DNA from: Lachnospiraceae bacterium
GTDB taxonomy: Bacteria > Bacillota > Clostridia > Lachnospirales > Lachnospiraceae
Assembly (NCBI GenBank): GCA_051877755.1
Contig: JBJEJE010000003.1
Location: 21,460-85,459, forward strand
Length of the DNA: 64,000 bases
Reading direction: 5' to 3'
Each line of letters opens with the position of its first letter. Positions within the stretch are counted from its first letter, which is position 1. Positions 1 to 64,000 of this stretch are shown here, one piece after another. Below the pieces are notes generated by a model that did not search any database, was not told the origin of the DNA, and saw only the letters and a program-made list of their open reading frames with translations. The translations under genes were made by a program, and so were the position numbers.

Positions 1-1
1 T

Positions 2-1348
2 TCCATGTTAAATGCAGGAATTCCTCTCCGCCGTTTTAAAACCGGAACTCCTGCAAGAATTGATAAGAGAAGTATTGATTTTTCCAAAATGGAAGAGCAG
101 AAAGGGGATGAAACCATTGTTCCATTTTCCTTTACCAATACGGAGGAGGATATTAAAAGAGAACAGGTTAGCTGCTGGCTTACTTATACCAATGAGGAAA
201 CACACAATATTATAAGAAAAAACATTGACCGTTCTCCGTTATTTTCCGGTGCCATTGAGGGAACAGGACCGAGATACTGTCCTTCCATTGAAGATAAGGT
301 TATGAAATTTGCAGATAAAGACAGGCATCAGGTATTTGTGGAACCGGAGGGAGAGTTTACCAATGAAATGTATATTGGTGGAATGAGTTCTTCCCTGCCG
401 GAGGATGTGCAGTATGCCATGTACCGGAGTGTGCCGGGATTAGAAAATGCCAGAATTGTAAGAAACGCATATGCCATTGAGTATGATTGTATTAGTGCGT
501 TGCTGTTAAAGCCATCTCTGGAATTCAAAGAGGTGGAAGGATTATTTAGTGCAGGACAGATGAATGGAAGCTCCGGTTATGAAGAGGCGGCGGCACAGGG
601 ATTGATGGCAGGAATCAATGCTGCCAGAAAATTGCAGGAAAAAGAACCGGTTGTGTTAGACCGTTCACAGGGATATATCGGAGTGCTCATCGATGATCTG
701 GTAACGAAGGAGACAAAGGAACCTTACCGGATGATGACTTCCCGTGCAGAATACCGCCTGCTTTTAAGACAGGATAATGCGGATCTGCGTCTTACGGATA
801 TTGGCCATGCCATTGGACTAATTGATGATGACAGATACGAACATTTTTGCAAAAAGAGAGAGTTGATTCAAAAAGAGGTTTCCCGGTTATCGGAAACCAT
901 GGTAGGTGCTAACAAGGAAGTGCAGACTTTCTTAGAAGAAAATGAAAGTACAACCTTGAAAACTGCTGCATCTCTGGCAGACTTGATCAAGCGTCCGGAA
1001 CTGAATTATGAGATGATTGCACCTTTGGATAAGGAAAGGGAATCTTTATATGAAACTTCTCTTTATAAGGAGAATCTGTCAAAAGAAGTGATAGAGCAGA
1101 TTGATATAGAACTGAAATATGATGGTTATATCAAACGCCAGCGGTCCCAGGTGGAGCATTTTAAGAAGCTGGAGAAGAAGAGAATCCCTGCGGATATTGA
1201 TTACAATGATGTGCATAACCTTCGAAAGGAAGCAAGACAGAAGTTAAATGATATACGTCCGGAGAATATCGGGCAGGCATCCCGAATATCCGGAGTTTCA
1301 CCGGCGGATATGTCGGTGTTGATGATTTATCTGACTGGAAATTCTTGA
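2..1348 (+). CDS. mnmG: tRNA uridine 5-carboxymethylaminomethyl modification enzyme MnmG (GidA), C-terminal ~447 aa; the 5' end lies outside the window
   Basis: The ORF is open to the window edge. The translation carries the conserved MnmG core ([59 protein letters not shown]) and the C-terminal [20 protein letters not shown] helix. Confidence 0.95.
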
Positions 1349-1426
1349 AAACGTGATAATACAGAATTGTAATTTATTTGAAAACGTGATAATATAATTC
1401 TATGAAATTTTTGAAAACGTGATAAT
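1345..1426 (+). repeat. Three perfect 16-bp direct repeats TTGAAAACGTGATAAT phased at 33 bp
   Basis: Copies lie at 1345-1360, 1378-1393 and 1411-1426. The first overlaps the mnmG stop codon (TGA 1346-1348). The array sits immediately upstream of the DUF4143-type ATPase gene. Confidence 0.95.
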
Positions 1427-1472
1427 CGTATAGAAAAGAACAGGAACGGTTATAGTATAATTGGTGATGTAT

Positions 1473-2816
1473 ATGAATTTAAAAAGAAAAATTTATGATA
1501 AATTGGTAAATTGGAAAAGAGAAAGCCAAGGATCTTCTGCTGTTTTATTAGAAGGTGCAAGGCGTGTTGGTAAAAGTTATATTGCAAAAACTTTTGGTGA
1601 GCAGGAGTATAAATCCTATTTATTGATAGATTTTTCTAATATATCAGATGATGTTTTAGATGTATTTGAACATGATAAGACGAATCTGGATTTATTCTTT
1701 AATAAGTTATCAATTTTTTATAATGTAAAATTATATTTACGAGAAAGTCTGATTATTTTTGATGAAGTGCAGATGTATCCAAAAGCACGACAATTGGTGA
1801 AACATCTGGTGGAAGATGGAAGATATGATTATTTAGAAACTGGTTCTTTAATTACATTACGTCAGAATATAGAAAATATTGTATTACCTTCGGAAGAGGA
1901 ACATTTTCAGATGAATCCATTGGATTTTGAGGAATATTTATGGGCAATGGGTGATGAAATGACAGCGGATTATATACGCAGTTGTTACGAACAAAAGATT
2001 CCTTTGGGTGATGCAATTCATCGGAAGGCAATGAATCAGTTTCGTCAATATATGCTTGTTGGTGGAATGCCACAGGCAGTTTTGGAATATATCAAAACAA
2101 AAGATTTTGAAAAAACAGATATCGTAAAACGCAGAATTCTTACTTTATATCGGAATGATGTTACCAAATTTGCAAAGGGTTATGAGAGTAAAGTTTTGTC
2201 TATATTTGATGGGATTCCTGCCCAATTATCCAAACATGAAAAAAGGTACAATTTAGCTTCCATTGAGAAACAGGCAAGATTTAGAGAATATGAAGATTCT
2301 TTTATGTGGTTAGAGGAAGCAGATATTATTAATATCTGTTTTAATTCCACAGATCCAAATGTAGGATTAGGTCTTAATACAAAGCGCATGACGTTAAAAT
2401 GCTATATGGCTGATACAGGATTATTATTTAGTCATGCATTTTCAGATAAAGAGTTGACAGAAGAATCTATCTATAAGTCTATTCTTTTTGATAAATTAGA
2501 ATTAAATGAAGGAATGTTTTTGGAAAATATTGTTGCACAGATGTTGGTTAGCCGAGGATACAAATTATTCTTTTATTCAAAAAATGACAGAGTAAATGCA
2601 GATAATAGGATGGAAATAGATTTTTTAATTCGTCAAGATAAGAAAATTAGTCCTGTAGAAGTAAAGTCTGGTAAATATCAAACTCATACCTCATTGGATA
2701 AGTGTAAAAGGAAGTTTGGAAAAAAGATAGGAACGAGATATATTATATATACGAAAGATTTACGGGTAGAAGATGACATTGTATATCTGCCTGTTTATAT
2801 GACAATGTGTCTTTAG
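1473..2816 (+). CDS. AAA+ ATPase with DUF4143-type C-terminal domain
   Basis: Walker A is GARRVGKS and Walker B is IIFDEVQ. The long C-terminal region is typical of the AAA_14/DUF4143 architecture. Start is chosen at ATG 1473 (MNLKRK) with GGTGA 7 nt upstream; the track ORF starts at TTG 1461. Confidence 0.75.
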   Translation: MNLKRKIYDKLVNWKRESQGSSAVLLEGARRVGKSYIAKTFGEQEYKSYLLIDFSNISDDVLDVFEHDKTNLDLFFNKLSIFYNVKLYLRESLIIFDEVQMYPKARQLVKHLVEDGRYDYLETGSLITLRQNIENIVLPSEEEHFQMNPLDFEEYLWAMGDEMTADYIRSCYEQKIPLGDAIHRKAMNQFRQYMLVGGMPQAVLEYIKTKDFEKTDIVKRRILTLYRNDVTKFAKGYESKVLSIFDGIPAQLSKHEKRYNLASIEKQARFREYEDSFMWLEEADIINICFNSTDPNVGLGLNTKRMTLKCYMADTGLLFSHAFSDKELTEESIYKSILFDKLELNEGMFLENIVAQMLVSRGYKLFFYSKNDRVNADNRMEIDFLIRQDKKISPVEVKSGKYQTHTSLDKCKRKFGKKIGTRYIIYTKDLRVEDDIVYLPVYMTMCL

Positions 2817-2828
2817 GAGGTATATAGA

Positions 2829-3299
2829 ATGAACATTCGCAGGGCAAAAGAAAAAGATATGAACGGAATTAACAGATTACTTCGTCAGGTTCTTATGGTA
2901 CATCATAATGGAAGACCGGATTTGTTTAAAGCAGATGTAAAGAAATATACAGATGAGGAATTATTAGATATCATAAAGGATGATAACAAACCTATATTTG
3001 TTGGTGTTGATGAGAAAGAAAATGTGCTTGGTTATGCATTCTGTGTATTTCAACAGCATATAGATGATAATATTTTAACGGATATTAAGACTTTGTATAT
3101 CGATGATCTCTGTGTGGATGAGGAGTTGAGGGGAAAGCATATTGGAAAAGAAATTTATGAATATGTTCTGGATTTTGCAAAGAAGAGAGGATGTTATAAT
3201 GTGACACTGAATGTATGGAACTGCAATCCTTCCGCAATGAAGTTTTATGAAAAATGTGGACTTGTACCGTATAAGGTTGGTATGGAAAAAATCTTATAA
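2829..3299 (+). CDS. GNAT family N-acetyltransferase
   Basis: 156 aa with an acetyl-CoA binding motif (LCVDEELRGKHIGKEIYEYVLDFAKKRG) and C-terminal NPSAMKFYEKCG. AGGAGG RBS lies upstream of ATG 2829. Confidence 0.85.
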   Translation: MNIRRAKEKDMNGINRLLRQVLMVHHNGRPDLFKADVKKYTDEELLDIIKDDNKPIFVGVDEKENVLGYAFCVFQQHIDDNILTDIKTLYIDDLCVDEELRGKHIGKEIYEYVLDFAKKRGCYNVTLNVWNCNPSAMKFYEKCGLVPYKVGMEKIL

Positions 3300-3384
3300 G
3301 AAAGTAAATCTACTATTATTGGATAACTATATATTGTAAGGTGTTTTATAATAAACGGAGTAAAAGAAAAATTGGGAGAAATAT

Positions 3385-4107
3385 ATGGAACGCTTAAAAG
3401 AAATGGCATTGCAATTTAATATTGAATTATCAGATAAGCAGATTGAACAGTTTCAGATTTATTATGAATTGTTTGTAGAGACCAACAAGGTAATGAACCT
3501 GACTGCAATTACCGAGTTAGATGAAGTTATTACAAAACACTTTTTGGATTCCCTGGCTTTGGCACAGGTTTATCCGGAAATTTGTGATGACAGTAAAAAT
3601 ATTACGGTACTGGATTTGGGAACCGGTGCTGGTTTTCCAGGCATACCACTTAAAATTGCATTTCCACATTTGCAGATTACATTAATGGATTCCTTAAATA
3701 AACGTATCAAATTTCTGCAGTCTGTAATAGATGAGTTAGGATTATGTGGTATTGAGGCAGTACATGGAAGAGCAGAGGAAGCAGCAAGAAATAAAAGTTA
3801 CCGGGAAAACTTTGATTTATGTGTAAGCCGGGCTGTGGCAAATCTCTCTACGTTAAGTGAGTACTGTATTCCATTTGTAAAAGTGGGAGGGGAATTTATT
3901 TCATATAAGGCTGCGGATATAGAAGAAGAGGTAAATAATGCAAAGAAAGCAATTCAGGTTTTAGGTGGAAAATTAACCTCAGTTAAAAAATTAACTCTTC
4001 CAAATTCTGATATTGAGCGTTCTTTTGTTATGATTCAAAAAGAAAAAACAACACCAAAGTCTTATCCACGAAAAGCAGGTACTGCAAGTAAAGAACCAAT
4101 TCAGTAA
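3385..4107 (+). CDS. rsmG: 16S rRNA (guanine527-N7)-methyltransferase RsmG (GidB)
   Basis: The SAM-binding motif is VLDLGTGAGFPGIPLKIAFP. NLTAI and HFLDSL motifs are typical of RsmG, as is the 240 aa length. Confidence 0.92.
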   Translation: MERLKEMALQFNIELSDKQIEQFQIYYELFVETNKVMNLTAITELDEVITKHFLDSLALAQVYPEICDDSKNITVLDLGTGAGFPGIPLKIAFPHLQITLMDSLNKRIKFLQSVIDELGLCGIEAVHGRAEEAARNKSYRENFDLCVSRAVANLSTLSEYCIPFVKVGGEFISYKAADIEEEVNNAKKAIQVLGGKLTSVKKLTLPNSDIERSFVMIQKEKTTPKSYPRKAGTASKEPIQ

Positions 4108-4153
4108 AATATATTTTAAATTATTTATAGAATATATTTTATGATAGAAAGAT

Positions 4154-4215
4154 AAAAAGTACGCAAATTTGCAATAACATTAGAAATGTTAGTCAGGCAA
4201 ATTTGTGTACTTTTT
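4154..4215. terminator. Bidirectional intrinsic terminator between convergent rsmG and the exonuclease gene
   Basis: AAAAAGTACGCAAATTTGC (4154-4172) pairs with GGCAAATTTGTGTACTTTTT (4196-4215). A-run and T-run flanks give a T-tract on both strands. Confidence 0.65.
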
Positions 4216-4216
4216 A

Positions 4217-5173
4217 TTAGGATGCATTTTTCTTTTGGTGTCGTTTTTCTTGTCGTTTTAGTCTTAATTCATTCTGTCGTTTCTTGATCTGTTCATATTC
4301 ATTTTTGGTAATCTTTTCAACAGTTTTAATTGCAAATACATGTCCATCGTTTGTAGATTTAAATCTTATTTTTCCACAAATCAGTCCATGTGTCCAACAT
4401 TTACCAACACAGATTTGTGTGGTGGAATTGTTAACAAACCATCTGATTTTTTTCTTGAGTTTACGGTTGCATTTGTGACAGCGTAGAGTAGAAATATTCT
4501 TATCATCCATGGCTTCTTTTTTGTTATTGAAAGTACGGGTGATATATTCACTGTAGTTCATGTGCTGAGAAGTGATTTCTTCTTCTTCACAGGTTGGATA
4601 GTGATAGTAATCAATACTATACATATCAGAAAGTCTTTTTCGATTCATTTCCTGAAATACTTTTGCGGTATAATATGCATCATTTTTTGCACAGTGAAAT
4701 GGTTCATTAATTGGAATATGCAGATCCGTAACTGCCTTTTCCAGACTTGGCATTTTACTTTTATCTCCCAAGTGATTGATTGCATATATTTCCTGGAGAT
4801 TATAAAATTTCAGAGGAAACGGAAAAGTGTTAAGATAGTAAAAATCCATATTTTGCTGCAGGTATGTCAGATCAAGAGGTCCCCATGTACAAAATATATA
4901 ATCTTCACCACACCATTTTTTAAATTCACGAAAAACAACATCAAATGGACGTCCGGTACGAAGAAGTTTTTCATCATAATTTAGTAATTCACGGATTGCT
5001 GCCTGTAGCCGTCGATAAACTCTTGGTTTGATAATACTTCCGTAATGGTCGATAATATTAAATTTTTGATCAAGTTTCGTAGCACCAATTTCAATTACTT
5101 CAAATGGCAGCTTTGCATTTGATGTACTTGAAGAACCCTGGTTCCACTCCAAATCCATTACAATATAATTCAT
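4217..5173 (-). CDS. DEDDh-type 3'-5' exonuclease (DnaQ/KapD-like) with a Cys-rich basic C-terminal extension
   Basis: Exo motifs are MDLEWN (DxE), CTWGPLD and HCAKNDAYYT (H-x4-D). The C-terminus has CHKCN...CVGKCWTHGLCG and a Lys/Arg tail. Start is moved to ATG 5173 (GAAGGA RBS 6 nt upstream) because the longer track ORF would overlap the upstream gene. Confidence 0.75.
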   Translation of the reverse strand: MNYIVMDLEWNQGSSSTSNAKLPFEVIEIGATKLDQKFNIIDHYGSIIKPRVYRRLQAAIRELLNYDEKLLRTGRPFDVVFREFKKWCGEDYIFCTWGPLDLTYLQQNMDFYYLNTFPFPLKFYNLQEIYAINHLGDKSKMPSLEKAVTDLHIPINEPFHCAKNDAYYTAKVFQEMNRKRLSDMYSIDYYHYPTCEEEEITSQHMNYSEYITRTFNNKKEAMDDKNISTLRCHKCNRKLKKKIRWFVNNSTTQICVGKCWTHGLICGKIRFKSTNDGHVFAIKTVEKITKNEYEQIKKRQNELRLKRQEKRHQKKNAS

Positions 5174-5213
5174 ATATATCCTTCTAAATGTATATTTGTA
5201 TTTGAGTGTTGTA

Positions 5214-5786
5214 TTAGTTTGCACGCATTCTTCTTACGTTGTCTGTGTTATCATTATAATATGTATCAAGTGTTTTGTTGATTTCTTCTAATACTTCTAA
5301 TGTCTCTTTCGATGCAGTGGAAGTATTACCATTTAACTGAACAAGAAGTTTGGAAATACGGTCAGAACTATTAAGTGTCTTGTTACTGCTTTCCTGTGTC
5401 TTTTTGATCAAAATCTTTGTACAGAGTTTCTGTTGTTCAATTAGTTCATCATTCAATCTCTGGTTTTCCTGTTTTAACTGTTCAAGCTGTTTTAAAAGTG
5501 CGTCGTTCTGTTTGATGTTGGTAGATTCTTCCCGTTTGGCAACGGAATAGATACCCTTTTCTACTTTCACAAGCTCGGTCTGTTTATCCATAGAAGCTTC
5601 AGAAATCTCGTCTACTTTCTTAACGATACTGTCCACAAGAAAATAAGTATCTGCTAAGGCTATTAAACCAAACACAATGATTAATTCTATCATTTGTGGC
5701 ATATTTAATATTAAATAAAGTAACACCAGAATAGAAGCCACAAAACCAACGGCACTGAATGTTAAATTAGATTTTTTGATCTTCAT
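5214..5786 (-). CDS. Hypothetical membrane protein with two N-terminal TM helices and a coiled-coil tail
   Basis: 190 aa. Hydrophobic segments are FSAVGFVASILVLLYLIL and LIIVFGLIALADTYFLV, followed by a heptad-rich Q/E/L/K region. No family was recognised. Confidence 0.5.
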   Translation of the reverse strand: MKIKKSNLTFSAVGFVASILVLLYLILNMPQMIELIIVFGLIALADTYFLVDSIVKKVDEISEASMDKQTELVKVEKGIYSVAKREESTNIKQNDALLKQLEQLKQENQRLNDELIEQQKLCTKILIKKTQESSNKTLNSSDRISKLLVQLNGNTSTASKETLEVLEEINKTLDTYYNDNTDNVRRMRAN

Positions 5787-5845
5787 AAAATAACCCCCAT
5801 TACTGTAAGTGATTCTTGAAATAGTAGTATTCTATATATGAGTAA

Positions 5846-5917
5846 TGCACCCGGCGGGAATCGAACCCACAATTATTCTTTAGGAGAGAATTGTTATATC
5901 CATTTAACTACGGGTAC
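5846..5917 (-). tRNA. tRNA-Arg (anticodon CCT)
   Basis: The minus-strand read is GTACCCG-TA-GTTAAATGGATATAAC-A-ATTCT-CTCCTAA-AGAAT-AATT-GTGGG-TTCGATT-CCCGC-CGGGTGC-A. It has a 7-bp acceptor, 4-bp D stem, 5-bp anticodon stem with a CT-CCT-AA loop, and a GTTCGATTCC T-loop. CCA is not encoded. Confidence 0.85.
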
Positions 5918-5948
5918 AGATAATAAGAACAAATGGTTGAGGAATATG

Positions 5949-6833
5949 TCACATAAAATGAACCTGTCCCTGCAACCAGATAATTCCTTTAAATCTTCTT
6001 CCAATCCGTGGTTCACCTTCAAGATCCAGGGAATTGATTGCCACGTTGATGGTAAGATCATTGCATACCACAGTTAGATTATACACCAATTCACCGGAAA
6101 ATTCATTAGTAATTTGTTCTATTTTTGTAATAATTCCTAAAATGGAATAGTGTTCGTTATCAATACCATATGGCATAAAGTATGTTTCAATAACAGTGAA
6201 TAAATCTTCATCTTTAATCCGCTTGGAAATAAGAGAGTAGGTATCCATATCGTCTAAAGTTAAATTTTCCAAAGCATCCATATCACCGGACTTTGCTTTA
6301 GCTATAAGATTACGGCGTTCCTTATTACTGATGGGCTGTTTCTCGTAGGGATAGGAGATGTATTCTAAATGAACACCATAAAGAATTCTTCCATTTAATG
6401 ATAAAGCACCAAACTTTACTTTCTTTGGAATTTTGTAAAAGTCATTTAACCAGGTACTTCTTACATAATCGACAATATTTTGCAGAGCATAAATGAGAGT
6501 AATCCCTAGATTGTAATCATCTGAAACTCCGGAATAGGCCTCCTTGTCTGTGTGTCCTTCAATCTGGATATCCGGTTGTGTCGTAGTATGGGAGCCTATA
6601 CAATAAGGAAAAGAATGATCTACCATGATGGTACCTTCTTTATCACTTTCTGCAATGATTGCAAGACCAAGACCGCCTCCTAAATCTCTGTTTATCTGAA
6701 TTAATTTGGTATCTGCTCCGATTTCAATTTCTCTTCTGTTTGTGGAATCATTTAATGCAGCGGTTATCAGTGTATTCTGTTCTATTTTATTTTTGAGTTT
6801 GCTAAAACCGATAGCGCGTAAATAACTATGCAT
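5949..6833 (-). CDS. DUF3881-like protein
   Basis: 294 aa. The N-terminus MHSYLRAIGFS matches my recollection of the DUF3881 family signature. No catalytic motif was recognised. Confidence 0.55.
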   Translation of the reverse strand: MHSYLRAIGFSKLKNKIEQNTLITAALNDSTNRREIEIGADTKLIQINRDLGGGLGLAIIAESDKEGTIMVDHSFPYCIGSHTTTQPDIQIEGHTDKEAYSGVSDDYNLGITLIYALQNIVDYVRSTWLNDFYKIPKKVKFGALSLNGRILYGVHLEYISYPYEKQPISNKERRNLIAKAKSGDMDALENLTLDDMDTYSLISKRIKDEDLFTVIETYFMPYGIDNEHYSILGIITKIEQITNEFSGELVYNLTVVCNDLTINVAINSLDLEGEPRIGRRFKGIIWLQGQVHFM

Positions 6834-6845
6834 TTTATACTCCTT

Positions 6846-7409
6846 TTAATAACTGATTTCTGGTTTTCTTTCTTCTCTTTCTTTTGCTGCTTCTTCTGCA
6901 CCTTCTTTGCCTATGGCAACATTGAGTGCCAGTCGCTCTTCTTCTGATAAGATATAATAGGATTCTTCATTGGTTACTTCCTTACAATAAGTAAAGCATC
7001 CTTCACGGCTATGCATGGAGGTAATAATGATACCATCGTGATTTTCTGTAAGTAGTGCCAGGGAAAAACTGAGTTTGCCTGACATTTCCTTGAAGGCATC
7101 ATATTTTACAAGACCAATTTTACAAAAGGTAGTAAGAAATTTATCGTTAATGATTTCAATGTCTTTGTTCTGTTTTTTTTCATTTTTTACAACCTGACGA
7201 ATTTCAGAAAATCTTTTTATAATAATTTCTTCTAAATTCGCAGCATCTTTTCCGGTAGTGAAACGTGTAAGACGCTTGTTTAATTTATTATATTTGGAAA
7301 TAATTGTAAATATCCATATAAATTGAAATATTACAACAACAATTAATATAAGTACTACTAAATCAATACTTATTCCAATTGAATCAAATATATCTGCTCC
7401 CATTGCCAA
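6846..7409 (-). CDS. DUF4446-like membrane protein (commonly follows parB in Firmicutes)
   Basis: 187 aa with a single N-terminal TM helix (VVLILIVVVIFQFIWIFTII). It lies directly downstream of parB on the same strand. Confidence 0.55.
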   Translation of the reverse strand: MAMGADIFDSIGISIDLVVLILIVVVIFQFIWIFTIISKYNKLNKRLTRFTTGKDAANLEEIIIKRFSEIRQVVKNEKKQNKDIEIINDKFLTTFCKIGLVKYDAFKEMSGKLSFSLALLTENHDGIIITSMHSREGCFTYCKEVTNEESYYILSEEERLALNVAIGKEGAEEAAKEREERKPEISY

Positions 7410-7485
7410 CCCTCTTTATTTCTTTCTCATCTGTTTTGAATGAATAACTTTATTACTTTTGTGTTTTCTTCTTTACAAATAAGTT

Positions 7486-8424
7486 TTATGATTGAATTGA
7501 ATATATCATTTCCATGATGTGCTCTAATTCATCTTTTGAATAATATTCAATCTCAATTTTTCCCTTTTCATTATTCTTTGCTTTAACTGTTGTCTTTGCT
7601 CCAAGTTTATATTTGAAATTTTCTTCCAGTTCTCTGTAGAGAAAAGATAAATCCTCCGTCGTAGCCGCAGCTTCTGGCTCTTTTTTAGGATTATTCAAAT
7701 CATTGACAATTTTCTTTACAAGCTTTTCTGTTTCTCTGACAGATAATCGTTCATCAAAAACTTTACAAGCTGTTTCATATTGTAATTCTTTATCCTCAAT
7801 TGGAAGAAGTGCTCTTGCATGTCCATTGGATAATTTTTCGTCAATGACCATCTCTTGTACTGCTTCTGTCAGTTTTAACAAACGTAGTATGTTAGTAATA
7901 TTACTTCTACTTTTGGAAACCCGTTCTGCCACATCATCCTGTTTTAAGTGAAATTCTTCTATTAATTTTTTATAAGCCTGGGCTTCTTCAATTGGATTTA
8001 AGTCTTCTCTTTGAATGTTTTCAATCAGACCAATCTCTAATATTTGCTGATCGGTATACTCTTTCACCACAACAGGTACTTCCTTTAAACCTGCTTTCAT
8101 GGCTGCTCTCCAACGTCTTTCGCCAGATACCAGAAGATAGTAATTATTTCGTTTTGTAACAACAAGTGGTTCAATTACACCATGCTGGGAAATGGAGTCT
8201 GCTAATTCCTGAAGAGCGTCCTCATTGAATTGCTTTCTCGGCTGATCTTTGTTGATTTCAATATCTTTTATTTTCAGCGTCATTTCCTTAGGTACTTCTT
8301 TGACCACTTCTTTAATGATTTCTTTTGGCTCATCTGATTTGCTTGATGTTCTATTTTTTCTAGTCTGAGCTGTATTAACTCCTAACATGGTATCCAGACC
8401 ATTACCTAATCCTTTTTTTGGCAT
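7486..8424 (-). CDS. parB: Chromosome partitioning protein ParB/Spo0J
   Basis: The ParB box is LVVSGERRWRAAMKAGL, with GLIENIQREDLNPIEEA and an HTH (QDDVAERVSKSRSNITNILRLLKL). Confidence 0.93.
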   Translation of the reverse strand: MPKKGLGNGLDTMLGVNTAQTRKNRTSSKSDEPKEIIKEVVKEVPKEMTLKIKDIEINKDQPRKQFNEDALQELADSISQHGVIEPLVVTKRNNYYLLVSGERRWRAAMKAGLKEVPVVVKEYTDQQILEIGLIENIQREDLNPIEEAQAYKKLIEEFHLKQDDVAERVSKSRSNITNILRLLKLTEAVQEMVIDEKLSNGHARALLPIEDKELQYETACKVFDERLSVRETEKLVKKIVNDLNNPKKEPEAAATTEDLSFLYRELEENFKYKLGAKTTVKAKNNEKGKIEIEYYSKDELEHIMEMIYSIQS

Positions 8425-8440
8425 TTTAATTTCCTCCTAA

Positions 8441-8456
8441 TGTTTCATGTGAAACA
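8441..8456. promoter_or_regulatory. parS-like centromere site TGTTTCATGTGAAACA
   Basis: 15 of 16 positions match the Firmicute parS consensus TGTTNCACGTGAAACA (central CACGTG is CATGTG here). It lies in the parA-parB intergenic region and is embedded in a 22-bp block identical to the copy at 9443-9464. Confidence 0.8.
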
Positions 8457-8547
8457 TTTTTAAAATGAAAATAGCACTCATATAGTTTTCAACGAATATA
8501 TATGCCTGCAAGCAGTCAATATATTCTTGTGAAAACTGCATTCATGC

Positions 8548-9315
8548 TTATACGTTTATGTTTGTGATGACTTCATCAGCTAGTAATCGATAACTTTCTG
8601 CACCAGCACTTCTGGAATCATATGTTATAATTGGCATTCCGTGACTAGGTGCTTCAGCTAAACGTACATTTCTTGGGATAATTGTCTTATATACATTTTG
8701 ATTGAGATTTTCTTTTACATTTTCAACAACTTGTAAAGATAAGTTTGTACGGGAGTCGTACATAGTAAAAACAACACCCTCAATCTTTAAATCTTTATTT
8801 AATTTCTGCTGAATTAATTCAATCGTATATATCAACTGGGAAAGTCCATCCAAAGCAAAAAACTCACATTGAATTGGAACAAGAACAGTATTTGCAGCTG
8901 TCATGGAATTGATTGTGAGCATTCCTAAAGCAGGCGGACAGTCAATAATTACATAATCAAATTTATCCTGGATTTTTCGTAATTGATTCTTGATAATATA
9001 TTGCATATCCGGTTCTCCAATAAATTCGACTTCAGCACCAGCTAAATATCGATTGGAAGGTAATATATTTAATCCCGGTATTACATTAATTAACATAGCT
9101 TCACCTATGTTACAGTTCTCACACATAACATCATAAATGGTATATTCTAAGTCATCTTTGTTAATACCAAATCCTGTTGTCAAATGTCCCTGTGGATCCA
9201 TGTCTACTGCTAAAGTTTTGAAACCTTTCTCAGCAAGGCAGGCAGCTAAGTTAATAGAAGTTGTTGTTTTACCAACTCCACCTTTCTGATTTGCAATTGC
9301 AATAATTCTTCCCAT
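8548..9315 (-). CDS. parA: Chromosome partitioning ATPase ParA/Soj
   Basis: The deviant Walker A is [34 protein letters not shown] and the 255 aa length also fit. Confidence 0.93.
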
Positions 9316-9444
9316 TTGTACGTACTTCCTTTGTTATCAAATTCTCTTCTCTAAATACTTTAACTATTTTATCACAAACAAAGAAAATAGGAAAGACGAC
9401 ATCTAGTAAATTAAAATTTGAAAAACACTACTTATTGATAAAAA

Positions 9445-9460
9445 TGTTTCATGTGAAACA
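9445..9460. promoter_or_regulatory. Second parS-like site TGTTTCATGTGAAACA
   Basis: The 16-mer and flanks (AATGTTTCATGTGAAACATTTT) are identical to the 8441 copy. It lies just upstream of parA, next to the 3' end of the pyrC-like gene. Confidence 0.8.
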
Positions 9461-9462
9461 TT

Positions 9463-10869
9463 TTACTTTTTATAAACGATTTTTCCGTTGCAAATTGTAT
9501 ACTGAATTTCTCCCTTTAAAGTTTGTCCTTTGAATGGGGAGTTATCCGATTTAGAAGAAAAAGAATCAAAAGTCTTTTCATTATCTGTAAAAATAACCAA
9601 ATCAGCAGGTCCACCTTCTGCAAGATAGCCACAGTCTAAATGATACATGGAAGCAGGATTGATTGTCATTTTTTCAAGTAATTCCATGTAAGATAAATGA
9701 CCAGGTTTCACCAGATTAGTAATCCCTAATGAAAGAGCAGTTTCTAATCCAATGATACCGCTAGGTGCTTCCGTAATTGGTTTGGCTTTTTCTTCTGTAC
9801 TATGGGGAGCATGATCTGTAGCGATAATATCAATTGTGTTATCTTTAAGTCCTCTAATGATTGCCTGTCTATCCTGTTCTGTACGTAGAGGAGGGTTCAT
9901 TTTAGCCAGGGTTCCATATTGAATTGCAGCTTCTTCGGTTAATGAAAAATGATGAGGAGTTGCTTCTGCATGAATATTAATAGTCTGTGCAATATCCATA
10001 GGAATGCTCTGTGTAACAGAATTATCAAAATCAGATGGATTTGTAATATCCGTCATCTCTTCCCGTGATTTAGGTAGTGGGAGAGTAAGATTATTCTTTG
10101 CAATAATATCTAATTTTTTCTGACGAACCAGTTCCACACCTTCCTTTGTACTGATATGCTGAATATTAATTGGTGCATCTAATTCTTCAGCAAGAGATAA
10201 ATCACGATAGATTAAATCAATTTCAGCACCTCTAGGGGAACCTTCAATCTGATAATATTCGGAAGCTTTACCATGATTGATTCCATTATTGGTGATCAAT
10301 TCTGGATTCTCTTCATGAAAACTCAGTGGTACATTTAATTCCTTTGCCATTTTCATAGCAGCAACAACCATAGTTTCATCCATCATAGGAATACCATCAT
10401 CCGTAAAACCAACAGCACCATTTTCTTTTAGAAACTCCATATCAGTTAATTCTTTTCCCTGTAATCCTTTTGTGATAGAAGCACAGGTAAGTACATGGAT
10501 ATCTGTTTCTAATCCTTTATCAATTACATAACGAAGGGTATCTATATTGTCTACAGTTGGCTTAGTATTAGCCATTAAAACCACAGTGGTATAACCGCCT
10601 TTGGCAGCCGCCTTTGCACCGGTAAGAATATCTTCCTTATAAGTAAAACCGGGATCACGGAAGTGAACATGAACATCTACCAGTCCTGGGGCAATCATCA
10701 TGTTATCTGCATAGATAATCTGTAAATCTTTCTGTTCTTCCTCAGATAAATCAATCTCCATAATAAAAGAATCAATTTTTCGGATTTTGTTGTCTTCAAT
10801 CAATATATCATAAATTCCGTTGCGTCCAGACTTTGGGTCAATAACATAACCATTTTTAATAAGAAGCAT
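9463..10869 (-). CDS. pyrC: Dihydroorotase-family amidohydrolase (PyrC-like) with an internal ~40-aa insertion
   Basis: The metal-binding motif is PGLVDVHVHFRDPG, with FTDDG, HISTKEGV, AEATPHHF, ATDHAPH and the C-terminal GxxADLVIF. At 468 aa it is longer than typical class I enzymes. Confidence 0.82.
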   Translation of the reverse strand: MLLIKNGYVIDPKSGRNGIYDILIEDNKIRKIDSFIMEIDLSEEEQKDLQIIYADNMMIAPGLVDVHVHFRDPGFTYKEDILTGAKAAAKGGYTTVVLMANTKPTVDNIDTLRYVIDKGLETDIHVLTCASITKGLQGKELTDMEFLKENGAVGFTDDGIPMMDETMVVAAMKMAKELNVPLSFHEENPELITNNGINHGKASEYYQIEGSPRGAEIDLIYRDLSLAEELDAPINIQHISTKEGVELVRQKKLDIIAKNNLTLPLPKSREEMTDITNPSDFDNSVTQSIPMDIAQTINIHAEATPHHFSLTEEAAIQYGTLAKMNPPLRTEQDRQAIIRGLKDNTIDIIATDHAPHSTEEKAKPITEAPSGIIGLETALSLGITNLVKPGHLSYMELLEKMTINPASMYHLDCGYLAEGGPADLVIFTDNEKTFDSFSSKSDNSPFKGQTLKGEIQYTICNGKIVYKK

Positions 10870-11020
10870 ATGGGTTCCTCCTAAAATAAATTTACTGTAT
10901 TATGAAAAGTGTATCACATTTTTTTATATTCAACAATGAAAAGAATAGAATATGCAAAATTAACTGTAGTCAAAATTTAAACATAGAATGAAATAATTGT
11001 AATTAGGATAAAAAGTATAG

Positions 11021-11057
11021 AAAAAACCGGAAACCACAATTAGTGATTCCCGGTTTT
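11021..11057 (-). terminator. Intrinsic terminator of argS
   Basis: The minus strand reads AAACCGGGAATCAC-TAATT-GTGGTTTCCGGTTT followed by a T-run. The stem is 14 bp including 2 G-U pairs, and it starts 8 nt after the argS stop. Confidence 0.75.
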
Positions 11058-11064
11058 GCTCTCC

Positions 11065-12750
11065 TTACATCTGCTCAGGACACTGGATTCCCAATAAATC
11101 CAAAGCATCTTTCAAGGTTACTTTCGTCATGGCAACCAGCTTAGCCCGCGCATTACGAAGTTGGTCATCTTCAACATTTACACGGTCGGCATTATAGAAA
11201 CGGGAGAAGGATTGTGCCACATCCATGGCAAAACGAGCCACAATGGAAGGTTCATATTTCTCAGCTGCATCAGCCACAACCTGAGGAAAACGATTGATTT
11301 CCTTTAACAGTGCAATTGCTTCGTCATCCAGCAATAAGCTGTAGTCAATATCCGCATTGGCATCATAGGAAATGCTTCTAAGGATACTTGCACAACGACA
11401 GTAAGTATACTGCACATATGGACCCGTCTCTCCATCGAAATTCAGTACTTTGTCCCATTTAAAGGAAACATCTTTGATTCTCTGGTTATATAAATCATGG
11501 AAGATGATGGCACCAACACCAACGGTTTTGGCAACTTCGTCCTTGTCTTCCAAATCCGGATTCTTTTCTGCAATAACTCCTTTTACTTTTTCAATGGCTT
11601 CTAACAGAATATCTTCTGCATAAATGATATTACCACTTCTTGTAGAAAGCTTTGCACCTTCCAGACTCACTAAACCGTATGGAATATGAACCAGACTGTC
11701 TTTTGCCCAATCATTTCCCAGTAATTCCACTACCTTAAATACCTGTGCAAAATGAAGCTTCTGTTCCTGACCGGTGACATAAAGACATTTTTCAAAATTC
11801 CAGCGTTCTTTACGATAGAAGATAGCTGCCAGATCACGGGTAGCATAAATGGAACTTCCATCTTTTTTCATAATGAGACAAGGAGGCATATCATATTCTT
11901 CCAAATCCACAATCTGGGCACCCTGACTTTCCTGTAACAGATTGGCATCCTGGAGACGTTTTACCACATCTGCGGTTTTATCCCGGTAGAAGCTTTCACC
12001 AAGATAATGGTCGAAATCCATGCCAAGCAAAGAATAGGTTCCCTTATATTCCTTCAGACTGATATCCACAAACCACTGCCATATGGAAAGAGCCTCTTCG
12101 TTGCCGTGTTCCATCTGTGTGAACCAATCTCTAGCCTGATCATTTAAAGAATCATCCTTTTCTGCTTCCTCATGAAATTTTACATAGAGACGCATTAATT
12201 CAGCAACACCGTCTTTCTCAACAGCTTCCTTACTTCCCCATGCTTTATAGGCAACAATCAGTTTACCAAACTGGGTTCCCCAGTCTCCTAAATGATTGAT
12301 ACGTTCCACCTTATAACCGAGTTTGCTGTATATCTTGTAAAGGGAGTTTCCAATAATTGTTGTACGGAGATGACCTACATGGAAATTCTTTGCTACATTC
12401 GGTGAAGAATAATCAATGCAGATTGTCTTGCCGTTTCCCACAGTGGAAGAACCAAAATTGTCTACATCTGCAGTCTCCACCATGGTCTTTACAAAAAGTT
12501 CCTTTTTAATAAAGAAATTCAGATAGGCACCCTTTACCTCTAACCGGTCTATAAAATCCACTTCGCCGATTTTGTCTGCAATGTCTGCAGCAATCAGTGG
12601 AGGTGCTTTGTGCAATGTTTTTGCCAGCTGAAAACATGGAAATGCATAATCCCCCATGTCCGCTTTTGGCGGAATCTCTAAAATGTCTGCAACGGTATCT
12701 ATATCTAAATTAGCTGCAGTTGAAATTAAGTTGATGATCTTGTTCTTCAT
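11065..12750 (-). CDS. argS: Arginine--tRNA ligase
   Basis: Class I motifs are SSPNVAKNFHVGHLR (HIGH) and a KMSK-like LSTRSG. The C-terminal anticodon-binding region ends in the conserved M. Length is 561 aa. Confidence 0.96.
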   Translation of the reverse strand: MKNKIINLISTAANLDIDTVADILEIPPKADMGDYAFPCFQLAKTLHKAPPLIAADIADKIGEVDFIDRLEVKGAYLNFFIKKELFVKTMVETADVDNFGSSTVGNGKTICIDYSSPNVAKNFHVGHLRTTIIGNSLYKIYSKLGYKVERINHLGDWGTQFGKLIVAYKAWGSKEAVEKDGVAELMRLYVKFHEEAEKDDSLNDQARDWFTQMEHGNEEALSIWQWFVDISLKEYKGTYSLLGMDFDHYLGESFYRDKTADVVKRLQDANLLQESQGAQIVDLEEYDMPPCLIMKKDGSSIYATRDLAAIFYRKERWNFEKCLYVTGQEQKLHFAQVFKVVELLGNDWAKDSLVHIPYGLVSLEGAKLSTRSGNIIYAEDILLEAIEKVKGVIAEKNPDLEDKDEVAKTVGVGAIIFHDLYNQRIKDVSFKWDKVLNFDGETGPYVQYTYCRCASILRSISYDANADIDYSLLLDDEAIALLKEINRFPQVVADAAEKYEPSIVARFAMDVAQSFSRFYNADRVNVEDDQLRNARAKLVAMTKVTLKDALDLLGIQCPEQM

Positions 12751-12839
12751 AGAAGCCTCCTACTATATGTTAAATATTATTGTCTGATATATATCTTTTG
12801 GTAATGGTTATAATATCATGTTATCCATAATGATATCCG

Positions 12840-13976
12840 TTATTTCTTAATGGGAAAAGAAAATCTCACATTGGTTCCCGAAATCAAATCTCCCTGAATC
12901 TGAAGTTTTCCGTCTAACTGATAAATGGTCTCATGAAGTTTGTGAAGACCGGAAGACCAGGCAGAGCGTTCCAGATAATCCTCTGGGATTCCCACACCAT
13001 TATCATTTACATAGACATCAATCAGCCGGCTGCTGATAAAAATCTTGGCGGTTACACGGTTTGCATTGGAATGCTTAAATATATTGTCGAATACCTCCCG
13101 TAACATCTTAATCAGCCGTATGGTAATAACCGGCGGAAGATTCATCTCATGCTCGGTGCAGTCACAGGAGGAGTCGATCATACATTCCGGATGTGCCTGC
13201 TTGTAACCGGCAATCAGTTTATCCACCTGATCCCAGATTGGCTGCTTTATGTCAATGTTATAGTTTAAATGATCCAGTACTTCGTCTAAGGATGTTAATA
13301 TTGCCTGCTGTGAATTATGCAGTTCATTCAGAGTAACCTTTGCACGTCCGATATCTGAATGCAAAAGCCATTTTAAAACATCCATTTTATTCAGATTGGA
13401 AATCAGTTCCTGTTTGATGTTCTGATCCAGGGAAGAAGCATATTGAAAATGTTCGTAATCCTCTAACATTAGCATATTGTAATTATGTGTGGTCTTGGAC
13501 TCTGTATCCTCTGTCTCAATAAATTCAATGGCATCCTCTGTGGTATCCTCATTTCCTATGTCGCTGTGGCTGCTTCCAACCAGAACAGTATGAATGCATT
13601 TGCTGGCCTTGGACAGCATCTCCACCTGTTCCTTATAAAACAGGATATCTTCTTCTATCTGATTGATCCGGTTTATGAGACGTTCCCTTGCGTCTTCCAA
13701 GTCCTTTATCTGCAGGGCAATCTGTTTCCCTTTCGTCATGGTGCTCCCATTGTCATCTGAGAGAGGAGAGAAAACATTGCGCCGGTTATCAATGTGATAG
13801 GTATAAAGATCCCTTGTTTTTTCAAGGGTTTCAATCTGTACCTCCAATTCAAACAGCTCGGTTTTCAAACTCTGAACCAGCTCTAAGTTGCTGACATAGG
13901 TTTTGTTAAAATAATCCAATGTTTTGGAATTGGCTTCCTCTATGATGTTAAGTGGGTTCATTTCATCATTTGCCAT
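12840..13976 (-). CDS. Cytoplasmic GHKL/HATPase_c protein with coiled-coil N-terminus (DegS-like architecture, orphan)
   Basis: The N-box is FDNIFKHSNANRV and G1 is VNDNGVGIP, with G2-like SSGLHKL. There is no TM segment. The N-terminal half is heptad-rich. No canonical H-box and no adjacent response regulator were found. Confidence 0.6.
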   Translation of the reverse strand: MANDEMNPLNIIEEANSKTLDYFNKTYVSNLELVQSLKTELFELEVQIETLEKTRDLYTYHIDNRRNVFSPLSDDNGSTMTKGKQIALQIKDLEDARERLINRINQIEEDILFYKEQVEMLSKASKCIHTVLVGSSHSDIGNEDTTEDAIEFIETEDTESKTTHNYNMLMLEDYEHFQYASSLDQNIKQELISNLNKMDVLKWLLHSDIGRAKVTLNELHNSQQAILTSLDEVLDHLNYNIDIKQPIWDQVDKLIAGYKQAHPECMIDSSCDCTEHEMNLPPVITIRLIKMLREVFDNIFKHSNANRVTAKIFISSRLIDVYVNDNGVGIPEDYLERSAWSSGLHKLHETIYQLDGKLQIQGDLISGTNVRFSFPIKK

Positions 13977-14023
13977 ATCGTGTTCCTCATAAAATCTTAT
14001 GTGATTAAGAATTCTTTGGTAAA

Positions 14024-15445
14024 TCAGAAGTAGTAGTCATCATCACGCTGTTTACGTCTTCTGTGGTGATTCCGATAACCGCGTCTTCTCTGGCTGCGTC
14101 GTATTCTTCTCACAAATGCTGCAAAGAGCATATAAATAAGAAGAACTACAATAAGTGCTGCAATTACAATTCCGATTTTCAATAAAACTTTACCAATGGT
14201 TTTCCATATAGATGGAGAGATATCATCCTCTTTTTCCTGTGTCATCTGGGAGGAAAGAAGGGGAGTGGTACTGGTAATAGGGATAGAACCAATCTGTTCG
14301 CCATCATATGTAAATATAATTTCACCTAACACGTTGTCCTGTGCTTTGTCATATAACTTGATTTCCCGTTCTATTTTTGTGGTATCCACTGTCTTGTTGA
14401 TAAGCAGAGAATAATTTTTGTCCACGGTTAAATCAATCATTTCATGGTCTAAGTTGGAATAATAGTTATCCAAAATGACATTATTATCTGCAGCATCTTC
14501 TGTTTCTGAATCAAAGGAAAAGTCGGAAAGAGGATAAAAATAGGTGTAGTTATTATAGCAGTAATTGTATAAAGCCCTGGAATCCGTATAGGTATATTGC
14601 CAGCCATCACAATCTAATATAACACAGATGAGTTCTAAGCCATCTTTCTTGGCAAAGGTAACTAAAGTGTTGTTGGCATCTGTAGTATATCCCGTCTTTC
14701 CACCTTCACAGTATTCATAGTAATATGGCTGGGCAGGATTAATCATTTTGTTACCATTCCACAAAGGTCTTGTCACATCTGCTAAATTAGTCTCCGGAAC
14801 CGTGTAGGATAAGGTACCGGCAACCTCACGGAAAGTATCATTCTGCAAAGCAGCCCTGGTAATTAGAGCCAGGTCGTAGGCAGTGGTATAATGTTCCTCA
14901 TCATGGAGACCATTTGGTGTTACAAAATGGGTATTTTCGCAGCCGAGTTTGGCAGCAGTGTCATTCATGAGCTGGGCAAAGGATTCGATATCCCCTGAGA
15001 CATATTCAGCCAGGGCATAGGCACATTCGTTGCCGGAAATCAGCATAGTACCATACATAAGATCGCCTAAGGTTACCTGTTCTCCAACATCCAGACCAAG
15101 CAGAGAACTGTTGCGGTCGACGCCCCAGATTGAATTTTCAGACATGGTAATGGTTTCGTTAAAATCCAGACCATGTTCCAAAGCAAGATATGCGGTCATA
15201 ATCTTGGTGGTACTGGCGGGGTACTTCTTCTCATGGGCATTCTTTTCATATAGAACCTGTCCTGTTGAAGCATCCATTACAATTGCTGCATTCGAAACAA
15301 GATCCGGTTCTCTGGAGGGATCATCCGGATATTCGGTTGTTTCCGGATGTTCTGTTGTTGCTTCTGTAATCCCTGTGGCATAGCAAGGCACAGAAAATGT
15401 GAATATAAGTAGTAATGCCAGCAGTATGGCAGATACCTTTTTCAT
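14024..15445 (-). CDS. Serine-type D-Ala-D-Ala carboxypeptidase (PBP5/DacB-like)
   Basis: A signal peptide is present. Active-site motifs are ASTTK (SxxK), SGN and KTGYT. There is a C-terminal TM helix plus an Arg-rich tail. Confidence 0.88.
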   Translation of the reverse strand: MKKVSAILLALLLIFTFSVPCYATGITEATTEHPETTEYPDDPSREPDLVSNAAIVMDASTGQVLYEKNAHEKKYPASTTKIMTAYLALEHGLDFNETITMSENSIWGVDRNSSLLGLDVGEQVTLGDLMYGTMLISGNECAYALAEYVSGDIESFAQLMNDTAAKLGCENTHFVTPNGLHDEEHYTTAYDLALITRAALQNDTFREVAGTLSYTVPETNLADVTRPLWNGNKMINPAQPYYYEYCEGGKTGYTTDANNTLVTFAKKDGLELICVILDCDGWQYTYTDSRALYNYCYNNYTYFYPLSDFSFDSETEDAADNNVILDNYYSNLDHEMIDLTVDKNYSLLINKTVDTTKIEREIKLYDKAQDNVLGEIIFTYDGEQIGSIPITSTTPLLSSQMTQEKEDDISPSIWKTIGKVLLKIGIVIAALIVVLLIYMLFAAFVRRIRRSQRRRGYRNHHRRRKQRDDDYYF

Positions 15446-15678
15446 CTAAATATACTCCTTTAAATAGATAAACATAATTAAATTTATTTTATTATATCTC
15501 GCGAAGTGTGTCAACCTTTGTAAAATTCTGTAGAAAATTAGTTGTTATATTCTTGAAAAATAAGTTTTCATTTCTACCAGACTATGATAAAATAGAAGAA
15601 ACAAAAAGATCGCATGGTTGTGCGGTCTTTTTGACTCTATAAGATATTTCAGCTTTATGATAAAAAGAGGGTGGTAGC

Positions 15679-16143
15679 ATGAATAAGAAGGACATCGAGT
15701 TTAAAATCATGGAACGGCGTCCGATTTTCTGTAAAAACTGTGGGGGAAAGCTGTTTTACCAGAGTGGAGGTTTATATCGCTGTGAGGATTGTGGCGAAGA
15801 AGAACTGGATGATTTTGGAAAAATAAAACAATATCTGGAGGAACATGGTCCGTCTGCCGCTACATTTATTTCAGAGGGAACGGGGGTATCCCTGGAGATT
15901 ATCAATCTTTTTCTGAAAAATGGAAGGTTGGAGATTCCGGAGGGCAGTAATTTCTATATCAAATGTGAACGATGTGGATGTTCTCTGCGGTTTGGACGAT
16001 ATTGTTATGGCTGCACAAAAGAACTGGCAGGACAGCTTAAGGGTGCCATGTTTGAGCAGATGGGAGAAAAACCAAAGTCAGTACAGGAAAAAGAAAAGGG
16101 AAAAATGCATTTTCTGGATAATGCAGGAAAGAAGAAAAAATAA
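15679..16143 (+). CDS. Zinc-ribbon/HTH protein resembling the YvyF (flagellar-region) family
   Basis: Paired CxxC motifs occur at both ends (CKNCGG...CEDCG and CERCG...CYGC) around a helix-turn-helix-like core. The layout matches my recollection of B. subtilis YvyF. GAGGGTGG RBS is present. Confidence 0.45.
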   Translation: MNKKDIEFKIMERRPIFCKNCGGKLFYQSGGLYRCEDCGEEELDDFGKIKQYLEEHGPSAATFISEGTGVSLEIINLFLKNGRLEIPEGSNFYIKCERCGCSLRFGRYCYGCTKELAGQLKGAMFEQMGEKPKSVQEKEKGKMHFLDNAGKKKK

Positions 16144-16172
16144 AAAGAAATCCCTGTGAAGCACGGATAAGA

Positions 16173-16215
16173 GGACAGTTTTGCCCACCAAACAGCAGGA
16201 ATATTTTGGTAGAAT
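16173..16215 (+). promoter_or_regulatory. Promoter/operator module copy 1 (GGACAGTTTTGCCCACCAAA, then 17 nt, then TGGTAGAAT) upstream of LRR surface protein 1
   Basis: The inverted repeat GGACA-N4-TGCCC plus ACCAAA occupies the -35 position of an extended -10 promoter. The same module appears at 20931-20972 (minus strand) and 21029-21071. Confidence 0.6.
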
Positions 16216-16232
16216 ACAAAAGTAAAATATTC

Positions 16233-16261
16233 TTGATAGAATGGAATATTTTTACTATAAT
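16233..16261 (+). promoter_or_regulatory. Sigma-A-type promoter TTGATA-17-TATAAT
   Basis: TTGATA 16233-16238, a 17-nt spacer, then TATAAT 16256-16261. It lies ~55 nt upstream of ATG 16314. Confidence 0.5.
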
Positions 16262-16313
16262 TATATCAAGTTCATTCAGGAAGAACTTAGAAAAACAATA
16301 GGAGGAGTTTGTT

Positions 16314-19300
16314 ATGAAGAAATGGAAGCAAAAAAATGTTGCAGGTTTTCTTGCAATCTGCATGATACTTTCTTTGTTTACCGGTATGCCGGTAAATGCG
16401 TCGCAAGAAGATGGCCTTGACGAGGAACCGCCAGAAATTGTGAATGAAAATGGCCTGAAAGTGACTGTCGGACTAGATTTTGTAGATATTATAGACGAGA
16501 CTACGGGTGAATCGACAGGAAAACAGGAATTATTGACAACAGAAGAGGGAAGTGTAGTTATTCCTGCATATAAGAATGACGATGGAGTTCTTGTAAAACA
16601 TGAATATGCAGAATGGGAGAGGTGGACTTCCTTCTATGGAGAGGATCTTTGGCTGGATTATGTAACAGAAGATGGGATAACAACTCACGTAACCTATGCT
16701 AATATAACCGTTACCTCACCATCAGGAAATGATGTAACAGAAGAAGTTGCAAGTCAACACGAGATAGACGACAGGGTGATCCGCTTCCAACCAACAGAAG
16801 CTGGAAGATATACCATAACCTATAATCTTGCTACTGCAGAAGTATCGGATAATTCTCTTACAATCAATGTAGGCTGTCCGGAAGTGGGATTCTATACCTA
16901 TCCGAAGGCAAATGCAGAGAATCTGCTAAAGGATGACTTGTTTGAATATTCCGATATTAATAAGACATTTTACACGATATTACAATGTGATGGAAGCACA
17001 ATTGCGTTAAGCGAGGAAGCTCCATTTAAAATAAAGGATTGGGATGTTAATCCGGATCCAGATACATACATAACAGACGAGACGGAAATCGCAGACTATA
17101 TAAAATATGAAGCGGTAGAGGAAGAAACAGGAATCTATAAGGTGACAGTGAACACAAATAAATATTTTGGCTTGGTAGTTACTGCTACCGTGGAAGAAGA
17201 TCAGGAAAATCCAACAAGGGACAGATGGATTAGTGTAGAGCCGAAGATGGAAGGTCTTGTCTTGAAAGATCAGATTGATTGGGATGAGGATACAGGAACA
17301 CCTTCTGTTAATTTAGAGGCCGAATTTGCAAAAGAGACCTACCCGGAATTGTACGGTACTACACTGTACTTTGCATATGTAGAGAAAGAAGGTGCCGAAG
17401 GAGAACTCATAACAGCAGATAATGAATATATTTCCGTTTCTTATGACGGAAAGCCTGCTGGTAAGGATCTGGTAGAATACGGTACAAATGAGAACAATCC
17501 TGATTTAATTGATTTTACATTTTATGAGGTTGGAGATTATACAGTAACCTATGCAATCGGTGATATCTGCTCATCTGTTGTAATTCATGTGGGTTATCCA
17601 GTTGCAGCCTTTTATACAACGGAAGAAATGAGTGCAGAGGGCTTCCTAAGAGATGGAGAATTTCCTTATAATAATGAGAACCGTACAGTATATTTTATTG
17701 TAAATGATAATCCGGATAAAACCATTACGGATACAGAAATATCTATAAATGACTGGAACGAAGAAGATATTGCTATAGAAACAATAGAAGAAAATAAGAA
17801 ATATAAGATTACGGTAAAAGACGATGTGCGAGCAAGCTTTGGATTGACGGCACAGTATTACTGCAAATGGGACTGGGAAAAAGTGCCGAAGGAGGATCGT
17901 AGGGATATTTATATGTATACCGACGAAGGTGCTATATATACAGATGGCATCGCACATTTAGGATATGCCGGATGTTATATTTCAGAGTATGAATTTGAAA
18001 CATGTAATGGTATTAACTATAACAGTGGCAATTCACAGTACTGGGTTCATGCTGATACCATTCAGGGTGTTATTGATAAGCTTGCAGCCGTTTCGGAGGG
18101 AGAAGAAGTATTATTCAATCCGGATGATCCGGATGACACTGCAACAGGCATTGTAAATACCGGATATATACATATTAACGTAAGTCACTTTGGAGATATA
18201 CAGCTGGAACCACAGTATATTTCTTCCTCCGGTAATATGAAGGGAATCCAGTTTGAAGCAGGAAACGATCATTACTTTACCATTCCGGATGAAAATCATT
18301 CTTTAACGGAAGATGGCATATACATTGAGGATAAATTGTATATTGTAACAAAAGAAGGAAAGGTAGAATTTCCAGCTTTAGCAGATGTTGATATTATCAG
18401 CCGTTATTGCGATGAATTGTATACGGTGGTAAAACATACAGAAGATGGGAAGTTGTATTATTCACTGGGTGAAAAGATTGATATAAGATTGGATTCCAAA
18501 AGTGAAAATACAATTCCGGAAGCGGACAATCAGAAAATGGCTTTGGGAGAACTGCTGGACAGTCTTGAATATAATGATGCATTTACGAAGTATTTTGATG
18601 TATATTGGATGCCTGCATTTCAATTCCCGGAATTACACGTTAATATGTATAGTGATATGAAATTTGCAGGCAATATGTCAGAACTTTATATTGGATTTAA
18701 AGATGGAGAGAATAACAAAGCAAGTATATTCTCAAGAACTGAAAATGGTTTAGAACGTGTAACAACGTATTCTAAGGATGATATAAATAAAGATTCTGAA
18801 ACCATAGACGTTGTATACGATGATATATATGCAGAGGGCGGAACAGGATATTCTGTTTCTAATGTAAAGGTTCATTTATATGAAATTGCCAGCACTTCAC
18901 AAAGTGATGAAAGCAGTACTTATGTAACAGAAGCCGGCGATAAGGTAACATTAGCGGTTGCTCCGGAACCATATTCATTAAAGGAGTTAAAATCTGAGCA
19001 GATAAAAGCCATTGAAATCGGAGAAAAATTAACCGTTTCCATTAAGGCAGATGAAATCGATCAAGCAACTGCCACAGATTCTGAAAAGAATGCCATTGAA
19101 GAGATCTGTAAGACAGTAGAAATGAACCTCGGTAAAACTGCCGTCGTTGGCGCATTTTTAGACTTATCTGTTTCAGCAAAGGTGGATACTGTAGAAGAGG
19201 AAACCAAGATTACGGAAACAAAAGCACCGATGACCGTTACAGTTCCATTAACAAAGGAATTGCAAGGGAGAAAGAATTATGCTATCGTCCGTTATCATGA

Positions 19301-20261
19301 GGGTATCGGTGGACATGTAGATGTATTAACTGCTAAATTATTAGAAGATGGAAAAACTTTATCATTTGATACCGATAGATTCTCTGTTTATGCCATTGTT
19401 TATGAAAAAGAGGATTTGGATCTGAGTAAAGTAGCATGGAACTATAAGGATGCATTTACTTATGATGGTTCTGCAAAGACAGTAGAATTAACAGGATTAC
19501 CAAAGGGGCTTACGGCAACCTATACCGGCAATACAGCAACAGAGCCGGGAACCTATACCGCACAGGTAACATTTAGCTATGATGATACTGTATATAACGC
19601 ACCGGATGTGTCAATGTTCAGCAGTTTGCAATGGCAGATTGTTAAAACAGAAACACCAGCTGCATCAACTGCACCAACTGCTCCAGCAGACACCACTAAG
19701 GCCGGTGATACAGCAACAGTTGACGGTAATAATTATACCGTTACCAGTGTGGCAGATAACCAGAAGACCGTTACTTATGTAAGTGGTGATAAGAAAGCCA
19801 CAAATGTTACTGTACCGGATACCGTTACCATTAGCGGAACCACATATCAGGTAACAGCCATTGCGGATAATGCATTTAAGAATTGTACCGCATTAAAGAA
19901 AGTTACCATTCCAAAGAATGTGACAACAATCGGTAAGAATGCATTTTACGGATGTAAGAAATTGACTACGGTTAAGTATAGCGGAACGGCTGTGACAAAG
20001 ATTGACCAGGGAGCTTTCCGGAAGTGTACCAGCCTGAAGTCCGTAACCATTCCAAAGTCTGTAACAGAGATTGGAAAGGATGCTTTCCGGGATTGTACCA
20101 AGTTAAGCAAGATTACCTTTAAGGGAACTGCAATTAAGAAGATTGGTAAGAACGCATTTAAGAACATTGCAAAGAAACCAACCATCAAAGTGCCTGCAAA
20201 GAAAAAGACTGCTTACAAGAAGCTGCTTAAGAGTGCAGGTTATACAAAGACAGTAAAATAA
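16314..20261 (+). CDS. Large secreted surface protein with N-terminal repeated modules, an MBG-like domain and C-terminal BspA-type leucine-rich repeats
   Basis: The signal peptide is MKKWKQKNVAGFLAICMILSLFTGMPVNAS. The internal module ending INVGCPEVGFYT / IHVGYPVAAFYT is duplicated. DLSKVAWNYKDAFTYDGSAKTVELTGLP...GTYTAQV is present. The C-terminus has ~23-aa repeats (VTIPKNVTTIGKNAFYGCKKLTTV). No LPXTG motif was seen. Confidence 0.8.
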   Translation: MKKWKQKNVAGFLAICMILSLFTGMPVNASQEDGLDEEPPEIVNENGLKVTVGLDFVDIIDETTGESTGKQELLTTEEGSVVIPAYKNDDGVLVKHEYAEWERWTSFYGEDLWLDYVTEDGITTHVTYANITVTSPSGNDVTEEVASQHEIDDRVIRFQPTEAGRYTITYNLATAEVSDNSLTINVGCPEVGFYTYPKANAENLLKDDLFEYSDINKTFYTILQCDGSTIALSEEAPFKIKDWDVNPDPDTYITDETEIADYIKYEAVEEETGIYKVTVNTNKYFGLVVTATVEEDQENPTRDRWISVEPKMEGLVLKDQIDWDEDTGTPSVNLEAEFAKETYPELYGTTLYFAYVEKEGAEGELITADNEYISVSYDGKPAGKDLVEYGTNENNPDLIDFTFYEVGDYTVTYAIGDICSSVVIHVGYPVAAFYTTEEMSAEGFLRDGEFPYNNENRTVYFIVNDNPDKTITDTEISINDWNEEDIAIETIEENKKYKITVKDDVRASFGLTAQYYCKWDWEKVPKEDRRDIYMYTDEGAIYTDGIAHLGYAGCYISEYEFETCNGINYNSGNSQYWVHADTIQGVIDKLAAVSEGEEVLFNPDDPDDTATGIVNTGYIHINVSHFGDIQLEPQYISSSGNMKGIQFEAGNDHYFTIPDENHSLTEDGIYIEDKLYIVTKEGKVEFPALADVDIISRYCDELYTVVKHTEDGKLYYSLGEKIDIRLDSKSENTIPEADNQKMALGELLDSLEYNDAFTKYFDVYWMPAFQFPELHVNMYSDMKFAGNMSELYIGFKDGENNKASIFSRTENGLERVTTYSKDDINKDSETIDVVYDDIYAEGGTGYSVSNVKVHLYEIASTSQSDESSTYVTEAGDKVTLAVAPEPYSLKELKSEQIKAIEIGEKLTVSIKADEIDQATATDSEKNAIEEICKTVEMNLGKTAVVGAFLDLSVSAKVDTVEEETKITETKAPMTVTVPLTKELQGRKNYAIVRYHEGIGGHVDVLTAKLLEDGKTLSFDTDRFSVYAIVYEKEDLDLSKVAWNYKDAFTYDGSAKTVELTGLPKGLTATYTGNTATEPGTYTAQVTFSYDDTVYNAPDVSMFSSLQWQIVKTETPAASTAPTAPADTTKAGDTATVDGNNYTVTSVADNQKTVTYVSGDKKATNVTVPDTVTISGTTYQVTAIADNAFKNCTALKKVTIPKNVTTIGKNAFYGCKKLTTVKYSGTAVTKIDQGAFRKCTSLKSVTIPKSVTEIGKDAFRDCTKLSKITFKGTAIKKIGKNAFKNIAKKPTIKVPAKKKTAYKKLLKSAGYTKTVK

Positions 20262-20285
20262 TAACAAAATAGCAGATATATAACA

Positions 20286-20327
20286 GGGAGTGCCGTGATA
20301 AACATATCGCGGCACTCCCCTTTTATT
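20286..20327 (+). terminator. Intrinsic terminator after LRR protein 1
   Basis: GGGAGTGCCG (20286-20295) pairs with CGGCACTCCC (20310-20319), followed by C-TTTTATT. Confidence 0.8.
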
Positions 20328-20392
20328 GAAGTTTCCTTGTTTACTAAGTGTTGGAAAGAAATTGGGCATCATAGGGAAAAACAGAGAGTATA

Positions 20393-20803
20393 TTAACTAA
20401 GGGAATCTTCCCCAATATCTTTCAACAATTCGTTACATTCTTCCTCGGATAATTGGTGCTGGATGCAGTATAAAACAGCGGCATCGAAACGGTTTCGAGG
20501 ATAAAGAATGGGGCGGTTGCCGGCAGTTAAAAGTTTCTGGGTCTCATCCACAGAAAGCTGGCACAGAAAGGCAATGCGGATTAGAAAATTCCTGGTTGGT
20601 TTTCTCCTGCCTTTGAGAATCTGATAAGTGTAAGAGCGTTCCATGTTAAGCTTAAGAATCACATCTTTTGCCTGTAATCCATGAGATTCTAATAATGTAT
20701 TCATATATTCAGAAATATTGACATCTTTAAAAGAATCTTCTTTTTTGAATTCTTCTATATCTAAATTTTCTAGTAATTTCAATAATTCCTCAGTTGATTT
20801 CAT
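20393..20803 (-). CDS. XRE-family helix-turn-helix transcriptional regulator
   Basis: 136 aa. The HTH core is LQAKDVILKLNMERSYTYQILKGRRKPTRNFLIRIAFLCQL. It is transcribed divergently from LRR protein 2. Confidence 0.8.
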   Translation of the reverse strand: MKSTEELLKLLENLDIEEFKKEDSFKDVNISEYMNTLLESHGLQAKDVILKLNMERSYTYQILKGRRKPTRNFLIRIAFLCQLSVDETQKLLTAGNRPILYPRNRFDAAVLYCIQHQLSEEECNELLKDIGEDSLS

Positions 20804-20930
20804 GGTCCCACCATCCTGTATCTGTAATGAGATTGATTATCATTGATTATTGCCGGATTAAGGTTATATTATTCCGGATAAGCGAAGAAAACTTCACTTA
20901 TATGTATAATGGGTAATATATATCAATAAT

Positions 20931-20972
20931 ATTCTATCATAGTGAAATTATTTTTGGTGGGCAAATTTGCCC
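20931..20972 (-). promoter_or_regulatory. Promoter/operator module copy 2 (minus strand: GGGCAAATTTGCCCACCAAA, then 16 nt, then TGATAGAAT) driving the XRE gene
   Basis: The perfect palindrome GGGCAAATTTGCCC is followed by ACCAAA. The extended -10 TGATAGAAT lies at 20939-20931 read on the minus strand. This leaves a ~120-nt leader to ATG 20803. Confidence 0.6.
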
Positions 20973-21028
20973 ATTTTTGTTTTAATTTACAAAAATTGGA
21001 GAGAAATATGGGAAAAAATGATAAAAGT

Positions 21029-21071
21029 GGGCAGTTATGTCCACCAAAAAAGGCTACTAATTTGATAAAAT
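21029..21071 (+). promoter_or_regulatory. Promoter/operator module copy 3 (GGGCAGTTATGTCCACCAAA, then 17 nt, then TGATAAAAT) upstream of LRR surface protein 2
   Basis: It has the same architecture and spacing as copies 1 and 2. It is 56 bp from copy 2 in divergent orientation. Confidence 0.6.
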
Positions 21072-21125
21072 CGCAATATGACATTGTCATTATTAGTGCA
21101 ATGAAAATATGAAGGAGGATATTGT

Positions 21126-24100
21126 ATGAGGAAGGAAAGATTAAAAAAGCGAGGTATAGCATTAAGCCTTGCCTGTGTAATGATCTTAAGTATGTTTACA
21201 GGAATTAAGGCAAATGCTGGTTGGTGGGGAAATCCAGAAGAGAATCCAGAGACAGCTAAGCAATATGGATTATGGTTTGGAAGTTGCTGGCTTGAGGAAG
21301 ATGAAAATAGTGAAAACTGCGGAAAATGGATGATGGATACGGATGAAGATCCTGTAGTGTGTGATCCTACTAGTGTAGATGTTGGGGACATGAGAGAGTA
21401 TGCAGATATGGATCTTCGAGAAGTTGACGGAACCTGGAAGAATGCGTATTTCTTCAAGTATGTCGATTATGAAATAAGTGGAGAAGTTGAGGAGTCAAGT
21501 ATTAACATAGGAAATATTGATCAGATTACGGAAGAGACGAACCTTTATATAACTTATCTGGGCACAGAACTTGAAAACGATGCGGAAAATGAAGGGAATA
21601 CGGACCCAAGATGGGCAATTGCTAATGTGGTGGAGGATTCTTCCGCATCTATTACACCTATTGAGGAATCAGAATCAGAAGGTCTTTTCGAGTTACATAT
21701 TGAGAAACCTGGATATTACATTATTTCCAAAGGGCAATTAGAAATAGCTGATAATCACTTTATTGACAGTGATGCTGCTATTGGTTTGCATGTATATAAA
21801 TATACCGGGCTTGCAGCAAGGGAAGCTTATTATGATGGTGATTCACAACAGTGGAATTATGACCCTGAAGACCCAAATTATGGCAATGAAATTTGGGGTC
21901 GGGATTTAGGAGATAGTGCCTTTGCGATTACTGATGTGGTGGAAGGAGAGGAAGGAAGTATTTCCTTTGATGAGCTTGAACTTACCTATTATGGTGAGAT
22001 TGGGGCAGATCCACGTTTTCCTTATGAAACCACAGATGAAGCTGAACAACCTATTGAAAAATATGAAGAGAAGGTGGATACCAAGGCAACCATTGAAGTA
22101 TATAATAAAGATGAAAGCCTTATTCTTTTCAAACCGGATACGCCGGGTAAGTATCTGATTTCAAAGAAAGGTATAACAGATGAAGTAACCGATGAAAATC
22201 GTGAAATTCGTGAGAATGCAATTCTAATTGACGTTGACTCGAATAGACCGGGATTTTTCAACACTACAAAATATTTAAGAGAAAATCTGCTTTTCAATGT
22301 ATGGGCAGATTGTTATGACACCACATATGTGGAAGGACAAGCAGATTCATCGTTTTATTACCATGCACCTGTTGTTGGAGAAGAAGAAGATGCCTTTGAA
22401 AAGCTGATTGTTAATTATGGTGATAATACCACTGAAATAGGGAAAGATGAAATTATTTCTAACGGCTTTTCCGACGTATTATCCATGGAGCCGGTTTCTG
22501 GAGCAAATGGATGGTACAAGATTACTATCAATTTGAATGATTATATGCATGTAGAGTTTGTAGATTCATTTGGGGGATGCGCAAATCTGGATGTTCGTTA
22601 TTATGGAGCTAACGAGATTGAACTACGTGAAGTGGACAGAGAGAAAACAGCATACAGCTATATGGATGATCCATATTTGGTAACCACATCCTTTACAATG
22701 GAGGCATATGGCGTAGAGAATGGTGAACTTAAGAAAATAACAAGTGAAGATAAACTGGCAGCCTTTAATGTATATGAAAGAATTGAACTGGGTGATATTT
22801 GTTGGGAGGATGAAAACGGGGAACCCCAACATATGGAAGGTTTTTCTCATAATGAAAATGATGAACTCATATATGAGAACGACCCTGATGATGTAAGATT
22901 TATCTTTGGTGAGGATGAGGATGGTAATGAAATCCTGGAATATGTGTACAAAAAAGTTGACAGTGATAATGCTTCCATAGAAGTAATAGAAGAAGGTCTT
23001 AAAGTACAGGTAAATGCTATTGGCGACTATCTTTTGACATCGGAGAATGGAGGATGGTATGAATTTAGAGCGGATCTTCCTAGTATTGGAGTGTACAATA
23101 CTCCAGAACGTAAGGAATACAACCGTGATTATATTGACAATTTGGAGAAAAATATTAAGGTATACCAGGGTCGTGACTGTAGTGATACATATTATGTTTT
23201 AGCCTGGGTTGACAAAGATCACTATGATAAAAATGGAGAACCTGTTACAGGTAATGTTAACGAATGGGATAATTTAAGTCCATGGGCTGCAGATCCTGAT
23301 ACAATTGATATTCAGGCAGGTGAAAATGTTAACTTTAAAACACTTGAAGATGTCGATTTTGATTCGATTGAGGGATTTGTGAAAGTAGATACAGAGAATC
23401 CGGTAATATATGAGGATGAGGATAATCGTGCAAAAATTGGATATCCAATTCAATTAACCAATGACATTGATAGAGATTTCTCTATTATTATGTCGGCTGA
23501 GCGGAATAATACTGAGTTAAAAAGACGTTATGATGCATTGGCTGTGGATTACGAACCACTTAAGGAACTTAAAGTTAAGAATGCTCCAACAAAGGTAGAA
23601 TACATTGAGGGAGAAACCTTTGATCCTAGCGGTTTAGTTGTTGAGGCTGTATATGAGGATGGAACGAGCTTTACATTGTCAAAGGATGAGTATAAGCTTA
23701 CAGTTTCTGATAAGCTTTCAACAAATGACAAAGTAGTAACCATTTCATATCTTGAAAAGACAGTGAATCAGAACATTACAGTAAAAGCAAAACAGAAGGT
23801 TGATTTGTCTAAAGCTGCATGGAATTATAAGGAAGCATTTATTGCGGATGGAACAGAGAAGACGGTTGAGATTACCGGATTACCTGCTGATGCAGTAAAT
23901 ATTGAGTATAAGAATAACAAGGCAAGTGCAGCAGGTACATATACTGCAGAAGCAGTTATTACATTAAAGGATGCAAACGCATATGAGTTTTCCGGTGAGA
24001 TTCCTGCATCACTCAAATCTCTTACATGGGAGATTAAGGCACCGGTGACAACCCCTGCTGATCCAACAACAGTTGGTGAGACAACAGTTGTAGAGAATGC

Positions 24101-24713
24101 TACATTTAAGGTATTATCTACTGAGGAAGGCAAAAAGGCTGTGACCTATGTAAGTGGGGACAAGAATGCTGCAAAAGTAACGATTCCGGCAACTGTAACA
24201 GTAAATGGTAATACATATGCTGTAACAGAAATTGCGGACAATGCCTTCTCCGGAAACAAGAAATTAACTACAGTTAGCATTCCGGACAGTGTAACAAAGA
24301 TTGGAAAGAATGCATTTAAGAATTGTGCAAAGTTAAAGAGTGTTACAATCCCGGCAGAGGTAACTGAGATTGGCAGCGATGCATTTTCAGGTTGTAAAAA
24401 GCTAACCAAAGTAACGATTGGAAAGAATGTAACTACCATCGGTGACAAGGCATTTTATAATTGTAGTGCACTTACCAAGGTTACTATTCCTGCCAATGTA
24501 AGTAAGATTGGAAAACAGACATTTGCAGGATGTAAGAACTTAAAGTCCATCACCATTAAGACCACCAAGCTGACCAGCAAGAATGTGGGAAGCAATGCAT
24601 TTAAGGGTATTAATGCAAAGGCTACCATCAAGGTGCCAAAGAGCAAATTGTCAAGTTACAAGAAGCTCTTAAAGTCAAAGGGTGTAAGCTCTAAGGCAAA
24701 AATCACAAAATAG
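21126..24713 (+). CDS. Large secreted surface protein with N-terminal repeated modules, a Big-like domain, an MBG-like domain and C-terminal BspA-type leucine-rich repeats
   Basis: A signal peptide is present. An Ig-like segment is KVKNAPTKVEYIEGETFDPSGLVVEAVYEDGTSF. DLSKAAWNYKEAFIADGTEKTVEITGLP...GTYTAEAV parallels the protein at 16314. LRR units include VTIPAEVTEIGSDAFSGCKKLTKV. The tail KKLLKSKG is shared with the paralog. Confidence 0.8.
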   Translation: MRKERLKKRGIALSLACVMILSMFTGIKANAGWWGNPEENPETAKQYGLWFGSCWLEEDENSENCGKWMMDTDEDPVVCDPTSVDVGDMREYADMDLREVDGTWKNAYFFKYVDYEISGEVEESSINIGNIDQITEETNLYITYLGTELENDAENEGNTDPRWAIANVVEDSSASITPIEESESEGLFELHIEKPGYYIISKGQLEIADNHFIDSDAAIGLHVYKYTGLAAREAYYDGDSQQWNYDPEDPNYGNEIWGRDLGDSAFAITDVVEGEEGSISFDELELTYYGEIGADPRFPYETTDEAEQPIEKYEEKVDTKATIEVYNKDESLILFKPDTPGKYLISKKGITDEVTDENREIRENAILIDVDSNRPGFFNTTKYLRENLLFNVWADCYDTTYVEGQADSSFYYHAPVVGEEEDAFEKLIVNYGDNTTEIGKDEIISNGFSDVLSMEPVSGANGWYKITINLNDYMHVEFVDSFGGCANLDVRYYGANEIELREVDREKTAYSYMDDPYLVTTSFTMEAYGVENGELKKITSEDKLAAFNVYERIELGDICWEDENGEPQHMEGFSHNENDELIYENDPDDVRFIFGEDEDGNEILEYVYKKVDSDNASIEVIEEGLKVQVNAIGDYLLTSENGGWYEFRADLPSIGVYNTPERKEYNRDYIDNLEKNIKVYQGRDCSDTYYVLAWVDKDHYDKNGEPVTGNVNEWDNLSPWAADPDTIDIQAGENVNFKTLEDVDFDSIEGFVKVDTENPVIYEDEDNRAKIGYPIQLTNDIDRDFSIIMSAERNNTELKRRYDALAVDYEPLKELKVKNAPTKVEYIEGETFDPSGLVVEAVYEDGTSFTLSKDEYKLTVSDKLSTNDKVVTISYLEKTVNQNITVKAKQKVDLSKAAWNYKEAFIADGTEKTVEITGLPADAVNIEYKNNKASAAGTYTAEAVITLKDANAYEFSGEIPASLKSLTWEIKAPVTTPADPTTVGETTVVENATFKVLSTEEGKKAVTYVSGDKNAAKVTIPATVTVNGNTYAVTEIADNAFSGNKKLTTVSIPDSVTKIGKNAFKNCAKLKSVTIPAEVTEIGSDAFSGCKKLTKVTIGKNVTTIGDKAFYNCSALTKVTIPANVSKIGKQTFAGCKNLKSITIKTTKLTSKNVGSNAFKGINAKATIKVPKSKLSSYKKLLKSKGVSSKAKITK

Positions 24714-24740
24714 GATTTTGTAATTTTCTATAAATAAAGG

Positions 24741-24786
24741 AAGCTGCCGCTTCATGATGTATCTATCGTGAAGTGGCAGCTTTTTT
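24741..24786. terminator. Bidirectional terminator between LRR protein 2 and the Ser/Thr kinase gene
   Basis: AAGCTGCCGCTTCA...TGAAGTGGCAGCTT is followed by TTTTTT, with an A-rich stretch on the left side. Confidence 0.75.
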
Positions 24787-26371
24787 ACTGTTCTGAAGAA
24801 GCAGCATTTTCCTGCTCGTCAACCCAATCAATTGTCATCCGGATGTTATTCATTATATCGGCCAGAGCACCCTGATATTCTACACGGGACTTCTCGCCAG
24901 AGGCTGTGGCATAGATATACAGACAGCTTTCTGTATTTATCACACTTGGAGTAAGATAGTTATAGATATTTGAATAAATGGCATCCGCATAATGCTCATA
25001 GGAGCCCAGCTTCTGTTTTAAAATCTGGTCCCGGTAAGCGAGATTGTCCCGTATTTGTACAATGGGAGCCCGGAAATCTTCTCCGGAAGAAGGAGTAACA
25101 CCATAATAGTCAGTACCTGTTACTTGACTGACAGCTTCATCTTCATAGAGGGCTTTTACTAATTTCTCACAGTTTGCCGCCATAGAAGAAGAGTCACTGT
25201 TATAACAGTCAAGGATGATCTGGTTCACCAAATCCTGAAATTCTAGAAAATCACATTCCATGGCACCAGACTGCTCAAACAAGGAAACATTCTCAGAGGA
25301 TACAGCAGCCTTGTTGGTTTCAGTAGAATCGGTTTCCATTTGGGAGGTATCATTTTCTGTGGAAGTAGTATTTTCTATGGAAGTGGTATTTTCTGCAGCA
25401 TTTCCGGATTCTTTATCTGAATTCAAGGAATCGGATAATGTAATATTATCCTGTTTTTCATAAAAGGAGCCACCTATAAATCCAAGTCCTGTTCCTAAAG
25501 CCAGTATCAGAAGCCCCAACCCAATCTGATAAGCATAGGATTTAGAAAAATTCAGATGGCTCTGATAATGCTTTAGGGAGCGGATGAGCTGCCCTACATC
25601 CGAATATCGCTTATCCGGTGCGAAATCCGTGCAGCGGGAAATCATTTTTTGAAATGGTTTTGCAATGGAAGAGGATTTCAAATCCTTGATTTCTGTACTT
25701 CCATAGGTTAAATATAACAAGGTTTTTCCCAGGGCATAGATATCCGTCCGCACATCACTCTGGGAAAATCCAAACTGCTCCGGCGCGGCATGGGAAGGGG
25801 TACCAACTAACATGGTATCCCTGGATTTATCTGGGGTAAAGACTCTTGCAGTATCAAAATCAATCAGATAAAGAACACCGGTGCCTTTTTGAATAATGAA
25901 ATTCTCCGGCTTAATGTCCCTGTGGATAATGGGTGGATTTTGTTTATGTAACAGCTGGATTATTTCACAGATTTCCAGCATGTAGCCTGTGATTTCCGTA
26001 TCAGACAGATAGAGTCGGCGTTCAAAATAGTCCGCTAAAGAAATGCCTTCAATATAGTCTCTTAACAGATAACAGGTTTCCCCCTCTTCCCAGCAATCCA
26101 TGCATTCCGGAACTGCTAAATTCTGTATTGTCCCCAGTTGCTTTGAGATTTGATATTCCTGTTTGATCAAAGGAATCTGTCTGTCGGTTCCCCGTTTCAG
26201 GATGAACTGGCTTTCCTTTGCATCTGATAATAGATAAATCTCTTTATTGGAAGATGTCTTTAGACAGTCGCGAAGCTGATAGGAGTCAGCCAGACGGTCA
26301 GGCAGCTGAAAGGAGTGTAATTGTTCATTATAGGAATTCAAAAAAGAATTGGAAGGTTTAACAGAATCCAT
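24785..26371 (-). CDS. Membrane Ser/Thr protein kinase (Hanks-type) with an uncharacterised extracellular C-terminal domain
   Basis: The catalytic loop is HRDIKPENF. DFDTAR replaces DFG, and an APE-like HAAPEQ is present. A TM segment (IGLGLLILALGTGLGFIGG) is followed by ~230 aa outside. Start is set at ATG 26371 (AAAGGAGA RBS); the longer track ORF overlaps the trmB region. Confidence 0.82.
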   Translation of the reverse strand: MDSVKPSNSFLNSYNEQLHSFQLPDRLADSYQLRDCLKTSSNKEIYLLSDAKESQFILKRGTDRQIPLIKQEYQISKQLGTIQNLAVPECMDCWEEGETCYLLRDYIEGISLADYFERRLYLSDTEITGYMLEICEIIQLLHKQNPPIIHRDIKPENFIIQKGTGVLYLIDFDTARVFTPDKSRDTMLVGTPSHAAPEQFGFSQSDVRTDIYALGKTLLYLTYGSTEIKDLKSSSIAKPFQKMISRCTDFAPDKRYSDVGQLIRSLKHYQSHLNFSKSYAYQIGLGLLILALGTGLGFIGGSFYEKQDNITLSDSLNSDKESGNAAENTTSIENTTSTENDTSQMETDSTETNKAAVSSENVSLFEQSGAMECDFLEFQDLVNQIILDCYNSDSSSMAANCEKLVKALYEDEAVSQVTGTDYYGVTPSSGEDFRAPIVQIRDNLAYRDQILKQKLGSYEHYADAIYSNIYNYLTPSVINTESCLYIYATASGEKSRVEYQGALADIMNNIRMTIDWVDEQENAASSEQ

Positions 26372-26521
26372 ATGTTTCTCCTTTCTGCGGAACTTTCTTC
26401 TGTAAAAATGTCGCATGCTCTGCATAAATATAAAAGAATTATAACATATACAATCTTGTTTCGGAAGAGGAAAGAAGGTATAATGCAATTACCTATCTTA
26501 TTAAAAAAATGGAGGAAGAAA

Positions 26522-27166
26522 ATGAGGTTACGAAATGTACCAGGCTCAAGAGATACCATTGCAGAGAGCCATTTTACAATAAAAAATGAAACAGAGCATA
26601 AGGGGAAATGGAATCAGGTATTTGGAAATGACCACCCAATCCATATTGAGATTGGAATGGGGAAGGGGCAGTTTATCATGACCCTGGCAGAACAGAATCC
26701 GGATATTAATTATGTGGGAATCGAAAAATATTCCTCTGTACTGGTGCGCGCCATCGAGAAGCAGGAGGAAAAAGAACTGCCAAACCTTTATTTTATCCGT
26801 ATGGAGGCGGAAAATATTGCGGATGTGTTTGAAGAGGGAGAAGTGGCAAGGATATATCTGAATTTTTCAGACCCGTGGCCAAAGGACCGCCATGCCAAGA
26901 GGAGGCTTACTTCTGTTCAGTTTTTGGAACGGTATGAGAAGATTCTTACAAAGGAAGGACATCTCATTTTTAAGACGGATAACCGGGATCTGTTTGATTT
27001 TTCTCTGGAGCAGGTGGAAGAAGCAGAGCATTGGAAGCTTCTGAATCATACCTTTGACCTGCATCACTCCGAATATGTGGAGGGCAACATTATGACGGAA
27101 TACGAAACCCGGTTTGTGGAAAAGGGAAATGCTATTTGCCGGATGGAAATCATGCAGCAACAGTAA
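26522..27166 (+). CDS. trmB: tRNA (guanine46-N7)-methyltransferase TrmB
   Basis: MRLRNVPG, IEIGMGKGQF, GIEKY, LNFSDPWPKDRHAKRRL and KTDN motifs are present. GGAGGAAG RBS precedes ATG 26522. Confidence 0.92.
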   Translation: MRLRNVPGSRDTIAESHFTIKNETEHKGKWNQVFGNDHPIHIEIGMGKGQFIMTLAEQNPDINYVGIEKYSSVLVRAIEKQEEKELPNLYFIRMEAENIADVFEEGEVARIYLNFSDPWPKDRHAKRRLTSVQFLERYEKILTKEGHLIFKTDNRDLFDFSLEQVEEAEHWKLLNHTFDLHHSEYVEGNIMTEYETRFVEKGNAICRMEIMQQQ

Positions 27167-27518
27167 TCCGGATTAAAATGTGGTGCAAATAATAGAAAGA
27201 AATTACAAATGCCTGCATAGAATATATATAAAAAGCGAAGTGTTTTGTTTTATGAAGAAATTGGCTTCTGTCATGACAGGGAAAATTTATGCGGCAAAGC
27301 GGCAGTATCCGATGCTGGAACAGTTCGGTAAACGGATGGATACCGTGAAAAAGGAATTAAATAAAAATGTACCGCCCAAGTAATGCTTTTGCAGATTGTA
27401 TTTATATAAGAAATATGGTATTATGATACTATCTATCGGTTTCTGAAAATATACTTTTTATAAGAATCAGAAGTACATTTTTACTGACCGGTGAAGGATT
27501 ATTTTTTTGGAGAGTACC

Positions 27519-28292
27519 ATGCAGTTCAGACCATGTATTGATATACACAACGGAAAGGTAAAACAGATTGTTGGCGGTTCCCTGTTGGACGCAGGCAATC
27601 AGGCGGAGGAGAATTTTGTGGCAGAGCAGGATGCGTCCTTTTATGCCAGATTATATAGAGAAAGTAACATCAAAGGTGGGCACATTATCCTGCTCAATAA
27701 AGCAGGAACCCCGTATTATGAGGAAGACATTTTACAGGCGAAGTCAGCACTTTCGGAGTATCCGGGCGGATTACAGATTGGCGGAGGCGTTACGGCAGAG
27801 AATGCAGAAGAATTTTTAGCCATGGGAGCCAGTCATGTGATTGTTACCTCATATGTATTCCGGGATGGCAGGGTGGATTATGACCGGCTTCGTGCCTTGT
27901 ACCGGGCAGTGGGAAAGGAACATCTGGTGTTGGATTTAAGCTGCCGGAAAAGAGATGGTGCATACTATATTGTGACGGACCGCTGGCAGAAGTTTACAGA
28001 AGAAGTAGTGGGAAAAGATACCATTTTGAAACTGCAGGATTATGCGGATGAGTTTCTGATTCATGCAGTGGATGTAGAGGGGAAAGCAAACGGCGTAGAA
28101 AAAGAACTGGTATCCATGCTTTCAGAATATGCAGATATACCAATCACCTATGCCGGAGGAGTTGGTTCTTACGAGGATATTGATGTAATCCGGACACTGG
28201 GCAAGGGAAAGTTAAATGTAACCATTGGCAGTGCACTGGATTTGTTTGGCGGAAAGCTTTCCTATGACAGGGTGCTTTCTATGATGGATTAA
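27519..28292 (+). CDS. HisA-family (beta/alpha)8 isomerase, eukaryote/His6-like subtype
   Basis: MQFRPCIDIHNGKVKQIVGG, GGLQIGGGV, LVLDLSCR, HAVDVEGK and YAGGVGS are present. No other his genes are nearby. Start is chosen at ATG 27519 after GGAGAG. Confidence 0.7.
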   Translation: MQFRPCIDIHNGKVKQIVGGSLLDAGNQAEENFVAEQDASFYARLYRESNIKGGHIILLNKAGTPYYEEDILQAKSALSEYPGGLQIGGGVTAENAEEFLAMGASHVIVTSYVFRDGRVDYDRLRALYRAVGKEHLVLDLSCRKRDGAYYIVTDRWQKFTEEVVGKDTILKLQDYADEFLIHAVDVEGKANGVEKELVSMLSEYADIPITYAGGVGSYEDIDVIRTLGKGKLNVTIGSALDLFGGKLSYDRVLSMMD

Positions 28293-28318
28293 GAAAGACT
28301 ATAGATGGGACTGTAAGA

Positions 28319-30955
28319 ATGAGCTGGAATAAGATTTGGAAATTTTTAAAAGACAAATATGTATATACAATTACTATTGGCATTGCACTGCTTATGATGC
28401 TTGGTGCATGGATTATTGGAGAAATAGGACCCTTTGGAGGAAAATCCCTGGTAGTGGTGGATGGTGTGCATCAGTATCTTCCATTTTTTTCAGAATACCA
28501 GGAGAAATTGAAAAGTCTTGGAGACATACAGTATACTTTTGACGTGGGTATGGGCAATAATTTTATTTCCCTCTGGTCGTATTATTTATCCAGCCCCTTT
28601 AATCTGATCATTATGCTGTGTGCCAAATCGCATCTGCCCATGGCACTGAACCTGATTATATCTGTAAAGATTATATTAGCAGCAGTGTGCTTCGCTTATT
28701 TTCTGATGCATGCCGGGAAAAAACCGGTGAAAAATGCAGGAATAATTGTTTTTTCATTATTTTATGCATTTAGCAGTTTTGTGGTGGGATATTACTGGAA
28801 TCTGATGTGGCTGGACTGCATTTTTATTTTTCCTATCATAATTTTGGGGATGGAGAAAATGCTCAGGAAAAATGACAGCCGGATGTATATTCTGGCATTG
28901 CTTTACAGCTTTGTCTGCAATTATTACATCAGTTTTATGATCTGTCTGTTTTTGATCCTGTGGTTTTTTACTTTCCGGTTTAGAAGCTTTAAGGATTTAT
29001 TTGTTAAGGGAATTCGTTTTGCAATCGCTTCCCTTACAACGGCGGCACTCAGTGCTGTGGTATTAGTACCGGCTTATATGGGAATTATGACTACTGCTTC
29101 AGCGGAGTTTGAACTGCCGGAATGGGAATTTTACGGTTCTTTTGCAGATACCCTCCGTTCGCATCTGTTCTGTTCTGAGGTAATGACCAATCAGGTGGGG
29201 GATGCAGGTACGAATTTGTTCTGTGGAGTTTTTACAATTCTGTTGGCAATCATGTTTTTCTGGATGAGGGGAATATCCCTTGAGAAGAAGGTAAAATATG
29301 CATTGCTTTTGGTATTTTTGGTAATAAGCTTTAATAATGTACAGCTTAACTATATATGGCACGGATTTCATAATCAGTATGGAATTCCCAACCGTTTTGC
29401 ATTTTTGTATATTTTTGTTCTGCTGATTATGGCATATGAGGTATACCTTAAAAGAGAAAGAATCAGGCTGCCCATGGTGGTTGTTTCTTACACCTTTAGT
29501 ATGCTATTCGTGGTATTCTGTTATTATAATGCAGAAGTTACCTATGAGACGAGGACATATGTTTTAACTGCTGTATTGCTTACGGTTTATCTGGTTTTAT
29601 TCGCATTGTACTGTGAATTGCCGGAAAAAAAACTGGTCATTCAGTATCTTCTTGTTTTTGTGGCAATCGTAGAGATGGCAGCCAATGGATTATTTGGTTT
29701 TGGACAGGTGGGAAGCTCGGAGCCGGATTATTATTATGGGGATACAGATACCTTTGAAACCCTGAAGGCAAGAGTGGAAGAGGCAGATGACAGTTTTTGC
29801 CGGTCAGATATATTGCAGCCGCTGCTGGTGGATGAGGCAACCTGGTATAATTTAAAGAGTGTTGGTATTTTTGGCTCCACCGTCCGGGGCGAACTGGTGG
29901 ATATTATGGGTAAGCTGGGCTTTTATACCGGAGCCAATGAGTATTTATATTATGGTGCAACACCGGTGACCAATGCCTTATTTGGTGTAAAATATGTCTA
30001 TACCAGAGAGGGAGATTTTATAAATGTGGATATGGAGAAATATGACAGTGAAGAGCATATTTCTGTCTATAAGAATGATTCGGTTCTGCCGATTGGGTAC
30101 ATGGTCAATTCGGATATATTGGATTTTGAAACTCTGGATAATGGACCATTTACCGTACAGAACGAGCTTTGCGGTGCACTTACCGGAATAGAGCCGGTAT
30201 TTGTATCCATTTATGATGATATGCAGGTAAAGACCTATGGAACCAATGTGGATGTTACATTGGTAGACGGATATAATGCAAGCTATGAAAATGCCAGCGG
30301 AAGTGCAAGGGCAGATATGATTTATACAGTACCTCGTGATATGGATTTATATGTTAACTGCAGGGGTAGTAATATTCATAAGATTGCTTTGCTGATTGAT
30401 GGAAATGAAGTGGCATTTGACCGTTACCAGGGACAGATTTTCCATGTGGGTAAGATGAAGGCAGGACAGCTTGTGGATATTCAGTTCATATTGAATGAAG
30501 GAGATGATTTAAGCGGGGATTTGTACTGTTATCCAATGGAGTTTATGGAAGATCAGTTTAATGCATTTTACAATGTGCTGGCAGATTCCGGTATGGAAGT
30601 GGAATCTTATAGTGATACAAGGATTGAGGGTAGAATTTCCGTAAAAGAAGATGGCGTATTTATGACATCTATTCCATATGATGAGGGCTGGAGTATCTAT
30701 GTCAATGGCAAAAAGGCAGATACCTGTATATTGTTAGAAGGGTTTTTGGGAACTGAGTTGGAAAAAGGAGAGTATGAAATAAAGATGGTATACCGGTGTC
30801 CGGGGGTTGGAAAAGGGCTGGTAATAACTTTATTTGGAATCCTGATATTCTATCTGATCTGTAAGATAGAGCAGCAGCTTAGAATACAGCAATCAGCAAA
30901 AAAACAGGTGATGGAGATAAAGGAGGTTAATGTAGATGAAGAAAAAGGTTGTTAG
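28319..30955 (+). CDS. YfhO-family polytopic membrane glycosyltransferase
   Basis: 878 aa with about 13 or more TM helices in the first 460 aa, then a large extracytoplasmic domain and a final TM helix. This matches the YfhO family architecture. Confidence 0.75.
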   Translation: MSWNKIWKFLKDKYVYTITIGIALLMMLGAWIIGEIGPFGGKSLVVVDGVHQYLPFFSEYQEKLKSLGDIQYTFDVGMGNNFISLWSYYLSSPFNLIIMLCAKSHLPMALNLIISVKIILAAVCFAYFLMHAGKKPVKNAGIIVFSLFYAFSSFVVGYYWNLMWLDCIFIFPIIILGMEKMLRKNDSRMYILALLYSFVCNYYISFMICLFLILWFFTFRFRSFKDLFVKGIRFAIASLTTAALSAVVLVPAYMGIMTTASAEFELPEWEFYGSFADTLRSHLFCSEVMTNQVGDAGTNLFCGVFTILLAIMFFWMRGISLEKKVKYALLLVFLVISFNNVQLNYIWHGFHNQYGIPNRFAFLYIFVLLIMAYEVYLKRERIRLPMVVVSYTFSMLFVVFCYYNAEVTYETRTYVLTAVLLTVYLVLFALYCELPEKKLVIQYLLVFVAIVEMAANGLFGFGQVGSSEPDYYYGDTDTFETLKARVEEADDSFCRSDILQPLLVDEATWYNLKSVGIFGSTVRGELVDIMGKLGFYTGANEYLYYGATPVTNALFGVKYVYTREGDFINVDMEKYDSEEHISVYKNDSVLPIGYMVNSDILDFETLDNGPFTVQNELCGALTGIEPVFVSIYDDMQVKTYGTNVDVTLVDGYNASYENASGSARADMIYTVPRDMDLYVNCRGSNIHKIALLIDGNEVAFDRYQGQIFHVGKMKAGQLVDIQFILNEGDDLSGDLYCYPMEFMEDQFNAFYNVLADSGMEVESYSDTRIEGRISVKEDGVFMTSIPYDEGWSIYVNGKKADTCILLEGFLGTELEKGEYEIKMVYRCPGVGKGLVITLFGILIFYLICKIEQQLRIQQSAKKQVMEIKEVNVDEEKGC

Positions 30956-31829
30956 GAAAGCGGTGATACCCGCGGCGGGATTAGGAACCCGGTTTCTTCC
31001 GGCCACAAAGGCAATTCCGAAGGAAATGCTGCCTATTGTGGATATTCCAACAATCCAGTATATTGTGAAAGAGGCGGTGGCAAGTGGAATCGAGGAGATT
31101 TTAGTTATTACCAATTCCAATAAGCACTGCATGGAAAATCATTTCGATCGTTCTTATGAGTTGGAAAGCAGATTGTTAGAATCCAATAAACAGGAAGAAT
31201 ATAACATGATCTGTGATATTGCAGATATGGCAAATATCTATTATGTACGACAGAAAGAACCGAAGGGACTTGGACATGCAATCCTGTGTGCAAAATCCTT
31301 TATCGGCGATGAACCATTTGCAGTATTATTGGGGGATGATATTGTGGAGAACCATGAAGGGAAGCCGGCACTAAAGCAGTTAATTGATGCATACAACGAA
31401 GTGCAGGCATCCATTGTTGGTGTGCAGACTGTACCGGATGCTGATGTCAGTAAATATGGAATCGTAGAGCCGTCAAAAAGTGTAGCACCGGCAGGAAAAC
31501 GGGTAAAATTAAGTTCCATGGTGGAAAAACCAAAGCAGGAAGATGCACCGAGCAATCTTGCCGTGCTTGGAAGGTACGTACTCACGCCGGAGATTTTCGA
31601 TTATCTGGAAAACCAGACACCGGGAGCCGGTGGGGAAATCCAGCTTACAGACTCTATCAAGAGTCTGATGATAAGCCAGTCCGTATATGCTTATGATTTT
31701 GAAGGAATACGGTATGATGTTGGTGATAAATTTGGATTTATTAAAGCAACTGTAGAGTATGCATTGGAGAGAGAAGAACTGAAGGACAATCTCCAATCTT
31801 ATTTACAGGAACTTGTAAAAACATTTTAA
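30936..31829 (+). CDS. galU: UTP--glucose-1-phosphate uridylyltransferase
   Basis: KAVIPAAGLGTRFLPATKAIPKEMLPIVD, VRQKEPKGLGHA, LLGDD, VEKP and EIQLTD motifs are present. The start overlaps the YfhO stop by 20 nt. Confidence 0.93.
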   Translation: MKKKVVRKAVIPAAGLGTRFLPATKAIPKEMLPIVDIPTIQYIVKEAVASGIEEILVITNSNKHCMENHFDRSYELESRLLESNKQEEYNMICDIADMANIYYVRQKEPKGLGHAILCAKSFIGDEPFAVLLGDDIVENHEGKPALKQLIDAYNEVQASIVGVQTVPDADVSKYGIVEPSKSVAPAGKRVKLSSMVEKPKQEDAPSNLAVLGRYVLTPEIFDYLENQTPGAGGEIQLTDSIKSLMISQSVYAYDFEGIRYDVGDKFGFIKATVEYALEREELKDNLQSYLQELVKTF

Positions 31830-31849
31830 GGAACAAGGGGGCATTCAAA

Positions 31850-33655
31850 ATGGAGAAGAATAAAGGGTTATCAAAGTTAAAAATAATTTATTTTCTGCTG
31901 CTGACAATATTAGTCGTTGTGGTAGTTGCCGGAACGGTTGTGATTTTTGGAAGACTTGACAGTACGGATACAGATGCCAGAAATCTGATTATGGCAGTGG
32001 CAATTCTGGTAGTTTTGCTGGCATTGGGATTATCTGTGGTTATGTTGAAGTTTATTCAGGATGAGGAGCGGGTTTCTGCGGTCAAGAGCGACAAGTATAA
32101 GAAGTTATTTTTGAATCTGCCGGTTGGTTTTGCCCAGGCACAGATTTTGAGAGATCCTCAGTCAGGACGCAACATGGGGTATCGGATTTCAGATGCAAAT
32201 GAAACCTTTGGACGTTTGTTTGATCTGGATATTTCCGATTACTATAACAAAGTCATATCCGAGAGTAAAGTAGAGGTGTTGCAGGATATCAATGCCTGGT
32301 TTGAGGCATATAATAATTCCGGTACCAAACAGGGTGAATTATTAGCGGTAGAGATTACCATGGAAAAGCTGAACAAGGTATTTAATACGGTTATGTATAA
32401 GTCAGAGGCGGATTACATTAACATGGTGGTCATTGATATTACAGAGCAGAAAGAAACAGAGAACAAATTATCTGCAGCAATCAAGGATGCCAATGCGGCT
32501 TATAAGACACAGTCCGAGTTCCTTGCCAATATGTCCCATGAAATCCGGACACCGATTAATGGTATATTAGGTATGTTACAGCTGACTTTGATGGCAGATG
32601 ATCTGCAGGCTGACTACAGAGATAATTTGACCACGGCTAAAAACTGTGCAGATACGCTGCTGAGACTGATCAATGATATTCTGGATATCTCTAAGTTAGA
32701 GGCAGGTAAGTACAATTTAAGAGAAGAGAATTTTGATATTAAGGCTGTGATCGAGGAAACGATTGCAGCACAGGTTCCGTTGGCTCAGGGCAAAGGTCTT
32801 GGTCTGGATTGCAGTTTTGGAAGCAATATTCCAAAGCTGGTTCGGGGTGATGGACAGCGTATCCAGCAGGTCTTAAACTGTCTGTTATCCAATGCTATCA
32901 AGTTTACCAATGAAGGTGGTGTGCGGGTTAAGGTAGCCTGTATAGATGATACGATGGATAAGATCAAGCTTCGGATTGCTGTAGCAGATTCCGGTATTGG
33001 TATATCGGATGCAGACCGCAACAAACTGTTTATCCGGTTTTCACAGGTGGATGCTTCTGATACCCGTAAATATGGTGGTTCCGGACTGGGACTTGTCATT
33101 ACAAAGCAGATTGTAGAGTTAATGGGTGGTAATATTACCGTTCAAAGTAAAGAGGGGCTGGGATCTACATTTATTGTAGAAGTTCCACTTAAACTTATTA
33201 AAGCAGCAGACGAAGTGGTAGAAGAGACTGCCAGCACAGAAGAACCGGCAGTATTTTCTCTTGTAGGGCATACAAGAGCCAGAATCCTTGTGGCAGAAGA
33301 TGAACCTGTAAACCAGCAGGTGATTGGTAAACTTCTCGGTATGGCAGGTTATTCTTATGATATTGCAGAAAATGGAGAGAAGGCAGTAGAACTGTTTAAA
33401 CAGAAGGAATATCAGGCAGCATTATTTGATGTGCAGATGCCGGTTATGGATGGCCTTGCAGCAACACAGGAAATTCGTGCTATTGAACTTCGGGAGAACC
33501 GGAAGCGTCTGCCGATCATTGCGGTTACCGCAAGAGCCATGTTTGGAGACAAGGAACGTATCTTAGAGGCAAAGCTGGATGATTACATAGCAAAACCATA
33601 TAACTTAAATGATGTGGTAGAAACCCTTAACAAATATGTGGATAAGGAGGATTAA
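31850..33655 (+). CDS. Hybrid sensor histidine kinase/response regulator
   Basis: Two N-terminal TM helices are present. The H-box is FLANMSHEIRTPINGILG, the N-box LSNAIKFT, G1 DSGIGI and G2 GGSGLGL. The C-terminal receiver has ILVAEDEPVNQ...DVQMPVMDG...AVTA...K. Confidence 0.92.
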   Translation: MEKNKGLSKLKIIYFLLLTILVVVVVAGTVVIFGRLDSTDTDARNLIMAVAILVVLLALGLSVVMLKFIQDEERVSAVKSDKYKKLFLNLPVGFAQAQILRDPQSGRNMGYRISDANETFGRLFDLDISDYYNKVISESKVEVLQDINAWFEAYNNSGTKQGELLAVEITMEKLNKVFNTVMYKSEADYINMVVIDITEQKETENKLSAAIKDANAAYKTQSEFLANMSHEIRTPINGILGMLQLTLMADDLQADYRDNLTTAKNCADTLLRLINDILDISKLEAGKYNLREENFDIKAVIEETIAAQVPLAQGKGLGLDCSFGSNIPKLVRGDGQRIQQVLNCLLSNAIKFTNEGGVRVKVACIDDTMDKIKLRIAVADSGIGISDADRNKLFIRFSQVDASDTRKYGGSGLGLVITKQIVELMGGNITVQSKEGLGSTFIVEVPLKLIKAADEVVEETASTEEPAVFSLVGHTRARILVAEDEPVNQQVIGKLLGMAGYSYDIAENGEKAVELFKQKEYQAALFDVQMPVMDGLAATQEIRAIELRENRKRLPIIAVTARAMFGDKERILEAKLDDYIAKPYNLNDVVETLNKYVDKED

Positions 33656-33659
33656 ATCC

Positions 33660-33890
33660 TTACGTTGTCTGTTGTGCCTGACGCAGAAGGAATTTGTAAC
33701 GCATATATGCCCCCTTTAGCTGATAAGTATAGCAGTCGATCAGATCCGGATCGGTCTGATAATCCAGATGTAAAAGCAGAGTGTCAATGTCTCTTTTGGC
33801 ATTGTTCAGATCAACAAGTAAAGAGGAATCGGTTGTCACAGAATTTTGTGAGGACCGGTTCTTTTTTTTGATGCCCTTTTTTGTCTGCAT
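33660..33890 (-). CDS. Small protein, DUF2508 (YaaL)-like
   Basis: 77 aa from ATG 33890 (AAGGAG RBS). The pattern LLVDLNNAKRDID...DPDLIDCYTYQLKGAYMRYKFLLRQA resembles YaaL-type proteins as I recall them. Confidence 0.4.
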   Translation of the reverse strand: MQTKKGIKKKNRSSQNSVTTDSSLLVDLNNAKRDIDTLLLHLDYQTDPDLIDCYTYQLKGAYMRYKFLLRQAQQTT

Positions 33891-34127
33891 AGGATACACT
33901 CCTTTCCATAATTTGTTTTCCATATATTTCATTATAGGATACAAAATCATAAATTATACATAATTTTGAAAATCTAAACAAAATTATGTATTTGAAATCA
34001 TAAAGTGAAAGTTGGAAAATCAAAATTATGAAAATATCGAATACAAAAAAGGAGAAATTTGAAAAATCTATGTTTATTATGCAATCTTGATCATAATCGT
34101 AGACAGTGAAAAAAGAAAGCAATATAA

Positions 34128-34604
34128 TTGCAAAAAATCAAAAAAGGAAGTGAAAAATTGATCAAGATACAGATGGTTACGGCAGCTGTTTTATTAGGAA
34201 GGGCAGTCTATACGGATGTAAAAAATGAACGGATCGAAAACAGCCTGATTCTTGTTGGATGCACTGCCGGAATGTTAACAGCCTTTTGTGGGGGTGGTAT
34301 ATCCCAGGTATGGAATGGGGTAAAAATGGCAGGAATCCTTCTGCTGGCGCTTTTCTTTTTGTTTTGGATAAAGGGTTTGGGGGCGGGAGATATCAAGTTG
34401 TTATGTATGCTGGCAGTATTTTTTCCAAACCAGGCTATATCGATTCTGGTGGGTTCTTTTTTTGCAGGAGCATGTTTATCAGTGGGAAAAATGTTAATAA
34501 AACACATAAAAAAAGAATCATTTTATATACGAACAGAGACATTGCATTTTTCCATACCGGTGGCGATTAGCACCTTTGTAGTTATGGGAATGGAAATCCT
34601 CTAA
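34128..34604 (+). CDS. A24-family prepilin peptidase (TadV/CpaA-like)
   Basis: Polytopic membrane protein. The first Asp context is AVYTDVKNERI and the second catalytic motif is GLGAGDIKLL. The start is uncertain (TTG 34128, TTG 34158 or ATG 34173). Confidence 0.72.
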   Translation: MQKIKKGSEKLIKIQMVTAAVLLGRAVYTDVKNERIENSLILVGCTAGMLTAFCGGGISQVWNGVKMAGILLLALFFLFWIKGLGAGDIKLLCMLAVFFPNQAISILVGSFFAGACLSVGKMLIKHIKKESFYIRTETLHFSIPVAISTFVVMGMEIL

Positions 34605-34630
34605 ACCTGCAGGCAGAAAGAAGGTGGGGC

Positions 34631-35548
34631 ATGGGAACATTGAAGATAGGGATATTTGATGATGAGGAGCGATATGTACAAAAGCTGGCTGCATATTTGA
34701 ACCGGCATGGCTGGGAAAATTGGAAGATGTGTTCCTTTACAGATGAAAAAATTTTATCTGATTATATGGAAAGACAGGAGCTTGATATTCTGGCAGGAAC
34801 CCGGAAAGAAGTACTGATGAATCTACAGCAAAATTTTGGAAGAACCTGTTACATATGGCTGACAGAAAATAATTTATATAAAGAGGACAAAGAGAAAAAG
34901 CTCTATACCATTTATCGGTATCAGAGTGCAAAAGCGGTGGCAAAAGCAATGAAGGACATTGTGGACTATTTGGGGCTTTTAAAGGGAATTCATCAAAAGA
35001 TAATAGCTATATATTCACCTGTGGGAAGATGTGGAAAGACTTCGCTGGCACTGGAATTCGTCAAAAGCGGGCGGTGTGGAAGGTGGATGTATATCGGTAT
35101 GGAAGATTATAGCTTTTTAGGAAGCGCGAATACCGGAGATGCAGAATTATTTCTCTATTTTGTAAAGGAAAGAAACCGGGAAAAAGTAAAAGACTTGATT
35201 GAGGCAGCACAGGGAATTCTGCCCTCCGCTTTTTCTCCTTTTGATACCAGGCAGGTGGGAAAGGGGGATGTACAATGGCTGCTGGAAATGCTGCAGGAAA
35301 ATCATGTTTATAATGGAATTGTTTTTGATATAGGAACCGGAGTATTACAGGACTTTGAAAGCTTTCTTTTGTTTGATGTTATCGTTGTTCCCTATCTTCC
35401 GGATGATAAATCCATGGAAAAGAGAAAGCAGTTTGAATCATTGGTTATTGCGTATGACTTGGAGGAAGTGGTGGGAAAATTACGATTCATCAACATGAAA
35501 GAAAAGAATCAGATTATGCATCAGATAGAGGAGATTGTCAATGAATAA
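34631..35548 (+). CDS. TadZ/CpaE-like protein with an N-terminal pseudo-receiver and a degenerate ParA/MinD-type ATPase domain
   Basis: The N-terminus is IGIFDDEERYVQKLAAYL...LDILAG. A P-loop-like IIAIYSPVGRCGKTSLALEF is present. It sits directly upstream of the CpaF-type ATPase. Confidence 0.5.
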   Translation: MGTLKIGIFDDEERYVQKLAAYLNRHGWENWKMCSFTDEKILSDYMERQELDILAGTRKEVLMNLQQNFGRTCYIWLTENNLYKEDKEKKLYTIYRYQSAKAVAKAMKDIVDYLGLLKGIHQKIIAIYSPVGRCGKTSLALEFVKSGRCGRWMYIGMEDYSFLGSANTGDAELFLYFVKERNREKVKDLIEAAQGILPSAFSPFDTRQVGKGDVQWLLEMLQENHVYNGIVFDIGTGVLQDFESFLLFDVIVVPYLPDDKSMEKRKQFESLVIAYDLEEVVGKLRFINMKEKNQIMHQIEEIVNE

Positions 35549-36788
35549 ACTGGAGAAAGAAAAAGAACTGCTTCAGGAAAACCTGTTGAAACACCTCAAT
35601 GGCAGTGGTGAGCTTTGTGATGCGGAAATCTATGAACGCATTGAGCAGGAGATAATAAGGAGAAGCAGGGAAGTTTATCTTTCGGTATCGGAAAGACAGA
35701 TTTTAAAAAGAGAACTGTTTAATGTATTTCGCAGGCTGGATGTGTTATCAGAACTTTTGGAGGATGAAGAGATATCCGAAATCATGATTAATGGCTGTGA
35801 TCATATTTTTATTGAAAGGAAAGGCCGTATTACAAAAGTGGAGGAAGTATTCTCTTCTGAAGAACGGCTTCGGAATGTGATACAGCAGATTGTAAGTAAT
35901 TGCAACCGGATTGTCAACGAAACTGTGCCAATCGTAGATGCAAGACTGGAGGATGGTTCCAGAGTAAATGTGGTACTGCCGCCGGTGGCGTTAAACGGGG
36001 CAGTTATGACCATACGAAAATTTCCCAAAGCATTTTTTACCATGGACAAATTGATTGAAATGGGCTCCATTACTCCCGAGGCAGCAGCATTTTTGGAAAA
36101 GCTGGTCAAGGCGAGATATAACATTTTTATCAGCGGGGGAACCGGTAGTGGAAAAACAACTTTTTTAAATGTGCTGAGCAATTTCATACCCTGTGGGGAG
36201 CGTGTTATCACCATAGAAGATTCTGCGGAACTGCAGTTAAACGGAATTGATAACCTGGTAAGGCTGGAAACAAGAAATGCCAATGTGGAAGGAGAAAATG
36301 CCATTCCGATGTCGCAGCTGATCAAGACTGCCCTGCGGATGCGTCCGGACCGGATTATTGTAGGAGAGGTCCGGGATGCGGCGGCGATGGATATGACAAA
36401 CAGCATGTTAACCGGCCATGATGGAAGTATCAGCACCGGTCATGGGAATTCAGCTAAGGAAATGATGCTTCGCTTAGAGACTATGATTTTAATGGGATAT
36501 GATATGCCGATACTGGCTATTCGTCAACATATTGCAGCAGCAATTGATATTGTGGTGCATTTAGGGCGGCTTCGGGACAACAGCAGAAAAGTGTTGGAAA
36601 TCTGTGAAGTGACAGGGGTGGAGGATGGGGAGATCATGCTTCACACACTGTTTCAGTTTCGGGAAGTTTTGGAAAAGGATGGAAAAGTGATTGGCGCCTT
36701 GGAACAGGTCGAGGAACTGAACCAGAAAAATAAGCTGATACTGGGTGGGTATTGGAAGGAGGATACATTTGAAGAAGAAGGATTATAG
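35541..36788 (+). CDS. CpaF/TadA-family secretion ATPase
   Basis: Walker A is ISGGTGSGKTTFLN. Asp box ITIEDSAEL, Walker B RIIVGEVRD and His box TGHDGSISTGHGNS are present. ATG 35541 follows GAGGAG and overlaps the upstream stop. Confidence 0.92.
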   Translation: MNKLEKEKELLQENLLKHLNGSGELCDAEIYERIEQEIIRRSREVYLSVSERQILKRELFNVFRRLDVLSELLEDEEISEIMINGCDHIFIERKGRITKVEEVFSSEERLRNVIQQIVSNCNRIVNETVPIVDARLEDGSRVNVVLPPVALNGAVMTIRKFPKAFFTMDKLIEMGSITPEAAAFLEKLVKARYNIFISGGTGSGKTTFLNVLSNFIPCGERVITIEDSAELQLNGIDNLVRLETRNANVEGENAIPMSQLIKTALRMRPDRIIVGEVRDAAAMDMTNSMLTGHDGSISTGHGNSAKEMMLRLETMILMGYDMPILAIRQHIAAAIDIVVHLGRLRDNSRKVLEICEVTGVEDGEIMLHTLFQFREVLEKDGKVIGALEQVEELNQKNKLILGGYWKEDTFEEEGL

Positions 36789-37515
36789 AGTTTACCATTT
36801 TAGATGGAGGGACTGGGGGGAATTTGGCATACGGATTCTTTTAAAGGGAATTGTCATCTGTTATCTGTTTTATGATTCTTATAAGGCATGTTTACTGCTC
36901 CTGCCTTTTGTAGCAGCAGATTACCGCATGATGAAAAAGGAAAAGCTGAAAAACCAAAAAAGAAAATTAACACTTCAGTTTAAGGCGATGATGGAGGCAT
37001 TGGTAAATTCACTTATGGCCGGATATTCTCTGGAACGGGCTTTTGAAGATGCCAGAAAGGATATTTCCCTTATATATGAAGAAAAAGCAGAAATTTTTGA
37101 GGAACTGGACAGTATTTTATCCGGACTTAAAATGAACATTCCGCTGGAAAATCTGTTAGAGGATTTTGGAGTGAGAAGCGGGATAGAGGATATCAAGAAT
37201 TTTGCGGATGTGGTGATGGCGGCGAAAAGAAGCGGCGGAAATCTGATTCGTATTATACGAAAAACAGTAAACAGTATTTCTGACAAGATTGCAGTAGAGG
37301 AAGAGATTGAAACAATGATTACTTCGAAAAAGCTGGAGGAAAGAATTATGATGATAATGCCCTATGGAATTCTGTTTTATCTTCGTCTTTCCAGTGGAGA
37401 ATTTTTAGAGGTGCTTTATCATAACGTATTGGGAGCAATGGTCATGACGGTGTTTTTGCTGGCAGTTTATGTGGCAGACATATGGGCAGGAAAAATTATG
37501 GAGATACATGTATGA
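36769..37515 (+). CDS. TadB-like type II secretion system F-family membrane protein
   Basis: The T2SSF-type core is MAGYSLERAFEDA...FADVVMAAKRSGGNLIRII with flanking TM helices. A TTG start at 36769 follows GGAAGGAGG. The stop overlaps the next start (ATGA at 37512-37515). Confidence 0.72.
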   Translation: MKKKDYRVYHFRWRDWGEFGIRILLKGIVICYLFYDSYKACLLLLPFVAADYRMMKKEKLKNQKRKLTLQFKAMMEALVNSLMAGYSLERAFEDARKDISLIYEEKAEIFEELDSILSGLKMNIPLENLLEDFGVRSGIEDIKNFADVVMAAKRSGGNLIRIIRKTVNSISDKIAVEEEIETMITSKKLEERIMMIMPYGILFYLRLSSGEFLEVLYHNVLGAMVMTVFLLAVYVADIWAGKIMEIHV

Positions 37516-38837
37516 GAATTGTCAATGGAGTGATATATGTCATTTTAATAGTATGTGTGGCAAGCTGGCTGTCGAAAAAAGGAAATACAGTGTTTATGGA
37601 ATTTGTACAACGACATCTTTATCTGCTGGCACTGTTGTTCGCTGTCAATAGTCTGAGTTTTGCCATGACTTTTCAGAGGGAAGACAGTCAAATTTATGTG
37701 GAGAAGGAGGATTATGGGGGAACGGAAAAACAGATTATCTTTCAGTTGGAAAAGGAAGGAGATACGGAAGAAGTAACACTGAATGTACGTCCAAGGAAAC
37801 TTAAGGAAGAAGAACTGGAAAAAAGAATGCAGGCTGCTTTCAAATATTATGAAACACATTTAAAAGGAGAAAATGACTCTCTGGAGCATGTATCAAAAAA
37901 ACTGGATATCCATCTGGATTATGAGGAATATCCCTTTGAAGTGGAGGTACAGCCGGAGAATTATACTCTGATAGATGAGGAAGGAAATATAAGAAATGAG
38001 GAATCGGAGCTTTTAGAAGCGGGTTTTACAAGGGAGGAGATAAAAGAAGGAATTGCCACATCTGTGACTGTTATCCTGTGGTATGGAGAGGAAAGCCGTC
38101 AGCATACCTATGTGCTTAATGTTTTTCCAAAGGAAAAAAGTGAAAAGGAGATGCTTTTTTCCAGTATTGAAGACAAGCTTTCGAAGGAAGAGAAAAAAGC
38201 AATCTATAAAGAGGGTTTTTATGTACCGGTAAACATGGAGGGAGTTGCAATTACAAAAAAAGACAGCACTGAAATCACACCATTTCATGTATTACTTTTT
38301 GGCTTCATTTTCACTGGTCTTTTGCTTATGCGGGAGAAAGAAGAAGAGAGGAAAAAGGAAACAGAGAGAAAACAAAAACTGCTATGGTGCTATCCATGGT
38401 TTGTCAATGAAATGGTTTTGCTGCTGGGGGCAGGAATGCAGGTAAAGAACATTTTTCAGATGCTGGTAAAAGACTATGAAAAAAATGGTATAGATGGGAC
38501 GGATAACCGGATGCCGTTGATGGAGGAACTAATGAAGGCAAAAAGAGGGTTTGAGCTTGGAATGCCGGAAGAACAGATTTATTACCAGCTGGGAAGAAGG
38601 CTGAAGCTGCCCTGCTATATCAAGCTTATGACTCTTCTGGAGCAGAATGTAAAGAAAGGAGGAAAAGGGATTACGGCTGTATTTGAGCAGGAGGAGATTA
38701 ATGCATTGGAGGAGCGGAAAAATCTGGCAAAGCGGTATGGTGAAGAGGCGGGAACAAAACTTTTAGGACCAATGATACTGTTGCTGCTTGTCATTATGCT
38801 GATGATCATGGTACCCGCATTTATGAGTTTCGCATGA
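37512..38837 (+). CDS. TadC-like T2SS-F-family membrane protein with a ~270-aa N-terminal extension
   Basis: The C-terminal 170 aa carry a T2SSF-like core (LLLGAGMQVKNIFQML...ELGMPEEQIYYQLGRRL...LLEQNVKKGGKGIT) and a terminal TM helix. The N-terminal part has one TM helix plus a charged extracytoplasmic region. Confidence 0.68.
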   Translation: MRIVNGVIYVILIVCVASWLSKKGNTVFMEFVQRHLYLLALLFAVNSLSFAMTFQREDSQIYVEKEDYGGTEKQIIFQLEKEGDTEEVTLNVRPRKLKEEELEKRMQAAFKYYETHLKGENDSLEHVSKKLDIHLDYEEYPFEVEVQPENYTLIDEEGNIRNEESELLEAGFTREEIKEGIATSVTVILWYGEESRQHTYVLNVFPKEKSEKEMLFSSIEDKLSKEEKKAIYKEGFYVPVNMEGVAITKKDSTEITPFHVLLFGFIFTGLLLMREKEEERKKETERKQKLLWCYPWFVNEMVLLLGAGMQVKNIFQMLVKDYEKNGIDGTDNRMPLMEELMKAKRGFELGMPEEQIYYQLGRRLKLPCYIKLMTLLEQNVKKGGKGITAVFEQEEINALEERKNLAKRYGEEAGTKLLGPMILLLLVIMLMIMVPAFMSFA

Positions 38838-38908
38838 AATACACTCTATTCTTTTTTAACTGGCAGTAAAGTATTGGCTGCAGCCGGGGAGAGCAAAATA
38901 GAAAGGAG

Positions 38909-39100
38909 GTGAGGACAATGAGTGTTTTAAAACGGGCATGGTTGGATTTTTTAAAGGATGAATCAGGTATGGGCGTTGTTGAGATTATTTTGATTATTGT
39001 CGTACTGATTGCCATGGTCTTAATCTTTAAAGAGCAGATTAAGGCACTTGTGGAGAATATCTGGGAATCCATTAACCAGAATGCCAAAAAAATTTATTAA
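38909..39100 (+). CDS. Flp-type (type IVb) prepilin
   Basis: 63 aa. The leader MSVLKRAWLDFLKDESG is followed by MGVVEIILIIVVLIAMVLIF, giving G/xxxxE with Glu at +5 and a hydrophobic helix. A strong GGAGGTGAGG RBS is present. Confidence 0.72.
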   Translation: MRTMSVLKRAWLDFLKDESGMGVVEIILIIVVLIAMVLIFKEQIKALVENIWESINQNAKKIY

Positions 39101-39182
39101 TTATTGTAACAGGAAAGAACAGTTTTTTTAGAAAAAGATAGTCGGTGCCAACGATTATCACAGCAAATTTGGGAGGTGTACT

Positions 39183-40682
39183 ATGAAGAACAAAGGCCAG
39201 ACTACTGTTGTGTTTTCTCTGATGATCAGTGTCCTCCTGCTTTTTACCTTGACTGCACTCGAGGTGGGAAGAATATACATGAGCAGAATAAAAATGAAGG
39301 CTGTTATTCATAGTGCACAGACCAGCATTATGGCGGATTATAACAGAGAGCTGTTTGAACGGTATCATTTACTCTTTATGGATCCAACTTACGGAACAGG
39401 AAGTGAAGCAGCGGCAGAAGAGAAAATCGAAGATTATCTGGAGGTATCTTTAAATGGCGGAGAAGAACCGGGTAAAATTTATGAATTTACCATTGAAGAA
39501 ATTGCTCTGACCAATGAAAAAAATATAGTAGAGGATCATATGGAGCAGTTGAAAAGACAGATAATGGAGTATGAGAAAACCGCTGGTATGGTGGAGAAAA
39601 TAACAGAACTGGGCAGTAAGTTAAAAGAAGCACAGCAGGATGTACAAAAGGCAGAGGATGAAACCAATAGAAACGGAGAGGTATTACCGGATACGGGTGA
39701 GGAAAATACTTCGGAACAATCATCCGAAACAGGTGAGGATGGCGCAGATATGCCGGATGTGGAGGTGACAGACCCAAGGGATACATTAAAGGAATCATTA
39801 AAATTAGGAATTCTTGCTCTGGTACTGCCAGAGAATGCCGATATCTCCCGAGAAGAACAGGATTTTACTAATTCACCGTCAAAAGAGTATTCCAAAATGG
39901 AAGATGAGGAACGGGACAGCAGCTTCCAGAATATTGATATTTTAAAAAATCTATTGAAGGATTCCGTAAAGGATGTAAATAACCAGACATTAAAAGATCA
40001 GGCCGCTTTTGCGGGATATGTGAAAAGTCATTTTTCCAATGCAGTAAATCAGAGGGAGGATTCTGTGTTAAAGTGCGAGGCTGAATATATTTTAAAGGGT
40101 AAAAACAGTGATTATGACAATCTGGAAAGTGTTGTGACAGAACTGACATGGCTTCGGATGCCGGTTAATTATGCGTATCTGGTAAGTGATGAAGCAAAGC
40201 AGAGTGAGGCACTTACATTGTCGGCGGCAATCTGTACTGCAACGGGAACCCTGCCTATGATAGAGATAACAAAATATCTTTTGTTAGGATGCTGGGCATA
40301 TGGAGAGTCCGTTTATGAAGTGAAGCTGTTGCTGGCAGGAGAAAAAATACCTTACATAAAAACCAGTGCCAGATGGTATACCGATTTGAAAAGTCTGAAA
40401 GCGTCCGAAACAGTTTCTTCACAGAAAACAGGTATGGATTATGAGGATTTTCTGCTGCTGCTTTTGGTCAAGAAAGGAAAAGAGGATGCTGCTTATGCAA
40501 GAATGCTGGATTTAATAGAACTGAATCTGCAGCAGAAAGACTCCGATTTTCGTCTCTGCAATCTTATAGGAGAACTGACAGTTCAGGGAATAATCCATGT
40601 GAATGCACTGTTTGTGAAAAAGGGAAATACGGAAGTGTATGACTATTTTTTTGAAGAAGGATTTTCCTATACAGAGAATTAA
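39183..40682 (+). CDS. Large pilus-associated protein with a pseudopilin-like N-terminal helix (DUF5702-like)
   Basis: 499 aa. The N-terminus is MKNKGQTTVVFSLMISVLLLFTLTALEVGR. It has an acidic linker and lies inside the Tad operon. Confidence 0.5.
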   Translation: MKNKGQTTVVFSLMISVLLLFTLTALEVGRIYMSRIKMKAVIHSAQTSIMADYNRELFERYHLLFMDPTYGTGSEAAAEEKIEDYLEVSLNGGEEPGKIYEFTIEEIALTNEKNIVEDHMEQLKRQIMEYEKTAGMVEKITELGSKLKEAQQDVQKAEDETNRNGEVLPDTGEENTSEQSSETGEDGADMPDVEVTDPRDTLKESLKLGILALVLPENADISREEQDFTNSPSKEYSKMEDEERDSSFQNIDILKNLLKDSVKDVNNQTLKDQAAFAGYVKSHFSNAVNQREDSVLKCEAEYILKGKNSDYDNLESVVTELTWLRMPVNYAYLVSDEAKQSEALTLSAAICTATGTLPMIEITKYLLLGCWAYGESVYEVKLLLAGEKIPYIKTSARWYTDLKSLKASETVSSQKTGMDYEDFLLLLLVKKGKEDAAYARMLDLIELNLQQKDSDFRLCNLIGELTVQGIIHVNALFVKKGNTEVYDYFFEEGFSYTEN

Positions 40683-40865
40683 TATAACAGAAAATCTTAT
40701 ATATCTTTATAAGCTCTTATATGAAACGACCCAATGAATCAAAATGAATAAAAAGAGTAGCTTACGTTCAATATAATTTTTTGAATCTCCAGGTATGAAC
40801 AAGAAGTTTTGTATAAGAGTTTTTAAAGATATATAGGAGTAGAACATAATAGGATAAAGAGGTAT

Positions 40866-41654
40866 ATGGAAATGGTGGGAAAAGGCAGAATGGAAAAGAG
40901 GCATATAAAGCAAAAAAACAGAGGATATATTACGGTGGAAGCAAGCCTTGTGGTGCCGTTGTTTCTGTTCTTTTTATTAGCTGTGGTTAAAATTTATATG
41001 CTGCTTATAGCGGATGCCCATATTCATCAAAGTCTCGCAGAGGCAGCGGGATATGTCTCACAGTATTGTTATCTGGAACAGCAGATTATCAGGGAAGATG
41101 TGAAGGGGCTGGAAGCGGTTGTCAACACGGCAGTGCTTATCAGCCAGTTTGGAGATTATCTGGGAGATGATTTTTATGTGGAAACTATGGTGTCAGGTGG
41201 AAAAAAAGGAATTCTACTTACAGTATCTAAGGATGATGATAATCCGAAGATATTTTATGCAAAAGCAGATTATTTAATAAAAATATCTGTTCCAATCATT
41301 GGTGGTTTTTATATAAAAAGAAACTGCCGCATTAAGCAGAAAGCATTTCTTGGATATAGCCGGGAAGAAAAAAGTGAATGTTATGTTTATATAACACCCA
41401 ATCAGTCTGTTTATCATACAAAGCGAAATTGTACACATCTAGAACTTAAGATAAGAGAAAGTACAAGTACAGGAAAATTTAATCCCTGCAGTTTTTGTGG
41501 AAAAAATGTGGAAGCAGGAGAAAAAGTATATATTGCGGAAAATGGAGGGGTGTATCACTGTAACCGGAATTGCAGTGGACTAAAGCGGACAGTAACAAGA
41601 GTACGGCTTAGTGAAGTAAGGGGATTAGGACCATGTCAACGGTGTGGAAAATAG
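40866..41654 (+). CDS. TadE-like pseudopilin with a duplicated Cys/His C-terminal motif
   Basis: The N-terminus RG/YITVEASLVVPLFLFFLLAV fits G-x4-E. The C-terminus has two copies of VY(I/V)xxNxxVYHxxRNCxxL plus CSFCG and CQRCG. Confidence 0.55.
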   Translation: MEMVGKGRMEKRHIKQKNRGYITVEASLVVPLFLFFLLAVVKIYMLLIADAHIHQSLAEAAGYVSQYCYLEQQIIREDVKGLEAVVNTAVLISQFGDYLGDDFYVETMVSGGKKGILLTVSKDDDNPKIFYAKADYLIKISVPIIGGFYIKRNCRIKQKAFLGYSREEKSECYVYITPNQSVYHTKRNCTHLELKIRESTSTGKFNPCSFCGKNVEAGEKVYIAENGGVYHCNRNCSGLKRTVTRVRLSEVRGLGPCQRCGK

Positions 41655-41678
41655 GATTTTTGTCAGAGAGGAGAAAGA

Positions 41679-42023
41679 ATGAAAAAGAATAAGGGAAGTG
41701 CAATAATTGAGATGTCGTTGTTAACACCAGTCTTTTTGGGATGCGTTTTCTTATACATAATGTGCTTTTTGTTTTTTATTGAGACAGGAAGGGAAATGAA
41801 CTACTTGTCAGAACGCATCTATGCAAAAGAAGCAGAAGAGAATAACAATTTTACAGATAATTCATTTGAAGAAATTTGTGTTTATACCCAGGGGAGCACA
41901 AAAATTGCAGATATAAACAGAGAGGATACATGGTTTTCTTTTCATTTGGAATTACGAAAGGATGAAAGTGATCCGGTAATAAATCTTAGGAGGTGGCAGA
42001 TGATTGCAGATACAGTTCAGTAA
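41679..42023 (+). CDS. Small TadE-like pseudopilin
   Basis: 114 aa. The N-terminus MKKNKG/SAIIEMSLLTPVFLGCVFLYIM fits G-x4-E followed by a hydrophobic helix. Confidence 0.55.
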   Translation: MKKNKGSAIIEMSLLTPVFLGCVFLYIMCFLFFIETGREMNYLSERIYAKEAEENNNFTDNSFEEICVYTQGSTKIADINREDTWFSFHLELRKDESDPVINLRRWQMIADTVQ

Positions 42024-43371
42024 AGAGGGATTGCAAAATTATATGGTGGTGCCGTGGGAAGATAAATGGAAAGATGGATACCAGAGTAATCTGTTACAGC
42101 ATCATGAGGTGCCGCATTTTTTGCAGTATGAAGTGCGGGAACTGAATGGATGCGTTTCTTTATATTACAGATTGAAATACCGTACTTCATTAAAATCGGT
42201 TATAGGACAACTGCCTTTTTCCTTTGTCAGAGTAAAGAATATGGTAGCGGATATTATAGGTGTTTTGGAAACGGTAGAGGAATATCTGTTAGAAGCGGAG
42301 GGGATTGTGTGGAAAACAGAGTGGGTGTTTTTAGAGCCGGATACGGGTAAATTACTGTTTTGTTATTATCCGGATTTAGCCGGGGATACCGGTAATATGC
42401 GGACATTTCTCACCGAAATAATACAGGGCATTGATAAAAAACAGGAGGAAACGCTGTTGTTTGCTATGCAGTTTTATGACCTGGTTACAGAACCAGATTG
42501 TACGTTAGACGACTTGCAGCAATTCAGACAGAATAAAATAGAAGAGGATTTCTATAAAAGTGATTTGTGGGAAGCTGCACCGGTTTCCTCGGAAGAATCG
42601 AACATAGAGAATATGGCTGAAGCAGGCGTTATGATAGATAAGGAAGAAAAGCCTCAGCCTCAAAACAATCTTTGTACAGTTGGGAAACGGATTGTAAAGG
42701 GGCTTTTAGCAGTAACAGTGTTTGTGGATTTTATGTTGCTGATTGGTCTGGTTTTTAATGTGCTGACCTATGACTCCATGGGATATTTGTTTGGGGGAAT
42801 GGGTGTATTGATCCTGCTTACCATTATCTATATGCAGATGTCAAAGGAGGATTCTCCGGATGAGATCATGAAGGATTATTTTGAGGAGCAAAAGACGGTA
42901 AAGAAAGAGGATGATAACAGATTTGGATGTGAGGAGGATTGGGATGCTCCGGATTTTAAGAACCGGGAAGTGGATAAAACTGTGGATTATTATGGAGAAA
43001 CCAGCATTTTAACTGAAGATAATTTTAAGAGTTCAGAGGAAGAAATTGTAAATGAAAAAAACCAAGGACACTTGTATCTGGAATCATTAGAAAAGGAAAA
43101 ATATCCGCCAATTCATATTAAAAATGAGAGCATTGTTCTAGGCTGTATGGTGGATGGATGTAATTATATTCTACCGGAGCGTGGAATCAGCCGTCTGCAT
43201 GCAAAGATTATGGAAAAGGGGGATGGAATTTATCTGCTGGATTTAAATTCTACCAATGGAACCTATTTAAATGGGGAGATTTTGGAAAGCGGGCAGGATT
43301 ATAAATTAGAAGAAGGCGACCATGTCGCCTTCGCCAAAAGTGAATTCTATGTTGCTGTGGAACCAGTGTAA
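42004..43371 (+). CDS. Membrane protein with a C-terminal FHA domain
   Basis: FHA signatures are ISRLHAKIMEKGDGIYLLDLNSTNGTYLNGE. Two central TM helices are present (LLAVTVFVDFMLLIGLVF, FGGMGVLILLTIIYM). It is the last gene of the Tad cluster. The TTG start follows GGAGGTGG. Confidence 0.8.
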   Translation: MQIQFSKEGLQNYMVVPWEDKWKDGYQSNLLQHHEVPHFLQYEVRELNGCVSLYYRLKYRTSLKSVIGQLPFSFVRVKNMVADIIGVLETVEEYLLEAEGIVWKTEWVFLEPDTGKLLFCYYPDLAGDTGNMRTFLTEIIQGIDKKQEETLLFAMQFYDLVTEPDCTLDDLQQFRQNKIEEDFYKSDLWEAAPVSSEESNIENMAEAGVMIDKEEKPQPQNNLCTVGKRIVKGLLAVTVFVDFMLLIGLVFNVLTYDSMGYLFGGMGVLILLTIIYMQMSKEDSPDEIMKDYFEEQKTVKKEDDNRFGCEEDWDAPDFKNREVDKTVDYYGETSILTEDNFKSSEEEIVNEKNQGHLYLESLEKEKYPPIHIKNESIVLGCMVDGCNYILPERGISRLHAKIMEKGDGIYLLDLNSTNGTYLNGEILESGQDYKLEEGDHVAFAKSEFYVAVEPV

Positions 43372-43376
43372 TTCCT

Positions 43377-44486
43377 TTATTTCTTTGGTTTTCCATTTGC
43401 ATCAAACTGTACCTTCATGTCTTTACTCAGGCGGTTAATCTTTTCAATGAGTCTTTTTTTGGATGAGCCGGTGAGAAGCCGGGGCTGATAGTCATTGGTA
43501 TAGGAAGAGCCCGAAAGCGAACATGGAAGAATCCGGGTATCCCGTTTTTTCAGCAGTTTTCCATTTTTCACATAGAAGGTTTGTTGAAAGATCATAGTAT
43601 CCTTATCGGCAGGATTCATATTGCCGCCAAAACAGAAATTCCCCAGGCTATAGACAATATAACAGTTTTTGTATTTCTCAACTCCCTGTAGGACATGAGG
43701 GTGATGTCCAAGTACCAGGGAAGCACCATTGTCAATGGCACTGTGAGCCAGAGATTTCTGGGTACTGTTTGGATAGTATTCTCTTTCAATTCCCCAGTGG
43801 AAGCTGACAATGATTATTTTTGCCTTGTGTTTTTTGGCTGTCTGGATGGTATGTTTCACCTGTTCATTGGTGACACCGTTAATCTGGCTGAATCCAAGAA
43901 AAGCAATTTTCACACCGTTTACCTTCTTGTAGGCAATGGTTCCATAATGGCAGTATTGAATGTGATTTTTTTTAAGAACTTTTTTGGTATTATCAAAAGC
44001 GGCTGTTCCATAATCCATGGAATGGTTATTTGCCAGATTTACCACCTCCACAGAACCTTTTGTCAGAATTCTGGCATAACTGTCGGGTCCTTTAAAGGCG
44101 TATTTTTTTGGTGCCCGGTTTTTCGAGGTTGTAAGAGTGCCCTCAAAATTAACAATAGTAACATCATCTTTAGAAAATATTTTTTTTACTTTTTTAAAAA
44201 AATAGGCAGAACCGTATTTTTGGTAATAAGTATCAAAGCTGTGGTTAATGGTCGGGTCGATTCCGAGGGTGCAGTCACCGGCGGCACTAATCGTAATTTT
44301 GATAGTTTGGTTCTTTTTTTTCTTTGTGCTCAGGCTGTTTGTCTGTGTTGTTGCTTGTTCTGTATTTATCTCAGTGGAAGAAGGTTCAACTGTATCTGAT
44401 TGGGAGGGAAGTTCGGCAGCGGCCGCAGAAATTCCTGAATAAACCAATAAAAATAGAAAGAATAGTATTTTCAACCCTGTTTTCAT
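43377..44486 (-). CDS. CapA-family (PGA_cap metallophosphatase-like) secreted protein
   Basis: A signal peptide is present (MKTGLKILFFLFLLVYSGISAAA). GDCTLG, NFEG, NLANNH, VSFHWG and LGHHPHVLQG motifs are present. Start is at ATG 44486 with a GAAGGGGA RBS. Confidence 0.8.
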   Translation of the reverse strand: MKTGLKILFFLFLLVYSGISAAAAELPSQSDTVEPSSTEINTEQATTQTNSLSTKKKKNQTIKITISAAGDCTLGIDPTINHSFDTYYQKYGSAYFFKKVKKIFSKDDVTIVNFEGTLTTSKNRAPKKYAFKGPDSYARILTKGSVEVVNLANNHSMDYGTAAFDNTKKVLKKNHIQYCHYGTIAYKKVNGVKIAFLGFSQINGVTNEQVKHTIQTAKKHKAKIIIVSFHWGIEREYYPNSTQKSLAHSAIDNGASLVLGHHPHVLQGVEKYKNCYIVYSLGNFCFGGNMNPADKDTMIFQQTFYVKNGKLLKKRDTRILPCSLSGSSYTNDYQPRLLTGSSKKRLIEKINRLSKDMKVQFDANGKPKK

Positions 44487-44661
44487 ATTCTTTTCCCCTT
44501 CATCTATTAATACAAAATTTAACATCATATTATCAGAAAAAAATTATATTGTGAAGTGCTGTCTGCCAAGGATTGGCAATCTGTAATGACCGGGAGCATT
44601 TTCTTGTATTTTAAGTTGTAAAATCATGCATTTTCAGCTATACTTATATTGGTATATTGTC

Positions 44662-45807
44662 ATGAAGACAGATAAAGGTTTTGACAGACGGATACAGGAA
44701 TTGCTGTTGGAGGTGAGTATTACGAAAATTAACATTTACTATGGTGGAAGAGGGTTGATGGAAGACCCTACAATTTACGTGTTGAATAAAATGACGGAGG
44801 TTTTAAAGGAGCTTCGTGTAGAAGTGGACCGTTATAATATATTCGAGGATAAGAATGCCATTGCCACACTTCCGGCGACTTTGAAAGGTGCTGATGGAGT
44901 TATTCTTGCCACAACGGTGGAGTGGTTTGGAATTGGCGGTTATATGCAGCAGTTTCTGGATATGTGCTGGCTATATGCAGATAAGCAGGAATTAAGCAGT
45001 ATGTATATGCTTCCAGTTGTCATGGCGACCACCTATGGGGAACGGGATGCGGAACTTAGTCTGGTAAAAGCATGGGAGACCTTAGGAGGAATTCCAATTA
45101 CCGGTCTGGTTGCCTATGTGGAGAATCTGGATGAGTTTGAACAGAACGAAAGCTATAGCAGGATTATAGAAAAGAAAACAGAGACATTGTATCGTTCTAT
45201 TCACCAGAAAACAGAAAGTCTGCCTACCAGTAATCTGGCAGTTAAGACCAGTCTTTTAAAGACGCGAACCATTGAACTGACACCACAGGAGAGTGAACAG
45301 CTTTCCAAATTTGTCAGTGACGAAACCTATGTCAAACAGCAGAAAGAAGATATCGAAGAACTGTCTGCCATGTTTAAGAAGATGTTAAGAGACAATGGTA
45401 CAGAGGAAACAGAGCATACAGGTAGTGATTCGGATGATAATACGGACGGGGAACAGGCTGCAGTTACCGGAAAAGAGAATATAGTGAATGCGGCAGAGGA
45501 CAGCATTGTGTCGGCTTTTATCAAGAATTATAAGCCGGAGCAGGATTTTACGGCATCTTATGCCATTATCATTTCCGATAAGAATTTGATTCTTCATTTA
45601 GAGGCAACACCGGAGCACATAAAGGCTTTCTATGCAGCAACGGATGAAGCGGATGTGATTCTACGTACCACAACGAAGGTGCTTGATAACATACTGGCAG
45701 GAAAGGCTTCTTTCCAAAGGGGATTTATGGCAGGAGAGATTTCTGCGAAGGGTAATTTTAAAACACTTCGGATGCTGGATACGATTTTCGGTTTTGAGAA
45801 AGTATAG
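44662..45807 (+). CDS. Flavodoxin-like fold protein fused to a C-terminal SCP2 sterol-carrier-like domain
   Basis: The N-terminal region is KINIYYGGRG...ADGVILATTVEWFGIGGYMQQFLD. The C-terminal region is AGKASFQRGFMAGEISAKGNFKTLRMLDTIF. The start is uncertain. Confidence 0.55.
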   Translation: MKTDKGFDRRIQELLLEVSITKINIYYGGRGLMEDPTIYVLNKMTEVLKELRVEVDRYNIFEDKNAIATLPATLKGADGVILATTVEWFGIGGYMQQFLDMCWLYADKQELSSMYMLPVVMATTYGERDAELSLVKAWETLGGIPITGLVAYVENLDEFEQNESYSRIIEKKTETLYRSIHQKTESLPTSNLAVKTSLLKTRTIELTPQESEQLSKFVSDETYVKQQKEDIEELSAMFKKMLRDNGTEETEHTGSDSDDNTDGEQAAVTGKENIVNAAEDSIVSAFIKNYKPEQDFTASYAIIISDKNLILHLEATPEHIKAFYAATDEADVILRTTTKVLDNILAGKASFQRGFMAGEISAKGNFKTLRMLDTIFGFEKV

Positions 45808-45845
45808 GAAATGAAAGCATTTAACTAGTTAGGATGTGAAATGAT

Positions 45846-47489
45846 ATGTCATATATGGCTCTATATAGAAAATGGAGACCAGATGAATTTGAGGAAGTTA
45901 AGGGACAGGAACATGTGGTTACTACATTGAAGAACCAGATTACCCATGACAGGGTTGGTCATGCCTATTTGTTTTGTGGTACCAGAGGAACCGGTAAGAC
46001 AACGGTGGCAAAGCTGTTTGCAAAAGCAGTGAACTGTGAACACCCCAAACCGGATGGTAGTCCCTGTAATGAATGTGCTGCCTGTAAAGCGATTAGTGCA
46101 GGTAATTCATTGAATGTAATTGAGATTGATGCTGCTTCGAATAATGGTGTGGATAATATCCGGGATATCCGGGATGAGGTGCAGTATTCACCAACAGAGG
46201 GTAAGTATAAAGTATATATCATTGATGAGGTGCATATGCTTTCTATTGGAGCTTTCAATGCACTGCTTAAGACGCTGGAGGAGCCACCGTCTTATGTAAT
46301 ATTTATTCTGGCGACAACGGAGGCACATAAGATTCCCATTACCATTTTATCCAGATGCCAGAGATATGATTTCCGGCGAATCAGCCTGGAAACCATTTAT
46401 GAACGGTTGATGGAACTGCTTGGCAGAGAAGGAATCGAAGCGGAGGAAAAGGCTGTCCGCTATGTGGCAAAGGCAGCGGATGGGTCTATGCGTGATGCTT
46501 TGAGTCTGCTTGACCAGTGTATCGCTTTTTATCTGGGGCAGAAGCTTACCTATGAGAAAGTTTTAGAAGTGCTTGGTGCAGTAGATGTAGAGGTATTTAA
46601 CAGGCTTATAAGCTGTGTGGCACAGCAGAAAACCATGGATGCATTGAAGGTCATTGATGAGATTGTCTGGCAGGGGCGGGAGTTGTCCCAGTTTGTGACG
46701 GATTTTACATGGTATATGCGAAATCTTTTGCTGATTAAGGTATCGGACAATGTAAATGACCAGCTTGATATTTCAGCAGAGAATCTGGAGAGCATGAAAC
46801 AAACGGCAGAAGGTGTGGAAATGGACGCACTGATGCGGTATATCCGGGTGTTTTCCGAAATGTCGAATCAGATACGGTATGCCACCCAGAAAAGAGTAAC
46901 ACTGGAGCTTGCCATTATCCGGCTTTCAACGCCACAGATGGATAAACAGGAAGATGCCATTTTAGAGCGTATCCGTGCTTTGGAAAAAAAGGTGGAAGAG
47001 GGTGCATTTTCTCTTACAGAAGAACAACTGGCTGCACTATCTGCCGGTAATGCAGAGCATATTGCAGAGACAACCGTTAAGGAGGAGACGCCTTCCATTG
47101 ACAGGGAGGAAGTTTTAAAACGGGAACTGACCCCTGCCGAATATGAAGATATGCAGACCATTATGGAATGTATCCGTCAGATTCAGCAGAATCCGGAGCT
47201 TTCCGGGAGAATCGGCAAGGGAACCATGAATCTGTTTAAGGAGGCGAGTATCAACATAGGGCATGATCACAAGTCCATAGTCCTTTCCTTTGCGGGAACA
47301 GAACATGGCAATATGGGATTTGAACAATTTTCCAAACCGGAACACCGGGCTGCTTTGCAGGAGCTTATTGGTGAATTGACGGGAAAACAGGTGGAGATTA
47401 CCTGTCAGAAGAAGGATTCTTTATCGGAGAAGGATTTCTCCAGCGTGAATTTATCCAAGGTTAATTTTCAAGTGGAAATGATGGAATAG
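45846..47489 (+). CDS. dnaX: DNA polymerase III subunit gamma/tau
   Basis: YRKWRP, the P-loop GTRGTGKTT, the zinc module CEHPKPDGSPCNECAACKAI, DEVHMLS and SRCQRYDFRRI are present. Confidence 0.96.
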   Translation: MSYMALYRKWRPDEFEEVKGQEHVVTTLKNQITHDRVGHAYLFCGTRGTGKTTVAKLFAKAVNCEHPKPDGSPCNECAACKAISAGNSLNVIEIDAASNNGVDNIRDIRDEVQYSPTEGKYKVYIIDEVHMLSIGAFNALLKTLEEPPSYVIFILATTEAHKIPITILSRCQRYDFRRISLETIYERLMELLGREGIEAEEKAVRYVAKAADGSMRDALSLLDQCIAFYLGQKLTYEKVLEVLGAVDVEVFNRLISCVAQQKTMDALKVIDEIVWQGRELSQFVTDFTWYMRNLLLIKVSDNVNDQLDISAENLESMKQTAEGVEMDALMRYIRVFSEMSNQIRYATQKRVTLELAIIRLSTPQMDKQEDAILERIRALEKKVEEGAFSLTEEQLAALSAGNAEHIAETTVKEETPSIDREEVLKRELTPAEYEDMQTIMECIRQIQQNPELSGRIGKGTMNLFKEASINIGHDHKSIVLSFAGTEHGNMGFEQFSKPEHRAALQELIGELTGKQVEITCQKKDSLSEKDFSSVNLSKVNFQVEMME

Positions 47490-47516
47490 TCATATAATAA
47501 AGGAGGATTAAAAGAC

Positions 47517-47870
47517 ATGGCAAAACGTGGAGGTGGATTTCCAGGAGGAATGCCTGGTAATATGAACAATTTAATGAAGCAGGCTCAGAGAATGCAGAAG
47601 CAGATGGAGGAGCAGGCAAAGGCATTGGAGGAAAAGACCTATGAAGCCACTGCCGGAGGTGGTGTTGTGAAAGTGGTGCTTTCCGGTAAAAAGGAAATCC
47701 AGGAGGTTCATTTAGACCCGGAGGTGGTAGATCCGGATGACATTGAAATGTTAGAAGATCTGATTATGGCTGCAACCAATGAAGCACTGCGGATGCAGGA
47801 GGAGGATCAAAATTCCCAGATGTCTAAGATTACCGGTGGCATGGGTGGAATGGGAGGATTTCCGTTCTAA
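47517..47870 (+). CDS. ybaB: YbaB/EbfC-family nucleoid-associated protein
   Basis: 117 aa with [18 protein letters not shown]...[18 protein letters not shown]...[14 protein letters not shown]. It sits in the conserved position between dnaX and recR. Confidence 0.93.
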
Positions 47871-48466
47871 TGGATTTATATAGTGAACAGGTAAATCATC
47901 TGGTGGAGGAACTGGGCAGGCTTCCGGGTGTGGGAAGCAAATCGGCACAAAGGCTGGCATATCACATTATCAATATGCCTCTTGACCAGGTTAAGTCGTT
48001 GTCGGATTCCATTATTACCGCCAGAGAAAATGTAAGATACTGTAAGGAATGTTATACCCTGACAGATAAAGAAGTCTGTCCAATCTGTGCTTCCAATAAC
48101 CGGGACAAATCTACTATTATGGTGGTGGAGACTCCAAGGGATCTGGCAGCCTATGAGAGAACAGGAAAATACAATGGCGTATATCATGTTCTGCACGGAG
48201 CAATTTCACCCAAGCTTGGTGTGGGACAGGATGATATCAAGTTAAAGGAACTAATCATCCGGCTGCGTGGTGATGTAAAGGAATTGATCATAGCCACAAA
48301 TTCTGGTGTGGAAGGCGAGATAACAGCGATGTATATCAGTAAACTGGTAAAGCCTACCGGAATCAAGGTGACACGTATCGCTTCCGGAATACCGGTGGGC
48401 GGAGATTTGGAATGTATTGATGAAGTAACCCTTCTTCGCGCATTGGAGGGCAGGGTAAGCTTATAA
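47870..48466 (+). CDS. recR: Recombination protein RecR
   Basis: [15 protein letters not shown] (HhH), the zinc finger [16 protein letters not shown] and the Toprim segment [18 protein letters not shown] are present. The start overlaps the ybaB stop (TAATG). Confidence 0.96.
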
Positions 48467-48505
48467 ATGGATAATATCCAACAGGAGAGAAAGGAAGGTA
48501 TGCAG

Positions 48506-49582
48506 ATGAAAAGAATAGGTATGTTGACAAGTGGTGGCGACTGTCAGGCATTAAATGCCACAATGAGAGGTGTTGTAAAGGGTCTCTGCAATATGTACAA
48601 GGATGTAGAAATTTACGGATTTTTAGAGGGTTATAAGGGATTGATCCGCAATAACTACAAGCTGTTAAAAGCAGAGGATTTTTCCGGTATTTTAACAAAG
48701 GGCGGTACCATTCTTGGAAGCTCCCGTCAGCCATTTAAATTAATGGATCAGCCAACGGAGGATGGTATCAATAAGGTTAAGGCAATGAAGGAAACCTACA
48801 AAAAGTTAAAGCTGGATTGTCTTGTTGTATTAGGTGGAAATGGTTCCCAGAAGACAGCCAATCTCTTAAGTGAGGAAGGCCTTAATGTGATTGGACTGCC
48901 AAAGACCATTGACAACGATTTGTGGGGAACGGATATGACGTTTGGTTTTCAGTCTGCAGTGGATATTGCCACATCAGCCATTGACTGTATCCATACAACT
49001 GCGGCTTCCCATAACCGTGTATTTGTGGTGGAAATCATGGGACATAAAGTAGGTCACATTACTCTCCATGCCGGTATCGCCGGTGGAGCAGATATTATTC
49101 TGTTACCGGAGATTCCATATGATATCAAGAGTGTGTGCAAAGCACTGGATAAGAGAAGCAAAGCAGGAAAAGGATTTTCCATTATTGCAGTGGCAGAGGG
49201 TGCCATTTCAAAAGAAGATGCGGCACTTCCAAAGAAGAAGAGAAAAGAAAAACTGGCAAATCGTCCATACCCTTCTGTAGCATATGAGATTGCAGATCAG
49301 ATCAAGGATACCTGTGGCTGTGAAGTCAGAGTGGCTGTTCCGGGGCACACACAAAGAGGTGGAAGTCCGGATGCATTTGACCGTGTACTTTCATCCAGAT
49401 TCGGTGCATATGCGGCACAGTTGATCAAAGAGGAGAAATACGGACGTCTGGTGGTATTAAAGGACAATGATGTAACAGATATAGCGCTTTCTGATTCTGC
49501 CGGTAAGTTAAAATATGTTTCACCGGAAGACAGCATTGTGCAGAATGCAAGGGCATTGGGTATTTCATTCGGAGACGAGTAA
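48506..49582 (+). CDS. pfkA: 6-phosphofructokinase (PfkA family)
   Basis: MKRIGMLTSGGDCQALNA, GLPKTIDNDL, MGHKVGHI and GHTQRGG are present. The usual GGDGS motif reads GGNGS here. The start is ATG 48506 or 48500. Confidence 0.88.
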   Translation: MKRIGMLTSGGDCQALNATMRGVVKGLCNMYKDVEIYGFLEGYKGLIRNNYKLLKAEDFSGILTKGGTILGSSRQPFKLMDQPTEDGINKVKAMKETYKKLKLDCLVVLGGNGSQKTANLLSEEGLNVIGLPKTIDNDLWGTDMTFGFQSAVDIATSAIDCIHTTAASHNRVFVVEIMGHKVGHITLHAGIAGGADIILLPEIPYDIKSVCKALDKRSKAGKGFSIIAVAEGAISKEDAALPKKKRKEKLANRPYPSVAYEIADQIKDTCGCEVRVAVPGHTQRGGSPDAFDRVLSSRFGAYAAQLIKEEKYGRLVVLKDNDVTDIALSDSAGKLKYVSPEDSIVQNARALGISFGDE

Positions 49583-49657
49583 AAAAGAAATTCGGAACCA
49601 TTTATTTCCTGCAGGCATATTTTAGTAGTATGGAATATGTCTGTAAGGAGATAATCA

Positions 49658-50044
49658 ATGGAAATGCAGGGAATACATTATAATCTGGATGCATTGTTTC
49701 CTAAAGAGCCGGATTTTTTAGAGGAAGAAGAACTTTGTTTGAAGGATTACGAATATTTGAAACGATTATATCCGAAGGAGGTAAGGTTAATTGCCTCTAT
49801 ATTGGAAGAATATCTGGACCGGTATGAATATGAGGGAAGTCCAATGTATGCACAGTATCCGGATGAGGTAACTATTTACCGGATAGCAGGTGAAATATTC
49901 AGGAAGCTTTCCTTAAAAGGAAGTAAGGAAGAACTTTCCCAGATTAAAAATATGATACAGGTCATGGTATGTCAGGAAATGTACGTCAGAAGAAGACGGC
50001 ATGACAAATTTTGCAGGAAATTTCAGAATTGCAGGGTGCGATAA
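49658..50044 (+). CDS. Hypothetical protein
   Basis: 128 aa with an AAGGAG RBS. It has an acidic N-terminal half and a basic Cys-containing tail. No family was recognised. Confidence 0.4.
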   Translation: MEMQGIHYNLDALFPKEPDFLEEEELCLKDYEYLKRLYPKEVRLIASILEEYLDRYEYEGSPMYAQYPDEVTIYRIAGEIFRKLSLKGSKEELSQIKNMIQVMVCQEMYVRRRRHDKFCRKFQNCRVR

Positions 50045-50146
50045 AAGAGAAAAAACTGTATAACTGTCCCACCGGTGGAAAAACTAAAATGAAACAGAAA
50101 GTTACGGAAGCGGAGGCTTCCTGATGATAGATATAGGAGATTTACA

Positions 50147-52693
50147 ATGGACGGAAGATTATTTGCAAAGATACTAGTGCTGCTGTTAATCTTTACAGGA
50201 ACCATTTTTGTTGTGAATAAGATCAATAACCGGGGAGTGGAGGAAGTTTCGGTAGAGATGGAACAGGCGACACTTCCGATTGTATATGTGCGTTATAATG
50301 ATGAATTTATTAATACACTGCATGGTTATACCGGTAAGGTGGATACCACATATTTTCGTGATACGATTACACCTATGGATTACGGAAGAACCATAGAGTT
50401 ATGGGCAGATCAGGGAAGCGAAAGTTATGGAACCTATGAGTATGAGTTGAGAAGTCTGTATCAGGGAAATCTGATTGAAAATGGTTCTGTAACGGAACTA
50501 AACCATGCAGATGGTTATGACAAGATCCGTATTAGTTTTCGGACGGAGTTAGAAGAACTTCAGGAATATGTACTGGTATTAAATGCAATGTCAGGAGACG
50601 AAATTGCTGCCAGATATTATACAAGAGTTGTTGTGGAAAATGATTTTCATGCGGATAAATTGTTGGAGTTTGTGGAGAAATTCAATGCTGCAATATTTGA
50701 CAAGGAAGAAGCAGAGGAAGTTATTTCCAAGAGTATTGAGCCAAATGAGGATGGGAATAATGAATATTTATCCGAGGTTAATATTCATTCCAGTTTTGAA
50801 ACCATTACGTTTGCAGGATTAGAACCTGTTCAGTTGACAAAACCCATTGCCAGTATCAAGGAAATTGATGACAGCTATGCAATCATTCAGTTAAAATATA
50901 TGATTTCTGCCAAAGAAAATAAGGTGCTGGAAAATTTTTATGTGACAGAAGATTACCGTGTCCGTTATGTGGATGAGGACAATGTATATCTGCTGGACTA
51001 TAACCGGACTCAGGAGGCATTGTTTACAACGGATAATGTGGATACCGCCAACAATACATTCAAAATCGGTATTACCAATGATGAGAATTACCAGTATGTC
51101 ACCAGTGATAAAGAACGGAAGGTAGCATTTACACAGGCAAGACAACTCTGGTATTACGATTACAGTAGTGGAACCATTACGAATGTATATGGATTCTGCC
51201 AGGAGGATAACTATACAGACAGCCGTGTTACCTATGATGAGAATAATATTAAGATCTTGAAAATGGATGACGAAGGAAATATCACCTTTGCAGTATATGG
51301 GTATATGAACCGCGGTGAACATGAAGGGAAAGTAGGAATTTCCGTATATCAGTTTTTAGCTGAGAAAGATAAGATGCAGGAAATTCTGTTTATTGAAAAT
51401 AATAAACCATACAACATATTAAAAGAAGATATGGAAACGCTGATGTATTTAAATGATGCCGGCGAGTTTTATTATTTTGACAATGACTGTATCGTGAAAG
51501 TGGATACCAATACCATGAAGTCTGAGATCTTTATCGAAGATGTGTTAAATGAGCATTTGGCAGTTTCGGAGGATAATCACCTGCTGGGATATCCAAATGA
51601 ACTTTTGCCGGAAAATACCACGAAAGTTACGGTTTTGAATCTGGACACAAAGGAGAGCCGGGAAATTGAGGCAGGCAGCGGAGAACGGCTGGAGACAATC
51701 GGATTTGTAGAGGAAGATTTGATTTTAGGAAGAATCAGGGAAGGCGATATTGTTGTGGCATTGGATAGAACGGTAACCTGCCCGATTTCCACAATTGATA
51801 TTATTGACAAGAATAATAAAGTAGTAAAGACCTATGGTTCCACAGGTGTTTATGTGATAGAGGCAACGGCAAAGGACGGAGTTGTGTACTTAGACCGTGT
51901 CCGGAAGATAAATGGTGAATTTGAGCCTACTACCCAGGATTTTATCACTTATAAAGAAGAAGAGGACACTGATAAAATCAAAATTGCTTATAGTTATACA
52001 GATAAGGCGTATAATCAGTTGTATATGACATTTCCGGACTATATGTACGTAACAGAAAAACCGAAGCTGATGATTACGAAAAAGGCAGTGAACGAGAATG
52101 ATACCACTGTTAAGATTACCTTTGATCACACCAATAAGAAATTTTATGCCTATGGTCAGGGAAAATATATGACGGATTATCTGAATTTGAATGAAGCAGT
52201 ACGTGTTGCATTTGAAAATGCAGGTGTTGTTTTAGATGAAAATGGAGTAATCGTATGGAGAAAGATAGCGGTAAAGGATTATCATACGGTAGCAGATAAG
52301 ATAAAGATTTATAATGTTTCTGATATTCAGGATACATTGGCAGCCTGCATTTATATGATGGGTATTTATGAAGGAAAAAATCCGGAATATTCTGCAATGC
52401 AGGAGGAACTGGCAAATGAAATACCAATTGAGGATATCATACTGAAGTATACTGGACGGCAGGGAACAGATATTACCGGATGTGATTTTGAAAATGGACT
52501 TTATTATCTTTGTAAAGATGCACCGGTTATTACGAGATTTGCAGACGGCACTTATGTGCTGGTGACCAGCTACAACGGGCAGAAAATCCGTTATATCAAT
52601 CCTCTTGAGGAAAACGATATCGTAGAATCCCGCGAAGAATTTGAAAGCAAAGTAAAGGATAGCGGAAATGTATTCATAAGCTACGTACGATGA
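50147..52693 (+). CDS. Large membrane-anchored hypothetical protein
   Basis: 848 aa. An N-terminal signal-anchor is present (FAKILVLLLIFTGTIFVV). The long extracytoplasmic region has coding-like composition throughout. TAGGAG RBS is present. Confidence 0.55.
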   Translation: MDGRLFAKILVLLLIFTGTIFVVNKINNRGVEEVSVEMEQATLPIVYVRYNDEFINTLHGYTGKVDTTYFRDTITPMDYGRTIELWADQGSESYGTYEYELRSLYQGNLIENGSVTELNHADGYDKIRISFRTELEELQEYVLVLNAMSGDEIAARYYTRVVVENDFHADKLLEFVEKFNAAIFDKEEAEEVISKSIEPNEDGNNEYLSEVNIHSSFETITFAGLEPVQLTKPIASIKEIDDSYAIIQLKYMISAKENKVLENFYVTEDYRVRYVDEDNVYLLDYNRTQEALFTTDNVDTANNTFKIGITNDENYQYVTSDKERKVAFTQARQLWYYDYSSGTITNVYGFCQEDNYTDSRVTYDENNIKILKMDDEGNITFAVYGYMNRGEHEGKVGISVYQFLAEKDKMQEILFIENNKPYNILKEDMETLMYLNDAGEFYYFDNDCIVKVDTNTMKSEIFIEDVLNEHLAVSEDNHLLGYPNELLPENTTKVTVLNLDTKESREIEAGSGERLETIGFVEEDLILGRIREGDIVVALDRTVTCPISTIDIIDKNNKVVKTYGSTGVYVIEATAKDGVVYLDRVRKINGEFEPTTQDFITYKEEEDTDKIKIAYSYTDKAYNQLYMTFPDYMYVTEKPKLMITKKAVNENDTTVKITFDHTNKKFYAYGQGKYMTDYLNLNEAVRVAFENAGVVLDENGVIVWRKIAVKDYHTVADKIKIYNVSDIQDTLAACIYMMGIYEGKNPEYSAMQEELANEIPIEDIILKYTGRQGTDITGCDFENGLYYLCKDAPVITRFADGTYVLVTSYNGQKIRYINPLEENDIVESREEFESKVKDSGNVFISYVR

Positions 52694-52721
52694 TTCTGAT
52701 AATTCCTGTTTGTGAAGTTGT

Positions 52722-52946
52722 GAAGAATTTCACACATATAGGTTGTGAAAGGTTGTGTATGAGACAGGAAAGACACGGTGCTCCATTATGCTGACCGTTC
52801 CAACGAGCCTCAGACATATGAAAAATCTCGGCTTGAGGACCTCGATTTTTCATTGAGTCTCGTTTCCACAGCATAAAAGTCGCACCTTATTCTTTCCTGT
52901 CACACACACAATCTTTTCATTTTACTGGCTATGTGTGAAATTCATT
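52722..52946 (+). ncRNA. Candidate structured RNA A: ~225-nt rod-like imperfect hairpin of unassigned family
   Basis: Nested stems are GAATTTCACACATA/TATGTGTGAAATTC (52725-38/52930-43), GACAGGAAAGA/TCTTTCCTGTC (52763-73/52891-901), TTATGCTG/CAGCATAA, AACGAGCCTCA/TGAGTCTCGTT and ATGAAAAATC/GATTTTTCAT. It is followed by ATTTACGTTTT. It is homologous to the inverted element at 53091-53309. Confidence 0.5.
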
Positions 52947-53090
52947 TACGTTTTGCAGAAACAAGGAATTTCTGTCCTGGGTCGATGTTGAAAATACTAT
53001 ACGACTGAGATATTAATTTATCGCCACCCAGTTATATCATTCTCAAAGGGCATCGGGTGTGGCGAAACTTTATGCTTGAAAAAAGGAGCA

Positions 53091-53309
53091 GATGAATTTC
53101 GCAAGTATACAATAATGTGAAAGGTCTATCATTTGAAAGTTTATAATAAGTGCGACCTTTATGCTGTGGAGAGGAGACTCAGTGGACGCTCGAAGCCTTT
53201 GCTGAGAGTGGCCACACGTTTTGAGGCTCCTCGGAACGGTTAGCATAATCGGAGCACGCTTATAACTTTCAAATGATAGACCTTTGTATAAAATAATGCG
53301 AAATTCATC
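53091..53309 (-). ncRNA. Candidate structured RNA B: ~219-nt rod-like imperfect hairpin homologous to element A and convergent with it
   Basis: Read on the minus strand it shares two ~40-nt core blocks with A (GTGCTCC.ATTATGCT.ACCGTTCC...GAGCCTCA and TGAGTCTC...TCCACAGCATAAA.GTCGCAC). The outer stems differ in sequence but stay paired, including a 24-bp stem at 53122-46/53260-83. It is followed on the minus strand by TGCTCCTTTTTTC. Confidence 0.5.
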
Positions 53310-53422
53310 GTCCGCATCCATACATAAAGTTGGGAAAGCAAAATGAAACAGGAATTTTCAGGAAACTTCCCGCATATAATGATGAATAGAGGTATCATAT
53401 AAACATTTATTTAGGAGGTAGT

Positions 53423-54973
53423 ATGGAATTCATCAAGCGGGAAATTCAAAATTATACATGGAAAGTAAAAAATGTTATGCAGTTTACGATAGATGACACC
53501 ATCAATATTCCGGAAAATCTTTTGGACATGGAGCGGTTAATTTTAGTAAAAGGAAATGTTGTGGTTGACGAAACCCAGGCAATGGTGGACCGGTTTCAGG
53601 TAAAGGGCACATTGAATTATCAGATTCTTTACAGTGCAGACAAGGAGGGAAATGTTTTTGACAGCTTAAATGGAAAAGTTCCATTTATTGAATATGTAAA
53701 TGCAGACGGAACAAAGGAAAGCGATTACATAGAAGTACATGCCAGCATGAATGACCTGACAGTGACAATGCTGCACTCGCGGAAGATTAGTCTGAAAGCC
53801 CTGCTTGGCATTGATTATCAGGTAAAAGAAAATGAGAACTTTGAAGCAGTTACCGAGGTTCAGGGCGATGAGGGGACAGAAGTTTTAAGTGGAGATTTGT
53901 CCATGATGAGTCTGCAGCTTCAGGAAAAGAAGACCATGCAGGTGTCAGAGCAGGTGGAGATTCCGGCGAACAAACCGAATATTTATCAGGTAATCTGGAA
54001 GAGTATGTCAGTTACCCGGATTCAGATAAAACCGGGGGATGGTTATCTGTTAGCCAGTGGAAATTTAAGTGTATTTTTAGTCTATACTGCTGAAGAGGAA
54101 GGAATGCCAATCCAGTATTTCACACTGGAGGTACCATTTGAACAGAGAATCGAGGAGGAGCTTTCCAATGAAGATATGATTTCCGGCAGTTTCCTAAGCC
54201 TTGATCAGTATCATATTACAGTGGTACCGGATGAGAAAGGAGAAGACCGGCTGATCGACTTGGCGGCAGAGTTTACTGTGGAGATTAAGTTGTATGGCAA
54301 TGAGGAAATGAGACTGGTACGGGATGCATATTCCACAGAAATGGAGATTAATCCGAAATGGCGGAATTTTGTTTTACAGCATTTACTGGTACGGAATTGT
54401 GCAAAAACAAAAGTATCTGATATAGTGACAATGCCAAAACAGCAGTCTGTATTACAAATCTGTAATGCAGAGGGTTCAGTATCCATTGATGAAACACAGC
54501 GTTCTGCCAAAGGAATTATTGTGGAAGGTGTTGTAGGAACGCAGATTACCTATCTGAACAAGGAGGAGAATGGTGCGCTTGCTTCGGCAACCTTTGATAT
54601 TCCATTTACCTATGAAATAGAAGTGAATGGAATGCGGGAGGGAGTGACATATTCCATCATTCCATTTTTAGATCAGATTCAGGCAATGCAGATGGGAGAA
54701 AACCAGCTGGAAATCAAGGCGGAAGTATCCCTGGATGTATTGGCATTTACCAATGAGCAGGGAAGGGCGGTTCTTGATATGGAAGTTACCCCTATTAATA
54801 TGGAACGGAAAAAGGAGCTGCCTGGTGTGATTGGTTATATTGTGAAAAAAGATGATACCCTTTGGAGTATTGCAAAAACGTATTATACAACGGTGGAACG
54901 ATTAAAAGAAATCAACGAGCTTACCTCTGATACAATCGGAGTAGGTGATAAGCTCGTGATCTTGAAAGAATAA
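53423..54973 (+). CDS. SPOCS (DUF3794)-domain protein with a C-terminal LysM domain, SpoVID-like
   Basis: 516 aa with repeated SPOCS-like beta-rich segments. The C-terminal LysM is YIVKKDDTLWSIAKTYYTTVERLKEINELTSDTIGVGDKLVI. The architecture is the same as B. subtilis SpoVID. Confidence 0.68.
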   Translation: MEFIKREIQNYTWKVKNVMQFTIDDTINIPENLLDMERLILVKGNVVVDETQAMVDRFQVKGTLNYQILYSADKEGNVFDSLNGKVPFIEYVNADGTKESDYIEVHASMNDLTVTMLHSRKISLKALLGIDYQVKENENFEAVTEVQGDEGTEVLSGDLSMMSLQLQEKKTMQVSEQVEIPANKPNIYQVIWKSMSVTRIQIKPGDGYLLASGNLSVFLVYTAEEEGMPIQYFTLEVPFEQRIEEELSNEDMISGSFLSLDQYHITVVPDEKGEDRLIDLAAEFTVEIKLYGNEEMRLVRDAYSTEMEINPKWRNFVLQHLLVRNCAKTKVSDIVTMPKQQSVLQICNAEGSVSIDETQRSAKGIIVEGVVGTQITYLNKEENGALASATFDIPFTYEIEVNGMREGVTYSIIPFLDQIQAMQMGENQLEIKAEVSLDVLAFTNEQGRAVLDMEVTPINMERKKELPGVIGYIVKKDDTLWSIAKTYYTTVERLKEINELTSDTIGVGDKLVILKE

Positions 54974-54983
54974 TTATATGAAT

Positions 54984-56072
54984 TTATAAAATCGCAGCAA
55001 TGCTTAAGTCAGGACGGCGGGTTAAATCAATGAATTCGCCGTCCACCATTATGCTTGGACGGGAAAGAACTGCTTTGTTTGTCAGTATGATTTCGCCCTT
55101 TCTGCCGTCATTTAGCAGGACTGTATTATGCAGATAGGTATCTGCGATTCCCTGTAAAAATGGAATCAGATACTTTGGATCATATTTGGTATATCCTTCT
55201 TCCTCATACATACGGATAACAGCAAAGGGACAGATTCCCTCCCGGTAACAGCGGTTAGCGGTCATTGCTTCATAAATGTCCACAATAGTAATAAGCTTGG
55301 CAAGTTCGTTGATCTTATCACCTTTCAGACCGATGGGATAGCCGCTGCCATCACATTTTTCGTGGTGGAGTAAGGCTGCCTGGGCAATGTTTTCGTCAAT
55401 GTTTTTTTCTTTTAGAAGCTTGTAACCTTTTAACGGGTGCTGCTTAATAATATCGAACTCTTCTTTGGTAAGCCGGCCAGGTTTTTGGATAATCTCCACA
55501 GGTATCAGTACCTTGCCAATATCATGCAGCATTCCGGCTACTGTCAAAAGCTTCAAATTTTTATCGTCAAAATGAAGCCATCGTCCCAAAATATTAGCCA
55601 ACAGGGCAACATTAAGAGAGTGTGCGTAGGTGGAGTCATCAAAATAACGAATATTACTAAGAATATCCATTAACTGGTAGGTGTTGGTTTCTCCGGCCAT
55701 AATCTCGTTGGCAGAGCGGAATAGCTCGTCCATGTCTATATCTTCATTTCTTTTGGCAATATCATTGAGTTTGTATGTAAAGGATTCTGTAGCTTCGTTA
55801 AAATTTTCCTCTATTTTTTTAAAGGATTCACTGTTCCTGACCTGTTCGGAATGGGTCGGCTGCTCTTGTAAAATCGGTTCAATATTTGTTTCCTGGGATG
55901 CATCCTTGCCGTAAACAGCAACAGAAACTATTGAGGAATATCGAAGGATATTTAATGCTTCATCATCAATAACGGTTCCCTTTGGAATAAGGAGCTGACT
56001 GCCCTTATATACGTCTTCTGCAAGGGTCATACCAAGTGTGACTCTGTGAAGCATAATCTGTACAATATTCAT
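54984..56072 (-). CDS. HD-GYP domain protein (putative cyclic-di-GMP phosphodiesterase)
   Basis: HSLNVALL, GMLHDIGKVLIP and HHEKCDGSGYPIGLKG are present, with an N-terminal non-catalytic domain. Confidence 0.88.
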   Translation of the reverse strand: MNIVQIMLHRVTLGMTLAEDVYKGSQLLIPKGTVIDDEALNILRYSSIVSVAVYGKDASQETNIEPILQEQPTHSEQVRNSESFKKIEENFNEATESFTYKLNDIAKRNEDIDMDELFRSANEIMAGETNTYQLMDILSNIRYFDDSTYAHSLNVALLANILGRWLHFDDKNLKLLTVAGMLHDIGKVLIPVEIIQKPGRLTKEEFDIIKQHPLKGYKLLKEKNIDENIAQAALLHHEKCDGSGYPIGLKGDKINELAKLITIVDIYEAMTANRCYREGICPFAVIRMYEEEGYTKYDPKYLIPFLQGIADTYLHNTVLLNDGRKGEIILTNKAVLSRPSIMVDGEFIDLTRRPDLSIAAIL

Positions 56073-56163
56073 AGGGTAATGGCTCCTTTCTAATCCGTTC
56101 TAAAATGAATACTTAATATTATATTAAATTATAAAAAATTAATGAAATAAAGTCAATCAGTTC

Positions 56164-56192
56164 TTGACCAATGTGCATATATAGAGTATGAT
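56164..56192 (+). promoter_or_regulatory. Sigma-A-type promoter of the S-box/metK unit
   Basis: TTGACC 56164-56169, a 17-nt spacer, then TATGAT 56187-56192. Confidence 0.6.
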
Positions 56193-56235
56193 AAAAAAGA
56201 ACTGCAAATAGCAGTTTCAGAATTGCAAAAGAAAC

Positions 56236-56403
56236 TTCTCTTATTCAGAGTGGTGGAGTCAGAAGGGACTGGGAAGCCACGGCAACCCCATGTATATGGA
56301 AGGTGCCGGCCTGAGGCGGGCGAATATTTCGCATCGATCAATAAGAGGATTTGAATATAGTGAGCTCATCAACTTCAAATCCTCTCGGATTTGAAGTTTT
56401 TAT
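56236..56403 (+). promoter_or_regulatory. SAM-I (S-box) riboswitch with terminator/antiterminator expression platform
   Basis: P1 is CTCTTATT/AATAAGAG (56238-45/56340-47). Core elements are AGAGTGGTGGAG, GGGACTGG, GAAGCCACGGCAACC and AAGGTGCC. The terminator is CTTCAAATCC-TCTC-GGATTTGAAG plus TTTTTAT (56373-56403). A competing antiterminator pairs AAGAGGATTTGAA with TTCAAATCCTCT. Confidence 0.8.
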
Positions 56404-56626
56404 ATTGCATGAAAATACCTCATTCTTATGAGGTGATTTTAAGGGAATGGAACCCCTTGACAATCCGTGGAAAGATTATGAAGGTGATGAAGCGAACGCA
56501 AAACACCGAGTAAGCTTCGCTTACGAGGTGACGGTTTCAATAAATTACAGAAAAACACCGCTTTCATTCTCTTTACTTACGAGATGAACCTAATTTTACA
56601 GTTATTATTTAAGGAGGAACAACGAA

Positions 56627-57814
56627 ATGGAGAAACGTATATTTACATCAGAGTCCGTAACAGAAGGACATCCTGATAAAATTTGTGATCAGATTTCCGA
56701 TGCTGTATTAGACGCATTGATGGAGCAGGATCCAAACAGCCGTGTAGCATGTGAAACTTCCATTACAACCGGTTTGGTACTGGTAATGGGAGAGATTTCC
56801 ACGACCGGATATGTGGACATTCAGAAAATTGTCCGGGAAACCATCCGGGAAATCGGTTATGACCGTGCAAAATATGGATTTGACTGTGACACCTGTGGTG
56901 TAATCACTGCCATTGATGAGCAGTCCAGTGATATCGCAATGGGTGTGGACAAGGCATTAGAAGCAAAGGAAAACCAGATGAGCGATGAGGACATTGAGGC
57001 AATCGGAGCCGGTGACCAGGGTATGATGTTTGGTTACGCAACCAATGAGACCGAGGAGTATATGCCATATCCAATCAGTCTTGCACACAAGCTTGCAAGA
57101 AAATTAACAGAGGTTCGTAAGAATGGAACCCTTCCATATCTGAGACCGGACGGAAAGACACAGGTTTCTGTAGAGTATGATGAGAATGGAAAACCGGTCC
57201 GTTTGGAGGCAGTTGTGCTTTCCACCCAACATGATGCAGAGGTAACCCAGGAGCAGATTCATGAGGATATCAGGAAATATGTCTTTGATGCAGTACTTCC
57301 GGCAGACATGGTGGATGACGATACCAAGTTCTTCATCAATCCAACAGGACGGTTTGTAATTGGTGGACCAAATGGAGATTCCGGTCTTACGGGACGTAAG
57401 ATTATTGTAGATACTTACGGTGGATATGCCCGTCACGGTGGTGGAGCATTTTCCGGTAAAGACTGTACAAAGGTTGACCGTTCTGCTGCTTATGCCGCAA
57501 GATATGTGGCTAAGAATATTGTTGCTGCAGGACTTGCCGATAAATGTGAGATTCAGCTATCCTATGCAATTGGTGTGGCACGCCCAACTTCTGTTCGTGT
57601 AGATACTTTTGGAACCGGTAAGATTGATGAGCTGAAACTTGTGGAGATTGTTCGTGAGAACTTTGACCTTCGCCCGGCAGGAATCATCAAGATGTTAGAC
57701 CTTCGCCGTCCAATTTACAAGCAGACAGCTGCTTATGGCCATTTTGGACGTACGGATATTGATCTGCCATGGGAGAAATTAGACATGGTGGATAAGCTGA
57801 AGACATATCTGTAA
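56627..57814 (+). CDS. metK: S-adenosylmethionine synthase
   Basis: [41 protein letters not shown] and TKVDRSAAY are present. Length is 395 aa. Confidence 0.97.
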
Positions 57815-57884
57815 TATTAAAATTAGCTCTTATAGAAAATGTTCAATAGTAAAAGCAGATTGTTATATTGGGCGATATAATAAA

Positions 57885-57944
57885 AATACACAAATTTACG
57901 TCAGCTTTAGGAAAATATACATTAGCTGAGTAAATTTGTGTATT
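57885..57944. terminator. Bidirectional terminator between metK and degV
   Basis: AATACACAAATTTAC (57885-99) pairs with GTAAATTTGTGTATT (57930-44), with an inner TCAGCT/AGCTGA pairing. It is flanked by A-rich and T-rich runs. Confidence 0.65.
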
Positions 57945-57993
57945 TTATTATTGGTAGAAAAGAGATTGTCTCAATGAGACTTTTCTTTTGGCT

Positions 57994-58881
57994 TTAATTC
58001 TCCCGTTCTTTTCCCCAGAAAAACAGTGCCACAGTACCGGGACCGGTATGGCTGCCAATTACGGTTCCGATATTGTAAATCTCAACTTTCCCGTCCAGTT
58101 TTGGAAATTTTTCCTCTATTAGATCAGCTACTGCCCGTGCGTCTTCATAGCAGGCAGAATTGCTTATATAACATTTGCCATCGTAATCCAGACCATTTCT
58201 TGCATTTTCTTCCATTTTAGCAACCATTTCCTTTATTACCTTGCGCTTGGTGCGGATTTTTTCATGAACGTTAAGTTTACCTTCACCATCCACATTCATC
58301 AAAGGACAAATATTTAACATATTGCCAATGGTTCCGGATGCTTTTGAAATACGCCCACCCCGGATAAAATAAGTCAGGGTGGTGGAAAAGAACCAATGAT
58401 TTAATTGGAGAAGCTGCTCTTTTGCCCATTGGTAGAGGGTATCAATATCCATTCCAGCATCTCTTTTATCAGCCAGAGCATCCATTAAAAGACCATAGCC
58501 GGAAGAGGCAGCCAAAGAATCCACCACATAAATCCTGCGGTCTGGAAATTCCTCTGATAACATATCCCTTGCGACACAGGCAGAGTTATAAACACCAGAG
58601 ATTCCGGAAGAAAGGGTCAGGTGCAGGATATCCTGTCCATTTTCTAAAAACGGACGGAAATATTCTAAAAATTCATCTACGTTTACCTGGGATGTCTTTG
58701 TCATGGCACCGTCAGCCATGCTCTGATAAAACTGATCAAATGAAATGGATTCTCCTAAATCATCCGGATATGTGACATCATCTAACATAAAATGAAAACA
58801 CACATAATGAATATTGCGGCGTTCAAAATGCTCTTTTGTTAAATCTGCTGTAGAACAGCAGGAAATGACATAGTCGTTCAT
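57994..58881 (-). CDS. DegV-family fatty-acid-binding protein
   Basis: SCCSTADL, TSQVNVDEF, HLTLSSGISGVYNSA and GTVIGSHTGPGTVALFF are present. Confidence 0.9.
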   Translation of the reverse strand: MNDYVISCCSTADLTKEHFERRNIHYVCFHFMLDDVTYPDDLGESISFDQFYQSMADGAMTKTSQVNVDEFLEYFRPFLENGQDILHLTLSSGISGVYNSACVARDMLSEEFPDRRIYVVDSLAASSGYGLLMDALADKRDAGMDIDTLYQWAKEQLLQLNHWFFSTTLTYFIRGGRISKASGTIGNMLNICPLMNVDGEGKLNVHEKIRTKRKVIKEMVAKMEENARNGLDYDGKCYISNSACYEDARAVADLIEEKFPKLDGKVEIYNIGTVIGSHTGPGTVALFFWGKEREN

Positions 58882-59040
58882 ATACGCATCCTCCTTTGAT
58901 TAAAATCCATACAGTACGATTCTATGTGACATAATTTACATTTATTCAAATGTGCTGCATTGAATTTTCTCTTTGTATATTGTAACATAGGAAAAGGTAA
59001 AGTGTAAAATGATTTCTGCCAGCGGGAAAGGAATAGCTAT

Positions 59041-59721
59041 ATGCAGGCTTATATATTTGATTTTAACGGAACTATGGTAATGGATTCCTATATGCACGAA
59101 ACGGCATGGAGACATTATGCGGAACAACTTTGTCATCGAGCGGTGCCGGATGAGGAATTTAAAAAACATGTGCATGGAAAAACCTCTGCCATGATACTGG
59201 AACATTTTCTTGGACGGGGAGAGCTTACAAAGGAGGAAATTGTGGCGTATTCGGAAGAAAAAGAAGCCTATTACCGAAAGCTTTGCTTGGAAAATAAAGA
59301 GAGGTTTCATTTGACTTTCGGTCTCCCGGAATTCTTAGACCGGGCAAAAGTACAGGGGATATCCATGACCATTGCTACAGCGGCAAATCTTGCAAATGTG
59401 GAATTTTATTTTGAATATTTTAACCTGGGAAAATGGTTTGAACTGGATAAGGTGGTCTATGATGATGCAACATTAAAGGGTAAGCCGGATCCGGATATCT
59501 ATCTTCGGGCAATGAGCCGGTTGGGTGTGAGTCCGCAGAAGTGTGTTGTGTTTGAGGATGCAGTTTCCGGTGTGATTGCGGCTTCGAAAGCCGGAGCAGG
59601 AAAGATTGTGGGGGTATATGGTGACAGTAAAAAGGAACTTTTGCAGGAGACCGGAGTAGTGGATACATTCATTAGGGATTTTACAGAAATAGATAATGCA
59701 GATTTCCAGTCACTGATGTAA
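59041..59721 (+). CDS. HAD-superfamily hydrolase (beta-phosphoglucomutase-like subfamily)
   Basis: Motif I is IFDFNGTMVMDS. Motif II is the T in MTIATAAN. Motif III/IV is GKPDPDIYL...VFEDAVSGVIAAKAG. Confidence 0.85.
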   Translation: MQAYIFDFNGTMVMDSYMHETAWRHYAEQLCHRAVPDEEFKKHVHGKTSAMILEHFLGRGELTKEEIVAYSEEKEAYYRKLCLENKERFHLTFGLPEFLDRAKVQGISMTIATAANLANVEFYFEYFNLGKWFELDKVVYDDATLKGKPDPDIYLRAMSRLGVSPQKCVVFEDAVSGVIAASKAGAGKIVGVYGDSKKELLQETGVVDTFIRDFTEIDNADFQSLM

Positions 59722-59732
59722 AAGATTTTTGG

Positions 59733-59777
59733 TTGCATACTTAGAAAAAAATGATATAATAATTAGGAATAGTTCCT
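59733..59777 (+). promoter_or_regulatory. Rubrerythrin promoter (TTGCAT, 16 nt, extended TGATATAAT) with a downstream palindrome AGGAATAGTTCCT
   Basis: The -35 is at 59733-38 and the -10 at 59755-60, preceded by TG. The palindrome at 59765-59777 sits at the expected transcription start. Confidence 0.5.
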
Positions 59778-59831
59778 GTTTTGGAAAGGACGTATTTCAA
59801 AAGAAATGATATACATAAGGAGGATAATAGT

Positions 59832-60374
59832 ATGGCAGATTTAAAAGGAACGCAGACAGAAAAGAACTTAATGACAGCATTTGCGGGTGAGTCTCAGGCG
59901 CGTAATAAGTATACCTATTATGCAAGCAAGGCAAAGAAGGACGGTTATAACCAGATTGCGGATATTTTCTTAGAAACTGCGAATAATGAAAAAGAGCATG
60001 CAAAGATGTGGTTTAAACTTCTTCATGGTGGTGCAATTCCTGGAACCATTGAGAATCTGGAGGATGCGGCAGAAGGCGAGAACTATGAATGGACAGATAT
60101 GTATGCTGAGTTTGCAAAGGTGGCAAGAGAGGAAGGCTTTGAGGATATTGCCAAGTCTTTTGAGATGGTAGGCGCCATTGAGAAAACTCATGAAGAGAGA
60201 TATCGCAAGCTCTTAGCAAATGTTGAGGGTGGTCTTGTATTTTCAAGAGATGGCGATATGATATGGGAATGTGCAAACTGTGGACATATCCATATTGGAA
60301 AAGAAGCACCTGAGGTTTGTCCTGTATGTGCTCATCCACAGAGCTATTTCAAATTGAGAGCTGAGAATTACTAA
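59832..60374 (+). CDS. rbr: Rubrerythrin
   Basis: The N-terminal diiron four-helix bundle has [28 protein letters not shown] and EKTHEERY. The C-terminal rubredoxin motif is CANCGH...CPVCAHP. ATG 59832 follows AAGGAGG. Confidence 0.93.
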
Positions 60375-60440
60375 AAACGAGACATTATAAGAAAAAGTAT
60401 ACAGGAGTCCGGGAGATCATGGAATGGTTTCCCGGACTTT

Positions 60441-60812
60441 TTATGAAGAAAAATTCTCTTCTTGTTGCTGTAATGATAAAAGCGTTTCGGCATATTTATT
60501 CAAGCGTTCTAAGTTATCATTATTAAGCTGATGACATAATTCATAGTATTTAGAAAGACGTATGGTACGTTCCGTGACAGCTTCTTTATCCTCTTCTATG
60601 AGGGAAGGATTATCTTCAAATCCCATTAAAAAGGATGGGGTACAATGTAGAATGGCTGCCATTTTTTCAAGGGTGGATCGTTTGATATTTTGTACCCGGC
60701 CGTTTTCGTATTTGGCAATCGCTGATTTTTGCAGACCAAGCATATCAGCTAATTCCTGTTGGGTTAAACCTTCCTGTTTGCGTTTTTGTCTAATGTTAGA
60801 TCCCATACTCAT
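60441..60812 (-). CDS. XRE-family HTH transcriptional regulator
   Basis: IRQKRKQEGLTQQELADMLGLQKSAIAKYENGR is present. The start overlaps the stop of the upstream nuclease-like gene by 4 nt. Confidence 0.87.
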   Translation of the reverse strand: MSMGSNIRQKRKQEGLTQQELADMLGLQKSAIAKYENGRVQNIKRSTLEKMAAILHCTPSFLMGFEDNPSLIEEDKEAVTERTIRLSKYYELCHQLNNDNLERLNKYAETLLSLQQQEENFSS

Positions 60813-61861
60813 TGACTTATACCTTCCAGCTTGGCAATTTTTTCTTTTAACCGTAAAATTTCATTGTCCTTTTCGGCAATCTCGTTGTCCTTTTCGGCAA
60901 TCTTGTTGTCCTTTTCGGCAATCTCGTTGTCCTTTTCGGCAATCTCGTTGTCCTTTTCGGCAATCTCATTGTCCTTTTCGGCAATCTCACTGTTCCTTTT
61001 TGCGATTTCAATGTCTTTTTCGGTGATGATTTGTTCCTTTTTTGCAATGATACCATCTTTGTCGTTAAGAGCCTTGTTCAATCTCTCTTCGCATTCTTTC
61101 ACAATAATATCAGCATCTGTCATTATAGATTCATCCATCATATCATTAAACAGCTCCATTTCTTCATAATGGGAGTAAAGATGATTATATAACAGGTGGG
61201 TGTAACTCTTAAGCTGTTGTGCATCTGCTACCGTTATATTCCCTACTCGCAGATTATCATTTATGCTATCAAGTATATCATGTTCCAAAAGGTTTTTCAA
61301 TGCGGCAAGGTTTTTCTCTGAGCGTTCTTTTTCCATGATTTTTTTTAGTTTCAATAGATAAAAAGGTATTAAAACAACCATTTTCCGCCGGTTCAATTCT
61401 GCAGTAGGTGTCTCCGGAAGACGCAGGGTAGGAACATTGTAGTCTACCTGTTGTTTTCCAAAATGCAACCGGAGTTGATATTCATCAGGAACCGTACCTT
61501 CATAGTATAGATAAATTACAATAGGGGTAGGAAATGTAATATGATAGATTCCGTCTATTTCTGCTGCTGTACGGAGTGCATGATTAAAGCCATATTCAAA
61601 AACTCTTAAAACGATACTGTCATCTTTGGTTACTTGAGCTTCAATATGATAGCTGTATTGCTCATTAATGGTGATGATGGTGTCAGCAAGAATCTTTTTG
61701 AGATTGTTGTCTTCAAATTCCGTCCAGTTATATGTAATATTGCTGTCAAGCGGGTAATCCGTATCAAACAGGCCATTAATCAGATGTATGATGGCAGTAG
61801 AAGACAGGGTTAATATTTTTTTGATTAATTTATCGTATATCTGGTATATTGTTTGTGACAT
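60809..61861 (-). CDS. Rpn/YhgA-like PD-(D/E)XK nuclease-family protein (putative recombination-promoting nuclease) with a heptad-repeat C-terminal tail
   Basis: The N-terminus is YDKLIKKIL...ADTIITINEQYSYHIEAQVTKDDSIVLRVFEYG, which fits the D...E-x-Q / R..Y pattern of PDDEXK_2-type proteins. The C-terminus has (EKDNEIA)n. Confidence 0.5.
   Translation of the reverse strand: MSQTIYQIYDKLIKKILTLSSTAIIHLINGLFDTDYPLDSNITYNWTEFEDNNLKKILADTIITINEQYSYHIEAQVTKDDSIVLRVFEYGFNHALRTAAEIDGIYHITFPTPIVIYLYYEGTVPDEYQLRLHFGKQQVDYNVPTLRLPETPTAELNRRKMVVLIPFYLLKLKKIMEKERSEKNLAALKNLLEHDILDSINDNLRVGNITVADAQQLKSYTHLLYNHLYSHYEEMELFNDMMDESIMTDADIIVKECEERLNKALNDKDGIIAKKEQIITEKDIEIAKRNSEIAEKDNEIAEKDNEIAEKDNEIAEKDNKIAEKDNEIAEKDNEILRLKEKIAKLEGISQ
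60864..61052 (-). repeat. 21-bp in-frame tandem repeat array (six near-perfect plus three degenerate units)
   Basis: The unit is TTGTCCTTTTCGGCAATCTCG on the plus strand. Units start at 60864, 60885, 60906, 60927, 60948 and 60969, with degenerate units up to 61052. It encodes AEKDNEI heptads. Confidence 0.95.
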
Positions 61862-62305
61862 GGCAGTTCCTCCTGTTAATTAAATTCACAACAATGTAAT
61901 TATAGTTAAAGTATGCCTATAGTGTCTTAATAATACACTATAGAAGCGTAATTGTCAATAAAAAGTTCTTAAAAAGACACTCCATGGAGATATAATTGAG
62001 GATTGAGAATGAAGGTACAATTGAGGGTTCAATAGAGTAGATGAATTGCAAATCGGGGGGAATCCAATTAAAGGTAAAAATATGAGTATGCATACAAAAA
62101 ATGGCTTTATGATATCCTGCATCTTTGGTTAAACAAAGAAAACCTTGAGTTTTCTATAAAAAAAGGCTTGCTTTTTTTTGGTTTGCCTATAAAATAGTAT
62201 ATGGATTAAGCTGTCAAAGAGGATGGTGCATGTCTATGCATATGCTTTGGCAAAGAACACAATGAAGCGGTGCAGCTTGCACCAGTAACAGTTAGGAGAT
62301 TAATC

Positions 62306-63142
62306 ATGAACAAGTTAGAGCTTCAGCAAAAAGCAAATCAGTTAAGAAAGCACATTGTGACTTCCTTACATGCTGCCAAATGTGGTCATCCAGGTGGCTC
62401 TCTTTCTGCAGCAGATATTGTAACCTATTTGTATTTTGAGGAAATGAATGTAGATCCGAAGAATCCGAAGAAGGCGGACAGAGACCGTTTTGTTTTGTCC
62501 AAGGGTCATGTGGCACCGGCTTTATATGGTGCATTGGCAATGAAAGGATATTTTCCGGAGGCGGAATTATTAAAACTTCGCAAGACCGGAGAGATGTTAC
62601 AGGGGCATCCGGATATGAAGGGAACTCCAGGTGTGGATATGTCGGCAGGTTCTTTGGGACAGGGCATTTCAGTAGCAGTTGGTATGGCGCTTTCCGCAAA
62701 AATGTCAAAGGAAGATTACCGTGTGTATACCCTGCTTGGTGATGGTGAAATCCAGGAAGGACAGGTCTGGGAGGCAGCGATGTTTGCGGGCCATAGAAAG
62801 TTAGATAACTTAGTAGTGATTGTAGATAATAATGATTTACAGATTGACGGCAGTGTGGCAGATGTATGTTCGCCATATCCAATTGCTGACAAATTTAAGG
62901 CATTTAATTTCCATGTTATTGAGATTGATGGACATGATTTTGATGCCATTGATGCAGCATTTAAGGAGGCAAAGGATACAAAGGGGATGCCAACGGCTAT
63001 TATTGCAAAAACCATTAAAGGAAAAGATGTTTCTTTCATGGAGAATCAGGCATCATGGCATGGTGCAGCGCCAAATGATGAGCAGTATGCGATTGCAATG
63101 GCAGACTTAGAGAAAGTAGGTGAAGCATTATGTCAGAAGTAA
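62306..63142 (+). CDS. tktA: Transketolase, N-terminal (TPP pyrophosphate-binding) subunit
   Basis: CGHPGGSLSAADI, LSKGHVAPALY, GSLGQGISVAVGMA and GDGEIQEGQVWEA are present. ATG 62306 follows AGGAG. Confidence 0.92.
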   Translation: MNKLELQQKANQLRKHIVTSLHAAKCGHPGGSLSAADIVTYLYFEEMNVDPKNPKKADRDRFVLSKGHVAPALYGALAMKGYFPEAELLKLRKTGEMLQGHPDMKGTPGVDMSAGSLGQGISVAVGMALSAKMSKEDYRVYTLLGDGEIQEGQVWEAAMFAGHRKLDNLVVIVDNNDLQIDGSVADVCSPYPIADKFKAFNFHVIEIDGHDFDAIDAAFKEAKDTKGMPTAIIAKTIKGKDVSFMENQASWHGAAPNDEQYAIAMADLEKVGEALCQK

Positions 63143-64000
63143 AGAAGATTGCTACCCGTGAAAGCTACGGGAATGCGTTGGTGGAATTGGGAAAAGAGCA
63201 TGAGAATCTGGTGGTATTGGATGCAGATTTGGCAGCAGCTACCAAGACTGGAATTTTCAAGAAAGCATTTCCGGAAAGACATATTGACTGTGGTATTGCA
63301 GAATGTAACATGATGGGTATTGCGGCAGGACTTTCCCTGACAGGAAAGGTTCCATTTGCTTCCAGTTTTGCCATGTTTGCGGCAGGACGTGCATATGAGC
63401 AGGTTCGTAACACCATTGGTTATCCGAAGTTAAATGTTAAGATTGGTGCAACCCATGCAGGTATTTCCGTAGGTGAGGATGGAGCAACCCATCAGTGTAA
63501 TGAGGATATTGCGTTGATGCGTACCATTCCAAACATGGTAATCATCAATCCATCGGATGATGTGGAAGCCAGAGCAGCAGTTAAGGCGGCTTATGAGCAT
63601 GTGGGTCCGGTTTATCTACGTTTTGGACGTCTGGCAGCGCCGGTGATCAATGACAGACCGGATTATAAGTTTGAATTAGGAAAAGGTGTGACAGTAAAAG
63701 ATGGCAAGGATATTACCATTGCTGCCACTGGTTTAGAGGTGGGATTTGCTTTAGAGGCAGCTGAGAAATTGGCAGCAGATGGAATTGATGCGAGAGTAAT
63801 CAATATCCATACCATTAAACCGATTGATAAGGATATTTTAATCAAGGCGGCAAAGGAGACAAAGAAAATTTTTACCGTAGAAGAGCATTCCATTATCGGT
63901 GGACTGGGTTCTGCAGTTTGTGATGTCCTTTGTGAGAATGCACCGGCACCGGTTTATAAGATTGGTATGCGGGATCGGTTTGGCGAGTCTGGTCCCGCAG
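63130..64000 (+). CDS. tktB: Transketolase, C-terminal (pyrimidine-binding) subunit; the 3' end lies outside the window
   Basis: The frame is open from ATG 63130 (MSEVKKIATRESYGNALVELG...) to the window end. DCGIAECNMMGIAAG, GATHQCNEDIALMR and TVEEHSIIGGLGS are present. It overlaps the upstream stop by 13 nt and is not in the ORF track because no stop is reached. Confidence 0.92.
   Translation, partial: MSEVKKIATRESYGNALVELGKEHENLVVLDADLAAATKTGIFKKAFPERHIDCGIAECNMMGIAAGLSLTGKVPFASSFAMFAAGRAYEQVRNTIGYPKLNVKIGATHAGISVGEDGATHQCNEDIALMRTIPNMVIINPSDDVEARAAVKAAYEHVGPVYLRFGRLAAPVINDRPDYKFELGKGVTVKDGKDITIAATGLEVGFALEAAEKLAADGIDARVINIHTIKPIDKDILIKAAKETKKIFTVEEHSIIGGLGSAVCDVLCENAPAPVYKIGMRDRFGESGPA

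Follow-up and report, generated by a model that had tools for sequence, protein, structure and literature searches.

A palindromic element at the promoters of two LRR_5 protein genes and the XRE-type regulator gene between them in a Lachnospiraceae bacterium

The Lachnospiraceae are a major family of the gut microbiota. To our knowledge, the control of their large BspA-type LRR proteins is not understood. The locus described here contains two such genes (LRR1 and LRR2) with a gene for a small XRE-type protein between them, and one element recurs in front of all three. Two questions follow. Which protein reads the element, and does it switch the genes on or off?

The window (the whole 64-kb stretch of DNA that was analyzed) contains three copies of a 20-nt element, GGRCA-N4-TGYCCACCAAA, as the original prediction held (Table 1). 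Copies 2 and 3 are indeed back to back and separated by 56 bp. With up to 3 mismatches allowed, a search retrieved exactly these three matches from the window, and 100 dinucleotide-preserving shuffles gave 0. The dyad GGRCA-N4-TGYCC alone had 3 matches in the window against 0.05 expected. The count of CCACCAAA alone was not significant (3 against 3.06 expected), and all three occurrences lie within the element. When the dyad was relaxed to GTGNGCA-N4-TGCNCAC and as many as 2 mismatches were tolerated, only the three known sites matched in the 64 kb.

Table 1. Coordinates of the features at the locus, counted from the first nucleotide of the window.
Feature	Position	Strand	Sequence or description
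Site 1 element (20 nt)	16173-16192	+	GGACAGTTTTGCCCACCAAA; upstream of LRR1
Site 1 with full palindrome	16171-16192	+	Degenerate GAGGACA-GTTT-TGCCCAC, then CAAA
Extended -10 box, LRR1 promoter	16207-16215	+	TGGTAGAAT; hexamer TAGAAT at 16210-16215, 17 nt past element
Second sigma-A-type consensus promoter, upstream of LRR1	16233-16261	+	TTGATA-17-TATAAT; 11/12 positions match
LRR1, 1315 aa	16314-20261	+	Signal peptide, basic C-terminal BspA-type LRR_5 domain, no LPXTG
Terminator-like hairpin past LRR1	20286-20319	+	
XRE-type HTH regulator, 136 aa	20393-20803	-	Low-confidence N-terminal segment (residues 1-29, with Thr4), HTH core, two C-terminal helices
Extended -10 box, XRE gene promoter	20931-20939	-	TGATAGAAT; hexamer TAGAAT at 20936-20931, 16 nt past element
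Site 2 element (20 nt)	20953-20972	-	GGGCAAATTTGCCCACCAAA; upstream of XRE gene
Site 2 with full palindrome	20953-20974	-	ATGGGCA-AATT-TGCCCAC, then CAAA
Site 3 with full palindrome	21027-21048	+	GTGGGCA-GTTA-TGTCCAC, then CAAA
Site 3 element (20 nt)	21029-21048	+	GGGCAGTTATGTCCACCAAA; upstream of LRR2
Extended -10 box, LRR2 promoter	21063-21071	+	TGATAAAAT; hexamer TAAAAT at 21066-21071, 17 nt past element
LRR2, 1195 aa	21126-24713	+	Signal peptide, Big_3 domain, basic C-terminal LRR_5 domain, no LPXTG
Putative membrane Hanks-type Ser/Thr kinase (528 aa, counted from the ATG at 26371)	24785-26371	-	Own promoter without palindrome

The element had been described as containing an inverted repeat, GGGCA-N4-TGCCC. 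The symmetry stands, but the repeat is longer than that. The symmetric unit is the 18-bp GTGGGCA-N4-TGCCCAC, followed by a promoter-proximal CA. The CCAC of CCACCAAA is therefore part of the right half-site. The inner 14 bp of site 2, GGGCAAATTTGCCC, are a perfect palindrome. The left half-site of site 1, GAGGACA, is degraded, with 2 mismatches to GTGGGCA. Site 1 has an ortholog in front of the LRR gene of a relative (L095), with the sequence GTGGACAGTTTTGCCCACCAA.

The three promoters point at the 1315-aa LRR_5 protein, the 136-aa XRE protein and the 1195-aa LRR_5 protein, the targets first proposed. The LRR_5 matches in the two LRR proteins have E values of 4e-31 and 1e-37. With LRR_5 repeats and N-terminal signal-peptide-like sequences, both are BspA-type LRR proteins. 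A small ORF at 21008-21112 overlaps site 3, but neither site 1 nor site 2 has an equivalent, so this ORF does not explain the element.

Each element is followed by a -10 box of the form TGnTAnAAT. The predicted spacing of 17, 16 and 17 nt is correct when measured from the element to the hexamer; the TG-extended 9-mer begins 14, 13 and 14 nt past the element at sites 1, 2 and 3. If transcription starts 7 nt past the -10 hexamer, the palindrome is centered at about -41.5 or -42.5. The -35 hexamer is missing there. We collected 34 distinct sites that were preselected for CACC and for a TAnnnT hexamer at 16 to 18 nt. Within this selection the spacer to the -10 hexamer was 17 nt in 29 sites and 16 nt in 5, and TG was present at -15/-14 in 29/34. 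The hexamer in the -35 position of these sites was ACCAAA or ACCATC, which matches TTGACA at 1 or 2 of 6 positions. C17 was 100% conserved and A18 94%. CCACCA was the most invariant part, on the promoter-proximal side and asymmetric, although CACC (positions 14 to 17) was itself a selection criterion. The unfiltered site list gave the same picture as the 34 selected sites. A dimer site near -41.5, the lack of a -35 hexamer and a fixed -10 phasing (in sites preselected at 16 to 18 nt) are features of class-II promoters.

LRR1 has a second promoter downstream of site 1, with the predicted TTGATA-17-TATAAT sequence. Dual control had been proposed from it. The second promoter is present here, but dual control is not general: in a relative whose XRE protein is 87% identical, the orthologous LRR1 upstream region does not contain it. 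At the orthologous position L095 has TTGAGG...TTACAC, so the second LRR1 promoter is a lineage-specific gain. Given this consensus promoter and the weak left half-site at site 1, LRR1 may be largely independent of the regulator in this genome.

The palindrome was followed in about 17 Lachnospiraceae lineages in which the XRE protein is 41 to 100% identical. About 16 of the 17 have it upstream of the XRE gene, L079 being the exception. In the lineage at 47% identity, the XRE promoter does not have a clear palindrome. The palindrome precedes an LRR_5 gene in every lineage with a readable upstream region. The XRE-LRR module was found in four or more different genomic contexts among these lineages. 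Information content was 1.2 to 2.4 bits inside the element and about 0 to 0.3 bits in the flanking intergenic sequence. The sites are kilobases apart or solitary in other lineages, in various orientations.

A strict pattern, GGGCA-N5-GCCCACCAAA-N16/17-TANAAT, was searched for in 596 Gb of genomes, where about 2 chance matches were expected under uniform base composition. It retrieved 9 loci, all at XRE/LRR modules, with 1 or 2 matches per genome. The original prediction had called for such a motif search and for a comparison of orthologous LRR upstream regions, and both bear it out. The other LRR_5 genes of L095 do not carry the palindrome. It was not found upstream of two remote members of the XRE family (L101 and L103) either; a GGACA-like hairpin in L103 is the ligA terminator. 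By the strict-pattern scan, the regulon seems not to extend beyond the XRE-LRR locus.

The predicted model of the 136-aa protein has an XRE/Cro-C1-type HTH fold. Pfam HTH_31 was matched with E = 3e-5 and 24.7 bits, just below the 27-bit cut-off. The AF2 model has a mean pLDDT of 86, with helices at residues 30 to 94. In Foldseek, 64 to 70 residues aligned with the cores of DdrO, C.Esp1396I, SinR and ClgR (rmsd 1.6 to 3 A, probability 0.97 to 1.0, E > 0.1), and the HTH core also matched C.AhdI. Among solved structures there was no close relative by sequence or profile, and no PDB sequence match was better than E = 0.01. The recognition helix, M54 to I62, and the half-site core are both invariant across the XRE clade. 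Of the DNA-binding proteins, only the XRE protein always accompanies the palindrome. It is most likely the protein that binds it.

A third conserved partner, overlooked in the original prediction, is a predicted Ser/Thr kinase. It matches Pfam Pkinase (PF00069) with E = 5e-27. The catalytic domain is N-terminal, the protein has a single transmembrane segment, and about 200 aa make up its extracellular domain. Fourteen lineages retain the catalytic Lys and the motifs HRDIKPEN, DF[D/E] (or D[IVC]D) and AAPE; the Gly-rich GxGxxG loop is not recognizable. The ectodomain is variable and sometimes contains LRRs. Of the 50 loci with 5 kb or more of flank on both sides, 48 have the kinase gene beside the XRE gene. 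The kinase gene is missing within 8 kb in one palindrome-bearing lineage (L058, L059). In the remote XRE family, a Pkinase gene is immediately downstream in 4 of 4 informative members, with an overlap of 8 to 11 nt or a gap of 20 to 60 nt.

Some 1000 clusters, built at 50% identity, match the XRE family profile. Thr4 is 95% conserved in 123 family representatives (at most 50% identical pairwise), in an otherwise variable segment of low pLDDT. Bacterial eSTKs phosphorylate disordered N-termini of DNA-binding-only regulators, as with Thr9 of Rv2175c by PknL and T2 to S7 of EthR by PknF (PMC4601284). The kinase at this locus may phosphorylate the XRE protein, a suggestion that we make tentatively.

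The circuit that we favor, and consider probable on these sequence data, is as follows. The XRE protein would bind as a dimer to each 18-bp palindrome plus CA. The sites would be parts of sigma-A promoters with a TG-extended -10 box and without a -35 hexamer. A dimer bound at the three sites would control its own gene and the adjacent genes for large signal-peptide LRR_5 proteins. It would stand in for the missing -35 contact and recruit RNA polymerase, which is class-II-type activation. The membrane Hanks-type kinase would be the likely signal input and would sense an extracellular cue via its variable ectodomain. It may modify the regulator, possibly on the N-terminal Thr4 that is conserved across the family. 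A small autoregulated regulon with the adjacent XRE dimer at the -35 position had been proposed before, and lineage conservation, fixed spacing, specificity in 596 Gb and the invariant recognition helix support it.

The sign of control is less firm, and the promoter geometry leans somewhat toward activation of the class II kind. The XRE protein might instead be a repressor that binds over the -35 position of constitutive TG-extended promoters. This would give negative autoregulation and LRR repression, relieved by the kinase or another signal. All of the binding evidence applies equally to repression, and most characterized small XRE/Cro-type proteins are autorepressors. A -35 hexamer is not always needed at extended -10 promoters, so a site over the -35 position could equally repress, and 29/34 collected sites have the TG extension. 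We nevertheless consider repression unlikely. Repressor operators usually shift position among orthologous promoters, whereas the 34 collected sites keep a phasing of 16 or 17 nt in diverged lineages, a center at -41.5 or -42.5 and no -35 hexamer, which are class-II hallmarks.

The element could also be read as the -35 region for an alternative sigma factor that recognizes CCACCAAA, as was first suggested, or as the site of a factor encoded elsewhere. The XRE gene would then be a coregulated passenger. The asymmetric CCACCA, most invariant and on the promoter-proximal side, speaks for such a reading. The symmetric 18-mer reaches about -51, well upstream of sigma region 4 contacts, and its two-fold symmetry is against the sigma reading. 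The TAnAAT box with TG extension is of the housekeeping sigma-A type, and no sigma gene was found within the 64-kb window or in any conserved module. Against another factor stands the XRE protein, which alone among DNA-binding proteins always travels with the site. Either version is very improbable.

Scarcely credible is a structural or mobile feature, whether a hairpin terminator, a dispersed repeat or a pair of inverted repeats in an invertible promoter switch. In reverse orientation the element has a GC-rich stem and then a T run, a terminator scan flags sites 2 and 3 in that orientation, and both lie inside a 47-nt imperfect inverted repeat. On the sense strand, however, the stem is followed by CAAA and not by a T run, and there is no gene end there. 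Changes in the half-sites break the pairing and are rarely compensated, with only 3/35 deviations mirrored, and an Rfam search gave no match. A symmetric element with mostly unmirrored deviations fits a protein dimer and not a selected hairpin. A dispersed repeat or MITE is ruled out by the strict pattern, since its 9 loci in 596 Gb are all at the module. An invertible promoter is also out: no recombinase gene was found in the window, the promoters point outward, and the arrangement differs among lineages.

The locus offers a well-defined, testable circuit with one 18-bp site, one regulator, two or three target promoters and a candidate membrane kinase sensor. No description of an XRE-LRR-kinase module was found in full-text literature searches. 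More speculatively, XRE proteins of about 140 aa with an invariant N-terminal Thr might be dedicated output partners of membrane Hanks kinases across Clostridia, a widespread two-gene system resembling two-component systems but made of a eukaryotic-like kinase and an XRE regulator. In the Lachnospiraceae clade, Thr4 phosphorylation might then switch on class-II activation of LRR genes in answer to a cue from outside the cell, perhaps from the host or the community. The usual account of bacterial Hanks kinases is that they are pleiotropic and have no dedicated partners (PMC4601284). If true, a conserved and often translationally coupled kinase-regulator pair with a near-invariant Thr would be a counter-example. 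It would also be a tractable model for signaling from eSTKs to transcription.

Several known systems resemble parts of this circuit. HipBA pairs a small XRE HTH gene with an adjacent Ser/Thr kinase gene, and the promoter of the HTH gene has palindromic operators to which its product binds. At the present locus the kinase matches Pkinase (PF00069) and has both a transmembrane segment and an ectodomain; the HipA family was absent from the Pfam and NCBIfam results. The PADLOC matches cover only the catalytic domain of the kinase, the XRE protein has none, and the proposed regulon includes secreted LRR proteins. A HipBA-like toxin-antitoxin or defense system was therefore rejected. The Rgg/ComR/PlcR regulators of Firmicutes (RRNPP) have an XRE-type HTH and a palindromic box just upstream of the -10 box, with fixed spacing and no -35 hexamer. 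They are about 280 to 300 aa with a peptide-binding TPR, whereas the protein here has 136 aa, two short helices past the HTH core and no TPR match, with no signaling-peptide gene evident. It does not belong to RRNPP.

Lambda cI at OR2/PRM and the C proteins of restriction-modification systems at C-boxes are XRE/Cro-fold dimers. They bind a palindrome by or over the -35 position of their own promoter, with its center near -42, activate via sigma region 4 and autoregulate. The XRE model has some of its best structural matches in the HTH cores of C.AhdI and C.Esp1396I, but sequence similarity does not extend beyond the HTH core (Foldseek E > 0.1). Unlike those systems, this locus has no phage or restriction-modification context, and its targets are LRR-protein genes. 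The conserved partner is a Hanks-type kinase, and a second, repressing operator is not evident.

The circuit logic is the same in outline as that of the PrfA/internalin regulon of Listeria. The PrfA box is a 14-bp palindrome centered at -41.5 with a poor -35 hexamer; it drives the LRR surface genes inlA and inlB and feeds back on the regulator gene. PrfA is a Crp/Fnr-family protein that a small ligand activates, whereas the regulator here is a 136-aa XRE-type protein with BspA/LRR_5 targets and likely input from a membrane kinase.

In the Mycobacterium pairs PknL-Rv2175c, PknH-EmbR and PknF-EthR, a membrane eSTK targets Thr or Ser residues in the regulator's disordered N-terminus, and their phosphorylation alters DNA binding (PMC4601284). 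The locus here likewise has Thr4 in a low-confidence N-terminal segment and an adjacent kinase gene. The mycobacterial regulators have winged HTH, SARP and TetR folds, and phosphorylation is only predicted for the XRE protein. In contrast to those pairs, the kinase-XRE pairing is family-wide and often translationally coupled.

The three copies of the 20-nt element lie exactly where the original prediction placed them, before the genes for LRR1 (site 1), the XRE protein (site 2), and LRR2 (site 3). They are the sole matches in the 64 kb at up to 3 mismatches, and 100 dinucleotide-preserving shuffles of the window contained none. The dyad GGRCA-N4-TGYCC by itself occurs 3 times versus 0.05 expected. 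As also predicted, each copy is followed by a TG-extended -10 box (TGGTAGAAT, TGATAGAAT, and TGATAAAAT), with the hexamer at 17, 16, and 17 nt, respectively. The promoters serve the proposed targets, which are BspA-type LRR_5 proteins of 1315 aa (LRR1) and 1195 aa (LRR2) and an XRE-type HTH protein of 136 aa. Alignment of the three upstream regions reveals no shared sequence other than the element and the -10 box. The inverted repeat was given as GGGCA-N4-TGCCC, which is symmetric but too short. The full symmetric unit, GTGGGCA-N4-TGCCCAC, spans 18 bp and takes in the CCAC of 'CCACCAAA' as the outer portion of its right half-site.

Coordinates of the elements and of other features in the window
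Feature	Position	Strand	Basis or remark
20-nt element, copy 1	16173-16192	+	Pattern search
20-nt element, copy 2	20953-20972	-	Pattern search
20-nt element, copy 3	21029-21048	+	Pattern search
Membrane Hanks-type Ser/Thr kinase gene	24785-26371	-	True start is the ATG at 26371; directly beyond the LRR2 3' end, on the opposite strand
SAM riboswitch	56238-56347	+	Rfam RF00162, 63.6 bits; upstream of the S-adenosylmethionine synthetase gene (56627-57814)
tRNA gene	5846-5917	-	Within the 1-9315 stretch

The entire divergent XRE/LRR2 control region (20951-21050) is a 47-nt imperfect inverted repeat. Its arms are 70% complementary and separated by 6 nt, so the A/T-rich flanks of the two palindromes share in the mirror symmetry. 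Site 3 and the LRR2 -10 box are overlapped by a 34-aa ORF (MGKNDKSGQLCPPKKATNLIKSQYDIVIISAMKI; 21008-21112, plus strand) that has GGAGAG as a Shine-Dalgarno-like sequence. It is probably fortuitous, because sites 1 and 2 have no equivalent ORF.

XRE homologues are numerous in Lachnospiraceae metagenome assemblies. Nearly all are 136 aa long and 62 to 92% identical. Loci were gathered by look-ups of individual homologues, by scanning 596 Gb of species-representative genomes with a strict DNA pattern, and by a protein-guided scan of metagenome contigs (77 loci). All were subjected to tblastn and site scans. They represent about 17 lineages in varied chromosomal contexts, with XRE proteins 41 to 100% identical to that of the window. 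The palindrome precedes an LRR_5 gene wherever the upstream region is readable, and it also precedes the XRE gene in all lineages but one. In one lineage (loci L057 and L072), the half-sites at both promoters are of the GTGTGCA type or GTCTGCA. In the lineage of locus L079 (XRE 47% identical; 7700-8000 and 8424-14260), the XRE promoter has no clear palindrome. The palindrome there drives an LRR_5-kinase operon instead, the kinase has an internalin-like LRR ectodomain, and the best -10 candidate lies 2 to 3 nt farther away.

Among 34 distinct promoter-oriented sites, the half-site core is nearly invariant and the flanks are almost without information. The -10 hexamer follows a 17-nt spacer in 29 sites and a 16-nt spacer in 5, a range that is partly circular, as are the columns concerned, since part of the set was selected on CACC plus a TAnnnT hexamer at 16 to 18 nt. 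The unfiltered site list gives the same picture. TG stands ahead of the hexamer in 29 of the 34 sites. The hexamer at the -35 position is ACCAAA or ACCATC and agrees with TTGACA at 1 or 2 positions. The strict pattern GGGCA-N5-GCCCACCAAA-N16/17-TANAAT specifies 20 bases, and about 2 chance matches would be expected in 596 Gb of uniform base composition. It was found at 9 loci only, all of which are XRE/LRR modules, and in locus L095 the scan found no site at the remaining LRR_5 genes close to the module. The element is therefore not a common dispersed repeat, the case named in the original prediction as telling against it, and it appears to be module-specific.

XRE is the sole DNA-binding protein that always accompanies the site in the loci compared. 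Its recognition helix (M54-E-R-S-Y-x-Y-Q-I62) is invariant within the clade. In the predicted structure (mean pLDDT, 86), a low-confidence N-terminal segment precedes an XRE HTH core, which is followed by two C-terminal helices. In structural comparison it aligns best with the cores of two controller proteins, C.AhdI and C.Esp1396I, and with those of DdrO, ClgR, and SinR. The protein belongs to no NCBIfam family, and sequence and profile searches of solved structures returned no close relative. Departures from the palindrome consensus fall mostly in one half-site, with 3 of 35 mirrored. Such unmirrored changes fit a dimer-binding site and not a hairpin kept by pairing. This comparative evidence strongly supports the proposed small autoregulated regulon, in which an XRE dimer would bind at the -35 position of all three promoters. 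The window has another XRE gene, a canonical one (HTH_3, E = 6.5e-16, 123 aa), at 60441-61861 on the minus strand. There is a 4-nt overlap between its start and the stop of the preceding 350-aa ORF (60809-61861), which lacks a Pfam hit. This XRE gene is unrelated to the GTGGGCA-N4-TGCCCAC palindrome.

With the -10 hexamer counted at -12 to -7, a 17-nt spacer puts the center of the palindrome at -42.5 and a 16-nt spacer puts it at -41.5. A dimer site with strict phasing near -42, on promoters without a -35 box, is the arrangement of class II activators. It is seen with CRP and PrfA at -41.5, with lambda cI acting on PRM from OR2, and with the ComR/Rgg boxes. Because the palindrome is strictly phased at this position and the promoters have no -35 box, we lean toward XRE activating its promoters. 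Repression by XRE would agree with most small XRE proteins being repressors and with the ability of TG-extended -10 promoters to fire without a -35 box; we consider it rather unlikely. An alternative sigma factor reading the element, which had also been suggested, is unlikely, as the conserved block extends to about -51, the -10 box is of the sigma-A type, and no sigma gene was found in the 64-kb window or in any module.

The LRR1 upstream region is orthologous to that of the single LRR gene in L095 (XRE 87% identical); between palindrome and start codon the two regions are about 85% identical. The LRR and XRE genes of L095 are divergent, with 29 bp between the centers of their palindromes. 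The divergent position in the window belongs to LRR2, and LRR1 is found on the other side of XRE. The homology ends at the left edge of the palindrome, where the window half-site is degraded to GAGGACA. The second LRR1 promoter, from which dual control had been proposed, is present downstream of site 1 as a consensus TTGATA-17-TATAAT. L095 reads TTGAGG...TTACAC at the second promoter, so dual control is a recent, lineage-specific trait. Control by the regulator may have been partly lost at LRR1. A signal peptide and a strongly basic C-terminal LRR_5 domain are found in both LRR proteins, and an LPXTG motif in neither. A 154-aa zinc-ribbon protein is encoded at 15679-16143 (plus strand). It is related to the TIGR03826/YvyF "flagellar region protein" family (E = 1.5e-25, below the cutoff). 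Its gene adjoins the XRE gene in loci L001 and L095 too; in the window LRR1 is inserted between them.

The original prediction missed the kinase, which by comparison of loci appears to be a conserved partner of the module. Of the 50 loci in which the XRE gene has 5 kb or more of sequence on each side, 48 contain a kinase gene, and the 2 loci without it are from one lineage. The gene order is variable: divergent, XRE-kinase behind the palindrome (locus L012), LRR-kinase behind it (L079), or the kinase upstream of the XRE site. The window kinase has an N-terminal catalytic domain with the Lys, HRDIKPEN, DFD, and AAPE motifs but lacks the Gly-rich loop. It spans the membrane with a single segment and carries an ectodomain of about 200 aa. 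The ectodomain differs among the other lineages and is an LRR domain in some.

The XRE family is large, with 1001 clusters of approximately 140-aa proteins at E <= 1e-10 in a profile search. In remote members on informative contigs, a Pkinase gene follows the XRE gene in 4 of 4. It overlaps the XRE gene by 8 to 11 nt or begins 20 to 60 nt downstream. No LRR_5 gene or palindrome was found on these four contigs. The regulator-kinase pair thus appears to be the older and wider association, with the LRR genes and the palindrome as the output of one clade. In L101 (2575-10991), a remote XRE gene heads an apparent operon that continues with kinase, PrsW-FHA, FHA, a 212-aa protein without a Pfam hit, PP2C phosphatase, kinase-FHA, and VWA-FHA. 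It is a complete Ser/Thr phospho-signaling cluster. In L105 (1373-3645), 1.4 kb upstream of the XRE-kinase pair there, a 139-aa gene overlaps the next, 618-aa gene. Neither has a Pfam hit, and the two may be a diverged paralogous pair.

Thr4 is conserved in 95% of 123 representatives with mutual identity of 50% or less. This equals the conservation of the HTH core residues, yet the surrounding N-terminal stretch is variable and modeled with low confidence. eSTKs phosphorylate Thr/Ser in the disordered N termini of regulators that have only a DNA-binding domain, as with Rv2175c by PknL and EthR by PknF (PMC4601284). By this analogy, Thr4 is a plausible phospho-acceptor.

The window also contains a Tad/Flp-type pilus-like gene set (34128-41654) with a prepilin peptidase, a TadZ-like protein, T2SSE ATPase, T2SSF, and DUF5702. 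A DUF6382-FHA protein is encoded next (42004-43371). FHA domains read phospho-threonine, so this gene could be linked to Ser/Thr kinase signaling. Positions 1-9315 encode mnmG/gidA, rsmG/gidB, parB, parA, DUF4446, and DUF3881, a set usual near the replication origin. This makes the locus chromosomal, and it is probably near oriC.

The system would be a transcription-factor regulon coupled to eSTK signaling, with coupling, binding, sign of regulation, and phosphorylation all predicted. Full-text searches of an incomplete literature collection returned no account of the XRE family, of Hanks kinases paired with it, or of how Lachnospiraceae LRR_5 proteins are regulated. The system falls outside the RRNPP, HipBA, C-protein, and PrfA families. 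Its cis-element resembles the site of a class II activator or the operator of an XRE protein. In outline the circuit is like that of PrfA and the internalins, and in protein fold and site position it is like lambda cI or the C proteins.

Follow-up and report, generated by a model that had tools for sequence, protein, structure and literature searches.

A putative Tad/Flp pilus operon in a Lachnospiraceae bacterium and its conserved, uncharacterized accessory genes

Lachnospiraceae are among the most abundant bacteria of the gut and rumen, and their attachment to mucus, fibre, and each other is poorly known. A cluster of ten genes in a monoderm Lachnospiraceae bacterium of gut or rumen raises the question of whether it encodes a functional pilus and what its accessory genes would add to such a machine. 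A preliminary description, made from the sequence of the window (the whole 64,000-nucleotide stretch of DNA analyzed), had proposed the core of a complete Tad/Flp cluster, which was supported by profile matches, matches to solved structures, and motif conservation. The region is very probably an operon encoding a working type IVc (Tad/Flp) pilus in this monoderm bacterium, and it belongs to a Clostridia-wide subtype.

Layout of the locus and core assembly machine

The locus (34128-43371, forward strand) contained ten same-strand genes, all present as open frames at the coordinates in Table 1, confirming the co-directional and tightly packed arrangement described earlier. Stop/start overlaps were identified between g2 and g3 (14 nt), g3 and g4 (44 nt), g4 and g5 (4-34 nt), and g9 and g10 (20 nt), with an AT-rich spacer of 183 bp between g7 and g8. 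A consensus scan revealed TAGACA-17-TATAAT as the best plus-strand promoter match in the region and the sole promoter-like site upstream of the operon. As this site overlaps the listed start of g1, translation is more likely to begin at TTG 34158. RNA folds of the spacers after g5, g6, and g7 did not beat shuffled sequences, and folding of the spacer downstream of the pilin gene g6 identified no attenuator. A hybrid histidine kinase with two N-terminal transmembrane helices and a receiver domain is encoded upstream of the operon. It was the upstream neighbor in approximately 30 closely related loci and was missing from that position in several more distant ones, so that the association may be plain synteny; the kinase was set aside as a system component and retained only as a possible neighbor.

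Table 1. Coordinates of the features of the locus, numbered from the first nucleotide of the window, with the principal matches.
Feature	Coordinates	Strand	Evidence
Membrane hybrid histidine kinase, possible associated regulator	31850..33655	+	HisKA, HATPase_c, Response_reg matches
Putative promoter	34100..34128	+	TAGACA-17-TATAAT, 11/12 consensus positions; pattern match only
g1, short TadV-type A24 prepilin peptidase	34128..34604	+	Peptidase_A24, 47 bits
g2, TadZ-like: atypical receiver domain + ParA/MinD-like domain	34631..35548	+	TadZ-like_ARD, 24 bits
g3, CpaF/TadA motor ATPase	35535..36788	+	T2SSE, 183 bits
g4, TadB-like platform protein, one T2SSF domain	36745..37515	+	T2SSF, 29 bits, above cut-off
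g5, TadC-like platform protein	37482..38837	+	T2SSF, 22 bits, aa 307-445 only
g6, Flp1-like major pilin	38909..39100	+	Flp1_like, 83 bits
g7, DUF5702 TadG-like protein, 499 aa	39183..40682	+	DUF5702, 241 bits
g8, TadE-like pseudopilin (G/YITVE), two C-terminal His-Cys3 modules	40866..41654	+	TadE, 22.5 bits
g9, small TadE-like pseudopilin (G/SAIIE)	41679..42023	+	hhalign to g8 N-terminus
g10, membrane protein DUF6382 + two-helix hairpin + FHA	42004..43371	+	DUF6382 120 bits, FHA 55 bits

Pfam matches were judged against the gathering score as cut-off; the searches recovered T2SSE, T2SSF, Peptidase_A24, Flp1_like, and FHA, with T2SSF in g5 and TadE in g8 just under it. The core machine is a textbook, ordinary Tad apparatus from which no core Tad function is missing, and the peptidase, TadZ-like protein, motor, and two platform proteins named in the preliminary description were all recovered. 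The catalytic Asp pair of the peptidase g1 (Asp30 and the GxGD88xK motif) was invariant in 37 homologues, and its length of at most 158 aa leaves no space for a PilD-type N-terminal domain. The TadZ-like assignment of g2 derives from a receiver-domain score just below the Pfam cut-off of 27.4 bits and a weak but colinear two-domain alignment with PDB 3FKQ (aa 4-274, E 3.8e-4); the P-loop SPVGRCGKT was conserved in 45 homologues and the MinD signature lysine was missing. The motor g3 aligned with 8RKD and 9E24, two structures of Caulobacter CpaF, at E about 1e-90, its best NCBIfam match was TIGR03819 (268 bits, under the 373-bit cut-off of that model), and the Walker A, Asp/Glu box, and His box were invariant in 51 homologues. 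The position of g4 was identical in all related loci. The T2SSF score of g5 fell short of the 25.2-bit cut-off, the full-length profile being matched on its C-terminal portion, and the position of the gene was likewise conserved; ATG 37512 may be an alternative start. Between its transmembrane helices g5 carries an insert of roughly 200 aa (aa ~65-265) without a Pfam match, which the alignment showed to be retained by Lachnospiraceae homologues and missing from the shorter versions of ~290 aa at two other loci (L063 and L064).

Pilin, pseudopilins, and the DUF6382-FHA protein

The pilin gene g6 was the sole Flp1_like gene in the genome. Its probable start is ATG 38919, preceded by GGAGG as a strong ribosome-binding site, from which the product is most likely a 60-aa protein with a 17-residue leader and a predicted cut after Gly to give the mature N-terminus MGVVE. 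The earlier claim of a 63-aa Flp prepilin stands for the pilin family (Flp1_like) and the Gly/MGVVE motif, and its length is likely to be revised. The motif DESG/MGVVEIIL was nearly invariant among 38 homologues, including an invariant Gly and Glu at +5. The residue at +6 was Ile rather than Tyr and the score against the canonical Flp_Fap profile was 18.7 bits (cut-off 32.2), which places g6 among the "Flp-like" pilins as PMC3244431 uses the term.

The g7 protein has a pilin-type helix at its N-terminus and a large, helical ectodomain, with an acidic linker between them. Its N-terminus gave sub-threshold matches to TadE (E 0.021) and Tad PF13400 (E 0.048), each of which was also matched in 14 of 42 relatives, such that the protein is best read as TadG-like; the pseudopilin-like N-terminus noted earlier is TadE/G-like at the profile level. 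Residue +5 was Val instead of Glu, so g7 may escape processing or incorporation. An AlphaFold2 model (pLDDT 82, pTM 0.77) represented the helical ectodomain with confidence; Foldseek of this model against the PDB gave a best E of 1.9 and no lysozyme or transglycosylase-like match, and the g7 alignment used as a profile found nothing among PDB sequences. Among DUF5702 homologues the NCBI name varies between "pilus assembly protein" and "DUF5702 domain-containing protein," and a literature search found no paper mentioning DUF5702.

A wall-spanning structure would also accommodate the insert of g5 and the large ectodomain of g7, and three pseudopilin-like proteins accompany the one pilin, as might be expected of a short pseudopilus-type apparatus that exports or displays surface proteins by pushing or anchoring them through the thick wall in place of a long adhesive pilus. 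This explanation is unlikely, as no gene for a cargo or a giant surface protein lies in the operon, the Flp1-like pilin shows the high conservation and the strong ribosome-binding site expected of a major subunit, and all characterized Tad systems build pili (PMC6916266).

Two further genes encode TadE-like pseudopilins, as had been proposed, with a G-x4-E processing motif that was invariant in the homologues of both. The g8 score lay narrowly under the 22.9-bit TadE cut-off and TadE was matched in 36/36 homologues. The small g9 had no Pfam match, TadE being sub-threshold in 15 of its 30 homologues; its N-terminus aligned with that of g8 (hhalign probability 97%, E 4.8e-11), Gly6 and Glu11 were invariant in all 30, and a C-terminal NLRRWQ motif was conserved.

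The C-terminal part of g8 comprises two modules with four conserved ligands each, one His and three Cys, all nearly invariant (H184, C189, C208, and C211 in module 1; H231, C236, C257, and C260 in module 2). The residue pattern suggests that the modules probably bind zinc. The His-Cys3 module recurred in 2004 cluster representatives, forming arrays of 5-10 copies in large membrane-anchored proteins as well, and Pfam contained no model for it. NCBIfam and Pfam searches at loose thresholds returned only sub-threshold zinc-ribbon-like matches, among the g8 homologues comprising L24e in 14/36 (best E 2e-4), the ClpX zinc finger in 6/36, and Ada_Zn_binding in 3/36 (best E 0.038). The g8 structure model (pLDDT 85.5) gave nothing usable with Foldseek against the PDB (best E 0.16), nor did the g8 alignment as a profile find anything among PDB sequences. 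The Ada zinc/DNA-binding similarities, weak as they are, together with the requirement for Tad pili in Micrococcus luteus transformation (PMC6916266, PMC8467076), could be taken to indicate a DNA-uptake (competence) pilus with the tandem His-Cys3 modules as the DNA receptor at its tip. We consider this very improbable: the Ada-type matches were all sub-threshold, the multi-copy arrays occur in proteins resembling surface proteins and not DNA receptors, the locus had no competence gene, and the genome encodes a separate PilB/PilT type IVa locus.

The last gene, g10, encodes the membrane FHA-domain protein of the earlier account and, in addition, an N-terminal DUF6382 domain (aa 6-165, with FHA at aa 380-443 by Pfam) and two hydrophobic helices at about aa 233-283 as read from the sequence. 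Phosphothreonine-binding FHA domains contact the phosphate through conserved Gly-Arg, Ser-x-x-His, and Asn-Gly-Thr motifs. In g10 the FHA residues S396, R397, H399, N418, and T420 were invariant, and the residue after G380 was Cys, Ser, or Thr in the g10 clade, whereas distant homologues and a paralogue have Arg or Lys there. The missing Arg of the canonical Gly-Arg pair means that FHA binding in this clade may be phospho-independent. The paralogue, on another contig, shares its operon with genes for a Ser/Thr kinase and a PP2C phosphatase, for which reason control of the pilus by threonine phosphorylation is plausible but unproven; the Tad operon itself held no kinase or phosphatase gene.

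A dead-kinase fold was considered for DUF6382 and gained no support from profile comparisons: hhalign against the C179 Ser/Thr kinase domain gave a probability of 0.2% and thus no sign of relationship; Pfam scans found no kinase family in 26 DUF6382 domains. The DUF6382 alignment as a profile found nothing among PDB sequences. In the literature search DUF6382 appeared only in a paper on type VII variants (PMC11217815), and no paper was found that connects Firmicutes Tad pili with FHA proteins.

Distribution, proposed assembly, and significance

The ten genes were detected in the same order in 26 related Lachnospiraceae assemblies, and most of them were also in order at further loci cut by contig ends. 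The gene order recurred in nine other Lachnospiraceae genera (one genome each), with some genes undetected in some of them, and DUF5702 with an adjacent DUF6382 gene was present in all nine. Among 300 sampled Clostridia genomes, DUF5702 was identified in 85; DUF6382 occurred in 79 of these compared to 15 of the 215 genomes without DUF5702, and it was encoded within 5 kb downstream of DUF5702 in 46 of the 85. On this distribution the accessory genes are conserved parts of a widespread Clostridia Tad subtype and not oddities of one genome. The earlier statement that they lack an assigned role holds, in that the literature searched contained no experimental role for the 499-aa protein, the Cys-rich TadE, the FHA protein, or the extended TadC; their description as non-canonical requires amendment in that the genes are Clostridia-wide rather than idiosyncratic and DUF5702 and DUF6382 are already in Pfam. 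Motif invariance together with the retention of gene order across the 26 assemblies and nine genera points to purifying selection, and a silent or decaying remnant without current function, which the several domain scores under curated cut-offs might suggest, is scarcely credible given ten open frames, invariant catalytic and processing motifs, and this conservation.

For the probable type IVc pilus, the following assembly is proposed. By homology, the g1 peptidase would cut the class III leaders of the g6 pilin (after Gly, giving MGVVE...), g8, and g9, the CpaF hexamer g3 with the single-domain platforms g4 and g5 would polymerize the 43-residue mature pilin from the membrane, and TadZ (g2) would serve as a ParA-like scaffold recruiting or positioning the machine. 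The g7, g8, and g9 proteins may form a priming or tip complex, in which the g7 helical ectodomain and the g8 His-Cys3 modules would sit at the pilus tip or at a wall-spanning base and bind a ligand, and the extracytoplasmic insert of g5 may replace the missing envelope-spanning parts. Both domains of g10 would lie on the cytoplasmic face and link assembly to phosphorylation on Ser/Thr, for which the kinase/PP2C pair beside the paralogue, acting in trans, would be the most likely source. Such a pilus is likely to serve for attachment in the gut or rumen, whether to the mucus of the host, to fibre from plants, or to other cells.

A bolder and more doubtful proposal, which we advance tentatively, is that DUF6382-FHA is a portable docking switch that is paired with a TadZ-type atypical-receiver partner and plugged into unrelated Clostridia envelope machines (Tad pili and T7SSf). 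The reader would be encoded in the pilus operon and the kinase and PP2C beside the paralogue on the other contig, with threonine phosphorylation gating pilus assembly in trans; separately, the pseudopilin His-Cys3 module would act at the pilus tip as an extracellular adhesion unit that binds metal, of a kind not yet described.

The operon type occurred in all ten Lachnospiraceae genera sampled (counting the present one) and in more than one in four of the Clostridia genomes sampled, which makes it a probable major surface organelle of Lachnospiraceae commensals. It contains three conserved uncharacterized parts, namely the g7 ectodomain without a solved relative, the Cys-rich g8, and a DUF6382-FHA protein common to T7SS. 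These provide handles on how assembly of a monoderm type IV pilus is regulated and on how its filament passes through a thick wall, and is held there, in the absence of diderm envelope parts.

Comparison with known systems

The Tad systems of Aggregatibacter actinomycetemcomitans and Caulobacter crescentus share with the present locus the CpaF/TadA motor, separate TadB and TadC, a short TadV-type peptidase, a small Flp-type pilin with Glu at +5, TadZ, TadE/F pseudopilins, and a larger TadG-like protein. The present locus differs in lacking the secretin, RcpB, RcpC, and TadD, an absence already recorded in the preliminary description; as expected for a monoderm, no secretin was found in the genome assembly, which is 87% complete and on which the genome-wide absences reported here rest. 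It differs further in a pilin of the Flp1_like family without Tyr at +6, in a TadG-like protein with DUF5702 instead of the usual ectodomain, and in the addition of the His-Cys3 pseudopilin, the TadC extracytoplasmic insert, and the DUF6382-FHA protein.

Bifidobacterium breve UCC2003 and Micrococcus luteus have experimentally studied actinobacterial loci, which like the present one encode secretin-less minimal machines built from one ATPase, a pair of platform proteins, a pilin with two minor pilins, and TadZ and/or TadG (PMC6916266). These loci have either TadZ or TadG compared to both in the present locus (PMC6916266), and they lack the FHA protein, DUF5702, and the Cys-rich pseudopilin, all three of which occur in the present locus. 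The structure 3FKQ, cited as Eubacterium rectale TadZ (PMC6668835, ref. 47), is from the same bacterial family and has the same two-domain build as g2, an atypical receiver followed by a ParA/MinD-like ATPase; the similarity to g2 is weak, and even an Agathobacter-type homologue from a locus of the same architecture reached only E 7.9e-10.

Type VII secretion of subtypes e and f has been described as including DUF6382-FHA components, TseJ and TsfJ (PMC11217815). TsfJ has two transmembrane helices with both domains placed in the cytoplasm, and its T7SSf partner TsfV carries a TadZ-like atypical receiver domain (PMC11217815). The g10 protein resembles TsfJ in its N-terminal DUF6382, C-terminal FHA, and two transmembrane helices. 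Unlike TseJ and TsfJ, it ends a Tad operon in a genome assembly in which no type VII system was identified, neither a WXG100 protein nor an EssC-type ATPase being found and the only FtsK frame being an ordinary one of 887 aa.

Finally, Imam et al. 2011 reported loci in Clostridia (C. bolteae, Clostridium sp. L2-50, and others) containing tadA, tadC, tadV, and tadZ with species-specific unknown genes and without a recognized prepilin (PMC3244431). The present locus may be of the same type, and by comparison its pilin (Flp1_like) and pseudopilins are recognizable with current profiles.

Gene content and genomic setting of the Tad locus

The preliminary description placed ten co-directional Tad/Flp genes at 34128-43371, and this was borne out by the ten forward-strand open reading frames (g1-g10) filling the interval and by their Pfam matches (see the table). 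Profile searches recovered the T2SSE, T2SSF (g4), Peptidase_A24, Flp1_like, and FHA families, but the T2SSF match of g5 and the TadE match of g8 fell under their cut-offs. The Tad-pilus interpretation was further supported by the Caulobacter CpaF structures 8RKD and 9E24 that match g3 (E about 1e-90), by the alignment of PDB 3FKQ, cited as TadZ of Eubacterium rectale (Denise et al., PMC6668835), across both g2 domains, and by conserved motifs. The best NCBIfam model for g3 was the TadA family (268 bits, below its 373-bit cut-off).

Coordinates (window positions unless a contig is named) and Pfam matches of the features
Feature	Position	Strand	Pfam match or signal
g1, A24 peptidase		+	Peptidase_A24, 47 bits
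g2, TadZ		+	TadZ-like_ARD, 24 bits (cut-off 27.4)
g3, CpaF/TadA		+	T2SSE, 183 bits
g4, TadB		+	T2SSF, 29 bits
g5, TadC		+	T2SSF, 22 bits (cut-off 25.2), aa 307-445 only
g6, pilin		+	Flp1_like, 83 bits
g7	39183-40682	+	DUF5702, 241 bits
g8, TadE-like	40866-41654	+	TadE, 22.5 bits (cut-off 22.9)
g9, TadE-like	41679-42023	+	No match
g10	42004-43371	+	DUF6382, 120 bits; FHA, 55 bits
Promoter-like site at g1	34100-34128		TAGACA-17-TATAAT
Probable g1 start	34158	+	TTG
Candidate g6 start	38919	+	ATG
g7-g8 gap	40683-40865		AT-rich, 183 bp
Weak promoter-like site in gap	40822-40850
Hanks-type kinase	24785-26488	-
Hybrid histidine kinase	31850-33655
DUF2508 (YaaL-like) gene	33660-33890	-
Type IVa pilus locus	G000:C113:18156-23254
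Paralogue operon (L027)	383-9057 of G000:C179:18000-27056	-

Homologue alignments were drawn from 75 loci found with CpaF, the related contigs being labelled Lachnospiraceae. The peptidase Asp30 and GxGD88xK motif (n = 37 sequences) and the CpaF Walker A, Glu box, and His box (n = 51) were invariant, while the pilin motif DESG/MGVVEIIL was nearly so (n = 38). The TadZ P-loop SPVGRCGKT was conserved (n = 45), with GKT kept and the MinD-type signature lysine absent. All ten genes occurred in identical order in 26 of the 75 loci, contig ends cutting most others, and the g3 to g8 order recurred in nine further genera of this family (one genome each), in each of which Pfam placed DUF6382 less than 3 kb after DUF5702. 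The locus is intact and represents a Tad pilus variant that is widespread in Clostridia; its most likely function, held with good confidence, is that of an adhesive pilus.

The promoter-like site at g1 overlaps the listed start and AGGAAG precedes a downstream TTG, so that codon is probably the true start. For the pilin gene, GGAGG lies seven bases upstream of an ATG from which a 60-aa prepilin would be made; its leader would comprise 17 residues up to the terminal Gly, leaving a mature pilin of 43 residues that begins MGVVE. The preliminary description likewise had the cut after Gly17 but gave a length of 63 aa. Spacing and strand suggest that the ten genes form an operon. Between them, no forward-strand terminator-like sites were found and no spacer RNA structure was better than shuffles. 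A weak promoter-like site was noted in the g7-g8 gap; in many relatives these two genes overlap or abut, unlike the gapped arrangement here.

The operon is flanked by housekeeping or unrelated genes, namely genes for a hybrid histidine kinase and, divergently oriented, a small DUF2508 protein upstream, and a convergent PGA_cap gene followed by dnaX and recR downstream. DUF2508 genes usually accompany dnaX-recR and here the two lie on opposite sides of the operon, which therefore looks inserted into a dnaX-recR/DUF2508 housekeeping block. The DUF2508 gene has its own GGAG ribosome-binding site. The histidine kinase, directly upstream with two transmembrane helices, a PAS-like region, and HisKA, HATPase, and receiver domains, adjoins the operon in about 30 loci of close relatives and not in several more distant loci, which makes it no more than a possible regulator of the pilus genes. 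A Hanks-type kinase, one of eight in the genome, was also observed; it lies 8 kb upstream of the operon and next to genes for giant LRR surface proteins. As the preliminary description had it for the cluster, no secretin was found in the 3.08-Mb metagenome-assembled genome (87% complete), from whose contig C3 (positions 21460-85459) the window is taken. A separate type IVa pilus locus on another contig encodes PilB-like and PilT-like ATPases and its own longer PilD-type A24 peptidase, giving the genome two type IV filament systems.

DUF5702-DUF6382 association and the FHA protein g10

In a single set of 300 evenly sampled Clostridia genomes, DUF5702 was identified in 85 and DUF6382 in 94. A tally of both tables placed DUF6382 in 79 of the 85 DUF5702 genomes and in only 15 of the 215 without DUF5702, a co-occurrence that is a description and not a test since related genomes are not independent. 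DUF6382 lay less than 5 kb downstream of DUF5702 on the same strand in 46 genomes, and the two were unlinked in some families (e.g., 375 kb apart on one contig of genome G041). The accessory genes termed non-canonical in the preliminary description are thus present, but they constitute a conserved subtype and not oddities of one genome.

In g10, DUF6382 spans aa 6-165 and FHA aa 380-443, with a two-helix hairpin between them at about aa 233-283 that would place both soluble domains on one membrane side, presumably in the cytoplasm. The FHA residues Ser396, Arg397, His399, Asn418, and Thr420 were invariant. In FHA domains a conserved Gly is normally followed by Arg; this Arg is replaced by Cys, Ser, or Thr in the g10 clade, such that binding may not depend on phosphorylation, and distant homologues and the paralogue have Arg or Lys. 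Phosphothreonine gating through g10 is a reasonable proposal. No sequence evidence was found for kinase-likeness of DUF6382.

A second DUF6382-FHA copy was identified on contig C179 directly upstream of genes for a PP2C phosphatase and a TPR-repeat Ser/Thr kinase. This arrangement argues for signalling as a role of the family, and the kinase/phosphatase pair could act in trans on g10, the putative reader, which is the only such component in the Tad operon itself. The C179 operon encodes the 678-aa DUF6382-FHA protein, the phosphatase, the kinase, and a 312-aa protein with no Pfam match, and upstream of it lies a gene for a Big_2/InlB-repeat surface protein, within which the contig ends. In the searched literature, DUF6382 was found only in a type VII secretion study, where the DUF6382 plus FHA architecture is that of TseJ/TsfJ of subtypes e and f and where T7SSf is noted to include a further protein whose receiver domain is TadZ-like (PMC11217815). 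In the present genome (87% complete), WXG100 proteins were not found and the sole FtsK was of the ordinary kind, so neither of its DUF6382 proteins is predicted to serve a type VII system.

Pilin-like components g7, g8, and g9 and the g5 insert

The first 40 residues of g7 gave sub-threshold matches to TadE (E 0.021) and the Tad/TadG-like PF13400 (E 0.048), and each model matched 14 of 42 relatives (best E 8.8e-6 and 0.0023, respectively). These matches point to a pilin-type N-terminus, as in TadG, with Val and not Glu at the +5 residue. In the AlphaFold2 model (pLDDT 82, pTM 0.77), the N-terminus is a long helix, the acidic linker (aa 171-193) is disordered, and the protein further comprises a small sheet and a large, hairpin-closed helical domain. 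Foldseek comparison of this model with the PDB gave no hit better than E 1.9, and searching PDB sequences with a g7 profile gave no match. Homologues with 50-60% identity occur across many gut and rumen assemblies, some named by NCBI "pilus assembly protein" and others "DUF5702 domain-containing protein".

The g8 protein has a class III leader (G/YITVE), a pilin-like helix-plus-sheet domain, and two small beta-rich units (model pLDDT 85.5), each keeping one His and three Cys (H184, C189, C208, C211 and H231, C236, C257, C260). Eight of the nine other family genera have the tandem motif in their TadE-like protein, the ninth (L015) shows only a single overlapping match, and the motif also occurs in one other family; it was absent from homologues of families f24 and f27. 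Similarities to the Ada zinc domain, ClpX zinc finger, and L24e were sub-threshold only. A search with the 98-residue C-terminus alone against 1.84 billion representatives returned 2004 proteins (E 1e-3 or better), most of 230-350 aa with the module C-terminal, i.e., a pseudopilin architecture, and a second class of 620-1260 aa with five to ten copies. In two examples of this second class, the repeats follow an N-terminal membrane anchor and a Ser/Thr/Pro linker. From the His/Cys pattern and these architectures, the module is read as an extracytoplasmic and probably metal-binding unit. The representatives P0123, P0136, and similar proteins carry 5-10 tandem copies of a ~45-residue His-Cys3 unit (YYH-x4-C ... 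PC-x2-C), a repeat with no Pfam model. A tip role for g7 and g8 is a reasonable proposal.

The g9 N-terminus aligns to that of g8 (97% probability), and Gly6, Glu11, and a C-terminal NLRRWQ motif were kept in 30 homologues. In g5, the T2SSF match is confined to the last 145 residues. Lachnospiraceae homologues share a conserved insert of about 200 residues flanked by hydrophobic helices; this insert has no Pfam match and is lacking in the ~290-aa forms encoded by two loci labelled Clostridium. The T2SSF domain is cytoplasmic in known platform proteins and, if so here, the insert would face outward.

Comparison with known Tad systems

In the literature searched, no paper dealt with DUF5702, with an FHA protein as part of a Firmicutes Tad system, or with a Tad pseudopilin rich in cysteine; this Clostridia variant is widespread yet experimentally untouched. 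Its core is the same as that of the standard type IVc machine (PMC6916266; PMC6668835) minus the diderm parts. Tad-like loci of Clostridia that contain unknown genes specific to each species and lack a recognisable prepilin have been described (Imam et al., PMC3244431), and the present subtype may be that locus type.

Follow-up and report, generated by a model that had tools for sequence, protein, structure and literature searches.

Two diverged copies of a dispersed hairpin repeat with a conserved core and covarying arms in an intergenic region of a Lachnospiraceae genome

Genomic context

The window, i.e. the whole 64-kb stretch of Lachnospiraceae DNA analysed here, carries at the locus of interest a set of neighbours (recR, pfk, an HD-domain gene, sipL, and a SAM riboswitch with metK) that identifies it as ordinary core chromosome; it adjoins the origin-proximal genes dnaX-ybaB-recR. 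A gap of 729–730 nt separates the gene for an 848-aa membrane protein (50147–52693) from the SipL/LysM gene (sipL; 53423–54973). The initial annotation saw no credible open reading frame in this gap. Minus-strand ORFs of 66, 83, and 52 aa do overlap it, but no reading frame is kept across the element copies described below, as read from their alignments.

The conserved -10 region of sipL, GCATATAATGATGRATAGA, is located at positions 53372–53390, outside both the nearest of the two elements and the pair as a whole. A 16-nt inverted repeat, revealed by an inverted-repeat search, encloses the entire pair; its outer arm CTGATAATTCCTGTTT lies at 52696–52711 and its partner arm AAACAGGAATTTTCAG at 53346–53361 (94% complementary). 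No recombinase gene was found near the two elements in the window.

Elements A and B

The two elements that occupy the gap, A (52722–52946, plus strand) and B (53091–53309, minus strand), had been described as long imperfect hairpins folding end to end, and the folding analysis bears this out. The 225 nt of A fold with -92.1 kcal/mol (z -12.1) and the 219 nt of B with -90.1 kcal/mol (z -13.0); for neither element did any of 200 shuffled sequences fold as well. The terminal stems are perfect inverted repeats of 14 and 13 nt, and the middle stems comprise 22 perfectly paired nucleotides in B and 26 nt at 88% in A. The swapped base pairs, the retained C·T mismatch, and the identical asymmetric loop, all reported earlier, are present as well.

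A and B are homologous when read in opposite orientation, as had been proposed. The mean column identity is 79% between A(+) and B(-) and 71% between A(+) and B(+). Within the 64 kb of the window, there are exactly two occurrences of the 3' core block (0.00 expected), and the 5' core block is also found twice. A covariance model of the core region matched A at 52771–52891 (110 bits) and B at 53144–53263 (113 bits). Pattern matching and the family alignment place the core of A, 85 nt in length, at 52789–52873 on the plus strand, with the order TGCT, GACCGTTCC, a stem with a C·T mismatch, the apex, the returning stem, TCCAC, and AGCA; the 84-nt core of B is located at 53162–53245 on the minus strand. 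The two cores share 72% identity, and the middle stems are unrelated in sequence. Both A and B are old copies of one non-coding repeat and have diverged; A is partly degenerate as well.

Dispersal of the repeat family

Related sequences were searched with the two-block core pattern in one genome per species, and metagenomes were scanned in addition. The genome scan returned 25 sequence stretches, 19 of them with the whole core, and all of these came from MAGs labelled Lachnospiraceae, Lachnospira, Clostridium sp. or Eubacteriales; the metagenomes contributed 19 further loci. The covariance model, which was built on the 121-nt core region, detected A and B as the sole members in the window and, at every related locus, either a single copy or two. 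Clustering by flanking sequence reduced these finds to about 22 independent intergenic loci, and most family members are solitary. The number of copies per genome is at least five in LOHA17_bin.039 (on four contigs), at least four in Lachnospira PUUB23_bin.023, at least three in UMGS1563, and at least two in CM_BacCAG2177.86.

The flanking genes are unrelated to each other and include those for an ABC ATPase with a histidine kinase, an FtsX permease, GH1, MatE, GyrA, HD, NlpC/P60 with QueT, and SipL proteins; the copy at gyrA (locus L031) adjoins an origin-proximal gene. No protein family recurs among the neighbours of the copies except generic ABC ATPases. The gene on the 5' side has its end next to the element in 13 cases and its start in 11, and two elements are located between the ends of convergent genes. 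Orientation agrees with the local gene-majority strand for 14 elements and is opposite to it for 10. A conserved promoter or terminator at the element ends was not found across the copies. A cis-regulatory leader or riboswitch was rejected because of the random orientation and the position of some copies between convergent genes.

Three loci carry a pair of copies, namely the window, L037, and L062, and each displays the same tail-to-tail arrangement, with a plus-strand element followed by a minus-strand one. A composite transposon was considered for contig Ga0153983_1000034 and rejected, since the sequenced genes near both copies are housekeeping genes and include no transposase.

Conserved core, subtypes, and element boundaries

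The 85-nt core is common to all members of the family and consists of TGCT, the unpaired AACCGTTCC, a covarying 3-bp stem, GAGCC paired with GGTCTC including the C·T mismatch, the apex, the unpaired TCCAC, and AGCA. Neither the asymmetric loop nor the C·T mismatch varies among 21 members of the family or across the three subtypes that could be distinguished. Total element length across the family is about 230–300 nt, and the subtypes differ completely in their ends.

Type 1 comprises B and the copies at eight other loci. Its arms start with GTGCTCCGRTTA, the hairpin ends in GATGAATTTC and GAAATTCATC, and conservation extends beyond the hairpin into a 5' flank, TTCCCAACTTTATG-N13-GGAC, and a 3' tail, CATAAAGTTTCGCCACACCCGATGCC. 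Type-2 elements have arms with TGCACAAATAAGTTGTTTGAATTCCGTTG and carry the inverted-repeat ends AGGGTGKCAAAAGYCC on both sides. Type-3 elements are near-perfect, GC-rich hairpins of 220–280 nt with folding energies of -170 to -215 kcal/mol. The ends of A, GAAGAATTTCACAC and GTGTGAAATTC, resemble those of type 3 (GAAATTTCACAC, as compared with L062).

These conserved flanks extend B on both sides. Its 5' flank, TTCCCAACTTTATG-N13-GGAC, is located at 53310–53337 on the minus strand. The same flank accompanies type-1 copies beside unrelated genes and is thus part of the element; we had considered it as a sporulation promoter for sipL and rejected this both for that reason and because the true -10 region of sipL lies further downstream. 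On the other side, alignment and motif search place the 3' tail of B at 53049–53090 (minus strand), where a variable spacer is followed by the conserved type-1 right end, a motif found solely beside family hairpins. This tail accounts for the hairpin at 53021–53065 that had been taken for a separate structure: CGCCACACCCGATGCC (53049–53064, minus strand), which sits inside it, corresponds to the 3' tail that type-1 elements conserve, and the CGCCACACCC part of the tail pairs locally with 53021–53029. That hairpin belongs to B. With flank and tail included, B is about 289 nt long (53049–53337). A region at 52947–52990 (plus strand), in which TTTCTGTCCTGGGTCGATGTTG aligns to the type-1 tail TTTCGCCACACCCGATGCC, may represent a degenerate 3' tail of A, an assignment made with low confidence.

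Two further features of the initial annotation required revision. The apical 40 nt or so were thought to be free to vary; within type 1 and within type 2 the apex is in fact conserved, and CTCAGC(TT/AA)RAGGCTTCGA is kept within subtypes. The T-rich tracts that follow A and B are not conserved among the other copies, and no intrinsic terminator was called after either element, so that this identity was rejected.

Covariation, strand bias, and core conservation

The proposal that pairing is maintained by covariation was examined on 12 type-1 copies. These share 65 predicted base pairs, 43 of which have changes on both sides. The proportion of paired cells was 89%, compared with 69% after column shuffling and about 41% when the partners were slid against each other, and none of 500 shuffles reached the observed value. 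Orthologous copies from different samples also differ by paired changes, such as ATGATCA/TGATCAT versus ATGGTTATC/GATAACCAT.

The polarity proposed for the elements is supported by the mismatches within the arms. When each 5' arm of 23 non-redundant elements was aligned to the reverse complement of its 3' arm, the sense strand of the proposed reading contained 96 G·T and 46 A·C oppositions (p = 3e-5) at scattered positions, a ratio of about 2:1. A fold-based count of the arms agrees with this alignment-based one (90 G·T versus 49 A·C). A count that includes the core pairs (85 versus 101) reveals no strand bias, as it is dominated by constant core pairs repeated in every copy; the bias emerges when the count is restricted to the arms of non-redundant copies. 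Strand-symmetric mutation in a paired stem predicts equal numbers of G·T and A·C. Given that the elements are randomly oriented relative to genes, the excess is unlikely to stem from a bias of transcription or replication. Taken together, the G·T excess and the random orientation argue that the hairpin on the sense strand seems to matter as a single strand, i.e. as RNA or single-stranded DNA.

The core is far better preserved than the arms. In the Lachnospira PUUB23 genome, four cores are 98–100% identical, while the whole elements share 74–86% identity, and the same contrast was seen in the other genomes. At orthologous loci, core diversity is 0.033–0.035 as opposed to 0.07–0.11 in the arms, and it is also below that of some flanks; these values are based on few differences. 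Within the limits of so few differences, this suggests that every resident copy is under constraint, a feature not predicted for an element that is purely selfish. Conservation of the core well above that of the arms and the approximately 2:1 G·T bias are the two results that keep a single-strand function alive.

One way to accommodate these results, in line with the initial annotation, is a multi-copy structured RNA family, with transcripts of the sense strand produced alone or within the transcript of a neighbouring gene, a core that binds a protein or ligand, and arms that stabilise it. Strong covariation, the invariance of the unpaired core nucleotides and of the C·T position across three subtypes, the better preservation of the core both within genomes and at orthologous loci, and the excess of G·T over A·C on the sense strand would all agree with this possibility. 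We nevertheless regard it as rather unlikely. A wobble bias of just 2:1 is below that usual for functional RNA stems, and RNase III is expected to cut long near-perfect duplexes such as the type-3 hairpins. The missing promoter and terminator conservation at the ends, the random orientation, and the squeezing of some copies between convergent gene ends also speak against it, as do the absence of the elements from orthologous sites of close relatives, their deletion between strains, and the negative Rfam searches, 6S included, all of which are described below.

Absence in relatives, deletions, and possible insertion-site features

Orthologues of SipL with 87–73% identity are preceded in related genomes by a Hydrolase_2 gene and a gene for a 139-aa protein, and the covariance model detected no element near sipL in these relatives. 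Orthologues of the 848-aa protein (87–90% identity) are followed by a convergent cluster of ferredoxin and PFL-activase genes, and again no element was detected near this gene in the relatives. None of these neighbour genes (Hydrolase_2, 139-aa protein, ferredoxin, PFL-activase) is present in the window. Since both flanking genes have other neighbours in relatives, A and B lie precisely on a lineage-specific rearrangement junction.

Copies are also lost between closely related strains. In strain L045, whose SipL is 99% identical, the gap is reduced to 356 nt by a 373-bp deletion that joins the left arm of A to B at the shared TTATGCTG. A mis-join by the assembler was judged unlikely, as the k-mers across the junction are absent from the window. 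At least the core of A and one arm of B are dispensable. At the QueT-NlpC/P60 locus, L065, which comes from a relative of the L028 genome, retains just the last 45 nt of the element present in L028 after a 220-nt deletion between ATTTTTTAT repeats, and the L025 copy has apparently lost its outer left arm.

The convergent layout of A and B brings to mind an invertible switch, in which the two elements would act as inverted repeats that flip the 144-bp spacer upstream of sipL; two other loci have the same layout. We consider this highly improbable. The sole strain variant seen is the deletion in L045 and not an inversion, A and B are just 72% identical in the core and have unrelated middle stems, most family members are solitary, the -10 region of sipL lies outside the pair, and there is no recombinase gene nearby.

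Possible target-site duplications were seen at the ends of some type-2 elements. Direct repeats adjoin them at L016 and L028 (TTAATAG), L022 (CAATCGA/CAATTGA), and L032 (TATTA), with uncertain boundaries; the TTAATAG shared by two loci may be part of the element and not a target duplication. No direct repeats were seen in the alignment at the ends of type-1 elements. A clean empty site was not obtained, since the flanking synteny differs in the relatives and L065, the one orthologous site recovered, holds a deletion remnant, and none of the copies provided an unambiguous target-site duplication. No transposase or HUH gene was seen near the copies in the carrier contig pieces of about 1–14 kb, nor was an autonomous relative of the element found; the end motifs occur solely on the elements themselves.

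The same data bear on whether the palindromes are DNA sites maintained by the host, serving in duplex or cruciform form for the binding or loading of a nucleoid, recombination or replication protein. Conservation of the core in place, the small number of copies per genome, the proximity of two loci to origin-proximal genes (dnaX-ybaB-recR and, at L031, gyrA), and the occurrence of copies at a rearrangement junction are compatible with such a role. A cruciform or duplex, however, should treat G·T and A·C alike, in disagreement with the observed ratio of about 2:1. Close strains differ by the loss or truncation of copies, the positions of copies are not kept between related species, and the ends of the subtypes are completely different, all of which makes a host site improbable.

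The initial annotation had named dispersed, near-identical copies with target-site duplications as the mark of MITE behaviour. Dispersal was found, as were near-identical cores within a genome, and the target-site duplications are suggestive only. The random orientation, the absence in place from relatives, the decay of individual copies, and the direct repeats of type 2 together agree with most of this description of MITE behaviour. By contrast, the view of A and B as discrete 6S-like small-RNA genes does not agree with copies that are dispersed, missing at orthologous sites, strain-polymorphic, randomly oriented, and devoid of a shared promoter or terminator.

Database searches and other rejected identities

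The survey with Rfam cmscan of positions 52600–53450 on both strands (E<=10) revealed no match to any family, including 6S, and at gathering scores Rfam (15) recognised solely a SAM riboswitch and tRNA over the whole window. Representatives of subtypes 2 and 3 also matched no family; the one sizeable match, to the plant MIR1846 (51.8 bits, below the gathering score of 77.5), was on a GC-rich perfect hairpin. The earlier statement that the elements could be assigned to no known RNA family thus extends to every subtype. BLAST searches of the locus and of subtype 2 and 3 elements against plasmids and phages gave no match, and viral contigs contained 12 chance matches to the single-block pattern and none to the two-block pattern.

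Several more specific identities were also rejected. Sequences in the flanks that resemble ECF, sigma-54, SigH, SigE, and SigK promoters were inspected by eye, and their spacings vary between 18 and 22 nt or are off by one. A small ORF or a type I toxin was discarded, since neither a frame nor a start codon is kept between subtypes. The hammerhead-like GAUGAG lies within a covarying stem and is not a conserved catalytic core. An ssoA-type single-strand origin disagrees with the chromosomal context, the absence of plasmid or phage matches, and the apices of A and B, which read CTCGGCTTGAGGACCTCG and CTCAGCAAAGGCTTCGAG, without TAGCG, and thus lack CS-6 (TAGCGT). A full-text literature search returned no description of this repeat family.

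Proposed nature of the repeat family

The interpretation that we favour, with confidence somewhat above even, is that of a non-autonomous foldback repeat of the MITE/ERIC-like kind, with a folded core that an enzyme encoded elsewhere in the genome would recognise on one strand. The repeat itself is non-coding, about 230–300 bp long, and spread over intergenic sites in a narrow group of Lachnospiraceae from the gut. We infer that it would be mobilised in trans by this enzyme, acting on the folded core of the sense strand while that strand is single. The arms clamp the core, and they drift in sequence while remaining complementary. This complementarity may be maintained by selection for folding in the single-stranded state, by template switching within the strand at the quasi-palindrome, or by both. 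Template switching is a known route by which DNA hairpins gain apparent compensatory changes. At the locus studied here, two copies of the repeat lie tail to tail on the rearrangement junction between the gene for the 848-aa protein and sipL.

Some observations sit uneasily beside a simple MITE: the centre of the element is conserved and not its termini, and the wobble bias would equally be expected from an RNA of the sense strand. A more speculative possibility, which we hold with limited confidence, is that the core and its self-correcting arms constitute a new kind of hairpin-borne element, one strand of which is read by a dedicated protein as single-stranded DNA or RNA. If this were true, the family would represent either a novel system of single-strand transposition or a structured RNA present in several copies and carried along by foldback DNA, and the conservation of resident cores, the sense-strand G·T bias, and the tail-to-tail pairing would reflect biology and not chance.

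Comparison with known repeats and RNAs

ERIC/IRU sequences are non-coding imperfect palindromes that occupy intergenic sites in either orientation at low to moderate copy number, have a conserved centre, and lack a transposase of their own; their mobility is inferred, not demonstrated. The family described here resembles them in its scattered intergenic location, its non-coding and palindromic character, the use of either orientation, the low to moderate copy number, the conserved central part, and the absence of a transposase. It differs in that there is no sequence relationship, the hosts belong to another phylum, and the element is twice as long. In addition, solely the 85-nt core is kept here, while the arms diverge with compensation, and there are three unrelated types of ends.

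Bacterial MITEs that fold into long hairpins include bcr1 of the Bacillus cereus group, the Correia/NEMIS elements of Neisseria, and RUP of the pneumococcus. The repeats share with these elements small size, lack of coding capacity, dispersal, inverted-repeat ends, and compensatory changes between copies. Each genome has 2–5 or more of these small non-coding units, located at sites unrelated to one another. The element as a whole forms a palindrome and thereby has terminal inverted repeats, and the type-2 copies have the inverted-repeat ends AGGGTGKCAAAAGYCC and adjoining AT-rich direct repeats. Classical MITEs keep the termini to which the transposase binds, while their interior drifts. In the present family, it is the interior that is invariant; target duplications are suggestive at most, and no parent IS was found in the contig pieces.

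PATEs (derived from IS200/IS605) and REPINs are moved as single-stranded DNA by HUH (Y1) transposases, and their hairpins are subterminal and about 20–40 nt long. A strand-specific folded hairpin as the substrate of such an enzyme would explain both the G·T bias of the sense strand and the conserved unpaired bases. The asymmetric ends of type 1 and the lack of an evident target duplication also agree with these systems. Here, by contrast, a single hairpin of 220–290 nt is present and no TnpA or RAYT gene was seen. The bases preceding the left end of type-1 copies differ at every locus, so that no conserved target of 4–5 nt is apparent, and there is no strand bias relative to the gene-majority strand (14 to 10).

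Similarity to 6S RNA is confined to the length of about 200 nt, the rod-like shape, and the presence of an internal loop. In place of a large bubble resembling an open promoter, the predicted structure, which covariation supports, has an internal loop of 9 x 5 nt together with one C·T mismatch, and there was no match to the Rfam 6S models (RF00013 and related) at E<=10. While 6S RNA is encoded by one or two conserved genes, the copies examined here are dispersed, variable in number, and without a conserved promoter or terminator.

The family, hitherto undescribed, is best placed among the interspersed intergenic palindromic repeats, a class already known, and has an unusual invariant core (for general background on small bacterial repeats see PMC3184786). 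A long hairpin with strong covariation need not be an RNA gene, as dispersed DNA palindromes give the same signal. In gut Lachnospiraceae, which have been little studied, the repeats mark junctions of rearrangement and hot spots of deletion and are therefore useful for genome assembly and comparison. If the core is the handle of a yet unrecognised enzyme or RNA-binding protein, it would lead to a novel mechanism, of a mobile element or of an RNA, in one of the major bacterial groups of the gut. As copies of a repeat dispersed over intergenic sites, A and B more probably represent a small mobile foldback element than two conserved genes for small RNAs.

Genomic context of elements A and B

Comparison with loci from other genomes or metagenomes (L039-L044 and L066-L068) revealed that the gene order is broken at window positions 52694-53422, the gap containing the two oppositely oriented hairpin elements A and B. 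In these relatives, a convergent ferredoxin/PFL-activase cluster comes after the gene for the 848-aa protein, and a Hydrolase_2 gene and a 139-aa gene precede sipL; none of these genes was found within the 64-kb window. The whole A-B pair is enclosed by a 16-nt inverted repeat (52696-52711 and 53346-53361; 94% complementary), which was not seen in other members of this dispersed hairpin family. All three loci with two copies, namely L037 (1714-2165), L062 (2053-2493), and the window (52771-53263), share a convergent, tail-to-tail arrangement with the copies separated by approximately 75-145 nt of unique sequence.

The corresponding gap in sister strain L045 (3241-3598; Logan DRR025073) comprises 356 nt versus 729 nt in the window. 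There, the left arm of A is joined to B at a shared TTATGCTG, and the 53-aa gene called across this A/B hybrid is spurious. Relative to L028 (3054-3452), the QueT-NlpC/P60 locus of a related genome, L065 (2824-3000), retains no more than the last 45 nt, at the right end, of an element of type 2, one of the three family types. The rest was lost when 220 nt were deleted between direct repeats of ATTTTTTAT.

The 848-aa protein encoded upstream of the pair (50147-52693, +) is a conserved uncharacterised Lachnospiraceae protein. No Pfam domain was found in it, yet its homologues at E<=1e-50 number more than 5000, and almost every one is exactly 848 aa long. Its gene follows dnaX-ybaB-recR-pfk in the relatives checked. 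On the other side of the pair, the sequence GCATATAATGATGAATAGA (53372-53390, +) upstream of sipL has a conserved counterpart, GCATATAATGRTGGATAGA, in orthologues that are 73-87% identical, and is likely the -10 region of this gene; the candidate region lies outside element B.

Other RNA features and type-2 ends

Rfam matches in the window were limited to a tRNA gene (5846-5917, -) and a SAM riboswitch (S box; 56238-56347, +; 63.6 bits). The latter precedes an S-adenosylmethionine synthetase gene (56627-57814), which is the usual arrangement. The covariance model of the family core gave a marginal match at 8789-8875 (+; 13.6 bits, E=0.8), probably a chance match.

Type-2 ends in general carry a perfect, outward-facing TTGACA within the terminal repeat GGGCTTTTGACACCC (L028 3372-3401, +). 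Together with a -10-like hexamer in the flanking sequence, this motif could form a hybrid promoter, as do some IS ends.
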